A stretch of DNA of 64,000 nucleotides from Macrostomum lignano (GCA_002269645.1 NIVC01000701.1:1-64000), one strand, 5' to 3'; shown: positions 1 to 64,000, counted from the stretch's first letter. The notes: generated by a model not told the origin, from the sequence alone. Numbers and translations: made by a program.

Positions 1-408
1 TGTTTTTTTCTAAATTCATATTGGTTGAATACACTTAGCTCGTAGCTATTCAAAGTAAATAAAATTATCTAGATTGTGTGCTGTGCTCTCTATTATTTTT
101 TCGAATTATTCCAGTCCTACATAGATCTAATTTCGTTTTGATGACTTACCAAAAAAGTTTATACTTTTTAAAACAGATTTATTATTCTCATTATAATTTA
201 GAAATATAGAACTATAATAATTGGCAATTGCAGTATTCAGCTCAGTCTGTTATATACAATTTCTCATTAATTGTATATTTATGCGAAACATGGAAACATT
301 TGAAATAATTTAATATTATTTGAAAATTAAAAAAATTCAATGAGCCCTCGATAAAACACAACTAACAAAGGGATATTTTTTCCAATTATCCTTGTGAAAT
401 TCTCCAAC
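1..408 (+). repeat. Left TIR, unique outer segment
   Basis: AT-rich sequence matching the reverse complement of 14336-14743 (e.g. tgtttttttctaaattcatat vs atatgaatttagaaaaaaca). Confidence 0.95.
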
Positions 409-3400
409 TGTGTTTGTGCTTATCAAGCTTGTGTCGATCTGGAAACAGTTTGCATGCCAAAGCGCAGTAGCACACTCGACTGTGTTTGTGTGCTTATCAA
501 GCTTGTGTCGATCTGGAAACAGTTTGCATGCCAAAGCGCAGTAGCACACTCGACTGTGTTTGTGTGCTTATCAAGCTTGTGTCGATCTGGAAACAGTTTG
601 CATGCCAAAGCGCAGTAGCACACTCGACTGTGTTTGTGTGCTTATCAAGCTTGTGTCGATCTGGAAACAGTTTGCATGCCAAAGCGCAGTAGCACACTCG
701 ACTGTGTTTGTGTGCTTATCAAGCTTGTGTCGATCTGGAAACAGTTTGCATGCCAAAGCGCAGTAGCACACTCGACTGTGTTTGTGTGCTTATCAAGCTT
801 GTGTCGATCTGGAAACAGTTTGCATGCCAAAGCGCAGTAGCACACTCGACTGTGTTTGTGTGCTTATCAAGCTTGTGTCGATCTGGAAACAGTTTGCATG
901 CCAAAGCGCAGTAGCACACTCGACTGTGTTTGTGTGCTTATCAAGCTTGTGTCGATCTGGAAACAGTTTGCATGCCAAAGCGCAGTAGCACACTCGACTG
1001 TGTTTGCGTGCTTATCAAGCTTGTGTCGATCTGGAAACAGTTTGCATGCCAAAGCGCAGTAGCACACTCGACTGTGTTTGTGTGCTTATCAAGCTTGTGT
1101 CGATCTGGAAACAGTTTGCATGCCAAAGCGCAGTAGCACACTCGACTGTGTTTGTGTGCTTATCAAGCTTGTGTCGATCTGGAAACAGTTTGCATGCCAA
1201 AGCGCAGTAGCACACTCGACTGTGTTTGTGTGCTTATCAAGCTTGTGTCGATCTGGAAACAGTTTGCATGCCAAAGCGCAGTAGCACACTCGACTGTGTT
1301 TGTGTGCTTATCAAGCTTGTGTCGATCTGGAAACAGTTTGCATGCCAAAGCGCAGTAGCACACTCGACTGTGTTTGTGTGCTTATCAAGCTTGTGTCGAT
1401 TTGGAAACAGTTTGCATGCCAAAGCGCAGTAGCACACTCGACTGTGTTTGTGTGCTTATCAAGCTTGTGTCGATCTGGAAACAGTTTGCATGCCAAAGCG
1501 CAGTAGCACACTCGACTGTGTTTGTGTGCTTATCAAGCTTGTGTCGATCTGGAAACAGTTTGCATGCCAAAGCGCAGTAGCACACTCGACTGTGTTTGTG
1601 TGCTTATCAAGCTTGTGTCGATCTGGAAACAGTTTGCATACCAAAGCGCAGTAGCACACTCGACTGTGTTTGTGTGCTTATCAAGCTTGTGTCGATCTGG
1701 AAACAGTTTGCATGCCAAAGCGCAGTAGCACACTCGACTGTGTTTGTGTGCTTATCAAGCTTGTGTCGATCTGGAAACAGTTTGCATGCCAAAGCGCAGT
1801 AGCACACTCGACTGTGTTTGTGTGCTTATCAAGCTTGTGTCGATTTGGAAACAGTTTGCATGCCAAAGCGCAGTAGCACACTCGACTGTGTTTGTGTGCT
1901 TATCAAGCTTGTGTCGATCTGGAAACAGTTTGCATGCCAAAGCGCAGTAGCACACTCGACTGTGTTTGTGTGCTTATCAAGCTTGTGTCGATTTGGAAAC
2001 AGTTTGCATGCCAAAGCGCAGTAGCACACTCGACTGTGTTTGTGTGCTTATCAAGCTTGTGTCGATCTGGAAACAGTTTGCATGCCAAAGCGCAGTAGCA
2101 CACTCGACTGTGTTTGCGTGCTTATCAAGCTTGTGTCGATCTGGAAACAGTTTGCATGCCAAAGCGCAGTAGCACACTCGACTGTGTTTGTGTGCTTATC
2201 AAGCTTGTGTCGATCTGGAAACAGTTTGCATGCCAAAGCGCAGTAGCACACTCGACTGTGTTTGTGTGCTTATCAAGCTTGTGTCGATCTGGAAACAGTT
2301 TGCATGCCAAAGCGCAGTAGCACACTCGACTGTGTTTGTGTGCTTATCAAGCTTGTGTCGATCTGGAAACAGTTTGCATGCCAAAGCGCAGTAGCACACT
2401 CGACTGTGTTTGTGTGCTTATCAAGCTTGTGTCGATCTGGAAACAGTTTGCATGCCAAAGCGCAGTAGCACACTCGACTGTGTTTGTGTGCTTATCAAGC
2501 TTGTGTCGATCTGGAAACAGTTTGCATGCCAAAGCGCAGTAGCACACTCGACTGTGTTTGTGTGCTTATCAAGCTTGTGTCGATCTGGAAACAGTTTGCA
2601 TGCCAAAGCGCAGTAGCACACTCGACTGTGTTTGCGTGCTTATCAAGCTTGTGTCGATCTGGAAACAGTTTGCATGCCAAAGCGCAGTAGCACACTCGAC
2701 TGTGTTTGTGTGCTTATCAAGCTTGTGTCGATCTGGAAACAGTTTGCATGCCAAAGCGCAGTAGCACACTCGACTGTGTTTGCGTGCTTATCAAGCTTGT
2801 GTCGATTTGGAAACAGTTTGCATGCCAAAGCGCAGTAGCACACTCGACTGTGTTTGTGTGCTTATCAAGCTTGTGTCGATCTGGAAACAGTTTGCATGCC
2901 AAAGCGCAGTAGCACACTCGACTGTGTTTGTGTGCTTATCAAGCTTGTGTCGATTGGAAACAGTTTGCATGCCAAAGCGCAGTAGCACACTCGACTGTGT
3001 TTGTGTGCTTATCAAGCTTGTGTCGATCTGGAAACAGTTTGCATGCCAAAGCGCAGTAGCACACTCGACTGTGTTTGCGTGCTTATCAAGCTTGTGTCGA
3101 TCTGGAAACAGTTTGCATGCCAAAGCGCAGTAGCACACTCGACTGTGTTTGTGTGCTTATCAAGCTTGTGTCGATCTGGAAACAGTTTGCATGCCAAAGC
3201 GCAGTAGCACACTCGACTGTGTTTGCGTGCTTATCAAGCTTGTGTCGATTTGGAAACAGTTTGCATGCCAAAGCGCAGTAGCACACTCGACTGTGTTTGT
3301 GTGCTTATCAAGCTTGTGTCGATCTGGAAACAGTTTGCATGCCAAAGCGCAGTAGCACACTCGACTGTGTTTGTGTGCTTATCAAGCTTGTGTCGATTTG

Positions 3401-6324
3401 GAAACAGTTTGCATGCCAAAGCGCAGTAGCACACTCGACTGTGTTTGTGTGCTTATCAAGCTTGTGTCGATCTGGAAACAGTTTGCATGCCAAAGCGCAG
3501 TAGCACACTCGACTGTGTTTGTGTGCTTATCAAGCTTGTGTCGATCTGGAAACAGTTTGCATGCCAAAGCGCAGTAGCACACTCGACTGTGTTTGTGTGC
3601 TTATCAAGCTTGTGTCGATCTGGAAACAGTTTGCATGCCAAAGCGCAGTAGCACACTCGACTGTGTTTGTGTGCTTATCAAGCTTGTGTCGATTTGGAAA
3701 CAGTTTGCATGCCAAAGCGCAGTAGCACACTCGACTGTGTTTGTGTGCTTATCAAGCTTGTGTCGATCTGGAAACAGTTTGCATGCCAAAGCGCAGTAGC
3801 ACACTCGACTGTGTTTGTGTGCTTATCAAGCTTGTGTCGATTGGAAACAGTTTGCATGCCAAAGCGCAGTAGCACACTCGACTGTGTTTGTGTGCTTATC
3901 AAGCTTGTGTCGATCTGGAAACAGTTTGCATGCCAAAGCGCAGTAGCACACTCGACTGTGTTTGTGTGCTTATCAAGCTTGTGTCGATCTGGAAACAGTT
4001 TGCATGCCAAAGCGCAGTAGCACACTCGACTGTGTTTGTGTGCTTATCAAGCTTGTGTCGATCTGGAAACAGTTTGCATGCCAAAGCGCAGTAGCACACT
4101 CGACTGTGTTTGTGTGCTTATCAAGCTTGTGTCGATCTGGAAACAGTTTGCATGCCAAAGCGCAGTAGCACACTCGACTGTGTTTGTGTGCTTATCAAGC
4201 TTGTGTCGATCTGGAAACAGTTTGCATGCCAAAGCGCAGTAGCACACTCGACTGTGTTTGTGTGCTTATCAAGCTTGTGTCGATCTGGAAACAGTTTGCA
4301 TGCCAAAGCGCAGTAGCACACTCGACTGTGTTTGTGTGCTTATCAAGCTTGTGTCGATCTGGAAACAGTTTGCATGCCAAAGCGCAGTAGCACACTCGAC
4401 TGTGTTTGTGTGCTTATCAAGCTTGTGTCGATCTGGAAACAGTTTGCATGCCAAAGCGCAGTAGCACACTCGACTGTGTTTGTGTGCTTATCAAGCTTGT
4501 GTCGATCTGGAAACAGTTTGCATGCCAAAGCGCAGTAGCACACTCGACTGTGTTTGTGTGCTTATCAAGCTTGTGTCGATCTGGAAACAGTTTGCATGCC
4601 AAAGCGCAGTAGCACACTCGACTGTGTTTGTGTGCTTATCAAGCTTGTGTCGATCTGGAAACAGTTTGCATGCCAAAGCGCAGTAGCACACTCGACTGTG
4701 TTTGTGTGCTTATCAAGCTTGTGTCGATCTGGAAACAGTTTGCATGCCAAAGCGCAGTAGCACACTCGACTGTGTTTGTGTGCTTATCAAGCTTGTGTCG
4801 ATCTGGAAACAGTTTGCATGCCAAAGCGCAGTAGCACACTCGACTGTGTTTGTGTGCTTATCAAGCTTGTGTCGATCTGGAAACAGTTTGCATGCCAAAG
4901 CGCAGTAGCACACTCGACTGTGTTTGTGTGCTTATCAAGCTTGTGTCGATCTGGAAACAGTTTGCATGCCAAAGCGCAGTAGCACACTCGACTGTGTTTG
5001 TGTGCTTATCAAGCTTGTGTCGATCTGGAAACAGTTTGCATGCCAAAGCGCAGTAGCACACTCGACTGTGTTTGCGTGCTTATCAAGCTTGTGTCGATCT
5101 GGAAACAGTTTGCATGCCAAAGCGCAGTAGCACACTCGACTGTGTTTGTGTGCTTATCAAGCTTGTGTCGATCTGGAAACAGTTTGCATGCCAAAGCGCA
5201 GTAGCACACTCGACTGTGTTTGTGTGCTTATCAAGCTTGTGTCGATCTGGAAACAGTTTGCATGCCAAAGCGCAGTAGCACACTCGACTGTGTTTGTGTG
5301 CTTATCAAGCTTGTGTCGATCTGGAAACAGTTTGCATGCCAAAGCGCAGTAGCACACTCGACTGTGTTTGTGTGCTTATCAAGCTTGTGTCGATCTGGAA
5401 ACAGTTTGCATGCCAAAGCGCAGTAGCACACTCGACTGTGTTTGTGTGCTTATCAAGCTTGTGTCGATCTGGAAACAGTTTGCATGCCAAAGCGCAGTAG
5501 CACACTCGACTGTGTTTGTGTGCTTATCAAGCTTGTGTCGATCTGGAAACAGTTTGCATGCCAAAGCGCAGTAGCACACTCGACTGTGTTTGTGTGCTTA
5601 TCAAGCTTGTGTCGATCTGGAAACAGTTTGCATGCCAAAGCGCAGTAGCACACTCGACTGTGTTTGTGTGCTTATCAAGCTTGTGTCGATCTGGAAACAG
5701 TTTGCATGCCAAAGCGCAGTAGCACACTCGACTGTGTTTGTGTGCTTATCAAGCTTGTGTCGATCTGGAAACAGTTTGCATGCCAAAGCGCAGTAGCACA
5801 CTCGACTGTGTTTGTGTGCTTATCAAGCTTGTGTCGATCTGGAAACAGTTTGCATGCCAAAGCGCAGTAGCACACTCGACTGTGTTTGTGTGCTTATCAA
5901 GCTTGTGTCGATCTGGAAACAGTTTGCATGCCAAAGCGCAGTAGCACACTCGACTGTGTTTGTGTGCTTATCAAGCTTGTGTCGATCTGGAAACAGTTTG
6001 CATGCCAAAGCGCAGTAGCACACTCGACTGTGTTTGTGTGCTTATCAAGCTTGTGTCGATCTGGAAACAGTTTGCATGCCAAAGCGCAGTAGCACACTCG
6101 ACTGTGTTTGTGTGCTTATCAAGCTTGTGTCGATCTGGAAACAGTTTGCATGCCAAAGCGCAGTAGCACACTCGACTGTGTTTGTGTGCTTATCAAGCTT
6201 GTGTCGATCTGGAAACAGTTTGCATGCCAAAGCGCAGTAGCACACTCGACTGTGTTTGTGTGCTTATCAAGCTTGTGTCGATCTGGAAACAGTTTGCATG
6301 CCAAAGCGCAGTAGCACACTCGAC
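409..6324 (+). repeat. 74-bp tandem array, 80 copies (inner part of left TIR)
   Basis: Unit TGTGTTTGTGTGCTTATCAAGCTTGTGTCGATCTGGAAACAGTTTGCATGCCAAAGCGCAGTAGCACACTCGAC. Copies are near-identical; the first lacks 2 nt and two units (at ~2955 and ~3842) lack 1 nt. Confidence 0.98.
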
Positions 6325-6518
6325 TGTGCTTATGTGCTTTATCAATCTTAATATGAACCTTCTCAGAGCAGGCTTCTTTTTAGTGTGTTTTTATCTAAAC
6401 TTCATTCTTTATACTGGTATTACAATTGGTTATTGTCAATTCTATTCCATGTAATTGGTTATTGTCATCACAAATCAGACAGCTTATTACTTTAAAAATT
6501 GTGGCCTTTTCTTTTCAG

Positions 6519-7355
6519 GCCTTTATCAAGTATCCGTTCGTTGTTTTTGAGGGCAACGGCCCTTTGCCTGACAATGCTCCCGAGCTCGATTTGGTTGTCG
6601 GCGTGTTGGTCGATGTTTCAGATGTTCGTGAAGCAGCAAAAGTATTGAATCTTGAATTGCAAAAGGCGCCGATTCGGTGTGTTCGAGGGATGGACGTGAA
6701 GTATCTTTCTGAAGATGGAATTGCCCTGGCACTTTTTAACGGCGTTGCCGTTTTCCGAAAGCGGCTGGTGGAAGGAGAGAACAGGTTAGATAAAACAAAA
6801 CGCTTACAGGCGGTTGAGGCTGGTCGTGTTTGGTTATTAGAGCAAAATTGGAAAATTTCACCTGGCAATTTTTCAGCGGATTATCTCGCCAAGGAGCACA
6901 TTGAAAAGGCCTTAAAGCATTTTGAGCTTGCGGCTTCTATGGCTTCACCTGAAATGGTGCGCAGCGTAACGTTTGGAATCATTTGTGCTCGACAAGCCTT
7001 GCATGATTTTGAAGCATGTCTTAAGGGCATTACTCCGAAAGTTGTTGATCAATGCTACGAGGAAAATGGTTCCTTGTATGCCAGTGCTGCAAATAGCGAC
7101 GTGCAGGATAAGGAAAAGAGGCGCAAGGAGGAGGAGGAGGAAGCAAAGCGCAAGGAGGAGGAAGCAAAGCGCAAGGAGGAGGAAGCGAAGCGCAAGGAGG
7201 AGGCGGGGGCGAAGCGTAGAGTTGCAGGAAAGCAAAGCATGGAGCAAGCAAAGAATTCAAAGGCTAGTTCCAGCACGAAGCGTACTCGTAAATGTATGAA
7301 TATAGTCAGCAAAGGCAGCACAACCCGGTCAAGTAAAAGGATACGACAAGATTGA
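6519..7355 (+). CDS. Second (accessory) gene of the foldback element; unknown protein with C-terminal charged AKRKEEE repeats and basic tail; 5' exon unresolved
   Basis: Strong acceptor ttttcttttcag|GCC at 6518, then 278 open codons of non-repetitive protein-like sequence to TGA at 7355. A phase-0 first exon from ATG 6353 to 6382 is possible. Confidence 0.7.
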   Translation, partial: AFIKYPFVVFEGNGPLPDNAPELDLVVGVLVDVSDVREAAKVLNLELQKAPIRCVRGMDVKYLSEDGIALALFNGVAVFRKRLVEGENRLDKTKRLQAVEAGRVWLLEQNWKISPGNFSADYLAKEHIEKALKHFELAASMASPEMVRSVTFGIICARQALHDFEACLKGITPKVVDQCYEENGSLYASAANSDVQDKEKRRKEEEEEAKRKEEEAKRKEEEAKRKEEAGAKRRVAGKQSMEQAKNSKASSSTKRTRKCMNIVSKGSTTRSSKRIRQD

Positions 7356-8589
7356 TCAATTTAATCTCCGGTGAGTTGCAAATATGCTTTAATTTTCAGG
7401 TATTGTAAACTGCAGTTTTTCTTTTAATGTTAACCGATTAGCTGTTAACTATGTAGTACAATAGGTTACGAAAAACTGTTTCCCTCTCATGGATGAAGAA
7501 ATATAATGGATTGCCAATCGGACCCAGTTACTTTTGGTTCTTCGTCGCTTTGTTTCCACTCCCCACAGTGCCTTTTCATTGTCTGAGAGCGGCTGGTCTT
7601 CGATTTTCTATCCTTGATTTTGGAATCATTGGAAAGCTAAATCTGAGTCCATTTCTCTAGTGCAAAGTCACGTGATGATGTATGGACGCATTGCCTCAGT
7701 CCATGAAAAAGCACGGAGGAGCGGAGGCAAAGCGGCTAAAAGCGAGAAAAGAACTGAGTTCGATTACAAATCCAGTCTATTCCATCATCGATGTTCCAGC
7801 TAAGTAAATACAGTTTGTCGACGACAGTCGGCAAAACATCACAAATGACAAACCCAATTTGATCATTCTTCATTTACCAAGTCCTGATTGCTACGAGTGA
7901 TACGGCTCGTATGAAAACTTTATTTACGAGATTTTGATGTACATCATTGCTAGAACATGTGTTTGTATAAGATTTACTAAAATCACGCCATCACAAAACC
8001 ATTCCAGTGCGACGATACGATGCGATGAGAAGTGTTACAAAAAAGCTACGATTCATCAGTTTTTTCTGGAATTAAAAACAATTGCAGCCATAACAAAAAC
8101 AAACCTTTGAAGTTTTGATTTGGGATTTGTGAAAGCCTCAGCGTTTGTTTGATAGTGCTATGAAAAACTATGGTTATTAATGCTTGAGTAATCGACTATC
8201 AAATTAAATTTTCATTCTTCCTAAAATTAAATATTCTTCTTAAGTTTTTTACCCCGCTTTTCATTTTTAATTAGCAATTTATAATAATATACATGATATT
8301 CTGCACATCTTGGTCTGTAGTCAATACAAAAAATGTGCGTCTATGGAAAGGAAAAGAGATACAAGTCCAATAACAATTCCTTCAAAAAATAACGATAATA
8401 GTAAGATTATAAGCACCTACCTACTGTTGTTAGTCTTTGTATTTCTTTAACTTTATTTTCCGTGATTCTTTAAACAAACTTTCACTTAAAAATCATAGTT
8501 CCGTGCTTCGTCAGACGTACGAATTGAAAAATTATTTACAAGGAACTCATAGGAGTAACTTTCGAAAACATGTATTGGCAAACTCTGAC

Positions 8590-8855
8590 CTCTGTCTCTG
8601 CCTCTCTCTACGTCCCTCGGATCCTTTAAAACTTTTATCTTCTCTTCTGTTTCCTATTTTCTCTCTCTCTCATCTCATCTCTTCTTTTATATCTTCTCTC
8701 TCCCCTGTTCTCTCGTCGATCTTCCCTCACCACCTCTCTTCTCTCTCGTCTCTACTCTCTCATATCTCCTTTTTTCCTCTTTCATCTCTCCCATCTCATC
8801 TGTTTTCTCCTCTCTCTCCTTCTCCCCTCTCTTCTCACTTCTCCTCTTCTCTCAC
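8590..8855. repeat. CT-rich low-complexity tract
   Basis: Degenerate (CT)n/(CTT)n run inside the element, just downstream of the transposase stop. Confidence 0.8.
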
Positions 8856-8960
8856 AGTAAAAATATGTATGAACTAACGGAGTTTTTTGACGAGGATCTG
8901 CCATTGAGTTTTTTCGTAAGTGATCATACATGCACAATGTTTTTCAACGAAACCGATCGT

Positions 8961-11900
8961 CTAATTGTTATTTGTTCTCGTAGCTCCGCACCCGCAAAAT
9001 CCAAGAGTGTAAATCAAAAGACTTGGTCTTCCCCGGCTCCTTTGGCGATTTTCCTTAGAAAAGTGAAGCTGTCCTAGTTCGCTTGATGCAGCATCATCAT
9101 AAATGTAACTAGAATCGCCTCGATTGAGACGCCCGAAGAAATGTCCTGTCACGGCTGTCGTACAGCAGAGATTGTAGCTGAAAAAAATTGGCAGGTACAA
9201 TGAGTGTAGGGCACACAAAACATGTTGAAAGAAGTACATGCATGTACTTCAAGATATGTTTCAATAGTAAGCCCCTTCAAATGTTCATAGGAGTACATCA
9301 GAGTTTGGTGGTGCGCACGATGAACACTTACACTACACAGTACTACTAATACTGGATAAAAACTTCAACAGTCCAAAGTCATCACACTTTCAAGAGCCAA
9401 AAATTCCTTACTGAATATTTCGCTCCTCTGGAAATGGATGCACGACGTCGTGTGGTGGAAGAATCTCCCGTCCGTTAGCTGCATCGGGGATGCCGATCAC
9501 CAAAACCGGTGGCGGGAAATTGACAAACCGAGGGTGGTGTACGTAAAGCGACGCATAATCGCAAGTACTGCATTCGACACATCTGTCACCCGAGGTAAAA
9601 AATTGCAGGAGAAAGTCCTCTGGAGACATAAAAGTCACATGGCTACTAAATGACGATAGACGTTCCGGCACGGGAAGAACGAGTTGATAAAAACGCCTCT
9701 CCTCGTTAGACGAGCAGTAAGGGCAAACAAAGCGTTGAGCGATTGCGACGATGTCTCCAAGCACCCAAGTACAGACATCCAGTGCTCCTTGGTACAGATT
9801 GATATCAATCTCTTTGGAAGTACTGGATCTACGCCTTGTGATGGCCCCATGTCGATGTAGTTCTAGACATCGCAATAGCAGCCTAGCTCGAGCGAAATGG
9901 GCGCTTTCTTGAGTAAATTATTGTACAGCTGCATGCAAAAAGTCCACCAACGGAGAAAAATTATCCGGAAGTTGCTGAACTGCTTGGCGAAAATGCTGAT
10001 CATCTCTCATTGCGAATGTGAGGGCCGTCAATAAGTGATCCACAGTGCATGCGTTGTACACATGAACTGTAAGTACTTCATCATTAAATGGAACCTTTCG
10101 AGAAGTTGAATAATTTTTCATTAGAGAAAAGTTACTTGATACCCGTAGAGATGGAGCACATACCGAAGCTCGTGCATTTAAGGTGGGACATGTTGAATAA
10201 CGAACTTTCCGCCTTTTGTTAGTGACGACAGAAAAATGAGAACGGTCATCTGTTATATTCTCTTCCTCCTCCATGGGAGTGAATGGACTTTCAGGTTTTC
10301 GCTGTACAGGCGGCCTTGAACTGTCGTAAGGCGGTCTTGACCTGTCAGGCGGCCGTGAACTGCCGCTGCCAGGCGGCCGTGAACTACCGCTGCCAGGCGG
10401 CCGTGAACTGGCGCTAACAGGCGGCCCTAAACTGCTGCTGCCCGGCGGCCCTGAAACGTCACTGACTGGCGGCCTTGAATTGCCGCTGCCAGGCGGCCGT
10501 GAACTGGCGCTAACAGGCGGCCGTGAACTGTCGTCAGGCGGCCCTGAACTGCCGCTGCCCGGCGGCCCTGAAACGCCACTGACTGGCGGCCTTGAACTGC
10601 CGCTGCCAGGCGGCCGTGAACTTCCGCTAACAGGCGGCATTGAACTGTCGGCTGGAGGCATTGAACTGTCGTCAGGCGGCACTGAACTGTCGGCTGGAGG
10701 CATTGAACTGTCGTCAGGCGGCACTGAACTGTCGGCTGGAGGCATTGAACTGTCGTCAGGCGGCATTGAACTGCCGACAGGCGGCATTGTACTGCCGGCA
10801 GGCGGCACTGAACTGCCGGCAGGCGGCATTGTACTGTCGTCAGGCGGCCCTGAACTGCCGCTGCCCGGCGGCCCTGAAACGCCACTGACTGGCGGCCTTG
10901 AACTGCCGCTGCCAGGCGGCCGTGAACTGTCGTCAGATGGCCCCGAACTGTCATTTATCTCCGAACTGCCTTCTGATTCATCAAGACATTGATAATCTCG
11001 CTGTTGCATAAAAACTCCGAGAGGACGCAGAAATTGATTGTAGGTTCCAGGAAGAACACTGTGCAGTTTCCTGATGAAAACGTGTGTGCTTAAGCAATGC
11101 CCCTCGAGTAGATGGTTTGTTACTATTCCGACACAGCGCTCTGTTCCTCCTTCTTGAAAGCAATGTGTCGAGCGATCGACAACGGAAAAACTCTCCTCGC
11201 GAGCATATCTGCACGGCTCTGACATGATGCTCGTAAAAAGTGGCAAATACGGCAACATAACGTCGAAAAGCTTGCGTGACAATTCAGGGCAGTAAAATGG
11301 ATTAGGCATAGAGCGAAAGTTTTCTACTGCGGAAGCAGAAAATTTATTCTCCAGGTCCTGATGCACTTCCTGGAACATCTGCCAAAACGGTGATGACCTT
11401 TTGATTGTTTCGTCTGGCTTTGCGTACAGCCATTCCTCTCGAGGAATAAATTCTCCGCTTTCATTCAGCTCGCCGGCGATGGTAGCATCCAAATACACTT
11501 TTGGAGATACTGCTTCACCTTCAATCCGTAGTTCTTCTATTGGAGCACTCATTTCCTCCAATGTCGGTGCAAGAAGAACAGCAAAAAAGGCTGTAACAAT
11601 GTTCTTAGTCTCGCTGAGACTGGTTGAATGCACTAGAGAACGAAATGCGTCTTTCCAAAAGAGCGAAATTCGATTGTCGCGACAAGCCTTAACAACGGAC
11701 CAGCTGCAAAACTCGTGAACGATATGGCTTCTACCAAGTCCGACGAGTGGAAATTTACGCAGCTCCCGTACTGAAAATGAACGACGAAGAATGGAACAGC
11801 ATAGTCTCAGAAATGGGAGAATGTCCATTCCATGAAGACCGTAGATAAGAGCAGACAGACTTGGAATGTTGAAGTCTGTGACTGCCTGCCGAACTACGAG

Positions 11901-13162
11901 GCCTGTGACAGATTTCCTTACCGAAGTTAGGAACGTGTCGACAGCAAATTTCAGCGTTGATTTCGTCTGCGAGGATGTGACTACAAGAAGAATCGGTACT
12001 GGCGCTTCTCCATTAACAGGGTGTCGCAGAGCTAGTATGTGGAGATAAGCTCCATGACCATCCACAAGAGGAGCTCCTGTAGAGTCCAGACCAATTTCAA
12101 TCGGCAAACTGCGGCGGTGTAGTATTTTGAGCAGAGTGATTGCCTGGTCGAAATACAGAACGGCAAAGCGCACATGGCCAAGTCCTGGCTCAACATTAAT
12201 ATGTCTCACAAAGGGGGGATCTAACTGTTCTCCTTGTACGATTATGTCCAAAATAGGATCGCAAAACAGCTTTTCTCTAAGTCGTTCTTGAGATGCTGCG
12301 GTCCTCAGAACGCTCGAAGACGGAACTTCAGGAGTTAGTCCCCCGGCAGCTAGTCTTGCTGAAACTAGATAGGCATTACTATCATCTACTCTTTTAGCCA
12401 AGTCTTTTCGCCGTTCACCTCTGAGAGGGCGTGGTTCTATAACATGCGGTACAATTGGTTGAAGTGGTTTCAGAATCCAAACAAGCCGATTCTCTTTTGA
12501 CTTTAGTTTGAACGAAGTCTTGCATGTTACAACACGGCAGTATAAATCTGCAGAAACCTCGCCAGTACTTATTGTAATTCTACTTCGCTGCATGCATAAA
12601 CAACAAGACAACATCGAGGAAAAGTTAGGCAGGACTTTATCCTGCCAGTTAGGGCACAACTGACCATTGTCGCCCAGCAAATCTGATTGCACTTTTACGG
12701 TGAAAATAGGCACATTTTCTCTACAATTGGATGTACAAGGCGTCGCCCTAAAACTCAACATTCGAGTAATTGCTATGAAAGAAAATGCACACATAAAACA
12801 GTACAAAATAGTAAGAGCTTACTCTTCAGGATCTTCATCTTCATCCGCTTCACACTCCTGATTGTCAGGGCCGACAGTGTGCAACTGAAATGCGTTTCTT
12901 CGAAACTGGTCGTATAGCCAACGTCTGTTAGAAAAAGTGTCCTCAAAACCAAGCAAACGGCACATTCTGGACCAAACAGTTTCAGCTGTTCTCGGGCCGG
13001 GTAGGGGCCCCTCAAGTTCTGATCGCAAAATGCTACCCGACGAAAATAAACGCCCAATCATTTCGGACGAAACAGTCGTCTTATCTGCAATGTGGAACGT
13101 GCAAATAAAAAAATCTAATAAAGTAAAAATAAAAACTATATGACTACATGTCGCGTACTCAT
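8961..13162 (-). CDS. Mutator/NOF-type DDE transposase fused to a USP (C19)-like cysteine protease; exons 13162-13159, 13084-12823, 12747-9412, 9177-8961; in-frame TAA at 9920-9918
   Basis: GT-AG introns are phase-compatible and exons total 3819 nt (1272 aa + stop). Transposase motifs: LDSTG (D 12086-12084), VTDF (D 11876-11874), GRSH (H 11726-11724), GTERC (E 11141-11139). Protease motifs: YNAC (C 10049-10047), CPYC and CVECSTC zinc ligands, PPPVLVI, TGHF (H 9143-9141), YIYDD, SLLIY. Confidence 0.82.
10310..10950 (-). repeat. In-frame GC-rich 21/24-bp minisatellite encoding a Pro/Ser/Gly linker (PPGSGSSR, PPDDSSM) between transposase and protease domains
   Basis: Repeats of ggcggcc(c/g)tgaactg and ggcattgaactgtcg; frame maintained throughout. 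Confidence 0.9.
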
Positions 13163-13210
13163 CCTTGGTGGTCGCAAAGCTTCGAATTATTAGGACAAGA
13201 ACAGTGAAAC

Positions 13211-13277
13211 GACAGTTATACGACAGCGACAGTTGTACGACAGTGACAGTTATACGACAGTGACAGATTACGACAGT
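13211..13277. repeat. Four 16-17-bp tandem repeats (gacagttatacgacagt) just upstream of the transposase start; possible promoter element
   Basis: Directly visible; lies ~50-115 nt 5' of the predicted ATG on the minus strand. Confidence 0.75.
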
Positions 13278-13353
13278 GAAACATCCAGGATCATACGGCG
13301 GCGAATCAAATCTTTCGATGCGTGACGACCTGAAAAAATCAATGAACAAATAA

Positions 13354-14335
13354 TTGATAAGCACACAAACACAGTCGAGTGTGCTACTGCGCTTTGGCAT
13401 GCAAACTGTTTCCAGATCGACACAAGCTTGATAAGCACACAAACACAGTCGAGTGTGCTACTGCGCTTTGGCATACAAACTGTTTCCAGATCGACACAAG
13501 CTTGATAAGCACACAAACACAGTCGAGTGTGCTACTGCGCTTTGGCATGCAAACTGTTTCCAGATCGACACAAGCTTGATAAGCACACAAACACAGTCGA
13601 GTGTGCTACTGCGCTTTGGCATGCAAACTGTTTCCAGATCGACACAAGCTTGATAAGCACACAAACACAGTCGAGTGTGCTACTGCGCTTTGGCATGCAA
13701 ACTGTTTCCAGATCGACACAAGCTTGATAAGCACACAAACACAGTCGAGTGTGCTACTGCGCTTTGGCATGCAAACTGTTTCCAGATCGACACAAGCTTG
13801 ATAAGCACACAAACACAGTCGAGTGTGCTACTGCGCTTTGGCATGCAAACTGTTTCCAGATCGACACAAGCTTGATAAGCACACAAACACAGTCGAGTGT
13901 GCTACTGCGCTTTGGCATGCAAACTGTTTCCAGATCGACACAAGCTTGATAAGCACACAAACACAGTCGAGTGTGCTACTGCGCTTTGGCATGCAAACTG
14001 TTTCCAAATCGACACAAGCTTGATAAGCACACAAACACAGTCGAGTGTGCTACTGCGCTTTGGCATGCAAACTGTTTCCAGATCGACACAAGCTTGATAA
14101 GCACACAAACACAGTCGAGTGTGCTACTGCGCTTTGGCATGCAAACTGTTTCCAGATCGACACAAGCTTGATAAGCACACAAACACAGTCAAGTGTGCTA
14201 CTGCGCTTTGGCATGCAAACTGTTTCCAGATCGACACAAGCTTGATAAGCACACAAACACAGTCGAGTGTGCTACTGCGCTTTGGCATGCAAACTGTTTC
14301 CAGATCGACACAAGCTTGATAAGCACACAAACACA
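13354..14335 (-). repeat. 74-bp tandem array, 13 full copies + 20-bp partial (inner part of right TIR)
   Basis: Exact reverse complement of the left-arm unit; 13374-14335 = 13 x 74. Confidence 0.98.
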
Positions 14336-14743
14336 GTTGGAGAATTTCAACAAGGATAATTGGAAAAAATATCCCTTTGTTAGTTGTGTTTTATCGAGGG
14401 CTCATTGAATTTTTTTATTTTTCAAATAATATTAAATTATTTCAAATGTTTCCATGTTTCGCATAAATATACAATTAATGAGAAATTGTATATAACAGAC
14501 TGAGCTGAATACTGCAATTGCCAATTATTATAGTTCTATATTTCTAAATTATAATGAGAATAATAAATCTGTTTTTAAAAAGTATAAACTTTTTTGGTAA
14601 GTCATCAAAACGAAATTAGATCTATGTAGGACTGGAATAATTCGAAAAAATAATAGAGAGCACAGCACACAATCTAGATAATTTTATTTACTTTGAATAG
14701 CTACGAGCTAAGTGTATTCAACAATATGAATTTAGAAAAAACA
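14336..14743 (-). repeat. Right TIR, unique outer segment (may extend further right)
   Basis: Reverse complement of 1-408. Confidence 0.95.
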
Positions 14744-16482
14744 AACAATTATATAATATCTTTGTATGCCATCTTTTGTGACTTGTCTGCAGCTGATTAG
14801 GAAAATATTGCTAGCATATTACTAAGGCAGAATATTTTAGCACTCTATAAAATTTTGGAGTCTTTGGTACCATGCCACGATACTAAATGAGTAGCTACAA
14901 AGTGAATCACTTTTAACTTTCAAAAATCCAAAAGTCAATCTGAATATTCTCTTTAAAGTGTACACTAGACTAAAGAGGCTTATACTAGACTAGACTAGAC
15001 TAGACTAAAGATTATTATCTTAATTGTGTCGTGTGTTAATGTGTTACAAAGTGGATTGAGTGTAACACAAAATATGAATCATAATACTGCTAGCTAGACC
15101 TAGAAACACGTATCAAGCAATGTTTGTTACTCGATATTGTACAGTCAATAACTAAGTGGCCAATTAGCCTACTGTTAATGTCACAGCCCATAGCTCAAAT
15201 GAAAGCACGTGCAGTAATTCTAAAGTTACGTTATCATTCAATTGCAAGTTAAATTTTAGCACTTCTTCAATTATCCTTTAATAAGAGCAATAATATATAA
15301 CTACTTGATTTATTAGTTTTATAAAACAAATTTTTAACTGAGCTAAAGATAAAAACATTAAAGTACTTTCTGTTTCTTTATTAAATTATAGCTATGTTGT
15401 TATAAATAAAAACAAAAAATTGTAACACCGGGATACTTCTATGGTTCAAACAAAAAACTTTATATCCTTGCAAAAGAAGCTGTCGCAAATGTGCCAGTTT
15501 CTCAATTATACTCTTTGGACATCTGGCAATTGAAAAAGCCAGCTGTCGCAATGTACAGCTCTGAAAAAGTCGAGTGTCGCAAGCGAAATAAAAAATTCGA
15601 CATTTTTTTAAGTTTTAAAGTCCTCTGCTGACCGAACCATTGAACTTCCAGTTGTGAGAATTTGTCCTTGGTTACAGGACTTGATGGACTATAAGAATCA
15701 GCAACTGTCGCAAGAATTGCCCAAAGCTTAAAATTCCTAAGCCCAAAAAACAAGCCATCCGCACGCTATCCGCACGTAACTAATTTTTAACGCCTCCCCA
15801 CAGACAAGCCAAGTACATGGAATGCTTTGAACCTTCTGTTGCATAAATAAAGTGTCTAAATCTTTGCAAAATATCCAGATTTATAGCTGTCGCAAACATT
15901 TAAATTTTTTATGAGGATGGCATGCGGCTAGATTTACGGGAGTCCTCACTTTGCACAATTTTTCACTTTCTTCTTGGCTATTGCCATCCAATAATCAAAA
16001 TTTTAAAGCACTAATATCTCTCTAGTTTAGGAGACAAAAAGTTATACTTTACAAATTGGTTCTGGTTCTAGAACCAGAACAAGCAATATGAAGAGCCTCA
16101 TAGAAGATACGAGAAAACTGATCGGGTAGCTTTCATTCGTTGAACCCTCGCACACCGCTCCCCCCACTTCATTCCTCAACTCAAGTCTGACGCGGCGTAG
16201 CTATAAAGTTGCGTCACTCGCAAAGATTGAGAGACTTCACCGGCCTGCACTTCTCAAAGGGTGCCACCGAATTCGTCAACTCTGTATTTATAGGCCACCC
16301 TCAATGGGTATGTGGAAATATAATAGTTCATGTTGTTCTCAATCTCATTCCTCTACAGTTTTATCTAATGTGCCTAAGCCTAAGTGCTTTCAGGTGCGGA
16401 TCCAGAAAATTTTGAACGGGGGGCACAGACTTCTAAAGGTACACATATATATTGTACAATATAAAGCTACCCGATTGTATAT

Positions 16483-16523
<41 letters not shown>
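16483..16523. repeat. Compound (TA)n(TG)n microsatellite
   Basis: Directly visible. Confidence 0.9.
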
Positions 16524-16525
<2 letters not shown>

Positions 16526-17629
16526 TTTCCATATAAAAATATAAAAAAATCAAACTTAACGGGGGCGCGACTGTGCGCCCCCCCCTAAATCCGCTAGTCG
16601 CTACGAGTGCTTAATTTGGTGTTTTGCCCTTTTACTTTTAATTGGCGTCTCTGATCGACATTCCGAGTCTGCCAGACAGTCTGATGCTGCCGCCGGATGT
16701 GCCATTGCCGGCAGCAAAGAGTTTCAGCCTGGCAGGAGTCACCACAGCCGACATTGATACTCGTATTTCCGCATTGATTATACATGTATATTCCGGAAAT
16801 ATATCATTCTTGCACGCTTCAATCAAACAAACACTGCTTAAGAAACGGCCCATTCTCTGCCCGATATCGGGCTGGGCCATAGACGAAGCTGAAACAATTA
16901 TTTAAAACGTTAAAAGTGCAACATTACAAAGAGGACAACAGTAACGATCTAATAGTCTTGTGGTGCAACCCACACCGTCTTTACAGTACATAGGGTAGTG
17001 CAATGCCCAAGTGGCGTTCAGAGGTACTCACTTATAGGAAAAATAGAACACGGGATCCATTATTCTCTAGCACTGCAGTCGGCCGAACTCCATTAAAGTC
17101 CCTTTGTTCGCAGTCAACAAGCAGATACTTTTAGGTGGCCACGCTCAACGCTAAAACCAGGCGATTGAAGTGGGACGTCGCTCGTGACTCGTTTAACGAT
17201 TGGACCAGCGGTGAAGAATCCATTGTCAGAGCATCGGACAGTTGACGCTTCTTCCCTGGCGAGATCCCTGTCATTCTCCACATCCAAAAATGGCGCTCAC
17301 TTCATCACTTGTTAGCTCCCGGAGTTATTGTTGCTTCTCGCTTCAGCAGAAAGATCGTTTACTAAAGCATCCAACAGGCCGTTGTGAGCCTTGCTGAATC
17401 CAATTCCAGGCACAGGCAAGCCTGTGTACTGATTGAACATTCGCCCACGGCCACGGAGTTGGCATACAAAGTCGATTTCTTCACGCTGCAACCCAGAAAT
17501 ATCGCCACCTTCTATACAGGGAGTACTATCATGTTCTCAGAACGCTCGGGTCAGGAGTTAATTATTTAATTTTAATAAAAAGTTGGACTAATTATTACAG
17601 TTTGGATTTTGTGCCACCCTACTCTCTTA

Positions 17630-17735
17630 TCATGGATAAATCATCTATGATCCATGATCCATTGATAAATCATGCATGTTCATGGTATTTTCATGCATGG
17701 ATTTTTAAAACTTTCCATGGTAAAATCATCCATGT
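17630..17735. repeat. Left subterminal CATG/CCATGG-type short repeats of the CACTA element
   Basis: Multiple catgga/ccatg motifs in both orientations, mirrored at 24130-24262. Confidence 0.75.
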
Positions 17736-18798
17736 CAGGGAGTTCATACGGGAAAATAAATAACTAAGCTTATAAAAAATTTCAGGCTATTTTATGTATA
17801 TCTAATAAAGTTTTAAATATATTTAATAAAAGCGAAATTGTAAATACAAAAAATAGTTTAATAAATTTGTTAAAATCTTCACCTACAAATTGCTTTGAAT
17901 ATATTACCAGCAATTTTGTTGGCCATTTTGTTTCGGTTTAGTTAATTACGGACTTAACTTCCCATAAACATAAATTACTAGGCCTATTTTTCCTTTCTAA
18001 GAGGACTCTGTCACTCTTGCATGTTGTCATCATTTCATTATGTGTCACTATGTGCTATGTTTATGTTTATGTTTTTTCTTAGCTATATACTTCCAGTTCC
18101 ACTTTTGGTAGCTAGTTTTAAAATTCGGTGGCTTGTAAGGTTTTTTGACATGCTAATTTTGATCTTCACTCCTTCAGTGAAAATTGTATTTGTAGATATA
18201 TTAGAAAATAGAAACCCTATTATATATTATATTTGGGATGCAAAGATAACCTATAGGGGTTAGATGTATATTTTTGAATGATATTTTGCTGCATTTTTAT
18301 AATGATAGGTTGGCCTAACCAAAGCCAAAGGCCTAGTCTAAAGTGGCATCCTAGACCTAGGCCATAGCCTAATGATAAAAATCACATGGTAGGCTGACAG
18401 TTTCAAAATAATAAAAAATAATAGTATATTATGGTAATTGGTACTTAATTTCGAGACCTTTCATGTCCTTTGTATCTAATATACAGTCTATAATCAAAAC
18501 TAGACTAGACTAGGCCCAATTAGGCCTAATATTGTCTACTTTGTATCAGAAAATCCACAATGGCACAACTTTATAATTATAGGCCTATATATAGGGCCTA
18601 GGCCTTATATTATAATTTTTATTTAAAATCATAGGGGCCTAGGGTCCCTACATTAAATTTTTTTTATATACAATTCTAATTGGTTTGTCATTGGCCTCTT
18701 GATTGATTCTTCAAACCTTATCTCCTTGTGAAACTTTTTCAGAACAAATTGTTATGGATGATATTGGATTAAGTGCATCTAATTCTAGGCCTCTTTGA

Positions 18799-20704
18799 AA
18801 GCAGACAAAAAGTACTTCTAAATTTGGAAATGACAATTCAGCATTGTTTTTCTGCTTTATTCTTCACAATGTTGGCCATGATGAGCAATATGTGACCATT
18901 GCATTTGGGTCTCCCTATTGGCCAAGTACAATAACTAATGATGAAAAGTTGGAACTTGCACAAGTAAGATTTTAAGTTGGATTTATATGCATAATATTTT
19001 GTTATTGAGTACATGGTTTCTAAAACAAATTATTCCAACTACAAATGTAATATTACTTTATTAAATTATATTTTAGGGGACTAAAGTCTTTTTACGCATG
19101 TATGGCAAACTATTTTCTGCTACACTTGTGGCAAAAGGTAGTGAAAGGCAAATGGCTTCAACTATGAACCAACTTTCCAACTTGGTTAGTGAGGCTGAAA
19201 ATACTGATTCATTGATTAGCCAAGCTATTGAGCTTTTTGCAATGAAAGATCCCCAAGCTGGCATTGCAAATGTAAGGACAATAAGGTCATCTAGTTCAAA
19301 GCAGGTTGCTTCAAGTTCTAGTTGTCATCAGCATGGACTACTTGACGAGCTTTATGAAGTGGATAGTGAAAGTGGCGAACCAAATTTGGCGATACCAGCT
19401 ACTCAATCAATGGGTAAAACTGCAATATATATGAACTATTAATTGTTTGCAATTTGTTTTTTTTGTTGTATTATTTGATTAATTATTATTTTTTAGAAAA
19501 AGCCATTTCTGCATTTGAGAGAGAGGCATCTTTGGTTGAAAATGAGCAAGCTCGTGCCACAGGCCTCTTGGAATCAAGTTTGTATATTCTATTACACCTA
19601 ATTGAAAACCAAATACCAAATGAGTCAATATTTTTGTAGCAATAAGCCTTTTTTATCACTAGGTGCAATTCAAGAAGTGCAACCCCTCCGAGGGGTACAG
19701 ATAGTAAACAGTGAATCGGATGCAACAATGAAAGGTATAATTTTATTTTTTTAATATGATACAATCACATTATTAAAAATCAAAATCACCATATTTTTAT
19801 ATATGAGCATATATCTTACTCTAGATCTAAAACTGTTCATTCAATCCGAGTTGCTTTCTCTTGAGAAGCGTCTTGCTGCAAGGATATGCCGACTTTTAAA
19901 AAAGGATGACAACTTTGGTGGAATGCTAACAATTAAAGAATACCAAAATGAGGTATGTCAGTTTTTTCTTAGCATCAGCAGCATCACGTCTGTAGTATAA
20001 AAGTTCTACTATATAATAACATTTTTTAGGAATTTAGGTGCATTGATGGTTCCCTAGCTGAGCTGTCTTCAATTCTTTGCAACGATCCTAAGGTGTTCCT
20101 CCGAAGGTATATCAAGCTGCGATTTGGCGAAGGCTACTTGCTTGAGCATATAATCGATTCATCCTGTGGTGCTCGCAGTTCCCGAAGGCCTGCTCCATCT
20201 GAGCATGTGACAGAGTTTCAACGTAAATATATATATATAATTTTTTCACAGTTTTGTGCAATTTTTTTATTATAAAGCAATTTAGGCTAATTAATGCTAA
20301 ATGATCTGAATCCAATACTTGGGATATTTTCTAAAAAAACACATTTAGGTCTGAGATAAAAGAAATTGAGGAAAAATAGTTCTAAAGTTCAATACATCCC
20401 ATTGACCTATTTAATGATTAGCATCATAAATCAACTTCCTTTTAAATTTAGCCTATTTCTACTATAAACACAGTACACAATGTCTATTGTAAAAATATTT
20501 TACTATACTCGTGAATTTTCAGGTTTGCTTCAATTGTGCTATCGAACATCTGGCTACGACTTCCACGAAATCTGGAAGTCTGTACGAGACCATCTCAATC
20601 AGCTGGCCAGGGAGGAGACACGGGCGAGAAAGCGAACTTCAACTGCTGCTTCTGGACCCGAGTCAGGGGATTCCATTTCCCGCTCAAGGCGAATGGGACC
20701 GTGA
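18799..20704 (+). CDS. CACTA accessory gene (TnpA-like position) with BEN-like C-terminus; exons ~18799-18963, 19077-19413, 19497-~19578, 19663-19734, 19825-19952, 20030-20222, 20523-20704; start codon unresolved
   Basis: All six GT-AG introns are phase-compatible and join open frames. The C-terminus KVFLRRYIKLRFGEGYLLEH...RRPAPSEHVTEFQRLLQLCY...EIWKSVRDHLNQLAREETRARKR resembles the BEN-domain helical pattern. Confidence 0.72.
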
Positions 20705-20753
20705 ATTGCGGAAAAAATTCTAGTAACTTTTGAATATTTGAATTGCTATTTTT

Positions 20754-23054
20754 ATGTCTAGTAAATCAGAATCTGAGCACTCTCTTTCTACTAATTACTC
20801 AGCCTACTCTTGTCAGGCGATTTCTTCTCCCTCAAATAGTTTTTCTACAAGTAATAGGAGTTCAATTTCAAGCGAAGCCGGTGTAACGCACTCGCACAGC
20901 TGTCCTGACGCTGTGGAAACTTTTATTGGTGAAAACAATGCTGTGCCTGTGCTTGAGGAGAGTTCAGATAGCTTAGCGAATTTGGCTTCCATCTCAGATC
21001 CCAGTGTGCAGGCGGCTCTGATTTTTCAGTGGGCAATTACTTCCGGAGTTTCAGAGGCTGCTCTTGATAGACTCCTGAAGCTACTTTCTATTTTTAGTAG
21101 AGATTCTCTAGCTCTTCCAAATAGCGTCAAGTTGCTCAAATCATTGATTCAAGATACTTGCCCTCTTGATGATAGTGACGTGTCTGAATTTGGCTTTTGC
21201 CCAGAATGCAAAAGCCAGTGTCAGGTTCATTCCCCAAAGTCAAAGGTTGCTGTGACACAGCTCAATATTGTTCCACAGCTGCGGACTATCTTAAGCAGCC
21301 ACACTTCAACTATTCTGCAGTATGAGCAAGAATTGCAAAAGGATAAAAACACAGACGTTTTGAATTCCAAAATAGTTAAAGAACAAGGCTTAAGCCTATC
21401 TTCTGGCAAGTCGCTTCACTTGCATCTTCTAATCTCAGCTGATGGCGCCAATTTTTTTGAATCTGTTCAGAGTAGCTTTTGGCCATTTCAGGCTCAACTT
21501 CTAAACCTTCCTGTTTACATCCGTCAACGCTTTGCAAATTTAATTCTAATTGCTCTTGTTTCATCGAAGGCAGTCCCGCATTTCCAGTCTTTTCTGTCTG
21601 AAATTATGAACAATTTGCCAAAACAGTTTATATTCTCGGAATACACCGTTCATGTCCATTACACACTCTTTGTTTGTGACTTGCCCGCTCTTGCTAAGCT
21701 CTTCTGCATTCACCAGTACAATGGTGCGTTTAGCTGTCCTAGGTGCTTGCACCCAGGTGAGAGCTTTAAAGTATCCGAGAAAGGTAAAAACTGGATCTTC
21801 CGCTATGGTGAAGGCTACTTGTTTCCTTTGAGAAACCCATCTTCCCATCTTGAACACTGTCGGCTCGCACAAATTCGAAATCGGCCTGTTTTTGGCGTAA
21901 AGATGCGCAGTTGCTTGTTAGACTATGTTCCGTTTCCCAGCTGCAATCCTATTGACAGTTTACACTGCTTTTTCGAAGGCCACACCAAGTATCTACTAGA
22001 AGAGCTGTCATTACCTGCAAACAGGCGCGAGTTGTATTTTTGCTCAGCTAATTGCATGGATTTCATATCTAATTGTATTCGTCAATCTATAACTCCTTCT
22101 AGCATCACAATCAACACAAATTTTAAAGGCTTTTCAGATTGGAAAGCAAAGCATTTTAAAAACTTTGCGCTATACTTTCTTCTTCCTACGTTTTTGCAGA
22201 GAATTTCGCATTTTCCATTGAAACTGCTGTTAACTAATTTAGTTCTTATTTATCACATGTTGTATAGCCCCCAATCAAATAAGACTGATATCGAAAAGCT
22301 ATGCAAAGCTTTTATCTCCAATGCTCAGCAAATATTCGGACCGAAAGTACTCCGCCTTAATTTCCACCTGCTTTTGCATATGGCTGAACAGTACGAATTG
22401 TACGGACCTGTATTTAATTATTCTATGTTCGCATTTGAGAGCTCCATTGGCATGTTCAAAAAGTTCTTATGCGGAACTGTGTCATTTGGCCCACAGCTTG
22501 TTCGCAAGTTTTTGTTTCAAAAGTTGCTACATCACTACTTTTCTTGTGTTAAGGACTCTATTGTAGTGGATGCAGTTAACTCTATATCTTTAGAGCCATC
22601 CAGGCCACATGGTATTCTTCGAAACTCACTTGCTTATTTTAATGGACATTTTTTCTCGACAAGCTCAGCTTGTGCGTCGAAAAATTCTAACCATCTTTGC
22701 CAATTGAAGTCCGGCGAAATCTGCACTATTGCAGAGTTCCTCGAGCCTAATACTATTCGAGTGCAAATTTTGGATCCCATTGGTTCGCTGTTTGATTTTG
22801 TTTTACGAGTACCAGCAGCAACTTTCCCCATCGATTTACTTAATTGGAAAGCATTGCTGGAATCCATGTTCAAAAAGTCTTCGACATTCAATTTTGTATT
22901 GATATCCCTGTCTAATGCGCCCAGATCGGCCAGACGCGAACGTATAGTTAATTTTTCAGAGGTCGATCGACCCTGCATCGCTGTTCCAGTAGAATCGTTC
23001 AGCAAAGACTGTTATTGCGCTGTGCCATTGTTCAAAGAGTTTGAACATGATTAA
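20754..23054 (+). CDS. EnSpm/CACTA-type DDE transposase (TnpD/Tnp2-like), 766 aa
   Basis: Motifs ISADG (D), SFWP, LFVCDLPA (D), YNGAFSCPRCLHPG, PIDSLHC, WKAKHF, NFHLLLH, GPVFNYSMFAFES (E). AATAAA at 23125-23130. Confidence 0.92.
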   Translation: MSSKSESEHSLSTNYSAYSCQAISSPSNSFSTSNRSSISSEAGVTHSHSCPDAVETFIGENNAVPVLEESSDSLANLASISDPSVQAALIFQWAITSGVSEAALDRLLKLLSIFSRDSLALPNSVKLLKSLIQDTCPLDDSDVSEFGFCPECKSQCQVHSPKSKVAVTQLNIVPQLRTILSSHTSTILQYEQELQKDKNTDVLNSKIVKEQGLSLSSGKSLHLHLLISADGANFFESVQSSFWPFQAQLLNLPVYIRQRFANLILIALVSSKAVPHFQSFLSEIMNNLPKQFIFSEYTVHVHYTLFVCDLPALAKLFCIHQYNGAFSCPRCLHPGESFKVSEKGKNWIFRYGEGYLFPLRNPSSHLEHCRLAQIRNRPVFGVKMRSCLLDYVPFPSCNPIDSLHCFFEGHTKYLLEELSLPANRRELYFCSANCMDFISNCIRQSITPSSITINTNFKGFSDWKAKHFKNFALYFLLPTFLQRISHFPLKLLLTNLVLIYHMLYSPQSNKTDIEKLCKAFISNAQQIFGPKVLRLNFHLLLHMAEQYELYGPVFNYSMFAFESSIGMFKKFLCGTVSFGPQLVRKFLFQKLLHHYFSCVKDSIVVDAVNSISLEPSRPHGILRNSLAYFNGHFFSTSSACASKNSNHLCQLKSGEICTIAEFLEPNTIRVQILDPIGSLFDFVLRVPAATFPIDLLNWKALLESMFKKSSTFNFVLISLSNAPRSARRERIVNFSEVDRPCIAVPVESFSKDCYCAVPLFKEFEHD

Positions 23055-23384
23055 AAAGGTACGAGTATGTGTCCGTACCTTAGATCCGATTATTTTATTA
23101 TTAATGCTGCAAAGTCTGGCAGAAAATAAAATTATGCTCCATGACCAAGATAAAACCATCAGGGAATCAGAATAACTTTCCAGATGCCCAACTTCCTCCC
23201 TCTCAGACTCCCACCGTTACCTCTCTTTGTCCGATCTCTCCATATTCAAAATCTCCAAGTTTCTGTGCGCAAATAATTGACTAATGCAGCATTAACTTCG
23301 TTTCGTAAAGGATTAGTCGGCCCTTGCCCTTAATGCGTACCGAATTCGGCTAATTCTATTTATTGACTGTTCAGTAAAATTTAC

Positions 23385-23860
23385 TGTTTTATTTTTTCTT
23401 ACAGTACCTTGAAATGCGTCAAATTCTGTCTATTCTGTATCTTAAAGCTCTCTGAGCTGTTTTATTTTTTCTTACAGTACCTTGAAATGCGTCAAATTCT
23501 GTCTATTCTGTATCTTAAAGCTCTCTGAGCTGTTTTATTTTTCTTACAGTACCTTGAAATGCGTCAAATTCTGTCTATTCTGTATTTTAAAGCTCTCTGA
23601 GCTGTTTTATTTTTTCTTACAGTACCTTGAAATGCGTCAAATTCTGTCTATTCTGTATTTTAAAGCTCTCTGAGCTGTTTTATTTTTTCTTACAGTACCT
23701 TGAAATGCGTCAAATTCTGTCTATTCTGTATTTTAAAGCTCTCTGAGCTGTCTTATTTTTTCTTACAGTACCTTGAAATGCGTCAAATTCTGTCCATTCT
23801 GTATTTTAAAGCTCTCTGAGACTGAGCTGTCTTATTTTTTCTTACAGTACTTTGAAATGA
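23385..23860 (+). repeat. ~73-bp tandem repeat (~6.5 copies) in the 3' region of the CACTA element
   Basis: ACAGTAC recurs at 23401, 23474, 23546, 23619, 23692, 23765, 23844. Confidence 0.92.
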
Positions 23861-24129
23861 ATTATGCCTAATTATCATTAATAATATAAGTCTCGAAATG
23901 GTCATCATACGAGTTTTCAATTACTTCTACATTTAATTGCATAAGTATTTGTTCTGATACTTTTTTGTTTTGAAAGTGATTTATAAGGGAATGGAAACAT
24001 ATTTCTCAGCAGCACTAAAGATGCTGCCGAATTTGTTTAGAAAATTTCAGCTTTAAAATGAACCTACGCAAACATTGCGTTCTACTAACAGTAGTGTAGT
24101 AAGGAAAATTATATTTAAAATCATACATC

Positions 24130-24262
24130 AATGTACATGGATGGAAAGTAACCATGGATGAAGTTTACGTGGAACCATGTATGATCAGGTATGGCTCCAT
24201 ACATGTTCAGGTATGATCCATACATGGCATCATGGATGCTTCATCCATGATTTATCCATGCA
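24130..24262. repeat. Right subterminal CATG-type short repeats of the CACTA element
   Basis: Repeated catgga/ccatg/catacatg motifs adjoining the right TIR. Confidence 0.75.
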
Positions 24263-25028
24263 AGGAGAGTAGGGCATAGACAAGTTCCATTTTCTTGCGG
24301 GCCGAGAATCAGGACTTGCACTGAACTTAGACTGAAGCGAATGCAGTTTGACTCGCGGGCCGAAGAATGCATCATTGGTGCACGCTGACCCAAACTGATT
24401 GTTGCATGATTCAAATATCTATGGTCCAAACGCCTTCAAAATCATACAATATCGGTGAAGAACGGCTACGATCGTGTACCAAATGTACAGCGCTGCGCGC
24501 CCTCGGTCAAAACATTGGTGCACTTGTATCCGCGTTCTTACTGTTACATTGGCAGACATCCCTGTTCAACTGGGGCAAACGGACTTGTGGCCACGGTGCC
24601 GCATGCTGCGGCTGATTGGGGGTGGGCGACCCAGTAAAAAAGGTTAGTCGGAATTCGATTGGAATCTGATTGGAATTTAATCGGCAGTCGAAATTTGCCG
24701 GAAAAGGTTTAAACAGCAATATTTTGTTTCATAATACGTTACTATGATAATAAGCGTAATTCAAGAAAATTTTTCTTTTCGTAAGCGTAAGAAAAATTTT
24801 TCGAGCAATAGTGGGGCCGCGGGACCGACGCCCGCTGCTAAGTGCTGCGCCGACCGGTGTCCCCCCGAAGCGTCGACGATGGGGCGCGTTCGGCCGCGGC
24901 CCGTTGTTTCAGCAATTATTGATGGATCAGGCAAAATAAGCCGACAATCGAAGAGGCCACTACAAAGTAAAGTATTTACTGCATTTTAGCAACCGACGTA
25001 TCGATCGCAAGTAAAATTTTCGATATAC

Positions 25029-25167
25029 GGGCCGCTTGTAGCCTACAGCAGCATGGTTTAGAGCGTCGGACTCACGGCTGAAAGGTCGGGGTTCGATTCA
25101 ATTGACCCACTCGGAACAATTTGTATCCTATTGAGCAATTAACTCTGCGCATTGCTTCAGTTCACCC
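25029..25167 (+). mobile_element. tRNA-derived SINE-like remnant
   Basis: A-box-like TGGTTTAGAGCG and B-box GGTTCGATTC (25090-25099), followed by SINE-core-like sequence; no complete cloverleaf. Confidence 0.45.
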
Positions 25168-25556
25168 GGTTCTACGACAATTGTCTGCGGCGACAACTGC
25201 CTGCGGCGAAAACTGCCTGCACGAAAACTGCCTGCGGCGACTGCTGACTGTGAAGACAAATGACTGCTAGCTGAGCTTGTTTAACAACTCAGAGCGTGAC
25301 GTCATAGTTATTAGTAATGAGAAGAAAATAAAATACCAAACAGAAAAATAAAACCAGGTTTTAGTGTAATGAATTAATTTAAAAGTATAAAGTTAGTATA
25401 TTAATATTAATATATATTAATGTTAGTATAAATATATATTTAACTGCACATGTGAAACTAAATCGACAGAAGCTATTTGCTACTACTGCAGTGCATTGGC
25501 TCACATAGTTATTAACTTGAGAAAAAGCAGTTGTCGCCGCAGGCAGTTGTGCTACC
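25168..25556. mobile_element. Small MITE-like element with repetitive imperfect TIRs
   Basis: Left ggttctacgacaattgtctgcggcgacaactgc; reverse complement of right end ggtagcacaactgcctgcggcgacaactgc; AT-rich interior. Confidence 0.55.
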
Positions 25557-26690
25557 GACTGAACAGCCTTTAAAAGAGGCGCCGCGCAATACTCGTAGCT
25601 ATGGCTGAGCTGTCGGTTGCACAGCCCATTAGTGTGCAGGTGTAACCTAAATTTATAACCAATGCTTGCAAAGATGAAGTCAACACTAGAAGTTCATGCA
25701 GACTGTACGTATATAATGAGTTAATGATCCGTCGTTGTTTTCACAATATACATGTGCATACCCTGTATACATGTACATACCAATATGTTCATGAAAACTT
25801 CCAATGCAATATTTAGTTAAATTAAAACATGCAAAATTTTATATAAATGTTACGACCGCTTCTGGTAACTACATGTTGATTAGACATAAAGCCATTATCT
25901 AATTTATCATTGACCTTAAAAAATCCGCACTGTTCTGCAGTTTGCGTAACATGGTTTGAATGCGCTTATAGTTTTAAATTTAAACTCAAGAATTATGGGC
26001 TGTCTAATATTGTGTTCAACTATGTTAAAATACAAAGTAGATATAGAATACCCGCAAGGCTTATGAGCCTAATATCTTATCTCGTTGCTACCTAAGCCAA
26101 AAACGTTCTTTGCGAAACCGCCGTGCCACCATAAGGGACGCCGAACTGTAGTGAGAGCTGGAAAAAGCAACGAATACTTGAGTCAGGTAGTTTTCTGGAG
26201 CACACACTACCCATTGCACAGACTGCGTCGAGCGAATTACTATAACTCCTGCAGTGTACAATCTCTCTATAGCTTAAGAAAACTGAAAAAGCACACATAC
26301 TGGCAGTTTTATGCAATTTAACCGGTAAGAGACCCTGCACGGTTCAAAGTTTCAGTTCACACAAACCGACTGGCTGTCCCCAAAGAATGAAATTCTGCAA
26401 TGCAGTCTTTTAGGCCAGGCCGCCAGGCTATGAGTGTGACGCACGCAAGCCAGTGTGAATGATATAAAAAATTCTCTCGATTCTAAGTCCATGCAGCCAC
26501 TCGGCCAGCCGAAATGAGTTAGTCGTACGCAAGCGAGAGCTAGTTAAGACAGGGTAAAGAATCCAAGCCAAGAGCCAAATGAAACTTGTCACTGCGATAA
26601 CACATCCGTTCTGCATTGCAATACAGACTGCTTGTAGCCACAATTTAAATTACACAACATATGCTAGAAAACGATGCACTGTTCTAAATG

Positions 26691-27575
26691 GGGCGGATTA
26701 GGGGTAGCGATTCTCAGGGGCGGATTAGGAGCGATTCTAAGGGGCGGATTTGGAGCGATTCTCAGGAGTGGATTAGGAGCGATTCTCAGGAGTGGATTAG
26801 GAGCGATTCTCAGGGGTGGATTAGGAGCGATTCTCAGGAGTGGATTAGGAGCGATTCTCAGGAGTGGATTAGGAGCGATTCTCAGGGGTGGATTAGGAGC
26901 GATTCTCAGGGGTGGATTAGGAGCGATTCTCAGGAGTGGATTAGGAGCGATTCTCAGGGGTGGATTAGGAGCGATTCTCAGGAGTGGATTAGGAGCGATT
27001 CTCAGGGGTGGATTAGGAGCGATTCTCAGGGGTGGATTAGGAGCGATTCTCAGGGGTGGATTAGGAGCGATTCTCAGGGGTGGATTAGGAGCGATTCTCA
27101 GGAGTGGATTAGGAGCGATTCTCAGGGGTGGATTAGGAGCGATTCTCAGGGGTGGATTAGGAGCGATTCTCAGGAGTGGATTAGGAGCGATTCTCAGGGG
27201 TGGATTAGGAGCGATTCTCAGGAGTGGATTAGGAGCGATTCTCAGGGGTGGATTAGGAGCGATTCTCAGGAGTGGATTAGGAGCGATTCTCAGGGGTGGA
27301 TTAGGAGCGATTCTCAGGAGTGGATTAGGAGCGATTCTCAGGGGTGGATTAGGAGCGATTCTCAGGGGTGGATTAGGAGCGATTCTCAGGGGTGGATTAG
27401 GAGCGATTCTCAGGAGTGGATTAGGAGCGATTCTCAGGGGTGGATTAGGAGCGATTCTCAGGGGTGGATTAGGAGCGATTCTCAGGGGTGGATAAGAGTA
27501 GTTCTCAGGGGTGGATTAGGAGCGATTCTCAGGGGCGGATAAGAGTAGTTCTCAGGGGTGGGTTAGGAGCGACTT
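26691..27575. repeat. 24-bp minisatellite (ggattaggagcgattctcagg[a/g]gt), ~36 copies
   Basis: Directly visible; two interspersed variants. Confidence 0.97.
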
Positions 27576-28724
27576 TCAAGGGTGAATTAGAATCAGATTG
27601 AGATAGGAAAATCTGATTTAGGAAAGAGTTAACAGATAGAACGTGCTAATTCATCGGAAGCAATAAAAATAAGAAACGCTAGCAACAATGTCAATAATTT
27701 CATATTTCTATCGCAGACCAAAACTGCGAAAAAGGATGTTTTCACTAAATTGTTATGAGAAGTTTTGTATTTGATTAATTTATTAACTATTAGCCTTCCG
27801 AAATAATAACACTAATTTTAGCCATTTGCACTGTCTCGATGCCGTGCTGTGTTGATTTATTAAACTGGGCCTAGATAATTCCAGCTCGACGAAGTTGTTT
27901 TGCCTTGCATTATACAGTCGGCAGTGAATGATTCCGAACACGCATTTCATTGACTCGAAAGTTCACCCCAGCGCAGCAAGAGTTTCTCGAAAAACGGTAG
28001 CCAGAAAATTGAGGTTCCGTTTGTAGCGCAGAACACAAAACCGATCAGTTAGTTGTTATTACTATAGCATTTAATTAATTCCTCTAAATTTTGAAACCAA
28101 CTACAAAGCAAAACTACTAAACTCAATTCTGAAGCTAAAATAAATGAGACAGAAACAGTAGAGTGCAAATTCTTTTGCTTCAAACAGATTGACAGTTTTT
28201 GGTGGACTAAGATTCTGTGGGAATATTATTAGTAGAATAAATTGATAAATAAAATTATAGATAGGGGAAATGAAAACTTCTGTTTGTGAACCCCAAAGAC
28301 AGACTGCCGGCGGGTAACAGAAAGTTAGGAGGCTTGAGGAGGGAGAGGGGATGCAAACAAAAACGCGCACATTTCTAAGGACTACTGCTAGTATAATTAG
28401 TTTAGACAATATTATAGTTTATTATAGCTATGTCGGTGTCAGTAGAAAAATTGTTGCATTTTTTGGTTCATGTTTCTCTTTTTAAGAGCCTATATTTAGC
28501 ATTTAGAAATTCTCTCCTAGTCTGGTGACAAATTAGGAGATACGAAAATAGGAGATATCATATTCGAACGCAGTTAGGAGGGGAGGCGACATTGTACTAC
28601 TGTTGGTGTTATGCTAAACAATTTTTATTAATATATTCTGTCCGACATAAGAGCCGCAGATCCTAATTGTAATCCGGGTGCCGTCAATTAATGTCCCACA
28701 TCAATAAGTTCTGGTTGTTATTAT

Positions 28725-29663
28725 TTAATTCTTGGGCTTCTTGGGCAAGCGGAAGGACACGTAGATCTCCTTGAACTTGTCGAAGCCAGCCAGCACACCG
28801 GCGCCAGCCACACCGCGGAGAATGTTGGCTCCGGCTCCCTTCATCATGCTCATGAAGCCTTCGGTCTTCACGATCTGCACGGCGCAGTCGACGCTGCCCT
28901 TGTACTTGACAGCCTGGCCACTGGTCATCATCATACGCCTACGGATGGTGTCAACCGGGTAGGAGATCAGGCCGGCCGTGATGGTGACGGTGTAGCCAAG
29001 AACGAAGCTCAGAGCCACGCCGGCGTTCTCACCCAGCACGATGGGCTTCAGGGTGTCGTACAGGCCAAAGTAGAAGCCGCGGTAGACCATGATGCCAACG
29101 CAGGAGATGACGAAGCCGCGGTACAGGCCAACGATGCCGTCAGAGGCCAGAGTCTTTTTGTAGACGTCCAGCAGACCATTGAACTGACGCTCACCGGCAC
29201 CCTTCTTAGCGGACTTGGTGTCGTTGGCCAGGCGGGTACGGGCATAGTCAAGCGAGTAGACGAAGCAGAGCGACATGGCTCCGGCGGCGCCGCCGCTGGC
29301 GATGTTCTTTCCAAAGGACACCATGTAGGAGTCAGTCTTGGACGGATTGAAGGTGGCCTTAATCTTGTCCTTGAAAGCGAAGTTAAGCGCCTGAGTTGGG
29401 AAGTACCGGATGCAGTTAGCCAGGTTGCCGCGCCAGAACGGCAGGAGGCCCTCGTTGCGGAAGGTGCGCACCGTGCAGTCAATGACGCCGGTGTATGGCT
29501 TGTCCAGACGGCCAGTCTTGATCATCTCGGCCTGGTTCTGCACCAGCAGCTTGACGCGCTCGATAGGGGCAGCGGCAGTCTTGGAGATGACTGCAGCGGC
29601 GCCAGACAGGCCAAAGTTCTCAGCGAACGACAGATCCTTCATGTAAGCTCCACCTTCTCCCAT
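28725..29663 (-). CDS. ANT: Mitochondrial ADP/ATP carrier (adenine nucleotide translocase), 312 aa, intronless CDS
   Basis: Carrier repeats (APIERVK, YSLDYAR, YPVDTIR), [14 protein letters not shown] and the RRRMMM signature. GC-rich third positions against AT-rich flanks. AATAAA on the minus strand at 28629-28624. Confidence 0.98.
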
Positions 29664-31021
29664 TGCTGCGTTTGTGTTGATTTAGCGATTAAGTTTAGAG
29701 AAAAAAACGTTAAATTTAGGGCTTAGTTGTCTAGCAACGCCGTCTCTAAAAGGTTGAGATGTGGGAGGGATGGTAAAGTTAATAAATCATGAATATTAAC
29801 AATCCTGAAAACTAAAATATGTTTTTATAGAATGCAGTTCTAAAATGCCAAATTTTAAAAGTTAAACACTGTAGAAGCTAGAATTTTATTGAGATCATAG
29901 AATCTACAATGGGGACTATAGAATTGGGTCATGATATAATCTGTACTAATACGATATAAAAGTTTTGCATGACATGGCATCAGCATCATCAAAACCTTTG
30001 AGGATCATTTAGCATCAATGTCTTGTCATAGCTGTCCAACTATTTTCAGTGCTAGATGCTATGAAACTTGCTTCTCAAGTTTGGCTCTGGTTATTGAAAA
30101 GCAATAATAAAATGGTACCCTTTCATAAAAATATAATTTACATGAAATCATTTATCATTTATTAGGTAAGTTAAAATCAATCTCTCAAAAATAAAAATCT
30201 AAATCTAAGTGGAAAAGTGGAAATATGCCATATTTTGGCAAATATTTGTTTAAATAGTGTTTGTTTAAATATTGTTAAACTATTATTAAAACAAATGTGT
30301 TAATACATATTGATTTTCTACTATAAATAGTAAAGACAACTAATAACAGGCTCTTCGAGGCTCACCCTTGGGTTTTTTGGACCATATGGGATTTTTTGGC
30401 CCTTTGAAAATCTCATTGGCAATTGGATTTTTTGCATCAGAGGCCAATTTGAATCAATATGATGGAATTGTTAGTTTGTTTTTATTTGCAGCATATATAG
30501 CAATCTTAAAGTTGAGAGAATAAATTTCTGCTTTTTAAACATTGCCTTGATAATATCTTATCCTTGAAAATTTGGCTAGTTGCCAATAAGCAAACAAAAA
30601 TAGCCATTGGCAATTGGATTTTGAGCCCCAAGGGCTAGCTGGCAACTGGATTTTTAACCTTTAAAAACCAAAGGTTTATCTTGGCAAAAGTCATATAGTA
30701 ACATGTTTTTATTTCTAGAAAAACAATTTAGAAACATTCTATATTGGATATAGCACTTTAAGCAATGCTAAAAACAAATTTGTCATTTTGTGACACTTAA
30801 CAACCTGCAATACATCTTTGTAAGATGTTAATAATATCATATAATGTTATAAAAAAATAATTAATGCAAAAAACTAAATTTATACCTTTTAAGCCATTAT
30901 ACACTAGATTCTAGATTTTTTAACATATGTATATATATATATACATATATATATATAGGGTAGGCCCCTAGGTTGAGATGGTTTCTTATTCTTAAATCTT
31001 ATATATTTGCATATATTTATT

Positions 31022-31636
31022 TAAAGGCTAAGAAAATTAAGCTAAGCTTGAAACAAGCACTTGCATACATTGAAATTGAAAATTTGAAATAATTAATAAA
31101 GAAAAGTGTTTTATTATTCTTTCTTTAAAGTTTGTTTGCACATTCTTTTGTTAACAACGTACATGATCATTTTTTGTTACCAATGTATTTTTGTTATTTC
31201 AATGTATTACAATGTAATTTCATTGGTAACAAAAAATGACCACGTACATTGTTAACAAAAGAATGTGCAAACAAACTTTAAAGAAAGAATAATAAAACAC
31301 ATGCATATCTGCATGTGCATTTGCATATCTGTATGTGTTTGATTTGTTTAAAGTGTTTTAATTGATATCTATTTTAAGAATCAATACATATCAATATCAA
31401 TAGATATTAGATATCTTAGATTTCTGGATGAATCAGATACATATACCAAGACATCTTGTAATTGACCAAATATTATGTATAGCCTATATTATGTACATTA
31501 AAATCTCTGATCTAGTTAGCGAATAACAACTTAAAATTATAGAATCTACTTTTTTCTTTATTAATAATTTCAAATTTTCAATTTCAATGTATGCAAGTGC
31601 TTGCTTCAAGCTTAGCTTAATTTTCTTAGCCTTTAT
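31022..31636. repeat. Nested inverted repeats: outer arms 31022-31105 / 31552-31636; inner hairpin 31106-31185 / 31221-31300
   Basis: Both arm pairs are ~80-85 bp reverse complements with only a few mismatches. Confidence 0.9.
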
Positions 31637-34600
31637 ATTTTTCACAAAGTTTATATATAGGTTTAAACAAATTATAGTATAGTTCAACTAGAAAGTTTAA
31701 CCATATGTAGCAATAAGATATTTGAGATGTAAATTATTAAATTAATTATTGCAAAACTTAATTATCATAAAAATAAAATGTTGAGAGTCATAAATCATAA
31801 ATGAGTCATAAAGACTAAAGTGGGTATTACCAAAAAAGCTATTACTAAAGTGGATTATATTCTTATTCTATATACTACTAACAAGGAATGCAAGCGCTAC
31901 AAATAGGCTACAAGCAAGGTTTTTTATGCAAAAAGGGTGTAATTTATACCCTGAAATTTGGATTTGTACTTATTATTTGGTACTAGATACAACTTGTATA
32001 TCTGCATTTTTATATCAAGATATGTGCAAGTCATTTTTTAGCAAAAGTTACAAACAAAACATCCTGTATAAATATATTGTTTCAATACTTTTTTGAATCT
32101 TCAAGACTTCATTAAATACTTTCCTTAAATTTAGACCTAGATGCAAAGTTGCATCTTGGTTTTCATATTTTCATCTATTTTTAAGCTTAAAATGCAAGCT
32201 TGCATCTACATTTTTAGAAAAAAAACCCTAGCCATGAGGCCCCTATTGCAACCCCAGAGGCCTAACCTAACTTTGCTTTATTTTGTTCTAGGCCTAGGCC
32301 TATTCAAGCCACTAAATTTGCTATAAATTTTCTATAGGCCTAACCTAAGCTATCTTCCCTAGCTGCCTAAATGCATTTAGCTGTATCTGTATCAGTGTAT
32401 TTTAAGGCTAAGCTTGAGTTAAGGTTTGCTTGCATGCTTGACATGGCACTCAAATCTTTTTTAGATTCACCCCAAAATTGCAAAAATAGGCCAAACAAAC
32501 ATGGCTTAATACAACAACATATTTTAGCATATTTTGACAAGATAGCCATATGCCTAGAGGCAAAGCCCCTTCTAGCATCTATGGGGCCTAAATAGATCTT
32601 AAATTCTTAATGAAAACACTTTAATGTATTAAGAGCTGTTTTTTAATTTATTAATTATGAAAAACCCCAAATAACAGCCAAAGTAATAAATAAGACTAAC
32701 ACTAGAGCAGTCAAAACATTTTTACAGTATATTACTATACCTAGGCAATAAAAATAAATGTCTTAGGAAATTTTAGGAAATGTTGTAACTTATAGCATCT
32801 GTTTATGAAAAAATATAACATAAAAATCAATAACTCACCTTTTAATCCAGAATCAGTAAAGAATGCTAAGTTGCGAAGTGAAGTGAGAGGAACACGTAAC
32901 ACCCGGAATAACAAAAAACATGGGCCAAGTGCTTATTAGTATATTGCATTAAATAGCGTTAACATGTTGTAATAAACCATTCTGTAAGATTTTTAATTTT
33001 TTGTGGCTTTTTTAATAACAGAATTTAACCACGAAAACAAATTTTTGACAGAAATTCAAATTTTTAATGTTATATAATTCCGTGGATATTATTAATAAAC
33101 AATGTGAAGAATTGCAACATGTACGTTATTTATTATTTAGTTTTTGCGAAAGCTAGAAAAATTATAAGAAGCACCAATAAATTCAGCAATCGGTGACTTC
33201 AACTTTAGCTACTCTCTTTGTAGAAAAAGCTTAGCAAAGCTTTAGAAAGTGTCACTTTTTAAAAGCCGTTTTGGCACTAAAACAAAAGAATCGGTCACCT
33301 TGATAAATGTTAAGCAAAATTAGTTTCAACGTGTGTTGTAGTACATTTTTCACTTTTAAAGCTGATTCAACAGTCATAGGCGCAGTTTTCGCTACTTTTA
33401 AGGTCATAAATCATTGCTTATGACCTGGTTTGACAGCCACCTGCGCCTCACTCAGTGTTGAGACTGGCGCCAGATGGTCTGAGAAGATGCGGGCGGTAGC
33501 TTTTTTCTCATCATTTTTGACGAGCCATCAGATTTATGAGGTCAGGGTCTACTGTTCGTGTTCACTCAAGCGTGCGACAGCTTTGACAGCTATGCGTTTT
33601 ACCCCTAAAAGTTACTTTGGAATTAGCGATTATCGATTTCTCTTTACCATCTTCACTTTCTATTTAATGAGATCTTTCTAAAGATTTGTTTTCATTAATT
33701 TTTGTAATTCCCACGCGAAAGGTCATAAATCATAATGTAGCGATTTTGAGTGAGTTATGACCGCACCTTATGGCCCCGAGGGAACTGATAGGATCTTTTG
33801 GTCACGTAAGTTTGGGTGGCAATAAGCTCAGCAAATCAGAAAATTCGACGTCAGTTATAACAATCGGCTCAGCCAATCAGCATCGAGGTGTTTCATTATA
33901 ACAAATTGCGGTCCAGTTGTTGCGGCAATATAAACCGATGTTTTTGGCCCGTTCGGACTCAACCTTATTTTGGCGCCTCGGAAACTCCTTCTGACTCCCG
34001 GGACTCGACCTATTCCGGAGTCACGACTGTCGTCTCTTGATCCCCGGATTGCGATTCATCAGATCATCACCTGCTAGCTATCAGCAAAGACTATGTGATA
34101 TCATCCCGGGCCTACAGCTACGAAGCACTGAGCCGATTCGGTCGCTGTGGATTACCTGGTCTCCGGCTGTGAGTTTCTGATTGGTTGGGTGAGAGCTACC
34201 TGGACTTGCTTGATTGGGTGATTCCTTATCTGTTCCCCTATTTCAGTGGCTGGATTAGGCGCACACTTTTGCTCAATTTGCTCAGCAGTGCTGTTATTGA
34301 GGCAGTCATTCAATAATACTGTTAGTAGTCTGATACTCCAATTCAATCTGAAGTGTGAAGTGATTCAGTGAGAAGGTTAAATCTGACAGTTATTTTATCG
34401 GTTTTATTTCTTTGTTCGCCGATGGCTCAGAGGGGTAGCTAAGCTGGTAGGCGCCGGTCACTGTGGACCAAATGGCAAGGCAGTTCTCAGTCAATCAATC
34501 TATCAAATCAGTTAGCAAAATTGCCAAGAGTGCAAAATCGGCGCTAGAGATGTACTCATGTGCACTCTCTAGAATCGCCAAGCGGCTCGGGTAATGAATC

Positions 34601-35668
34601 ATACTGTCTCTGAAGTTCGAGTTAGTCTATCATCAGCTGCAGCGCTACGAGAGGCTGGTTGGCGCGTTAAAGGCCAAAAGTACAATTCTTCGTATTTAGC
34701 AATGTTATAGTACATGTAGCTACCCCATATAGTCTCGCCTCTGCAAGAATCCCCTGCACAAGTCCCCTCTGTACCTGCATGGCCAATGCGATCTAGTCCC
34801 AGCAGTGTCCCTTAACATCGGCTAAGACTTCGAGATTGACAGTAAAGAGACACTAGTTGGCAGGTACGAGCTAAGTGCTAAGCCCCTTCTGGTCGGAAGC
34901 CCGATTTCGAAAGTTCCGGTTTGGTGAGCCAGAACAAACGGGCTGGTGGCAGCGGGTTAGTTAATCTGCGGATTAGCTGATCTCTACCTTCAAAATTCTT
35001 CCCGCTTGTCTCTCGCTGTCCCTCTCTTAGCTATAGGACCTAGACTGCTCGCCATAAGATCAAGCTACCATGGGGCTGACCATCTGACAGGAGTGGGGGG
35101 CCAGGACTCTAATTGATTTATTTCTGAGACCTGAGGCCCGAAGGCTTTCTCTCCAAAAAGCCGAAAAGGCCGAAATCCATCATGTATCAATTACAGGAAA
35201 TTGAGCAAATTTAAAATCATTTGTCTATGATTTTCAAACGATTGTAGCTCGTGACTAAGTGGAATACGTCATTATTAGCATATTGTGTCCGTTACCGACT
35301 GAGCAAAACACTTTTTTGAAAACGAATTGAAACGAAGCAGTCAAATCATGCTTATAGTAACCAAGAGATATACACCATTTTACATCAAATTTTGAACAAA
35401 TTCGAATTCAATTCAGACATTCACCATTGAGAATTCGCGTAGAGTTGAGAAGCTACCCAGGAGGGGGGATAAGCGTCCAGTTCTAAGTACAGTATGCTCG
35501 TACTGCAGCATTCCCTCAGAGCAGCTCGGCGGGTAAACGCGAATGACTCCTGGTTCGATTCCGTCTACGGCTCCGTCTTCCGTCTACTTCTACTAAGTGC
35601 CAATAGAAGTACAGATTTAGCGGATTTAAAAGTACAGACTAGCGTAGAGCTTAGAAAACTTGCTAACA

Positions 35669-35769
35669 GAAACCTCGCGCGGGAAAACCTCGCTGCAGGA
35701 AAACCTCGCTGCGGGAAAACCTCGCGCGGGAAAACCTCGCGCGGGAAAACCTCCTGCAGGAAATTCTCG
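35669..35769. repeat. 15-16-bp tandem repeat (gaaaacctcgcgcgg)
   Basis: About 6 degenerate copies. Confidence 0.85.
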
Positions 35770-37289
35770 TGCTCCCGTTTTGTATGCTAATTTGTATGTA
35801 ACTTGTATTGTTCTACTGTTAGTAGCAAGGGATGCTATAATTACTTTGGAAAACCGTTTTGTACAAAATGACAGATAAAAATAAATTCTCCAATTAATAT
35901 TTTTTGAAGAGCAGACAAATTTTCGCCTTCCGAAACGTGATAATATAACGATTAACAGCGTAAAACTATGTTTATAGTGTTTTGACTATAACAACGGAAA
36001 CTGTTTACAAAAGTTTGTACGAGCTTAGTAATCCAAATACAGCTCGAAGTGATACCAAGATGGATAGGCTGCTATGGACAGAAATGACGGGCGTTGGGCC
36101 TATCCATAATATATTGTAGCATTTTGTAGCCACTTGGGCTCACAAGCATTGAATTTAATCAAAGATCGATATGCTTCTCAAAGTAACGGAGCTTTTGTCT
36201 ATGGTAGCAAGGCTGGCACAGCAGCATTTAATTTGGTCCAACAAGCATTAATGGCTTCTGTATCAAGGAGTTCTATAATTAGTATTAAACCACTTTATAG
36301 CATTAGCATTATGCTAATTATAGAACTCCTTGTTCTGTATAAATAAGTAAAGCTGTCTATGGCTTTTCGCAACGGGCAACCAGAAAACAGCAGCATTTTA
36401 AAAGACTTGCGAGTAGCGTCCTCTTTACGTATATCGTTAATGGTCCTGAATGGAATTGTGCTAAGAAAAATAACTACGACATTCTAGAATGCTCCCACGT
36501 GACCATCATGAGACTATATAATGAAAAAATATAAAGAAAAAAACGTCAGTCAGTCAACGCATATTTGCCCCTGTCAATGTCAGCAGCAGTCAAAAAGTCA
36601 ATCATTCATGATATATTATAAGACCGCATTGTATACCATAGCCTCTATAGAGTCCCTTGCTGGGTGTGTGTCAGCAGTTCAACTTTATATACGCAATGAC
36701 TAAAGCAATGGGATCTAGGGGCCTGAGTCTCAATCCTTCAGCTGCACCCAACTAACTCAAATAATCCTAACCCCCCACCCCCCTTATAGTGTTTGCTGAG
36801 GCGCTGGGATCCGCAAGGCCTTTTGTGAGCCTCTTACGTCAAGACCCCCCCCAAGCATCCACCGCGCCACACAGCGCACGCTAACTGAGCAAAACAGACC
36901 CTGATAACTCCAGGCTCCACACCTGCATAAACCAATGACGGACATCAAAAAACTGGTTACAGAGGCGGCGGACACTCTTGTTCCGACAAAGACCAACCCC
37001 CAGCTGCGAAGATTTCAATCAATCACTATACAGGCGGCACACAGTGACATGTTGTTACTTAAATAGCTTGTCATTTATATGAAACCCTCGATTGTGTTTA
37101 GATCGCAAAAATAGCATTTTTTTATTCGGCGCGAAAATTTCTGATGCGACATATTTTCATTGTGAAGCTGCACTGGCTCTTTGGTGCAAGTTTAACTTAA
37201 GGAGTAAAACTGACCGTCTGTCACCTGCCCCTGCTATCTGCTAACTGCTATTCCATATCCCTCTCCTTTTCACCATTTTAATCTCATCT

Positions 37290-37620
37290 TCTCTCATCTT
37301 TCTTGCTCACCCCTCTCCCTCTCACCCCTCTCCCTCTCACCCTTTTCCCTCTCACCCCTCTCCCCTCACCCCTCTCCCCCTCACCCCTCTCCCTCTCACC
37401 CCTCTCCCTCTCACCCCTCTCCCTCTCACCCCTCTCCCTCTCACCCCTCTCCCTCTCACCCCTCTCCCTCTCACCGCTCTCCCTCTCATCCCTCTCCCTC
37501 TCACCCCTCTCGCGCTCACCCCTCTCCCTCTCACCCCTCTCCCTCTCACCCCTCTCCCTCTCACCCCTCTCCCTCTCACACGTCTCCTTCTCACCTCTTT
37601 CCCTCTTCTCACCCTCTCTT
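37290..37620. repeat. 15-bp pyrimidine minisatellite (ctcacccctctccct)
   Basis: Directly visible; reverse complement of the 39315-39700 array. Confidence 0.92.
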
Positions 37621-38239
37621 TAACCTGAAACACAGCTCAGCCACCTCACCGCATTAGAAAAAGAGGATTTGAGACAGAGATTCGGTACTCAGCTGATTCT
37701 CATTCAGGGGTCTCTCTACTGTCATCCCCCTCTCTCACACACACACTCACCTCCCCTCGTCCCTTACCCTCATCCCTCAACTCCGATAAAAGTTGCTTCT
37801 ATTTTGATTTATTGCAGCCCGTGCAAGAGGAGTTGCTGCGCGACACCTTAAAAACTCGATAGTGGAACCCCCTCCCCCCAGAAAATGGATGCGAGCATAT
37901 TTTAATTCCCCTGGGGAGTCTGCGCGACCCCGGCTGAGCAACCTGTTGACTTTTTAATAGCAGCAGCTTGCGGGCTTTATAGAACGAGTTTTTGGGATGC
38001 CTCAGACTCGATCTCAAATCGATCGAGCTGTCGGGACAAAGATTGAAGCTTTCTATATTATGAGCTACTATTCAGATGCTAGCTAGGGGGAGTGAAAATA
38101 GATCAATTAGACAAATTAAGTCTTTGTTGCAGATTTTAACTCTGATAAAAGCGCTATAACTTATTCTGTATTAGCGGCATCAGCTATGCATCATAAATCA
38201 TTGACGGAAACCATGCAGCGTTCTCCTTAGAGATTTGTA

Positions 38240-38480
38240 GATGGATGATGGAGAGAGTGAGAGAAGGAGAGGGGCGAGAAGGAGATGATAAGAAGATGAT
38301 GATGAGGGAGAGGATGAGGGAGAGGATGAGGGAGAGGATGAGGGAGATGATGAGGGAGATGATGAGGGAGAAGATGAGGGAGAGGATGAGGAATAGGAAG
38401 AGGGAGAGTATGAGGGAGTGGATGAAAGGGAGAGTTAGAGGGAGATGATGGGGGAGAGGAAGAGGGAGATGATGAGGTAC
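38240..38480. repeat. GA-rich 12-bp repeat (gaggatgaggga)
   Basis: Directly visible. Confidence 0.85.
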
Positions 38481-38611
38481 AGGGGGGGGACAGGGGGGAC
38501 ATGTCCCCCCAGTAAAAGCTCTGGGGGGGACATGCCAATGCTTTGTCCCCCCCACCCCACCTTGTGGCCCGTTGTGGAAATCAATAATTTTGCTGTATGG
38601 CGACAAAACAT

Positions 38612-38760
38612 AGCGCCTGCGTCGCTAAAATGAGTGCTCTGGCGCTAAAATGAGTGCTCTGGCGCTAAAATGAGTGCTCTGGCGCTAAAATGAGTGCCCG
38701 CGGCGCTAAAATGAGTGCCTGCGGCGCTAAAATGAGTGCCTGCGGCGCTAAAATGATTGC
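38612..38760. repeat. 20/21-bp tandem repeat (gcgctaaaatgagtgctctg), possibly inside a degenerate MITE ending tggcgacgcccctg (~38870)
   Basis: Seven copies visible; the MITE context is only suggestive. Confidence 0.8.
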
Positions 38761-39314
38761 TGACAACACCGATTCTGAAAAGAATATACATGTAGGAATT
38801 TAGTCATGTACATGTTGAATTCTTGGCTTTGTCCCCCCCCCACCATAAAATCCATGGCGACGCCCCTGATGAGGTAGGTAGTGGATGAAAGGGAGAGGAT
38901 GAGGGAGTGGATGAAAGGGAGAGGTGTCGCGGGTGAGGAGGCGATTTAAACACCGGGAAACTGCTGTAAAAGTTCTTTAGAGGTGGCAGCTGCTGCCCTA
39001 CAAATACACTGGCGCATGCGAGATACCTCAAACTTTATTCAGCGTTTGTTTAACCCTGGCCACACCGGAACTCAAGCTGTTTCGCAAGCAGAAGACAGGC
39101 AAGCTGCTTCAAAATTGATCAATCTTAGCTCTGTCGTGAGTCACGCGAATTAAAGGCGTGTCACAATCGAATCACGTGATTATCTATAGCTTTGAAATAT
39201 GGCTTGCAGATTGTACGCTAGTACTTATGTTGAATTCATGTATCATACTTAGAAAAAGGAGGCTTTCAATACTAATAAATTAAGTTACAATTTGTTTATG
39301 ACAGTGGGAAGGGT

Positions 39315-39700
39315 TACAGGGAGAGGGGTGAGAGGGAGAGGTGTGAGAGGGAGAGGGGTGAGAGGGAGAGGGCTGAGAGGGAGAGGGGTGAGAGGAGAGG
39401 GACAGGGGTGAGAGGGAGAGGGATGAGAGGGAGGGGGTGAGAGGGAGAGGGGTGAGAGGGAGAGGGATGAGAGGGAGAGGGGTGAGAGGGAGAGGGGTGA
39501 GAGGGAGAGGGGTGAGAGGGAGAGGGGTGAGAGGGAGAGGGATGAGAGGGAGAGGGCTGAGAGGGAGAGGGGTGAGAGGAGAGGGACAGGGGTGAGAGGG
39601 AGAGGGATGAGAGGGAGGGGGTGAGAGGGAGAGGGGTGAGAGGGAGAGGGGTGAGAGGGAGAGGATGAGAGGGAGGGGGTGAGAGGGAGGGTGAGAGGGA
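39315..39700. repeat. 15-bp purine minisatellite (agagggagaggggtg)
   Basis: Directly visible. Confidence 0.92.
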
Positions 39701-40249
39701 GAACTAAGGGTGAGATTGGCAGGAGGTAAAGAAGAAGGTTGGCAGTAGATGGGGGGAGTAGAGCAGGAGTGAGTGAGTTAGCAGATATCACAGATATCAG
39801 GAGCAGAGGCTGAGACAGAAGGGGACTGACAGAATTCGTTTCCCCAGCTGCAGAAACCAGAAGCAATCAGGCGGCAGTGTGAGTTTAAAGAGTCAGTCAA
39901 TACTCTGGCACCGAACGGCCGAGGCTGGCCATGCGTTGCGCAATGCTTATCTTCTACGCAACCAACTGATACGGGGAGGCCGATGGATCAGCCAATATCG
40001 TGGACCCCTGGGGGGGGAGGGAGAACTGGTGTTTCAGTTGGAATTTTGGCTATTCAGCCAAAGTCGAAACAGAAGGCGCGAAGTTTTGAGCGGCATAGTT
40101 ACCAATGGTTACCAATGCCCCATTGGGGCTCGCTGACATGGGGTTTGTAAAATATGTCTCTGAATAAGCAGCGACTGAAGAGGCGTGTGAGAGAGGGAAA
40201 AAGAGACACACAGAGAATTAATAGGAACATGAATAAGGGAGAAGGAGAA

Positions 40250-40900
40250 TTTGGAGGGGGATCAGACAGAAAGCATCAGAGAAGGGAATCAGGGAGGGGG
40301 GACCAGAGAGGGGGAATCAGAAGGGAAATCAGTGAAAGAGGATCAGAGATGGAAATCAGAAAGGGGAAATCAGTGAAAGGGAATCAGAGAGAGAGAATTA
40401 GTGGGGGGGAAGCAGAGATGGGGAAGCAGAGAGGGGGAAGCAGAGATGAGAAGCAGAGATGGGGAAGCAGAGAGGGGTGAGCAGAGAGGGGGAATCAGTG
40501 AGAGGGAATCAGTGAGGGGAAATCAGTGAGAGGGAATCAGAGATTCGAATCAGAGGCGGGGAAGCAGAGAGGGGGAATCAGAGATGGGGAAGCAGAGAGG
40601 GGGGAGCAGAAAGGGGGAATCAGAGATGGGAATCAGAGAGGGGGAATCAGAGAGGGGGAATCAGAGAGGGGGAATCAGAGAGGGGGAATCAGAGAGGGGG
40701 AATCAGAGAGGGGGAATCAGAGAGGGGGAATCAGAGAAGGGGAATCAGAGATGCGAGTCAGAGACGGGGAAGCAGAGAGGGAAAGCAAAGAGGGGGAATC
40801 AGAGACGGGGAATCAGAGACGGGGAAGCAGAGAGGGGAAGCAAATAGGGGGAATCAGAGATGGGAAATCAGAGAGGGAGGAATGAGAGATTAGGAATCAG
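40250..40900. repeat. GA-rich ~15-bp minisatellite (gggggaatcagaga)
   Basis: Directly visible, degenerate at edges. Confidence 0.88.
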
Positions 40901-41663
40901 AGACAGACAAATCAAGTAACGCTTAGCCACAATTCTTTCCGGGAATTCTGTGTAACATTTTTATGTTCAGTCTCCGATTGCCAGGCGCAACAAGCTCGTC
41001 CGCTCGTACAGCAAAATAACTTTCAGGTCACAAAGTTCAGAGCTTGAGCTGTGCCCTCGAGTGAGCACAGATACTAACAGATAGCGCCGACAGAAAACTT
41101 TTTTTGCTACATGTTTTTCGTTTCAAACCCGATAACTGAGACAAACAACACTACAAATAATAAGGTCAGTTTTAAAGAATGGTGAGATTTTAAACCAATT
41201 CTGCGCAAACGCAAACTGTACAGATTTGCTTAAATGATTAGAAATGTCTGCAAAATCGACCTGCACCGAAATTGTACTGTTTTTAAAACCGGCAGCGTAG
41301 AAAATCCGATAATTAGTCTACTATAAGTAAACTAAAGGAAAATTACAATTAATTTATGTCCCAGCCAGATCTTCCTATTGGCTGTCGGCGAATAAGAATC
41401 GGGATTGGTGAAAACTCTTTATTAAACCGCAATAGAGAGGAGTCAGGGGAGGGGAGAGAGAGAGAGCTGAGCCCGAGCAGGAGGTGAAGCAATCAATTTT
41501 GCTGAGGAAAATTTGTAGCCTACAAATTTGGAGCAGATGTCAGTGGCTAAGCCTGGGCCGCTTTCACCTGATACTCGCTCACTCAGCCATTCTAGTCAGG
41601 GCAGCCGCTTAAATATAATTTCAATTTTAAATCGTCATGATTAAAAGTCAGTCAACTCATCAG

Positions 41664-41784
41664 GCCTCGGCTGTGGGCTCCGTGCCGGTTGTAGTCAAGT
41701 GCACCAGGTTCGACGCGGCTCAGGCGGTTCACTGGATCCCGGCGTGTGACAGCGGCGACTCATTCTCATCAGACTCGGATTCTG
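41664..41784 (+). CDS. Candidate internal exon of an unidentified host gene (ASAVGSVPVVVKCTRFDAAQAVHWIPACDSGDSFSSDSDS)
   Basis: Acceptor catcag| and strong donor |GTGAGT; only one frame open; GC-rich island followed directly by a minisatellite. Confidence 0.35.
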
Positions 41785-41799
41785 GTGAGTCTATGACTA

Positions 41800-42290
41800 A
41801 GTCTGTGACCGACTCTGTCTATGATCGATCCTGTCTATGACCGATTCTGTCTATGACCGATTCTGTCTATGATCCATTCTGTCTATGACCGATCCTGTCT
41901 ATGACCTATTCTGTCTATGACCCATTATGTCTCTGACCCATTCTATCTTTGACCCATTCTTTCTATGACCCATTCTGTCTATCACCCATTCTGTCTATTA
42001 CCGATTTTGTCTATGATCCATTCTGTCTATGACCGATTCTGTCTATGACAGATTCTGTCTATGACCGATCCTGTCTATGACCTATCCAGTCTATGACCTA
42101 TTCTGTCTATGACCCATTCTTTCTATGACCCATTCTGTCTATCACCATTCTGTCTATTACCGATTCTGTCTATAACCCATTATGTCTATGACCTATTCTG
42201 TCTATGACCCATTCTGTCTATTAATGATCCTGTCTATGACCCTTTCTGTCTATGACCAATTCTGTCTATGACCAATTCTGTCTATGTCCT
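41800..42290. repeat. 16-bp minisatellite (ttctgtctatgacc[c/g]a), ~30 copies
   Basis: Directly visible. Confidence 0.93.
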
Positions 42291-43180
42291 AGTAGCCATT
42301 TGCATGCCACCGGCACTTCGTAATTAAGTCGCTGCATCGTATTTCCTCCTACCTTCCCTAGCCACGAGTTCCTTGCTTTCAAGCTAAAAATAGCAAGCAT
42401 TTCCTCAATTTCCTTTTGTTTTCATAGCTTGCATCTATCACGGCTCTCACGGCTTGAATGCTTCTGAGAGATAGAAAGTACTTTAGAAAAAAATGGAAAG
42501 CCTTCGCTTAATTTTCATGCATAAAAAATCTCGAAAAAAATCTTTTTTCTAAAAAATGTCAAGTGATTTTTTAATCATTTTTTTGACTTGCCGTTTTGAT
42601 TGTTTCGAATAGCAACGAACAAAACATTTGAATTATTTTTGCTCATACGTTTTACGGTTCAATTTCAAACCAATAAAATCTGTGGCCGCCGCCTGTTATT
42701 GAAAAGTTCCACTCCAACCAACACTGCTCAGATGAACTCCAGCAATTCAAAATCCCGAGTCTGGTTGCTATGCGGGCAAAATTTCTGATTCCCAAAAGGC
42801 GCGGAGACTCCCGGCCTGAACTAACCTAATCGAGCTGATAATCTTTGCTTCGCCTGAGAAATTTTTCTCTCTTGGACTTGGTCTGATATTCTCCGGGAGA
42901 AATTGAGTTAATCTACTTTTTCGCTCGCCCAGGAGACGGCTCTCTCGCTAGAAAAAGCAATGAAGAAGTCGAACTAGATTTCCTCTGCAAGCGAAAGCGA
43001 CACTGCAGGACCAAACTCGAATTTCTCATTTTTCTTCTTAGACAAGAATCGAAGAAAATTGAAGTCTATCTGAGTATTTTTAGTGCTGGCAGTTGTGGCA
43101 CAAGCGAACTTTGCTGAATAAGAGTTCACTGACAACTGACTCATTCCATTGCTGCTGGCAGGAATTTAAAATAATAAAAA

Positions 43181-44407
43181 GCACACAGACTGAAGTATGA
43201 GCACACAGACTGGAGTATGAGCACACAGACTAGAGTATGAGCACACAGACTGGAGTATGAGCACACAGACTGGAGTATGAGCACACAGACTGGAGTATGA
43301 GCACACAGACTGGAGTATGAGCACACAGACTGGAGTATGAGCACACAGACTGGAGTATGAGCACACAGACTGGAGTATGAGCACACAGACTGGAGTATGA
43401 GCACACAGACTGGAGTATGAGCACACAGACTGGAGTATGAGCACACAGACTGGAGTATGAGCACACAGACTGGAGTATGAGCACACAGACTGGAGTATGA
43501 GCACACAGACTGGAGTATGAGCACACAGACTGGAGTATGAGCACACAGACTGGAGTATGAGCACACAGACTGGAGTATGAGCACACAGACTGGAATATGA
43601 GCACACAGACTGAGAGGGGAGCATACAGACTGGAGTATGAGCACACAGACTGGAGTATGAGCACACAGACTGAGAGGGGAGCACACAGACTGGAATATGA
43701 GCACACAGACTGGAGTATGAGCACACAGACTGGAGTATGAACACACAGACTGGAGTATGAGCACACAGACTGGAATATGAGCACACAGACTGGAGTATGA
43801 GCACACAGACTGAAGTATGAGCACACAGACTGGAATATGAGCACACAGACTGGAATATGAGCACACATACTGAAGTATGAGCACACAAACTGGAGTATGA
43901 GCACACAGACTGGAGTATGAGCACACAGACTGGAGTATGAGCACACAGACTGGAGTATGAGCACACAGACTGGAGTATGAGCACACAGACTGGAGTATGA
44001 GCACACAGACTGGAGTATGAGCACACAGACTGGAATATGAGCACACAGACTGGAGTATGAGCACACAGACTGGAATATGAGCACACAGACTGGAGTATGA
44101 GCACACAGACTGGAGTATGAGCACACAGACTGGAGTATGAGCACACAGACTGGAATATGAGCACACAGACTGGAATATGAGCACACAGACTGGGAGGGGA
44201 GCACACAGACTGGAGTATGAGCACACAGACTGGAATATGAGCACACAGACTGGAATATGAGCACACAGACTGGGAGGGGAGCACACAGACTGGAGTATGA
44301 GCACACAGACTGGAATATGAGCACACAGACTGGGAGGGGAGCACACAGACTGGAGTATGAGCACACAGACTGGGAGGGGAGTACACAGACTGCAATATGA
44401 GCACACA
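43181..44407. repeat. 20-bp minisatellite (gcacacagactggagtatga), ~61 copies
   Basis: Exact 20-bp period with recurring variants (ggaatatga, gggagggga). Confidence 0.98.
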
Positions 44408-45083
44408 GGCTGCTGGAGGGGAGTGGCGGTACAGAGGCAGAGAATGAGGCATAGACATTTTGATTGATTGACATTGCTGCATCTGTCAAAAAATAATCAA
44501 CAATAACAGTGATAAATAACAAAGAAAGCACAGCGTGGAGTGAGATGATGACCCCAGTAAAATTTGAAAATAACTTTGCGGTTAAGTCCCTCGCTTTGTT
44601 CATCTCGAACCACCCCCTCCTCCCTCTACTCATTCATTCACTCAAGTCACTTTGCCGGCAAAATATGCGTGACTTCAACCCTTGGAGCTAAAAATAGTTA
44701 TATGACATACGGCTGGTATGGTATTGTAGTTAGAGCTCTGAGTTGGGGTCTGGGCGTGAAATGAGTAAAGAGGCTGCTGACCCGCCAGGGCCCCCAGCTC
44801 GGGTCAGCGTGACTGACACCCTGCAGGCGGCATTTGCAATAATTCTCTGACCCCGCCTGAGACTGAGCCCCTGCTCTGCTCTCCTCTCGCTCTTTCAAGC
44901 TGGCCCCAAACGGGTCACTGCAGGGGTCACCTTATCGCTTTCTTATTTTCTAGTTCTTTTTTCTCTAAAATCTTTATGTTATGCTGTGTTGCCGTTTCAT
45001 CTGCTACGGGGCACCGCTTAAACTCTGCGGCCTGTTGAGATGTTGAGACCGAAAAAGATTGCGGTCTATTATATGAAGACTGA

Positions 45084-45689
45084 CCACTGAAGGATGGCGC
45101 CTCACCCCCACTGAAGGATGGCGCCTCACCCCACTGAAGGATGGCGCCTCACCCCACTGAAGGATGGCGCCTCACCCCCACTGAAGGATGGCGCCTCACC
45201 CCCACTGAAGGATGGCGCCTCACCCCCACTGAAGGATGGCGCCTCACCCCCATTGAAGGATGGCGCCTCACCCCCACTGAAGGATGGCGCCTCACCCCAC
45301 TGAAGGATGGCGCCTCACCCCCACTGAAGGATGGCGCCTCACCCCACTGAAGGATGGCGCCTCACCCCCACTGAAGGATGGCGCCTCACCCCCACTGAAG
45401 GATGGCACCTCACCCCCACTGAAGGATGGCGCCTCACCCCCACTGAAGGATGGCGCCTCACCCCACTGAAGGATGGCACCTCACCCCACTGAAGGATGGC
45501 ACCTCACCCCCACTGAAGGATGGCGCCTCACCCCCACTGAAGGATGGCACCTCACCCCCACTGAAGGATGGCGCCTCACCCCCACTGAAGGATGGCGCCT
45601 CACCCCCACTGAAGGATGGCGCCTCACCCCCACTGAAGGATGGCGCCTCACCCCCACTGAAGGATGGCGCCTCACCCCACTGAAGGATG
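45084..45689. repeat. 24-bp minisatellite (ctgaaggatggcgcctcaccccca), ~25 copies
   Basis: Directly visible; some 23-bp units. Confidence 0.97.
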
Positions 45690-46162
45690 ACTGCTTGCCC
45701 CTGAAAGATGATTGCTTGCCCCTGAAGGACAGCGCCTCGCCCCCAATCGCAGTTCGCTCCCCGCGCTTCCCAGAGCCAAGGCGCGGCACACCGGCACACA
45801 GACACCTGTCCATTTCGCCAAGCATGCTGCAGGAATTGGGAAAAATGGGTCAGTTCGAATGTAGCGCAGCGGGACGGGCAATCCTAGAAGGGAGGGGTGA
45901 GTCACCGCAGTCCACTTCAGCTGCATGGCTGCCCAGCCTCCCGTCTACATCAGACCGCAAAGTGCGCGCTAAAAAGCAGTGAAATATCGTCTATTTTCTG
46001 CAAAAATTGAAAACTCTCATATTTTCAGACGTAGCAGAATTTTTCTACGCGTAATATCTTTTCTCCCATTAAAATGTCGAAGTTTTTGGACGCAAATTTT
46101 ATCTGAAATCCTCGAAGTGCGCAAATTCAGTCGATTTTTAAAACGGACGGAGACTGGAACTC

Positions 46163-46841
46163 ACTGACTGACTGACTGACTGACTGACTGACTGACTGAC
46201 TGACTGACTGACTGACTGACTGACTGACTGACTGACTGACTGACTGACTGACTGACTGACTGACTGACTGACTGACTGACTGACTGACTGACTGACTGAC
46301 TGACTGGCTGACTGACTGACTGACTGACTGACTGACTGACTGGCTGACTGACTGACTGACTGGCTGACTGACTGACTGACTGGCTGACTGACTGACTGAC
46401 TGACTGACTGACTGACTGACTGACTGACTGACTGACTGGCTGACTGACTGACTGACTGACTGACTGACTGACTGACTGACTGACTGACTGACTGACTGAC
46501 TGACTGGCTGACTGACTGACTGACTGACTGACTGACTGACTGACTGACTGACTGACTGACTGACTGACTGACTGACTGACTGACTGACTGACTGACTGAC
46601 TGACTGACTGACTGACTGGCTGACTGACTGACTGACTGACTGACTGACTGACTGACTGACTGACTGACTGACTGACTGACTGACTGACTGGCTGACTGAC
46701 TGACTGACTGACTGACTGACTGACTGACTGACTGACTGACTGACTGACTGACTGACTGACTGACTGACTGACTGACTGACTGACTGGCTGACTGACTGAC
46801 TGACTGACTGACTGACTGACTGACTGACTGACTGACTGACT
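46163..46841. repeat. (ACTG)n tetranucleotide microsatellite, ~170 copies
   Basis: Directly visible, with occasional GCTG variants. Confidence 0.99.
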
Positions 46842-47858
46842 CCCTGTCTCTCCCTGTCTCTCCCTGTCTCTCCCTCTCTATCCCTGTCTCTCCCCTGTCT
46901 ATCCCTGTCTCTCCCTGTTTCTCCCTGTCTCTCCCCTGTCTCTCCCTGTCTATCATGGTCTCTCCCCTGTCTCTCGCCTGTCTATCCCTGTCTCTCCCTG
47001 TCTATCCCTGTCTCTCCCCTGTCTCTCCCTGTCTATCCCTGTCTCTCCCTGTCTCTCCCCTGTCTCTCCCTGTCTATCCCTGTCTATCCCTGTCTCTCGC
47101 CTGTCTCTCCCTGTCTATCCCTGTCTCTCCCCTGTCTCTCCCTGTCTCTCGCCTGTCTATCCCTGTCTATCCCTGTCTCTCCCTGTCTATCCCCTGTCTC
47201 TCCCCTGTCTCTCGCCTGTCTCTCCCCTGTCTCTCCCTGTCTCTCCCTGTCTCTCCCTGTCTCTCCCTGTCTATCCCCTGTCTCTCCCCTGTCTCTCCCC
47301 TGTCTCTCCCTTGTCTCTCGCCTGTCTCTCCCTGTCTATCCCTGTCTCTCCCTGTCTCTCCCTGTCTATCCCTGTCTCTCCCTGTCTCTCCCTGTCTCTC
47401 CCTGTCTATCCCTGTCTCTCCCCTGTCTCTCCCTGTCTCTCCCTGTCTCTCCCTGTCTCTCCCTGTCTCTCCCTGTCTCTCCCTGTCTATCCCTGTCTCT
47501 CCCCTGTCTCTCCCTGTCTCTCCCTGTCTATCCCTGTCTCTCCCCTGTCTCTCCCTGTCTCTCCCTGTCTCTCCCTGTCTCTCCCTGTCTCTCGCCCGTC
47601 TCTCCCTGTCTATCCCTGTCTGTCCCTGTCTCTCGCCTGTCTCTCCCCTGTCTCTCCCTGTCTCTCCCTGTCTCTCCCTGTCTCTCCCTGTCTCTCCCTG
47701 TCTCTCCCTGTCTATCCCTGTCTCTCCCCTGTCTCTCCCTGTCTCTCCCTGTCTATCCCTGTCTCTCCCCTGTCTCTCCCTGTCTCTCCCTGTCTCTCCC
47801 TGTCTCTCCCTGTCTCTCGCCCGTCTCTCCCTGTCTATCCCTGTCTCTCCCTGTCTGT
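46842..47858. repeat. 10/11-bp minisatellite (ccctgtctct)
   Basis: Directly visible; abuts the ACTG array. Confidence 0.96.
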
Positions 47859-48409
47859 CCCAGCAGCACTCCCGACCCATCAAGTCCCCATATAAGCTGT
47901 TGGGGCTGCAGCAGCCGGTCATCATTCAGCCGTATTTTTTCGCCGCGTCTTAATTACAAAAAAGAACCAGGCGCATCGTGTATGAACCAGGCTGGAGGGC
48001 CGAAGGAGGCGAAAAAGGGGAAGATTCCCCAGCCCCCCGGACACCGCGACCCGGCTGATTAGCGCAGGTGCCGAGCCGCAGACTCCACCACCACCGCTCC
48101 CCTTCATCCTGTCGGATTTTCTCCCAACTACGGTTTTTTACCCTGGCCAGAAATTCCGCCCGCCAACCCATGTCCCAACCCCTGCCGGCCCAATCTCCCA
48201 ACCCCTCTGAATATGAACTGAGTGAATTTACTCCTGCCTTAGTTGGAGAATTTGCAGCGCTGGATCCCCCCAGTCAACCTGACCCCCCCCCGATCCTCAG
48301 GTCCAATCCATGGAGACCTTTGATACAAATATCTGGCATGGGGAAAATCACCATGTATGGCTCTGCATTATTTATCTGCCTATGACTCCATTTACCTTGT
48401 CAACCCCAT

Positions 48410-48650
48410 GCATTTGGCTACCCTTTTTTCTACCCTTTTGTCTACCCTTTTGTCTACCCTTTTGTCTACACTTTTGTCTAACATTTTGTCTACCCTTTTG
48501 TCTACCCCATTTGTCTACCCTTTTGTCTACGCTTCTGTCTACCCTTTTGGCTACCCTTTTGTCTACCCTTTTGTCTACGCTTCTGTCTACCCTATTTGTC
48601 TACCCTTTTGTCTACCCCCTGTCTATCTCCTTGTCTACACCTTTTTGTAT
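48410..48650. repeat. 12-bp repeat (ttttgtctaccc)
   Basis: Directly visible. Confidence 0.9.
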
Positions 48651-49292
48651 TTTTCGTTTTTAAGCTGAGAGGAAATAAAAGAAAATATCTATTAAAATTT
48701 TAGCAGTCGGTGTTGACAGTTTATTAATATTAACAAAAATACAATATAAAAATTCACCCAATCTGAAGCAGACATTTTTTTAATCTGACCATTTTTGTCC
48801 ATATGCAGTTTCTAAAAAGCATTGTCTAGAAGTATAGAAACCCATGTGTAGCCCTAATCCCCCTGACTAATACCCATATCAGGGCAAAGGGGGTTGTGCT
48901 TGTAGTCAGAGCGGAACAGAGCGAATGAATTGAGTGTGAGAGACAGGCAGAGGGGGTTTAAGCCCGGCTTCGTTGGCACACGGAACAGGTGGGGGATCGG
49001 CTCTCTCCCGTTCTCCCAGTTCCCCTCTCCTCCTCTCCTTTTCATCCCCATACCGACCGACTTCCTTTCACTTCAGGTTTTTCATGTCGAACTGATTCCG
49101 GGCGCGGTTCTGAGCCACCTACACCCGTTAAAAGCAGATCTTAGCCGATTCTTTTTCGAAATGAACCCCCGACCCCTGATCACCGATCTGCGCTTAAAAC
49201 CGAAGCCCCAGCTTCCCTTGTAAGAAATCTTCGCACATTTCGCAAATTGTTTTTCTGATACTGTTTTTGGGAATTGCTTTCGCTCGCATGAC

Positions 49293-51155
49293 CTCCCTCT
49301 CATTGTCTCCCTCTCATTGTCTCCCTCTCATTGTCTCCCTCTCATTGTCTCCCTCTCATTGTCTCCCTCTCATTGTCTCCCTCTCATTGTCTCCCTCTCA
49401 TTGTCTCCCTCTCATTGTCTCCCTCTCATTGTCTCCCTCTCATTGTCTCCCTCTCATTGTCTCCCTCTCATTGTCTCCCTCTCATTGTCTCCCTCTCAAT
49501 GTCTCCCTCTCATTGTCTTGTTCTCAGTATCTCCCTCTTATTGTCTCCCTCTCCCAGTGTTTCCCTCTCTCAGTGTTTCCCTCGTTCAGTGCCTCAATCT
49601 CTCAGTGTCTCCCTCTCAGTATCTCCCTCCCTCTCATTGTCTCCCTCTCATTGTCTCTCTCTCTCAGTGTTTCCCTCGCTCATTGTCTCACTCTCTCAGT
49701 ATCTCCCTCTCATTGTATCCCTCTCATTGTCTCCCTCTCATTGTCTCTCTCTCTCAGTGTTTCCCTCGCTCATTGTCTCACTCTCTCAGTATCTCCCTCT
49801 CATTGTCTCCCTCTCATTGTCTCCCCTCTCATTGTCTCCCCTCTCAGTATCTCCCTCTCATTGTCTCCCCTCTCAATGTCTCCCTCTCATTGTCTTGTTC
49901 TCAGTATCTCCCTCTTATTGTCTCCCTCTCCCAGTGTTTCCCTCTCTCAGTGTTTCCCTCGTTCAGTGCCTCAATCTCTCAGTGTCTCCCTCTCAGTATC
50001 TCCCTCCCTCTCATTGTCTCCCTCTCATTGTCTCTCTCTCTCAGTGTTTCCCTCGCTCATTGTCTCACTCTCTCAGTATCTCCCTCTCATTGTATCCCTC
50101 TCATTGTCTCCCTCTCATTGTCTCTCTCTCAGTGTTTCCCTCGCTCATTGTCTCACTCTCTCAGTATCTCCCTCTCATTGTCTCCCTCTCATTGTCTCCC
50201 CTCTCATTGTCTCCCCTCTCAGTATCTCCCTCTCATTGTCTCCCCTCTCAATGTCTCCCTCTCATTGTCTCTCTCTCTCAGTGTTTCCCTCGCTCATTGT
50301 CTCACTCTCTCAGTATCTCCCTCTCATTGTCTCCCTCTCATTGTCTCCCCTCTCATTGTCTCCCCTCTCAGTATCTCCCTCTCATTGTCTCCCCTCTCAA
50401 TGTCTCCCTCTCATTGTCTTGTTCTCAGTATCTCCCTCTTATTGTCTCCCTCTCCCAGTGTTTCCCTCTCTCAGTGTTTCCCTCGTTCAGTGCCTCAATC
50501 TCTCAGTGTCTCCCTCTCAGTATCTCCCTCCCTCTCATTGTCTCCCTCTCATTGTCTCTCTCTCTCAGTGTTTCCCTCGCTCATTGTCTCACTCTCTCAG
50601 TATCTCCCTCTCATTGTATCCCTCTCATTGTCTCCCTCTCATTGTCTCTCTCTCTCAGTGTTTCCCTCGCTCATTGTCTCACTCTCTCAGTATCTCCCTC
50701 TCATTGTCTCCCTCTCATTGTCTCCCCTCTCATTGTCTCCCCTCTCATTGTCTCTCCTCTCATTGTCTCCCCTCTCATTGTCTCTCCTCTCATTGTCTCC
50801 CCTCTCATTGTCTCCCCTCTCATTGTCTCCCCTCTCATTGTCTCCCCTCTCATTGTCTCCCCTCTCATTGTCTCCCCTCTCATTGTCTCCCCTCTCATTG
50901 TCTCCCCTCTCACTGTCTCCCCTCTTATTATCTCCACTCTCATTGTCTCCCTCTCATTGTCTCCCCTCTTATTGTCTCCCCTCTCATTGTCTCCCCTCTC
51001 ACTGTCTCCCCTCTTATTATCTCCACTCTCATTGTCTCCCCCTCTCATTGTCTCCCCTCTCATTGTCTCCCCTCTCATTGTCTCCCCTCTCATTGTCTCC
51101 CCTCTCATTGTCTCCCCCTTTCATTGTCTCCTGTCTCACTGTCTCCTTCTCATTG
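49293..51155. repeat. 14/15-bp satellite (ctctcattgtctcc) with internal higher-order duplications
   Basis: Directly visible; reverse complement is GGAGACAATGAGAG. Confidence 0.96.
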
Positions 51156-51829
51156 TAATTAATCTGCTTATTCACATTGAGTGTCACTCAGAACTTTCCC
51201 GGCAGACCCTACCCCAGGCCCAGAGTAGAGCAGGTAAATTGAAATAATTCATGCCCATCTGAGACAGCTCTCAAGTCCTAGTCGGGCAGGAGAGCTCAGA
51301 TGAGTAGCAGATGTATCACAGCTACTCTGCCCTATTTGCAGATGATCTCCGGGTGAGAGCCAAGGCAGTCCCGATCCCCTTCCTTCCTTAGAATTTCATC
51401 CAACTCGTCTCAATTTGGGTCCGCGGCAGTCCACTTGAGTGCTCAAGCTGAGGCTGGGAGGACATGAGACGTGCCAAATAGGAGGGGTAGAGGGGTACCT
51501 CACCGGATTCCCAGGGCAATAGGGGGAGGGAAATCCCGCTTCTCTGACTGAAGTTCAGCGGCCAGGTAACTCACTTCACTAAACTAAAAGCAGAGCGAAA
51601 CCTGCTTCTGGGGTGAGTCATGCTTGCCCGACCGAGGGTTGGCGGCAGAACTGCATTTCCTCCACCATTTTCTGTCACGCCTGCAGTCTTCCCTGCCTCA
51701 GCGATTCTTGCATTCTTATCGACTTGGCTGGCTAACCATTGTCTCACCTTGGTTAGGTAGGCTGCGCTCTATAGTTGCAAATTTTCATGATTGAGCTGTG
51801 GGCTTGGGATGTAGCGATTGAAGATTGAG

Positions 51830-54800
51830 TGTGAGACAAGGAGAGAGGGGAGACACTGAGGGGAAGACACTGAGGGGGACACTCTGAGGGGGAGACACTG
51901 AGGGGGAGACACTGAGGGGGAGACACTGAGTGGGAGGCACTGAGTGGGAGACACTGAGTGGGAGACACTGAGTGGGAGACACAGAAAGAGGGAGACACTG
52001 AGAGAGAGGGAGACACTGAGAGAGAGAGAGAGAGACACTGAGAGACGCTGAGAGGAGAGGGAGACACTGAGAGAGAAAGAGACACTGAGAGAGAGAGAGA
52101 CACTGAGAGAGAAAGAGACACTGAGAGAGGGGGAGACACTGAAAGGAGAGGGAGACACTGAGAGAGAGAGACACTGAGAGAGAGAGACACTGAGAGAGAG
52201 AGAGAGACACTGAGAGACGCTGAGAGGAGAGGGAGACACTGAGAGAGAAAGAGACACTGAGAGAGAAAGAGACACTGAGAGAGAGAGAGACACTGAGAGA
52301 GAAAGAGACACTGAGAGAGAAAGAGACACTGAGAGAGAGGGAGACACTGAGAGAGAGGGAGACACTGAGAGAGAGGGAGACACTGAGAGAGAGGGAGACA
52401 CTGAGAGGGAGAGAGAGACACTGAGAGAGAGAGAGAGACACTGAGAGACGCTGAGAGGAGAGGGAGACACTGAGAGAGAGAGAGAGACACTGAGAGAGAA
52501 AGAGACACTGAGAGAGATGGAGACACTGAGATAGAGGGAGACACTGAGAGGAGAGGGAGAAACTGAGAGAGAGGGAGACACTGAAAGGAGAGGGAGACAC
52601 TGAGAGAGAGAGAGACACTGAGAGAGAGAAAGACACTGAGAGAGAGAGAGAGAGACACTGAGAGACGCTGAGAGGAGAGGGAGACACTGAGAGAGAAAGA
52701 GACACTGAGAGAGAAAGAGACACTGAGAGAGAGAGAGACACTGAGAGAGAGAGAGACACTGAGAGAGAACGAGACACTGAGAGAGAGGGAGACACTGAGA
52801 GGAGAGGGAGACACTGAGAGAGAAAGAGACACTGAGAGAGAAAGAGACACTGAGAGAGAGGGAGACACTGAGAGAGAGGGAGACACTGAGAGAGAGGGAG
52901 ACACTGAGAGAGAGGGAGACACTGAGAGAGAGAGAGACACTGAGAGAGAAAGAGACACTGAGAGAGAGAGAGACACTGAGAGAGAGAGAGAGACACTGAG
53001 AGAGAGGGAGACACTGAGAGAGAGGGAGACACTGAGAGGAGAGGGAGACACTGAGAGAGAGAGAGACACTGAGAGAGAAAGAGACACTGAGAGAGAAAGA
53101 GACACTGAGAGAGAAAGAGACACTGAGAGAGAGAGAGAGAGACACTGAGAGAGAGAGAGAGAGACACTGAGAGACGCTGAGAGGAGAGGGAGACACTGAG
53201 AGAGAGAGAGAGACACTGAGAGAGAAAGAGACACTGAGAGAGAAAGAGACACTGAGAGAGAAAGAGACACTGAGAGAGAGAGAGAGAGACACTGAGAGAG
53301 AGAGAGAGAGACACTGAGAGAGAGAGAGAGACACTGAGAGACGCTGAGAGGAGAGGGAGACACTGAGAGAGAGAGAGAGACACTGAGAGAGAAAGAGACA
53401 CTGAGAGAGATGGAGACACTGAGAGAGAGGGAGACACTGAGAGGAGAGGGAGACACTGAGAGGAGAGGGAGACACTGAGAGAGAGGGAGACACTGAGAGG
53501 AGAGGGAGACACTGAGAGGAGAGGGAGACACTGAGAGGAGAGGGAGACACTGAGAGGAGAGGGTGACACTGAGAGAGGGGGAGACACTGAGAGAGAGGGA
53601 GACACTGAGAGAGAGAGAGGAAGTCACTGAGAGAGAGGAAGACACTGAGAGAGAAGGAGACACTGAGGGGGAGACACTGAGACAGGGAGACACTTAGAGA
53701 GGGACACACTGAGAGAGATGGAGACACTGAGAGAAGAGGGAGACACTGAGAGGAGAGGGAGACACTGAGAGGAGAGGGAGATACTGAGAGGAGAGGGAGA
53801 CACTGAGAGGAGAGGGAGACACTGAGAGGAGAGGGAGAAACTGAGAGAGAGGGAGACACTGAGAGAGGGGGAGACACTGAGAGAGGGGGAGACACTGAGA
53901 GGAGAGGGAGACACTGAGAGGGAGAGAGAGACACTGAGAGAGAGAGAGAGAGAGACACTGAGAGACGCTGAGAGGAGAGGGAGACACTGAGAGAGAGAGA
54001 GAGACACTGAGAGAGAAAGAGACACTGAGAGAGATGGAGACACTGAGAGAGAGGGAGACACTGAGAGAGAGGGAGACACTGAGAGAGAGAGAGAGAGAGA
54101 CACTGAGAGACGCTGAGAGGAGAGGGAGACACTGAGAGAGAAAGAGACACTGAGAGAGAGAGAGACACTGAGAGAGAAAGAGACACTGAGAGAGGGGGAG
54201 ACACTGAAAGGAGAGGGAGACACTGAGAGAGAGAGAGACACTGAGAGAGAGAAAGACACTGAGAGAGAGAGAGAGAGACACTGAGAGACGCTGAGAGGAG
54301 AGGGAGACACTGAGAGAGAAAGAGACACTGAGAGAGAAAGAGACACTGAGAGAGAGAGACACTGAGAGAGAAAGAGACACTGAGAGAGAAAGAGACACTG
54401 AGAGAGAGGGAGACACTGAGAGAGAGGGAGACACTGAGAGAGAGGGAGACACTGAGAGAGAGGGAGACACTGAGAGAGAGGGAGACACTGAGAGAGAGGG
54501 AGACACTGAGAGGGAGAGAGAGACACTGAGAGAGAGAGAGAGACACTGAGAGACGCTGAGAGGAGAGGGAGACACTGAGAGAGAGAGAGAGACACTGAGA
54601 GAGAAAGAGACACTGAGAGAGATGGAGACACTGAGATAGAGGGAGACACTGAGAGGAGAGGGAGAAACTGAGAGAGAGGGAGACACTGAAAGGAGAGGGA
54701 GACACTGAGAGAGAGAGAGACACTGAGAGAGAGAAAGACACTGAGAGAGAGAGAGAGAGACACTGAGAGACGCTGAGAGGAGAGGGAGACACTGAGAGAG

Positions 54801-57800
54801 AAAGAGACACTGAGAGAGAAAGAGACACTGAGAGAGAGAGAGACACTGAGAGAGAGAGAGACACTGAGAGAGAACGAGACACTGAGAGAGAGGGAGACAC
54901 TGAGAGGAGAGGGAGACACTGAGAGAGAAAGAGACACTGAGAGAGAAAGAGACACTGAGAGAGAGGGAGACACTGAGAGAGAGGGAGACACTGAGAGAGA
55001 GGGAGACACTGAGAGAGAGGGAGACACTGAGAGAGAGAGAGACACTGAGAGAGAAAGAGACACTGAGAGAGAGAGAGAGACACTGAGAGAGAGAGAGAGA
55101 CACTGAGAGAGAGGGAGACACTGAGAGAGAGGGAGACACTGAGAGGAGAGGGAGACACTGAGAGAGAGAGAGACACTGAGAGAGAAAGAGACACTGAGAG
55201 AGAAAGAGACACTGAGAGAGAAAGAGACACTGAGAGAGAGAGAGAGAGACACTGAGAGAGAGAGAGAGAGACACTGAGAGAGAGAGAGAGACACTGAGAG
55301 ACGCTGAGAGGAGAGGGAGACACTGAGAGAGAGAGAGAGACACTGAGAGAGAAAGAGACACTGAGAGAGATGGAGACACTGAGAGAGAGGGAGACACTGA
55401 GAGGAGAGGGAGACACTGAGAGGAGAGGGAGACACTGAGAGAGAGGGAGACACTGAGAGGAGAGGGAGACACTGAGAGGAGAGGGAGACACTGAGAGGAG
55501 AGGGAGACACTGAGAGGAGAGGGTGACACTGAGAGAGGGGGAGACACTGAGAGAGAGGGAGACACTGAGAGAGAGAGAGGAAGACACTGAGAGAGAGGAA
55601 GACACTGAGAGAGAAGGAGACACTGAGGGGGAGACACTGAGACAGGGAGACACTTAGAGAGGGACACACTGAGAGAGATGGAGACACTGAGAGAAGAGGG
55701 AGACACTGAGAGGAGAGGGAGACACTGAGAGGAGAGGGAGATACTGAGAGGAGAGGGAGACACTGAGAGGAGAGGGAGACACTGAGAGGAGAGGGAGAAA
55801 CTGAGAGAGAGGGAGACACTGAGAGAGGGGGAGACACTGAGAGAGGGGGAGACACTGAGAGGAGAGGGAGACACTGAGAGGGAGAGAGAGACACTGAGAG
55901 AGAGAGAGAGAGACACTGAGAGACGCTGAGAGGAGAGGGAGACACTGAGAGAGAGAGAGAGACACTGAGAGAGAAAGAGACACTGAGAGAGATGGAGACA
56001 CTGAGAGAGAGGGAGACACTGAGAGAGAGGGAGACACTGAGAGAGAGAGAGAGAGAGAGACACTGAGAGACGCTGAGAGGAGAGGGAGACACTGAGAGAG
56101 AAAGAGACACTGAGAGAGAGAGAGACACTGAGAGAGAAAGAGACACTGAGAGAGGGGGAGACACTGAAAGGAGAGGGAGACACTGAGAGAGAGAGAGACA
56201 CTGAGAGAGAGAAAGACACTGAGAGAGAGAGAGAGAGACACTGAGAGACGCTGAGAGGAGAGGGAGACACTGAGAGAGAAAGAGACACTGAGAGAGAAAG
56301 AGACACTGAGAGAGAGAGAGACACTGAGAGAGAAAGAGACACTGAGAGAGAAAGAGACACTGAGAGAGAGGGAGACACTGAGAGAGAGGGAGACACTGAG
56401 AGAGAGGGAGACACTGAGAGAGAGAGAGACACTGAGAGGGAGAGAGAGAGACACTGAGAGACGCTGAGAGGAGAGGGAGACACTGAGAGAGAGAGAGAGA
56501 GAGACACTGAGAGAGAAAGAGACACTGAGAGAGATGGAGACACTGAGAGAGAGGGAGACACTGAGAGAGAGGGAGACACTGAGAGAGAGAGAGAGAGAGA
56601 GACACTGAGAGACGCTGAGAGGAGAGGGAGACACTGAGAGAGAAAGAGACACTGAGAGAGAGAGAGACACTGAGAGAGAAAGAGACACTGAGAGAGGGGG
56701 AGACACTGAAAGGAGAGGGAGACACTGAGAGAGAGAGACACTGAGAGAGAGAGAGACACTGAGAGAGAGAGAGAGACACTGAGAGACGCTGAGAGGAGAG
56801 GGAGACACTGAGAGAGAAAGAGACACTGAGAGAGAAAGAGACACTGAGAGAGAGAGAGACACTGAGAGAGAAAGAGACACTGAGAGAGAAAGAGACACTG
56901 AGAGAGAGGGAGACACTGAGAGAGAGGGAGACACTGAGAGAGAGGGAGACACTGAGAGAGAGAGAGACACTGAGAGGGAGAGAGAGACACTGAGAGAGAG
57001 AGAGAGAGAGACACTGAGAGACGCTGAGAGGAGAGGGAGACACTGAGAGAGAGAGAGAGACACTGAGAGAGAAAGAGACACTGAGAGAGATGGAGACACT
57101 GAGATAGAGGGAGACACTGAGAGAGAGGGAGACACTGAGAGAGAGAGAGACACTGAGAGAGAACGAGACACTGAGAGAGAGGGAGACACTGAGAGGAGAG
57201 GGAGACACTGAGAGAGAGAGAGACACTGAGAGAGAAAGAGACACTGAGAGAGAAAGAGACACTGAGAGAGAGGGAGACACTGAGAGAGAGGGAGACACTG
57301 AGAGAGAGGGAGACACTGAGAGAGAGGGAGACACTGAGAGAGAGAGAGACACTGAGAGAGAAAGAGACACTGAGAGAGAAAGAGACACTGAGAGAGAGAG
57401 AGAGACACTGAGAGAGAGAGAGAGACACTGAGAGAGAGGGAGACACTGAGAGAGAGGGAGACACTGAGAGGAGAGGGAGACACTGAGAGAGAGAGAGACA
57501 CTGAGAGAGAAAGAGACACTGAGAGAGAAAGAGACACTGAGAGAGAAAGAGACACTGAGAGAGAGAGAGAGAGACACTGAGAGAGAGAGAGAGACACTGA
57601 GAGAGAGAGAGAGACACTGAGAGACGCTGAGAGGAGAGGGAGACACTGAGAGAGAGAGAGAGACACTGAGAGAGAAAGAGACACTGAGAGAGATGGAGAC
57701 ACTGAGAGAGAGGGAGACACTGAGAGGAGAGGGAGACACTGAGAGGAGAGGGAGACACTGAGAGAGAGGGAGACACTGAGAGGAGAGGGAGACACTGAGA

Positions 57801-58376
57801 GGAGAGGGAGACACTGAGAGGAGAGGGAGACACTGAGAGAGAGAGAGACACTGAGAGAGAAAGAGACACTGAGAGAGAAAGAGACACTGAGAGAGAGAGA
57901 GGAAGACACTGAGAGAGAGGAAGACACTGAGAGAGAAGGAGACACTGAGGGGGAGACACTGAGACAGGGAGACACTGAGAGGAGAGGGAGACACTGAGAG
58001 GAGAGGGAGACACTGAGAGGAGAGGGTGACACTGAGAGAGGGGGAGACACTGAGAGAGAGGGAGACACTGAGAGAGAGAGAGGAAGACACTGAGAGAGAG
58101 GAAGACACTGAGAGAGAAGGAGACACTGAGGGGGAGACACTGAGACAGGGAGACACTTAGAGAGGGACACACTGAGAGAGATGGAGACACTGAGAGGAGA
58201 GGGAGACACTGAGAGGAGAGGGAGACACTGAGAGGAGAGGGAGATACTGAGAGGAGAGGGAGACACTGAGAGGAGAGGGAGACACTGAGAGGAGAGGGAG
58301 AAACTGAGAGAGAGGGAGACACTGAGAGAGGGGGAGACACTGAGAGAGGGGGAGACACTGAGAGGAGAGGGAGACA
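51830..58376. repeat. GA-rich 16-20-bp satellite (ggagacactgagagag), ~6.5 kb, with kb-scale higher-order blocks
   Basis: Directly visible; the rare marker gacagggagacacttagagagggacac recurs at ~53681, ~55641 and ~58144. Confidence 0.97.
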
Positions 58377-58944
58377 AGATAGGAAGGGTACAAGATGATC
58401 AATTAAAATTGCAAAGTAAAACTAGCCAAAATACTTGAATGCAATGAAAAGTCAGACATGTAATATAGAGGCCTATAAACTATCCTGTACAAATGTTGAG
58501 CTCAGAGACCCCCAGACAGCCAGTCTCTCTTGTCTAGCGCGCGTTCTGACAAAACAAACCGCGCCATGCCAGTTTAAGACGGGAAATGCTTTGTGTCCTC
58601 GCGCGGCCACTAGCAGCTCGGGCTCGACTTTGTTGGCCCTAAGCAAACAGACCAGAGTTTCAGACTGCGCCCATACCAATGCCTGGGCTGCAGTGCAGCA
58701 CTGCAACGCCTCCTGTGCCTGCTGCGGGCCGTGCATGATCTGGGGGCATTGCTGCGAGATGCTTTCAAGTTCTCAGTTGCTGCCCCCAACATGGCCGAAC
58801 GAATCTGCAATAGATGTGCTGTTAAATGAGACTGACTGGGATGGGGGCACACAGAAACTCGGGAAAATATTGATTGATTATTGACTGAAATTATAAAAGT
58901 GAAAATCGATAATCCATTCATATGGCCAGCAAGGAATCGGAGGG

Positions 58945-60820
58945 GAGGCAGAGAAGGAGGCAGAGAAGGAGGCAGAGAAGGAGGCAAGAGAAGGAGGCAG
59001 AGAAGGAGGCAGAGAAGGAGGTAGAGAAGGAGGCAGAGAAGGAGGCAGAGAAGGAGGCAGAGAAGGGGGCAGAGAAGGAGGCAGAGAAGGGGGCAGAGAA
59101 GGAGGCAGAGAAGGGGCAGAGAAGGAGGCAGAGAAGGAGGCAGAGAAGGAGGCAGAGAAGGAGGCAGAGGAGGCAGAGAAGGAGGCAGAGAAGAAGGCAG
59201 AGAAGGAGGCAAAGAAGGAGGCAGAGAAGGAGGCAGAGAAGGAGGCAGAGAAGGAGGCAGAGAAGGCAGAGGAGGCAGAGAAGGAGGCAGAGAAGGAGGC
59301 AGAGAAGGAGGCAGAGAAGGAGGCAGAGAAGAAGGCGGAGAAGAAGGCGGAGAAGAAGGCAGAGAAGGAGGCAGAGAAGGAGGCAGAGAAGGAGGCAGAG
59401 AAGGAGGCAGAGAAGGAAACAGAGAAGGAGGCAGAGAAGGAGGCAGAGAAGGAGGCAGAGAAGGAGGCAGAGAAGGAGGCAGAGGAGGCAGAGAAGGAGG
59501 CAGAGAAGGAGGCAGAGAAGGAGGCAGAGGAGGCAGAGAAGGAGGCAGAGGAGGCAGAGAAGGAGGCAGTGGAGGCAGAGAAGGAGGCAGAGGAGGCAGA
59601 GAAGGAGGCAGAGGAGGCAGAGAAGGAGGCAGAGAAGGAGGCAGAGAAGGAGGCAGAGAAGGAGGCAGAGAAGGAGGCAGAGGAGGCAGAGAAGGAGGCA
59701 GAGGAGGCAGAGAAGGAGGCAGAGCAGGAGGCAGAGAAGGAGGCAGAGAAGGAGGCAGAGGAGGCAGAGAAGGAGGCAGAGGAGGCAGAGAAGGAGGCAG
59801 AGGAGGCATAGAAGGAGGCAGAGGAGGCAGAGAAGGAGGCAGAGAAGGAGGCAGAGAAGGAGGCAGAGAAGGAGGCAGAGAAGGAGGCAGAGAAGGAGGC
59901 AGAAGAGGCAGAGAAGGAGGCAGAGGAGGCAGAGAAGGAGGCAGAGAAGGAGGCAGAGAAGGAGGCAGAGAAGGAGGCAGAGAAGGAGGCAGAGGAGGCA
60001 GAGAAGGAGGCAGAGGAGGCAGAGAAGGAGGCAGAGAAGGAGGCAGAGAAGGAGGCAGAGAAGGAGGCAGAGGAGGCAGAGAAGGAGGCAGAGGAGGCAG
60101 AGAAGGAGGCAGAGGAGGCAGAGAAGGAGGCAGAGGAGGCATAGAAGGAGGCAGAGGAGGCAGAGAAGGAGGCAGAGAAGGAGGCAGAGAAGGAGGCAGA
60201 GAAGGAGGCAGAGAAGGAGGCAGAGAAGGAGGCAGAAGAGGCAGAGAAGGAGGCAGAGGAGGCAGAGAAGGAGGCAGAGAAGGAGGCAGAGAAGGAGGCA
60301 GAGAAGGAGGCAGAGAAGGAGGCAGAGAAGGAGGCAGAGAAGGAGGCAGAGAAGGAGGCAGAGAAGGAGGCAGAGAAGGAGGCAGAGAAGGAGGCAGAGA
60401 AGGAGGCAGAGAAGGAGGCAGAGAAGGAGGCAGAGAAGGAGGCAGAGAAGGAGGCAGAGAAGGAGGCAGAGGAGGCAGAGAAGGAGGCAGAGGAGGCAGA
60501 GAAGGAGGCAGAAGAGGCAGAGAAGCAGGCAGAGGAGGCAGAGAAGGAGGCAGAGGAGGCAGAGAAGGAGGCAGAGGAGGCAGAGAAGGAGGTAGAGGAG
60601 GCAGAGAAGGAGGTAGAGGAGGCAGAGAAGGAGGTAGAGGAGGCAGAGAAGGAGGCAGAGGAGGCAGAGAAGGAGGCAGAAGAGGCAGAGAAGCAGGCAG
60701 AGGAGGCAGAGAAGGAGGCAGAGGAGGCAGAGAAGGAGGTAGAGGAGGCAGAGAAGGAGGTAGAGGAGGCAGAGAAGGAGGCAGAGGAGGCAGAGAAGGA
60801 GACAGAGAAAGCAGAGGAGG
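58945..60820. repeat. Mixed 12/9-bp purine satellite (ggcagagaagga / ggcagagga)
   Basis: Directly visible. Confidence 0.96.
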
Positions 60821-61356
60821 CAGAGGGGGGAGGGAAAAGTGTAGCTGGCAGCATTGCAGTTCTCTTTATGCATATTGATGAAGCAGCCGCTCCTTGCTGG
60901 GCCAGTCAAGGCCCATCGATTGTCGGCCACTTTATTGTTTTGAGTCGGAGAACTAATTTCCAATTCGCTTAGCAGCTCTCGATGAGCTGTGCTAGAAAAT
61001 TAATTACTAAAGCATCTTTACTCAGTTTCACAGGAACAAATATCAGAGGAACTGGCTTTGATTAATGAAAGTTGAGAGCAAGGCTTGAAGACAATTAAGT
61101 TCAAGACGAAAAAGTTCATTGCTATTTTTGTTAAAATGAACTTTCTTTTCAGAATCATCACACAATTGTTTTCCCTCTAGCTATAAATTTCATCGAAAAT
61201 AGGGACAAAAACCTTCAAACGCTACTTGAAGTAGAACATTTCTACTTAACTTAAAGCAGTTGGTTTGGTGCAGTTTTTATTAGAAAGTTGAATGCAATTT
61301 TCATCCAGAAACTCAACTTATCTTGTACCATTTAAAAATATTGAAAATTATGCGTG

Positions 61357-61832
61357 TTAGACAGATATTGTACCTGTTAGACAGATAGTGTACCTGTTAG
61401 ACAGATAGTGTACCTGTTAGACAGATAGTGTACCTGTTAGACAGATAGTGTACCTGTTAGACAGATAGTGTACCTGTACCTGTTAGACAGATAGTGTACC
61501 TGTACCTGTTAGACAGATAGTGTACCTGTACCTGTTAGACAGATAATGTACCTGTTTGACAGATAGTGTGCCTGTTAGACAGATAGTGTACCTGTTAGAC
61601 AGATAGTGTACCTGTTAGACAAATCGTGTACCCGTCAGACAGATAGTGTAGCTGTCAGACAGATAGTGTACCTGTTAGACATATAGTGTACCTGTTAGAC
61701 AGATAGTGTACCTGTTAGACAGATAGTGTACCTGTTAGACAAATCGTGTACCCGTCAGGCAGATAGTGTACCTGTTAGACAGATAGTGTAGCTGTCAGAC
61801 AAATCGTGTACCCGTCAGGCAGATAGTGTACC
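61357..61832. repeat. 20-bp minisatellite (cagatagtgtacctgttaga), ~23 copies
   Basis: Directly visible; some units carry an extra tgtacc. Confidence 0.94.
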
Positions 61833-62514
61833 CAAGTCTAACAAAGCCAGTTGGCAATTCCAGTTGGCAGAAGTTGCAAAATAATGAGCAAATTGAGTAG
61901 CCTCCATCTCAGAGCAGTACAATTGTTATGGGGTCTGAAATGACTCACTAACTGTGCTCAGCCAAAGCACTGCGGGCTTAACCGCTCTGTTGAGAATAAA
62001 AAAACCACAAGACAAGCATAAAGAAGCACCGAAAGAAGGAAAGAGAAGAGATTCTTCTTTGCCATGGCGTCAGACTAATCTCGGGGTATTTTGCACTGTA
62101 TCTGACACCGCCCCCCCTCAACGGCCGCCCCTCCTCCCTGTAGCTGATAGTGAAGTTTGCCGCTCGAGACAGCCCCCTGAGGGCTCCGCCAGGGACACCA
62201 TGGTTTAGCAATCTGGATTGGAAAACACCGCACACGATAAGGCCTGCTAACCGTTTATTGTGCATGCCTCTGATGCTTGGGAGAACTTCTGACTCTCCCG
62301 CTACATCCCTGGTTCGATTCCACATTCATTTGGGGCTTGTATGCCTGACGATTAGAAAGTCAGAGCCAGACTGTACACCCTGGGTGAGCGTGTGCATGAG
62401 TCAGTATTGACGCGCTTGCATGTGCTCAGCAGTCAGCGGAATGAGCAGATTGCCGTCAGCGCTGCCCTATTAATATTAGTATTAAATTTATAAATATTAT
62501 TGTCATTAGGATTG

Positions 62515-62518
62515 CTTC

Positions 62519-62552
<34 letters not shown>
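62515..62552. repeat. (ATT)n microsatellite
   Basis: Directly visible. Confidence 0.95.
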
Positions 62553-62553
<1 letters not shown>

Positions 62554-63162
62554 GAGCTTATGAAAGTGACAGTAAAACAGGCCAACAGTCGGCTGCCAGT
62601 CCAGATACTCTGTCCAGGACTCCCTGGTTCAGCTTAGTGTGTCTCATGCTTTTTCTGGATTCGACCCGCCTCTCCAACCCCCCCTTCTCTGCATAAACGG
62701 AGGTGAGGCAGCCTAATTGCCGGTGTACAATTGAGGGGCTGGCCGGCAGTCTGGAGGCGCATGAACCTTGAAGGGGCCGCAGGGTGCCGCCTACTTACTC
62801 GGGGCATAAATTAGAACACGCGTGGCAACTGCGGGCTTGGCACACAGTTGGAAAAGAGACTGTGTTAGAGACAGGCGCAGGCGGCACAGTTAAAAAAGAA
62901 GTCAGTCTGTCAGCCATAGTTGTCAGTGGCTTTGAGCAGCAGCAGAAGTTGAAGCCATCAGCATCGTGGTAGAGCAAGTCAAAGTCTGCGCGGTCAAGTT
63001 GATTGACAGAAGCTGTCAAATCCTCCCGCTGACACAGCCTCCCATTGTCCCTGGCTGACTCATCCCATCTCATCTCAAACCTACCGTTGTGTGGAGACAC
63101 CAACAGGCCACCGGCTGCTACAGTTTGCTTCTGAAAGCAGAAATTTAGCGTTATTTTCTCAA

Positions 63163-63319
63163 ATGTCAAAGAGCTTCAGGCGGCTGGGCCTGGGTCGCAA
63201 GTCGGACTCCAGACTGCAGTCCAAGTGGAAAGAGCAGCTGCACTGCGCTGGCACCGAGCCAGCCACCGAGTTTGAGCCGCAGATGCCTCACGGCCGCTAT
63301 GGAGCTGACAGGGGACACG
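63163..63319 (+). CDS. Candidate first coding exon of an unidentified host gene (MSKSFRRLGLGRKSDSRLQSKWKEQLHCAGTEPATEFEPQMPHGRYGADRGH)
   Basis: ATG at 63163, GC-rich host-like codons, donor |GTGAGA at 63320, followed by a satellite. Confidence 0.3.
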
Positions 63320-63399
63320 GTGAGAGATTTGGGACTGGCGAGCAATGCGTCCGTGAGTCACGGGTTGCAAATTCCCGAGTAATAAGAGAATAAGAAAGG

Positions 63400-64000
63400 A
63401 AATGAGAGGAGAGAATGGAGGGAGAGAATGAATGGAGAGAATGAAGGGAGAGAATGGAGGGAGAGAATGGAGGGAGAGAATGAATGGAGAGAATGAAGGG
63501 AGAGAATGGAGGGAGAGAATGAAGGGAGAGAATGAAGGGAGAGAATGGAGGGAGAGAATGAAGGGAGAGAATGAAGGGAGAGAATGGAGGGAGAGAATGA
63601 ATGGAGAGAATGAAGGGAGAGAATGGAGGGAGAGAATGAAGGGAGAGAATGAAGGGAGAGAATGGAGGGAGAGAATGAAGGGAGAGAATGAAGGGAGAGA
63701 ATGGAGGGAGAGAATGAATGGAGAGAATGAAGGGAGAGAATGGAGGGAGAGAATGGAGGGAGAGAATGAATGGAGAGAATGGAGGGAGAGAATGAAGGGA
63801 GAGAATGAAGGGAGAGAATGAATGGAGAGAATGAAGGGAGAGAATGGAGGGAGAGAATGGAGGGAGAGAATGGAGGGAGAGAATGAATGGAGAGAATGAA
63901 GGGAGAGAACAAAGGGAGAGAATGAAGGGAAAGGAAGGAAGGAAAGAATGAAGGGAGAGAATAAAGGTAGAGAATGGAAGGAGAATGAAGGGAGAGAATG
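63400..64000. repeat. GA-rich 13/14-bp minisatellite (gggagagaatgaa / gggagagaatgga), runs off the window
   Basis: Directly visible. Confidence 0.94.

What the first reader, a model, noticed from the sequence alone, without database searches (positions are those of the whole stretch)
8961..13162. Foldback/Mutator transposase fused to a complete USP-type deubiquitinase-like domain
Seen: four ORF fragments in the track join through canonical, phase-compatible introns (74, 75 and 234 nt) into one 1272-aa protein. The N-terminal half has NOF/Rehavkus-like MULE catalytic motifs (LDSTG, VTDF, GRSH, GTERC). After a repeat linker come USP-like boxes in the correct order: Cys box (YNACTVDHLLTAL), zinc fingers (CPYC...CVECSTC), PPPVLVI, and His/Asp boxes (YNLCCTTAVTGHF...YIYDD...SLLIY). 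Established: some Mutator-like and other DNA transposons carry Ulp1/C48 SUMO proteases, and some Helitrons carry OTU domains. I do not recall a well-characterised MULE transposase with a C19/USP fold. Inference: the element may deubiquitinate its own transposase or chromatin (e.g. H2A/H2B ubiquitin) to counter host silencing.
Basis: partly seen in the sequence, partly recalled or inferred. Interest (0 to 1): 0.88.

Follow-up and report, generated by a model that had tools for sequence, protein, structure and literature searches.

The report
Transposase fused to USP-like protease
This is a broken copy of a large foldback-type "jumping gene", probably from the flatworm Macrostomum, whose cut-and-paste enzyme carries at its tail a domain with the fold and catalytic residues of a ubiquitin-removing protease. 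The combination is conserved in several animal phyla, is unnamed in databases, and was not described in the papers I could search.

Summary
The gene is real. On the minus strand, 13162-8961 encodes a 1272-codon protein. It aligns end to end with a Macrostomum lignano protein (PAA68264.1): 36% identity over the N-terminal 678 aa and 30% over the C-terminal 397 aa. Two corrections apply. An in-frame TAA at 9920-9918, not an intron, separates two of the four ORF fragments, so this copy is a pseudogene. The 4-nt first exon and its 74-nt intron are unsupported.

The gene sits in a foldback element with inverted 74-bp tandem arrays (407-6349 and 13354-14337) and a conserved second gene (6426-7355). 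The M. lignano relative has identical 2.16-kb inverted ends and a 9-bp target duplication.

The N-terminal half is a WRKY-like zinc finger plus an RNase H-like DDE core, most like Rehavkus-type MULEs.

The C-terminal domain is USP-like:
- A family profile hits only USPs at the top of the PDB list (USP1, E 2.9e-5).
- An AlphaFold model of a relative matches USP catalytic domains (Foldseek E 4e-9).
- Cys989, His1213 and Asp1228 are retained.

More distant relatives carry Ulp1/C48 or canonical UCH domains at the C-terminus instead. I rate it a new variant of a known theme. Enzyme activity and substrate are untested.

The parts
1..406 (+). Outer, non-tandem part of the left inverted terminus. It is cut off by the start of the window.
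   Evidence: It is the reverse complement of 14338-~14745. The M. lignano relative has a 1.4-kb outer unique TIR part in the same position.
407..6349 (+). Left subterminal array: 80 copies of a 74-bp repeat.
   Evidence: TRF: period 74, 80.4 copies, 99% matches. It is inverted relative to 13354-14337 at 99-100%.
6426..7355 (+). Second element gene (ORF2, 309 aa, Glu/Lys-rich C-terminal repeat), tail-to-tail with the transposase gene. Its function is unknown.
   Evidence: ORF, with no Pfam hit. tblastn gives 41% identity, E 1.7e-35, to the second gene at the equivalent place of the M. lignano element (L002 15966-15478).
8961..9177 (-). Last exon: USP-like His/Asp box (His1213 = 9143-9141, Asp1228 = 9098-9096), the terminal strand SLLIY, and the TAG stop.
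   Evidence: It aligns to the C-terminus of PAA68264.1 and to the GHY...W.YDG box of the family and of USP46/USP12.
9178..9411 (-). 234-nt intron (GTAAGG...TTTCAG).
   Evidence: The M. lignano gene has an intron at the same protein position, splitting the codon just before Y-x-L of the His box.
9412..12747 (-). Main exon: WRKY-like finger, DDE core, repeat linker, and USP-like Cys box, helical region and zinc-ribbon fingers.
9918..9920 (-). In-frame TAA (codon 1032) inside the USP-like domain. This nonsense mutation makes the copy a pseudogene.
   Evidence: Both flanks are in one frame, and homolog alignments run across the stop.
9412..10100 (-). USP-like domain, first part: Cys box VYNACTVD (Cys989 = 10049-10047; Asp992 is invariant in the family), helical 'thumb', and zinc-ribbon cysteines C1097/C1100 (9725-9714) and C1145/C1148 (9581-9570), then PPPVLVI.
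   Evidence: Family alignments, profile versus PDB, and family profile versus the window.
10307..10952 (-). Coding minisatellite (21/24-nt units) that makes a Pro/Ser/Gly-rich linker of about 210 aa between the transposase and the protease domain.
   Evidence: TRF and the translation. The M. lignano relative has a different 63-nt coding repeat at the same place. Rehavkus is described as having a 'minisatellite in Cterm' (PMC6446971).
11019..12209 (-). RNase H-like DDE catalytic core with a long helical insertion. Candidate catalytic residues are D310 (12086-12084), D380 (11876-11874) and E625 (11141-11139). H430 (11726-11724) belongs to the G-R-S-H variant of the C-x-x-H motif.
   Evidence: These are invariant or near-invariant columns in 37- and 42-member alignments. 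The AF2 model has pLDDT 84.7. Foldseek finds RAG1, Hermes, ISCth4, and PIWI/RNase H folds, and a full-length match to bracovirus protein O92526 at E 3e-10.
12465..12599 (-). N-terminal four-stranded zinc-finger module (CxxC...C..C), WRKY/GCM1-like. It is the presumed DNA-binding domain.
   Evidence: AF2 strands 50-94 of the N-core model. Foldseek matches WRKY18 and WRKY1 DNA-binding domains with probability 1.0 and target-normalised TM 0.58-0.64.
12748..12822 (-). 75-nt intron (GTAAGC...TTTTAG).
   Evidence: The M. lignano gene has an intron at about the same protein position, aa 89/90.
12823..13084 (-). N-terminal exon (conserved RRWLYDxFRR motif). Met10 at 13061-13059 is a possible true start.
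13085..13162 (-). Proposed 4-nt first exon (13162-13159) plus 74-nt intron. Unsupported.
   Evidence: The splice signals are canonical, but the M. lignano homolog has a contiguous first exon.
13354..14337 (-). Right subterminal array: 13 copies of the same 74-bp repeat, inverted.
14338..14745 (-). Outer non-tandem part of the right inverted terminus. The true end lies further right, tentatively near 15943.
   Evidence: It is the reverse complement of 1-406. The tentative end rests only on a weak 50-nt, 72% match to the terminal part of the M. lignano TIR (E 0.27).

Best explanation
The region is the coding centre of a large (>15 kb) foldback-type cut-and-paste DNA transposon of the MULE superfamily, closest in architecture to Rehavkus elements. 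It is almost certainly in a Macrostomum flatworm genome.

The element has long inverted termini, each made of an outer unique part and an inner array of 74-bp repeats. It has two genes.

Gene 1 encodes a multidomain transposase with these parts in order:
- a short conserved N-terminus;
- a WRKY-like zinc finger, which presumably binds the terminal or subterminal repeats;
- an RNase H-like DDE core (D310, D380, E625), which would excise the element and insert it with a 9-bp target duplication;
- a disordered Pro/Ser-rich linker encoded by a minisatellite;
- a C-terminal USP-fold (peptidase C19-like) cysteine protease domain with Cys989, His1213 and Asp1228 and a four-cysteine zinc ribbon.

Shown: the gene model, the element architecture, the conservation of the fusion across phyla, the USP fold, and the retained triad.

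Inferred: the domain is an active isopeptidase that the transposase brings to the transposition site. There it would remove ubiquitin or a ubiquitin-like modifier (possibly SUMO) from the transposase itself, from chromatin, or from repair or silencing factors. This would protect the transposase from turnover or keep the element's chromatin permissive. More distant family members carry a Ulp1/SENP (C48) or a canonical UCH domain at the C-terminal end instead. This argues that deconjugation of ubiquitin-like modifiers is the selected function.

This particular copy is dead or crippled by a TAA at codon 1032 inside the protease domain.
For: Gene model and the in-frame stop.

End-to-end homology with M. 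lignano PAA68264.1, and conserved intron positions.

Foldback architecture in the window. The same architecture in the M. lignano locus, with 100%-identical 2164-bp TIRs, 89-bp arrays, a 9-bp TSD (CAATCTTCA) and a homologous second gene.

Family size and the fusion:
- 759 homologs at E<=1e-3.
- At least 35 of the 150 listed hits carry the C-terminal domain after a complete core.
- P0006, P0013 and P0017 carry the transposase core and the whole C-terminal domain within one predicted protein on short Logan/JGI contigs.

USP identity:
- Profile versus PDB: the top 15 hits are all USP-family deubiquitinases (14 eukaryotic USP chains plus bacterial TssM), USP1 at 2.9e-5, with Cys, His and Asp boxes aligned.
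- AF2 model pLDDT 80.6, pTM 0.81.
- Foldseek: all 50 listed top hits are USP catalytic domains, E 4e-9.
- The window C-terminus scores 59.6 bits against a profile that excludes it.
- Family members P0117 and P0089 pass Pfam's UCH gathering score, and P0039 has a sub-threshold DUSP hit.

C48 alternatives in more distant members.

MULE/Rehavkus affinity:
- Weak Pfam MULE hits and PHD in 12 of 42 members.
- WRKY-like finger and RAG1/Hermes/ISCth4-like core.
- Full-length structural match to a bracovirus protein.
- Published descriptions of Rehavkus: PHD, C-terminal minisatellite, 9-bp TSD, and TIRs plus subterminal tandem repeats (PMC6446971; PMC12581902).
Against: - No biochemical or expression evidence exists. 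Activity, substrate (ubiquitin, SUMO or another modifier) and any role in transposition are all inferred.
- The window protein itself gets no Pfam hit and no PDB hit by single-sequence search.
- TM-scores to USPs are moderate (0.45-0.5).
- The window copy has Ala instead of the near-invariant Thr before the catalytic Cys. It also has Tyr in place of the family's Trp and a shorter loop in the His box. It has a stop codon, so it may already be decaying.
- MULE membership rests on sub-threshold Pfam scores (E about 0.002) in relatives and on fold and architecture. No Repbase Rehavkus or NOF sequence was available to compare.
- The left end and the TSD of the window copy lie outside the window.
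Confidence: 0.75

Rival explanations
1. The domain is a USP-fold protease specific for SUMO or another ubiquitin-like modifier rather than ubiquitin, as USPL1 is. Its role would be the same as that of the Ulp1/C48 domains of other MULEs. This is a variant of the main explanation, not exclusive of it.
For: More distant members of the same transposase family carry bona fide Peptidase_C48 domains at the C-terminal end (7 of 42, best E 4.6e-19). Ulp1 domains are the classical MULE accessory (PMC2836005). The Cys-box neighbourhood (NTCxxDN, preceded by a P-x-W-G-G hairpin) differs from canonical USPs.
Against: The nearest structural and profile matches are ubiquitin-specific USPs (USP12, USP46, USP1). 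Two family members have canonical UCH domains, and one has a sub-threshold DUSP hit. No specificity determinant could be evaluated.
Confidence: 0.25
2. The domain is a catalytically dead pseudo-USP that serves only as a ubiquitin/UBL-binding or protein-interaction module. It might, for example, recruit the transposase to modified chromatin.
For: The sequence is very divergent, below Pfam thresholds in nearly all members. Inactive USP-fold proteins exist (established knowledge: USP39, PAN2).
Against: Cys is invariant in all 17 aligned members. His and Asp are present in every member with a complete domain: the window copy, P0006, P0013, P0017, P0118/P0157 and P0153. Dead USP folds usually lose these residues.
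Confidence: 0.12
3. The protease acts in cis. It would process the transposase polyprotein, for example by cleaving in or near the repeat linker, rather than deconjugating host substrates.
For: The domain is tethered by a long disordered linker. A conserved P-x-W-G-G motif lies just upstream of the Cys box in most members, and Gly-Gly is the P2-P1 signature of USP substrates.
Against: In the AF2 model that motif is part of a structured beta-hairpin of the domain. It is not conserved in the window copy (PFND), and only one Gly remains in the M. lignano protein (PFNG). No precedent is known among the Ulp1- or OTU-bearing transposases.
Confidence: 0.07
4. The C-terminal part is a captured host USP gene fragment or a gene-model chimera with no function in the element (Pack-MULE-like capture).
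For: MULEs are known for capturing host fragments (PMC8277862 abstract). Most database members are automatic predictions.
Against: The domain is in the same position and in frame in flatworm, scallop, sea cucumber and environmental sequences. It is present together with the core in single predicted proteins (P0006, P0013, P0017). The intron position is conserved between two diverged Macrostomum families, and the catalytic residues are conserved.
Confidence: 0.03
5. It is a domesticated host gene derived from a transposase, not part of a mobile element.
For: Transposase-derived host genes are common. The proteins are annotated only as 'uncharacterized protein LOC...' in several animals.
Against: The gene lies between long inverted termini in both loci. 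In M. lignano these termini are 100% identical and flanked by a 9-bp TSD. M. lignano has several paralogous copies. This copy carries a nonsense mutation.
Confidence: 0.03

Closest known systems
Rehavkus elements (MULE superfamily; Repbase; described in PMC6446971 and PMC12581902)
   Same: [quoted passage not shown] A single very long transposase ORF. A minisatellite in the C-terminal part. A 9-bp TSD, seen here in the M. lignano relative. PHD fingers in 12 of 42 family members. Hosts are metazoan invertebrates.
   Different: The window protein itself has no detectable PHD finger. The published descriptions that I could read mention no protease domain. Known hosts were arthropods and annelids, whereas these are flatworm, mollusc, echinoderm and fish. 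No Repbase sequence was available, so the sequence relationship is untested.
Ulp1/C48-bearing MULEs (KI-MULEs/Kaonashi of plants; Mutator elements of hydra and lancelet) and Ginger1 transposases with OTU or Ulp1 domains (PMC2836005)
   Same: A DDE transposase with a C-terminal cysteine protease of the ubiquitin/SUMO-deconjugating kind. More distant members of the very family found here carry C48 domains at the C-terminal end.
   Different: The fold here is USP (C19: fingers, palm and thumb with a zinc ribbon), not C48 or OTU.
Other TE-C19 associations: IS5-like transposase plus Peptidase C19 in Trichomonas vaginalis XP_001314237.1 (noted in PMC2836005); UCH domains stably carried by Helentron-type Helitron-like elements (PMC11417382)
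   Same: A USP/UCH-type domain carried by a mobile element.
   Different: The transposition enzymes are unrelated (IS5/Harbinger-like DDE; RepHel rolling-circle). There, the domains are recognisable by standard models. Here, the domain is mostly below Pfam thresholds.
Cellular USP catalytic domains, nearest USP12/USP46/USP1 (PDB 5k16, 5cvn, 5l8h, 7ay0)
   Same: The fold. The order of the Cys box (N-T-C), the zinc ribbon (CxxC...CxxC), the 'PPxxLxxxL'-like strand, the His box (G-H-Y/F) and W/Y-x-x-Y/F-D. The Cys-His-Asp triad.
   Different: About 11-15% identity. There is an extra N-terminal beta-hairpin with a P-x-W-G-G motif, D instead of N three residues after the Cys, and a short His-box loop in the Macrostomum clade. 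The domain is fused to a transposase. Activity is unknown.
Drosophila Foldback/FB-NOF and other foldback elements (Galileo, Tetris, Tm1, FARE)
   Same: Long inverted termini built from tandem repeats around a transposase gene.
   Different: Foldback architecture has arisen with several transposase superfamilies (PMC3169594). Similarity of this protein to NOF was not tested.

Membership tests
Peptidase C19 / USP fold | Cys box with the catalytic Cys in an N-T/S-C context | tested here: met
   Window has Y-N-A-C989. The Cys is invariant in 17 aligned members and aligns to GNTC of USP1, USP46 and USP12. The window has Ala where the family has a near-invariant Thr.
Peptidase C19 / USP fold | His box (G-H-Y/F) followed by W..[FY]-D, which supplies the catalytic His and Asp/Asn | tested here: met
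   Window has T-G-H1213-F-F ... Y-I-Y-D1228-D. The family has sGHY...W.YDG. It aligns to GHY...W.lFDD of USP46 and USP12.
Peptidase C19 / USP fold | Fingers-palm-thumb three-dimensional fold | tested here: met
   AF2 model of relative P0006 (pLDDT 80.6, pTM 0.81). Foldseek versus PDB: all 50 listed top hits are USP catalytic domains, E down to 4.4e-9, probability 1.0, TM 0.45-0.5. The model is of a relative, not of the window sequence.
Peptidase C19 / USP fold | Scores above the curated threshold of Pfam UCH (PF00443) | tested here: not met
   No hit for the window protein even at E<=10. Close relatives are sub-threshold (P0006 16.2 bits, P0021 16.7 bits, versus a cut-off of 23.9). Only two family members with a more canonical domain pass (P0117 37.2 bits, P0089 32.0 bits).
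Peptidase C19 / USP fold | Ubiquitin (or UBL) isopeptidase activity | not testable with these tools
   Needs probe or substrate assays.
MULE (Mutator-like) transposase superfamily | DDE RNase H-like core recognised by the MULE model (PF10551) | tested here: inconclusive
   No hit in the window protein. E 0.002-0.0035 (18-19 bits, cut-off 27.6) in P0006 and P0017, covering the stretch between the first two acidic residues. Only 2 of 42 members hit at E<0.01. The fold search gives RAG1, Hermes and the IS256-family ISCth4 only weakly.
MULE (Mutator-like) transposase superfamily | 9-11-bp target site duplication | tested here: met
   9-bp TSD (CAATCTTCA) flanks the M. lignano relative. This is not testable for the window copy, whose left end is outside the window.
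MULE (Mutator-like) transposase superfamily | N-terminal WRKY/FLYWCH-type zinc-finger DNA-binding domain | tested here: met
   The four-stranded Cys-rich module of the AF2 model matches WRKY18 and WRKY1 domains (probability 1.0, target-normalised TM 0.58-0.64). That this finger type is typical of MULEs is from my own knowledge.
MULE (Mutator-like) transposase superfamily | C/D-x-x-H motif after the second catalytic Asp | tested here: inconclusive
   The His is invariant (H430). Most family members have C-x-x-H, but the window's clade has G-R-S-H.
Rehavkus | Inverted termini made of a TIR plus subterminal tandem repeats | tested here: met
   Definition from PMC12581902.
Rehavkus | PHD finger in the transposase | tested here: not met
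   No PHD hit in the window protein or in the M. lignano protein. PHD is present in 12 of 42 family members, including ones that carry the same USP-like domain (P0021, P0029, P0065).
Rehavkus | Minisatellite in the C-terminal part, before the 3' terminus | tested here: met
   Coding 21/24-nt minisatellite at 10307-10952, and a 63-nt one in the M. lignano relative. Definition from PMC6446971.
Rehavkus | Sequence similarity to Repbase Rehavkus consensus transposases | not testable with these tools
   Repbase is not available here.
Foldback/NOF | Protein similarity to Drosophila NOF | not tested
   No NOF sequence was at hand. Only the foldback architecture is shared.

The most novel reading that the evidence does not exclude
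A widespread, so far unnamed clade of metazoan Rehavkus-like MULE transposases always carries a ubiquitin-like-modifier protease and has swapped between C48 (Ulp1/SENP), canonical USP and this divergent USP-fold domain. On this reading, deconjugation of ubiquitin or SUMO at the transposition site is an integral, selected step of the element's life cycle. An example would be erasing SUMO- or ubiquitin-dependent, small-RNA-guided silencing marks, or stabilising the transposase. It would not be an accidental passenger, and the divergent domain could be a new USP-fold specificity class.
Probability: 0.2. Interest if true: 0.8.

Novelty: new variant of a known kind. Interest (0 to 1): 0.55.

Why it matters
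Transposons that carry Ulp1 or OTU proteases have been known for twenty years, but nobody has shown what the protease does for the element. This family offers a natural experiment. It has the same transposase backbone with three interchangeable deconjugating domains: C48, canonical UCH and a divergent USP fold. It also has apparently young copies in Macrostomum lignano, a laboratory flatworm with transgenesis tools; the relative's inverted ends are 100% identical and it has an intact TSD. If the domain is active, it is a compact, highly divergent USP whose specificity is worth determining, and a candidate anti-silencing or self-stabilising device.

There is also a practical use. The family members whose source records I looked up are named only 'hypothetical' or 'uncharacterized protein'. 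A family profile would improve TE and gene annotation in flatworms, molluscs, echinoderms and fish.

Tried and rejected
- Pfam on the window protein halves found nothing relevant. A single-sequence PDB search found only a chance P2X hit.
- Word-indexed homolog searches were nearly blind to this family. The C-terminus gave 0 hits, the N-core gave 1 hit, and the C-terminal profile gave 1 hit. Only the exhaustive profile search opened the family up.
The window's own C-terminal domain therefore could not be modelled, and a relative was used instead.
- My first iterative HMM build drifted into the transposase core. I redid it on tails only.
- hhalign of the family profile against the canonical UCH domain of P0089 aligned only the His box (probability 0.7%). 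It neither links nor separates the two USP types.
- A profile of full-length proteins against the PDB was dominated by the C48-bearing members and gave no transposase hit.
- DNA comparison of the M. lignano element with the window gave no significant similarity. The two are different families, and the tentative right end near 15943 is not established.
- I could not confirm from the held library that bracovirus protein O92526, the best structural match of the core, is the 'Phantom' MULE of Marquez and Pritham 2010. That paper is not held.
- Trans-spliced-leader donation of the start codon was considered and rejected. It relied on a leader sequence ending in ATG that I recalled from memory, and that ATG would be out of frame with exon 2.
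- Alternative genetic code (TAA read as Gln) was considered and not pursued. Stop codons are otherwise frequent in all frames, and the M. lignano homolog needs no reassignment.

Full report
**1. What is in the sequence**

On the minus strand, four ORF fragments lie between 13442 and 8961. They assemble from exons 13162-13159, 13084-12823, 12747-9412 and 9177-8961. The introns are 74, 75 and 234 nt, all GT..AG. The result is a 3819-nt frame of 1272 codons plus a TAG stop.

- The fragments 9918-12806 and 9408-9875 are in the same frame. They are separated by an in-frame TAA (9920-9918, codon 1032), not by an intron.
- The 4-nt first exon with its 74-nt intron is only a formal possibility. Met10 (13061-13059) is an alternative start.

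**2. Is the gene model real?**

Yes. An exhaustive profile search with the N-terminal core found 759 homologs. The closest named one is Macrostomum lignano PAA68264.1 (1106 aa).
- The spliced window protein aligns with it from residue 1 (36% identity over 678 aa, E 7e-124).
- After a non-homologous repeat linker, it aligns again to the very last residues (30% over 397 aa, E 1e-28).
- The alignment runs across the TAA and across the last splice junction.
- The M. lignano gene has exactly two introns, at the protein positions of the window's 75-nt and 234-nt introns. It has none at the proposed first one.

So the 75-nt and 234-nt introns are supported, the first is not, and the TAA is a nonsense mutation. 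This copy is a pseudogene.

**3. The surrounding element**

The gene sits between inverted arrays of a 74-bp repeat: 407-6349 (80 copies) and 13354-14337 (13 copies), 99-100% complementary. The inverted repeat continues outward as unique sequence. Positions 1-406 are the reverse complement of 14338-~14745, and the left arm runs off the window.

Between the left array and the gene lies a 309-aa ORF on the other strand (6426-7355).

The M. lignano locus (L002) has the same plan:
- 2164-bp inverted ends that are 100% identical, each with an outer unique part and an inner 89-bp array;
- the transposase gene;
- a second gene, tail-to-tail, that is homologous to the window's ORF2 (41% identity, E 1.7e-35);
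- a perfect 9-bp target duplication, CAATCTTCA.

This is the architecture published for Rehavkus. [quoted passage not shown] They also list a 9-bp TSD, a PHD finger and a minisatellite in the C-terminal part (PMC6446971). The window has such a coding minisatellite at 10307-10952.

The window is probably from M. lignano itself. A neighbouring 766-aa ORF occurs on contigs whose longest has the same length (606,861 bp) as an M. lignano contig.

**4. The N-terminal half**

Pfam gives nothing for the window protein. In relatives it gives only sub-threshold MULE hits (E about 0.002), plus PHD fingers in 12 of 42 members.

An AlphaFold model of the window's own core, built with a 37-sequence alignment, has pLDDT 84.7. 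It shows:
- a four-stranded zinc-finger module that matches WRKY DNA-binding domains (probability 1.0);
- an RNase H-like domain with weak matches to RAG1, Hermes and the IS256-family ISCth4 transposase;
- a full-length match (E 3e-10) to an uncharacterized bracovirus protein.

The invariant or near-invariant acidic residues correspond to D310, D380 and E625. H430 belongs to a G-R-S-H variant of the C-x-x-H motif.

I therefore file it as a MULE-superfamily, Rehavkus-like transposase with moderate confidence. Similarity to Drosophila NOF was not tested.

**5. The C-terminal domain**

On its own it has no Pfam, PDB or word-index hit. However, the same domain follows the transposase core in at least 35 of the 150 listed family members.

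It is complete in P0006, P0013 and P0017. These are single predicted proteins on short environmental contigs that contain both the transposase core and the whole C-terminal domain. It is also complete in scallop XP_069109981.1 and in the M. lignano protein.

Conserved features, in order, are:
- P-x-W-G-G;
- N-T-C-x-x-D-N-L-L;
- a helical region with A-K..W-L;
- Y-G-S-E;
- C-S-x3-C-P;
- C-x-G-x-R;
- P-P-x-[VIL]3;
- Y-x-L...G-H-[YF]...W-x-x-Y-D-G;
- a terminal hydrophobic strand.

Evidence that this is a USP fold:
- A 17-sequence profile searched against the PDB returns only USP-family deubiquitinases in its 15 best hits: USP1 2.9e-5, USP46 7.9e-4, USP12 1.2e-3, then USP21, USP5, bacterial TssM and USP36. 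NTC aligns on GNTC, and GHY..W.lYD aligns on GHY..W.lFDD.
- An AlphaFold model of the P0006 domain has pLDDT 80.6 and pTM 0.81. All 50 listed top Foldseek hits are USP catalytic domains (E 4.4e-9, probability 1.0, TM 0.45-0.5).
- A profile that excludes the window sequence scores the window's spliced C-terminus at 59.6 bits (E 1.4e-20), aligned over positions 11-276 of 279.

The window retains Cys989, His1213, Asp1228 and the four zinc-ribbon cysteines. It has Ala for the near-invariant Thr before the Cys, Tyr in place of the family's Trp in the His box, and the stop codon at 1032.

**6. Wider family**

Among 42 long family members, 7 have bona fide Peptidase_C48 (Ulp1/SENP) domains at the C-terminal end, best E 4.6e-19. 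This is confirmed against SENP1 and SENP2 structures. Two have canonical UCH domains above Pfam's threshold (P0117 37.2 bits, P0089 32.0 bits). One has a sub-threshold DUSP hit after the divergent USP-like domain (P0039).

Members come from flatworm, scallop, mussel, sea cucumber, a loach and unlabelled assemblies. All that carry a name are called 'hypothetical' or 'uncharacterized'.

**7. Mechanism**

Shown:
- a two-gene foldback MULE-like element;
- a transposase with a tethered USP-fold domain;
- conservation of the Cys-His-Asp triad across phyla;
- interchange with other ubiquitin-like-modifier proteases in more distant relatives.

Inferred:
- The WRKY-like finger binds the terminal or subterminal repeats.
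- The DDE core performs cut-and-paste with a 9-bp duplication.
- The protease removes ubiquitin or a ubiquitin-like modifier from the transposase, chromatin, or repair or silencing factors at the site.

The rivals are ranked in the Rival explanations section: SUMO-type specificity, pseudo-enzyme, cis-processing, captured fragment, and domesticated gene.

**8. Comparison with what is known, and novelty**

- Ulp1 in Mutator elements, and OTU or Ulp1 in Ginger1 and Helitrons, are established.
- A C19 domain next to an IS5-like transposase in Trichomonas was noted in 2010 (PMC2836005).
- UCH domains were recently reported in Helentron-type elements (PMC11417382).
- Searches of the held literature for Rehavkus, Foldback or MULE together with ubiquitin hydrolase, UCH or USP found no description of a USP domain in these transposases.
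- Repbase Reports, where Rehavkus is described, could not be consulted.

I rate it a new variant of a known kind. It is interesting to transposon and deubiquitinase specialists, but it fits an existing theme, and this particular copy is inactive.

Noticed in passing
window 6426-7355 (+): A second conserved gene inside the element: 309 aa with a Glu/Lys-rich repeat tail and no Pfam hit. It is homologous (41% identity, E 1.7e-35) to the second gene of the M. lignano element. Its function is unknown.
   Followed up: partly
window 20754-23054 (+): Intact 766-aa ORF of an EnSpm/CACTA-type transposase (DUF1258 E 1.2e-14; DUF4218 and Transposase_21 weak). The exact protein is on 8 public contigs. A 73-bp tandem array follows it at 23384-23859.
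   Followed up: partly
window 28725-29663 (-): Intronless 312-aa ADP/ATP carrier gene (three Mito_carr repeats, E 1.7e-63). It is the only ordinary host gene seen in the window.
   Followed up: partly
window 36000-64000: The second half of the window is almost entirely micro- and minisatellite arrays with extreme strand asymmetry. Examples are an 18-mer GAGAGGGAGACACTGAGA over 51970-58376, a 20-mer over 43180-44412, and (ACTG)n at 46159-46841. GC skew reaches 0.58.
   Followed up: no
family alignment; window 10100-10062: A conserved P-x-W-G-G motif lies about 12 residues before the catalytic Cys in most family members. It is PFNG in the M. lignano protein and PFND in the window. In the AF2 model it starts an extra beta-hairpin that is not part of canonical USPs.
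   Followed up: partly
family members P0068, P0072, P0098, P0121, P0143 versus P0117, P0089 versus the window clade: The same transposase backbone carries a C48 (Ulp1/SENP) domain, a canonical UCH domain, or the divergent USP-like domain at the C-terminal end. One member (P0039) adds a sub-threshold DUSP hit.
   Followed up: partly
P0030 (MES9880808.1): One family member is deposited as a protein of a bacterial MAG ('Sedimenticola sp.', 7.6-kb contig). It is most likely animal-host DNA mis-binned into the MAG.
   Followed up: no
window 407-6349 versus 13354-14337: The two inverted arrays differ greatly in length (80 versus 13 copies) while remaining 99-100% identical. This is consistent with the array expansion reported for Rehavkus-borne satellites in Tribolium (PMC12581902).
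   Followed up: no
L001 (Logan SRR28417640 contig, 2180 bp): The only word-index homolog (P0001) is split into two ORFs (118-744 and 792-2036) that together match the window's N-terminal half. The contig ends before any C-terminal domain.
   Followed up: partly
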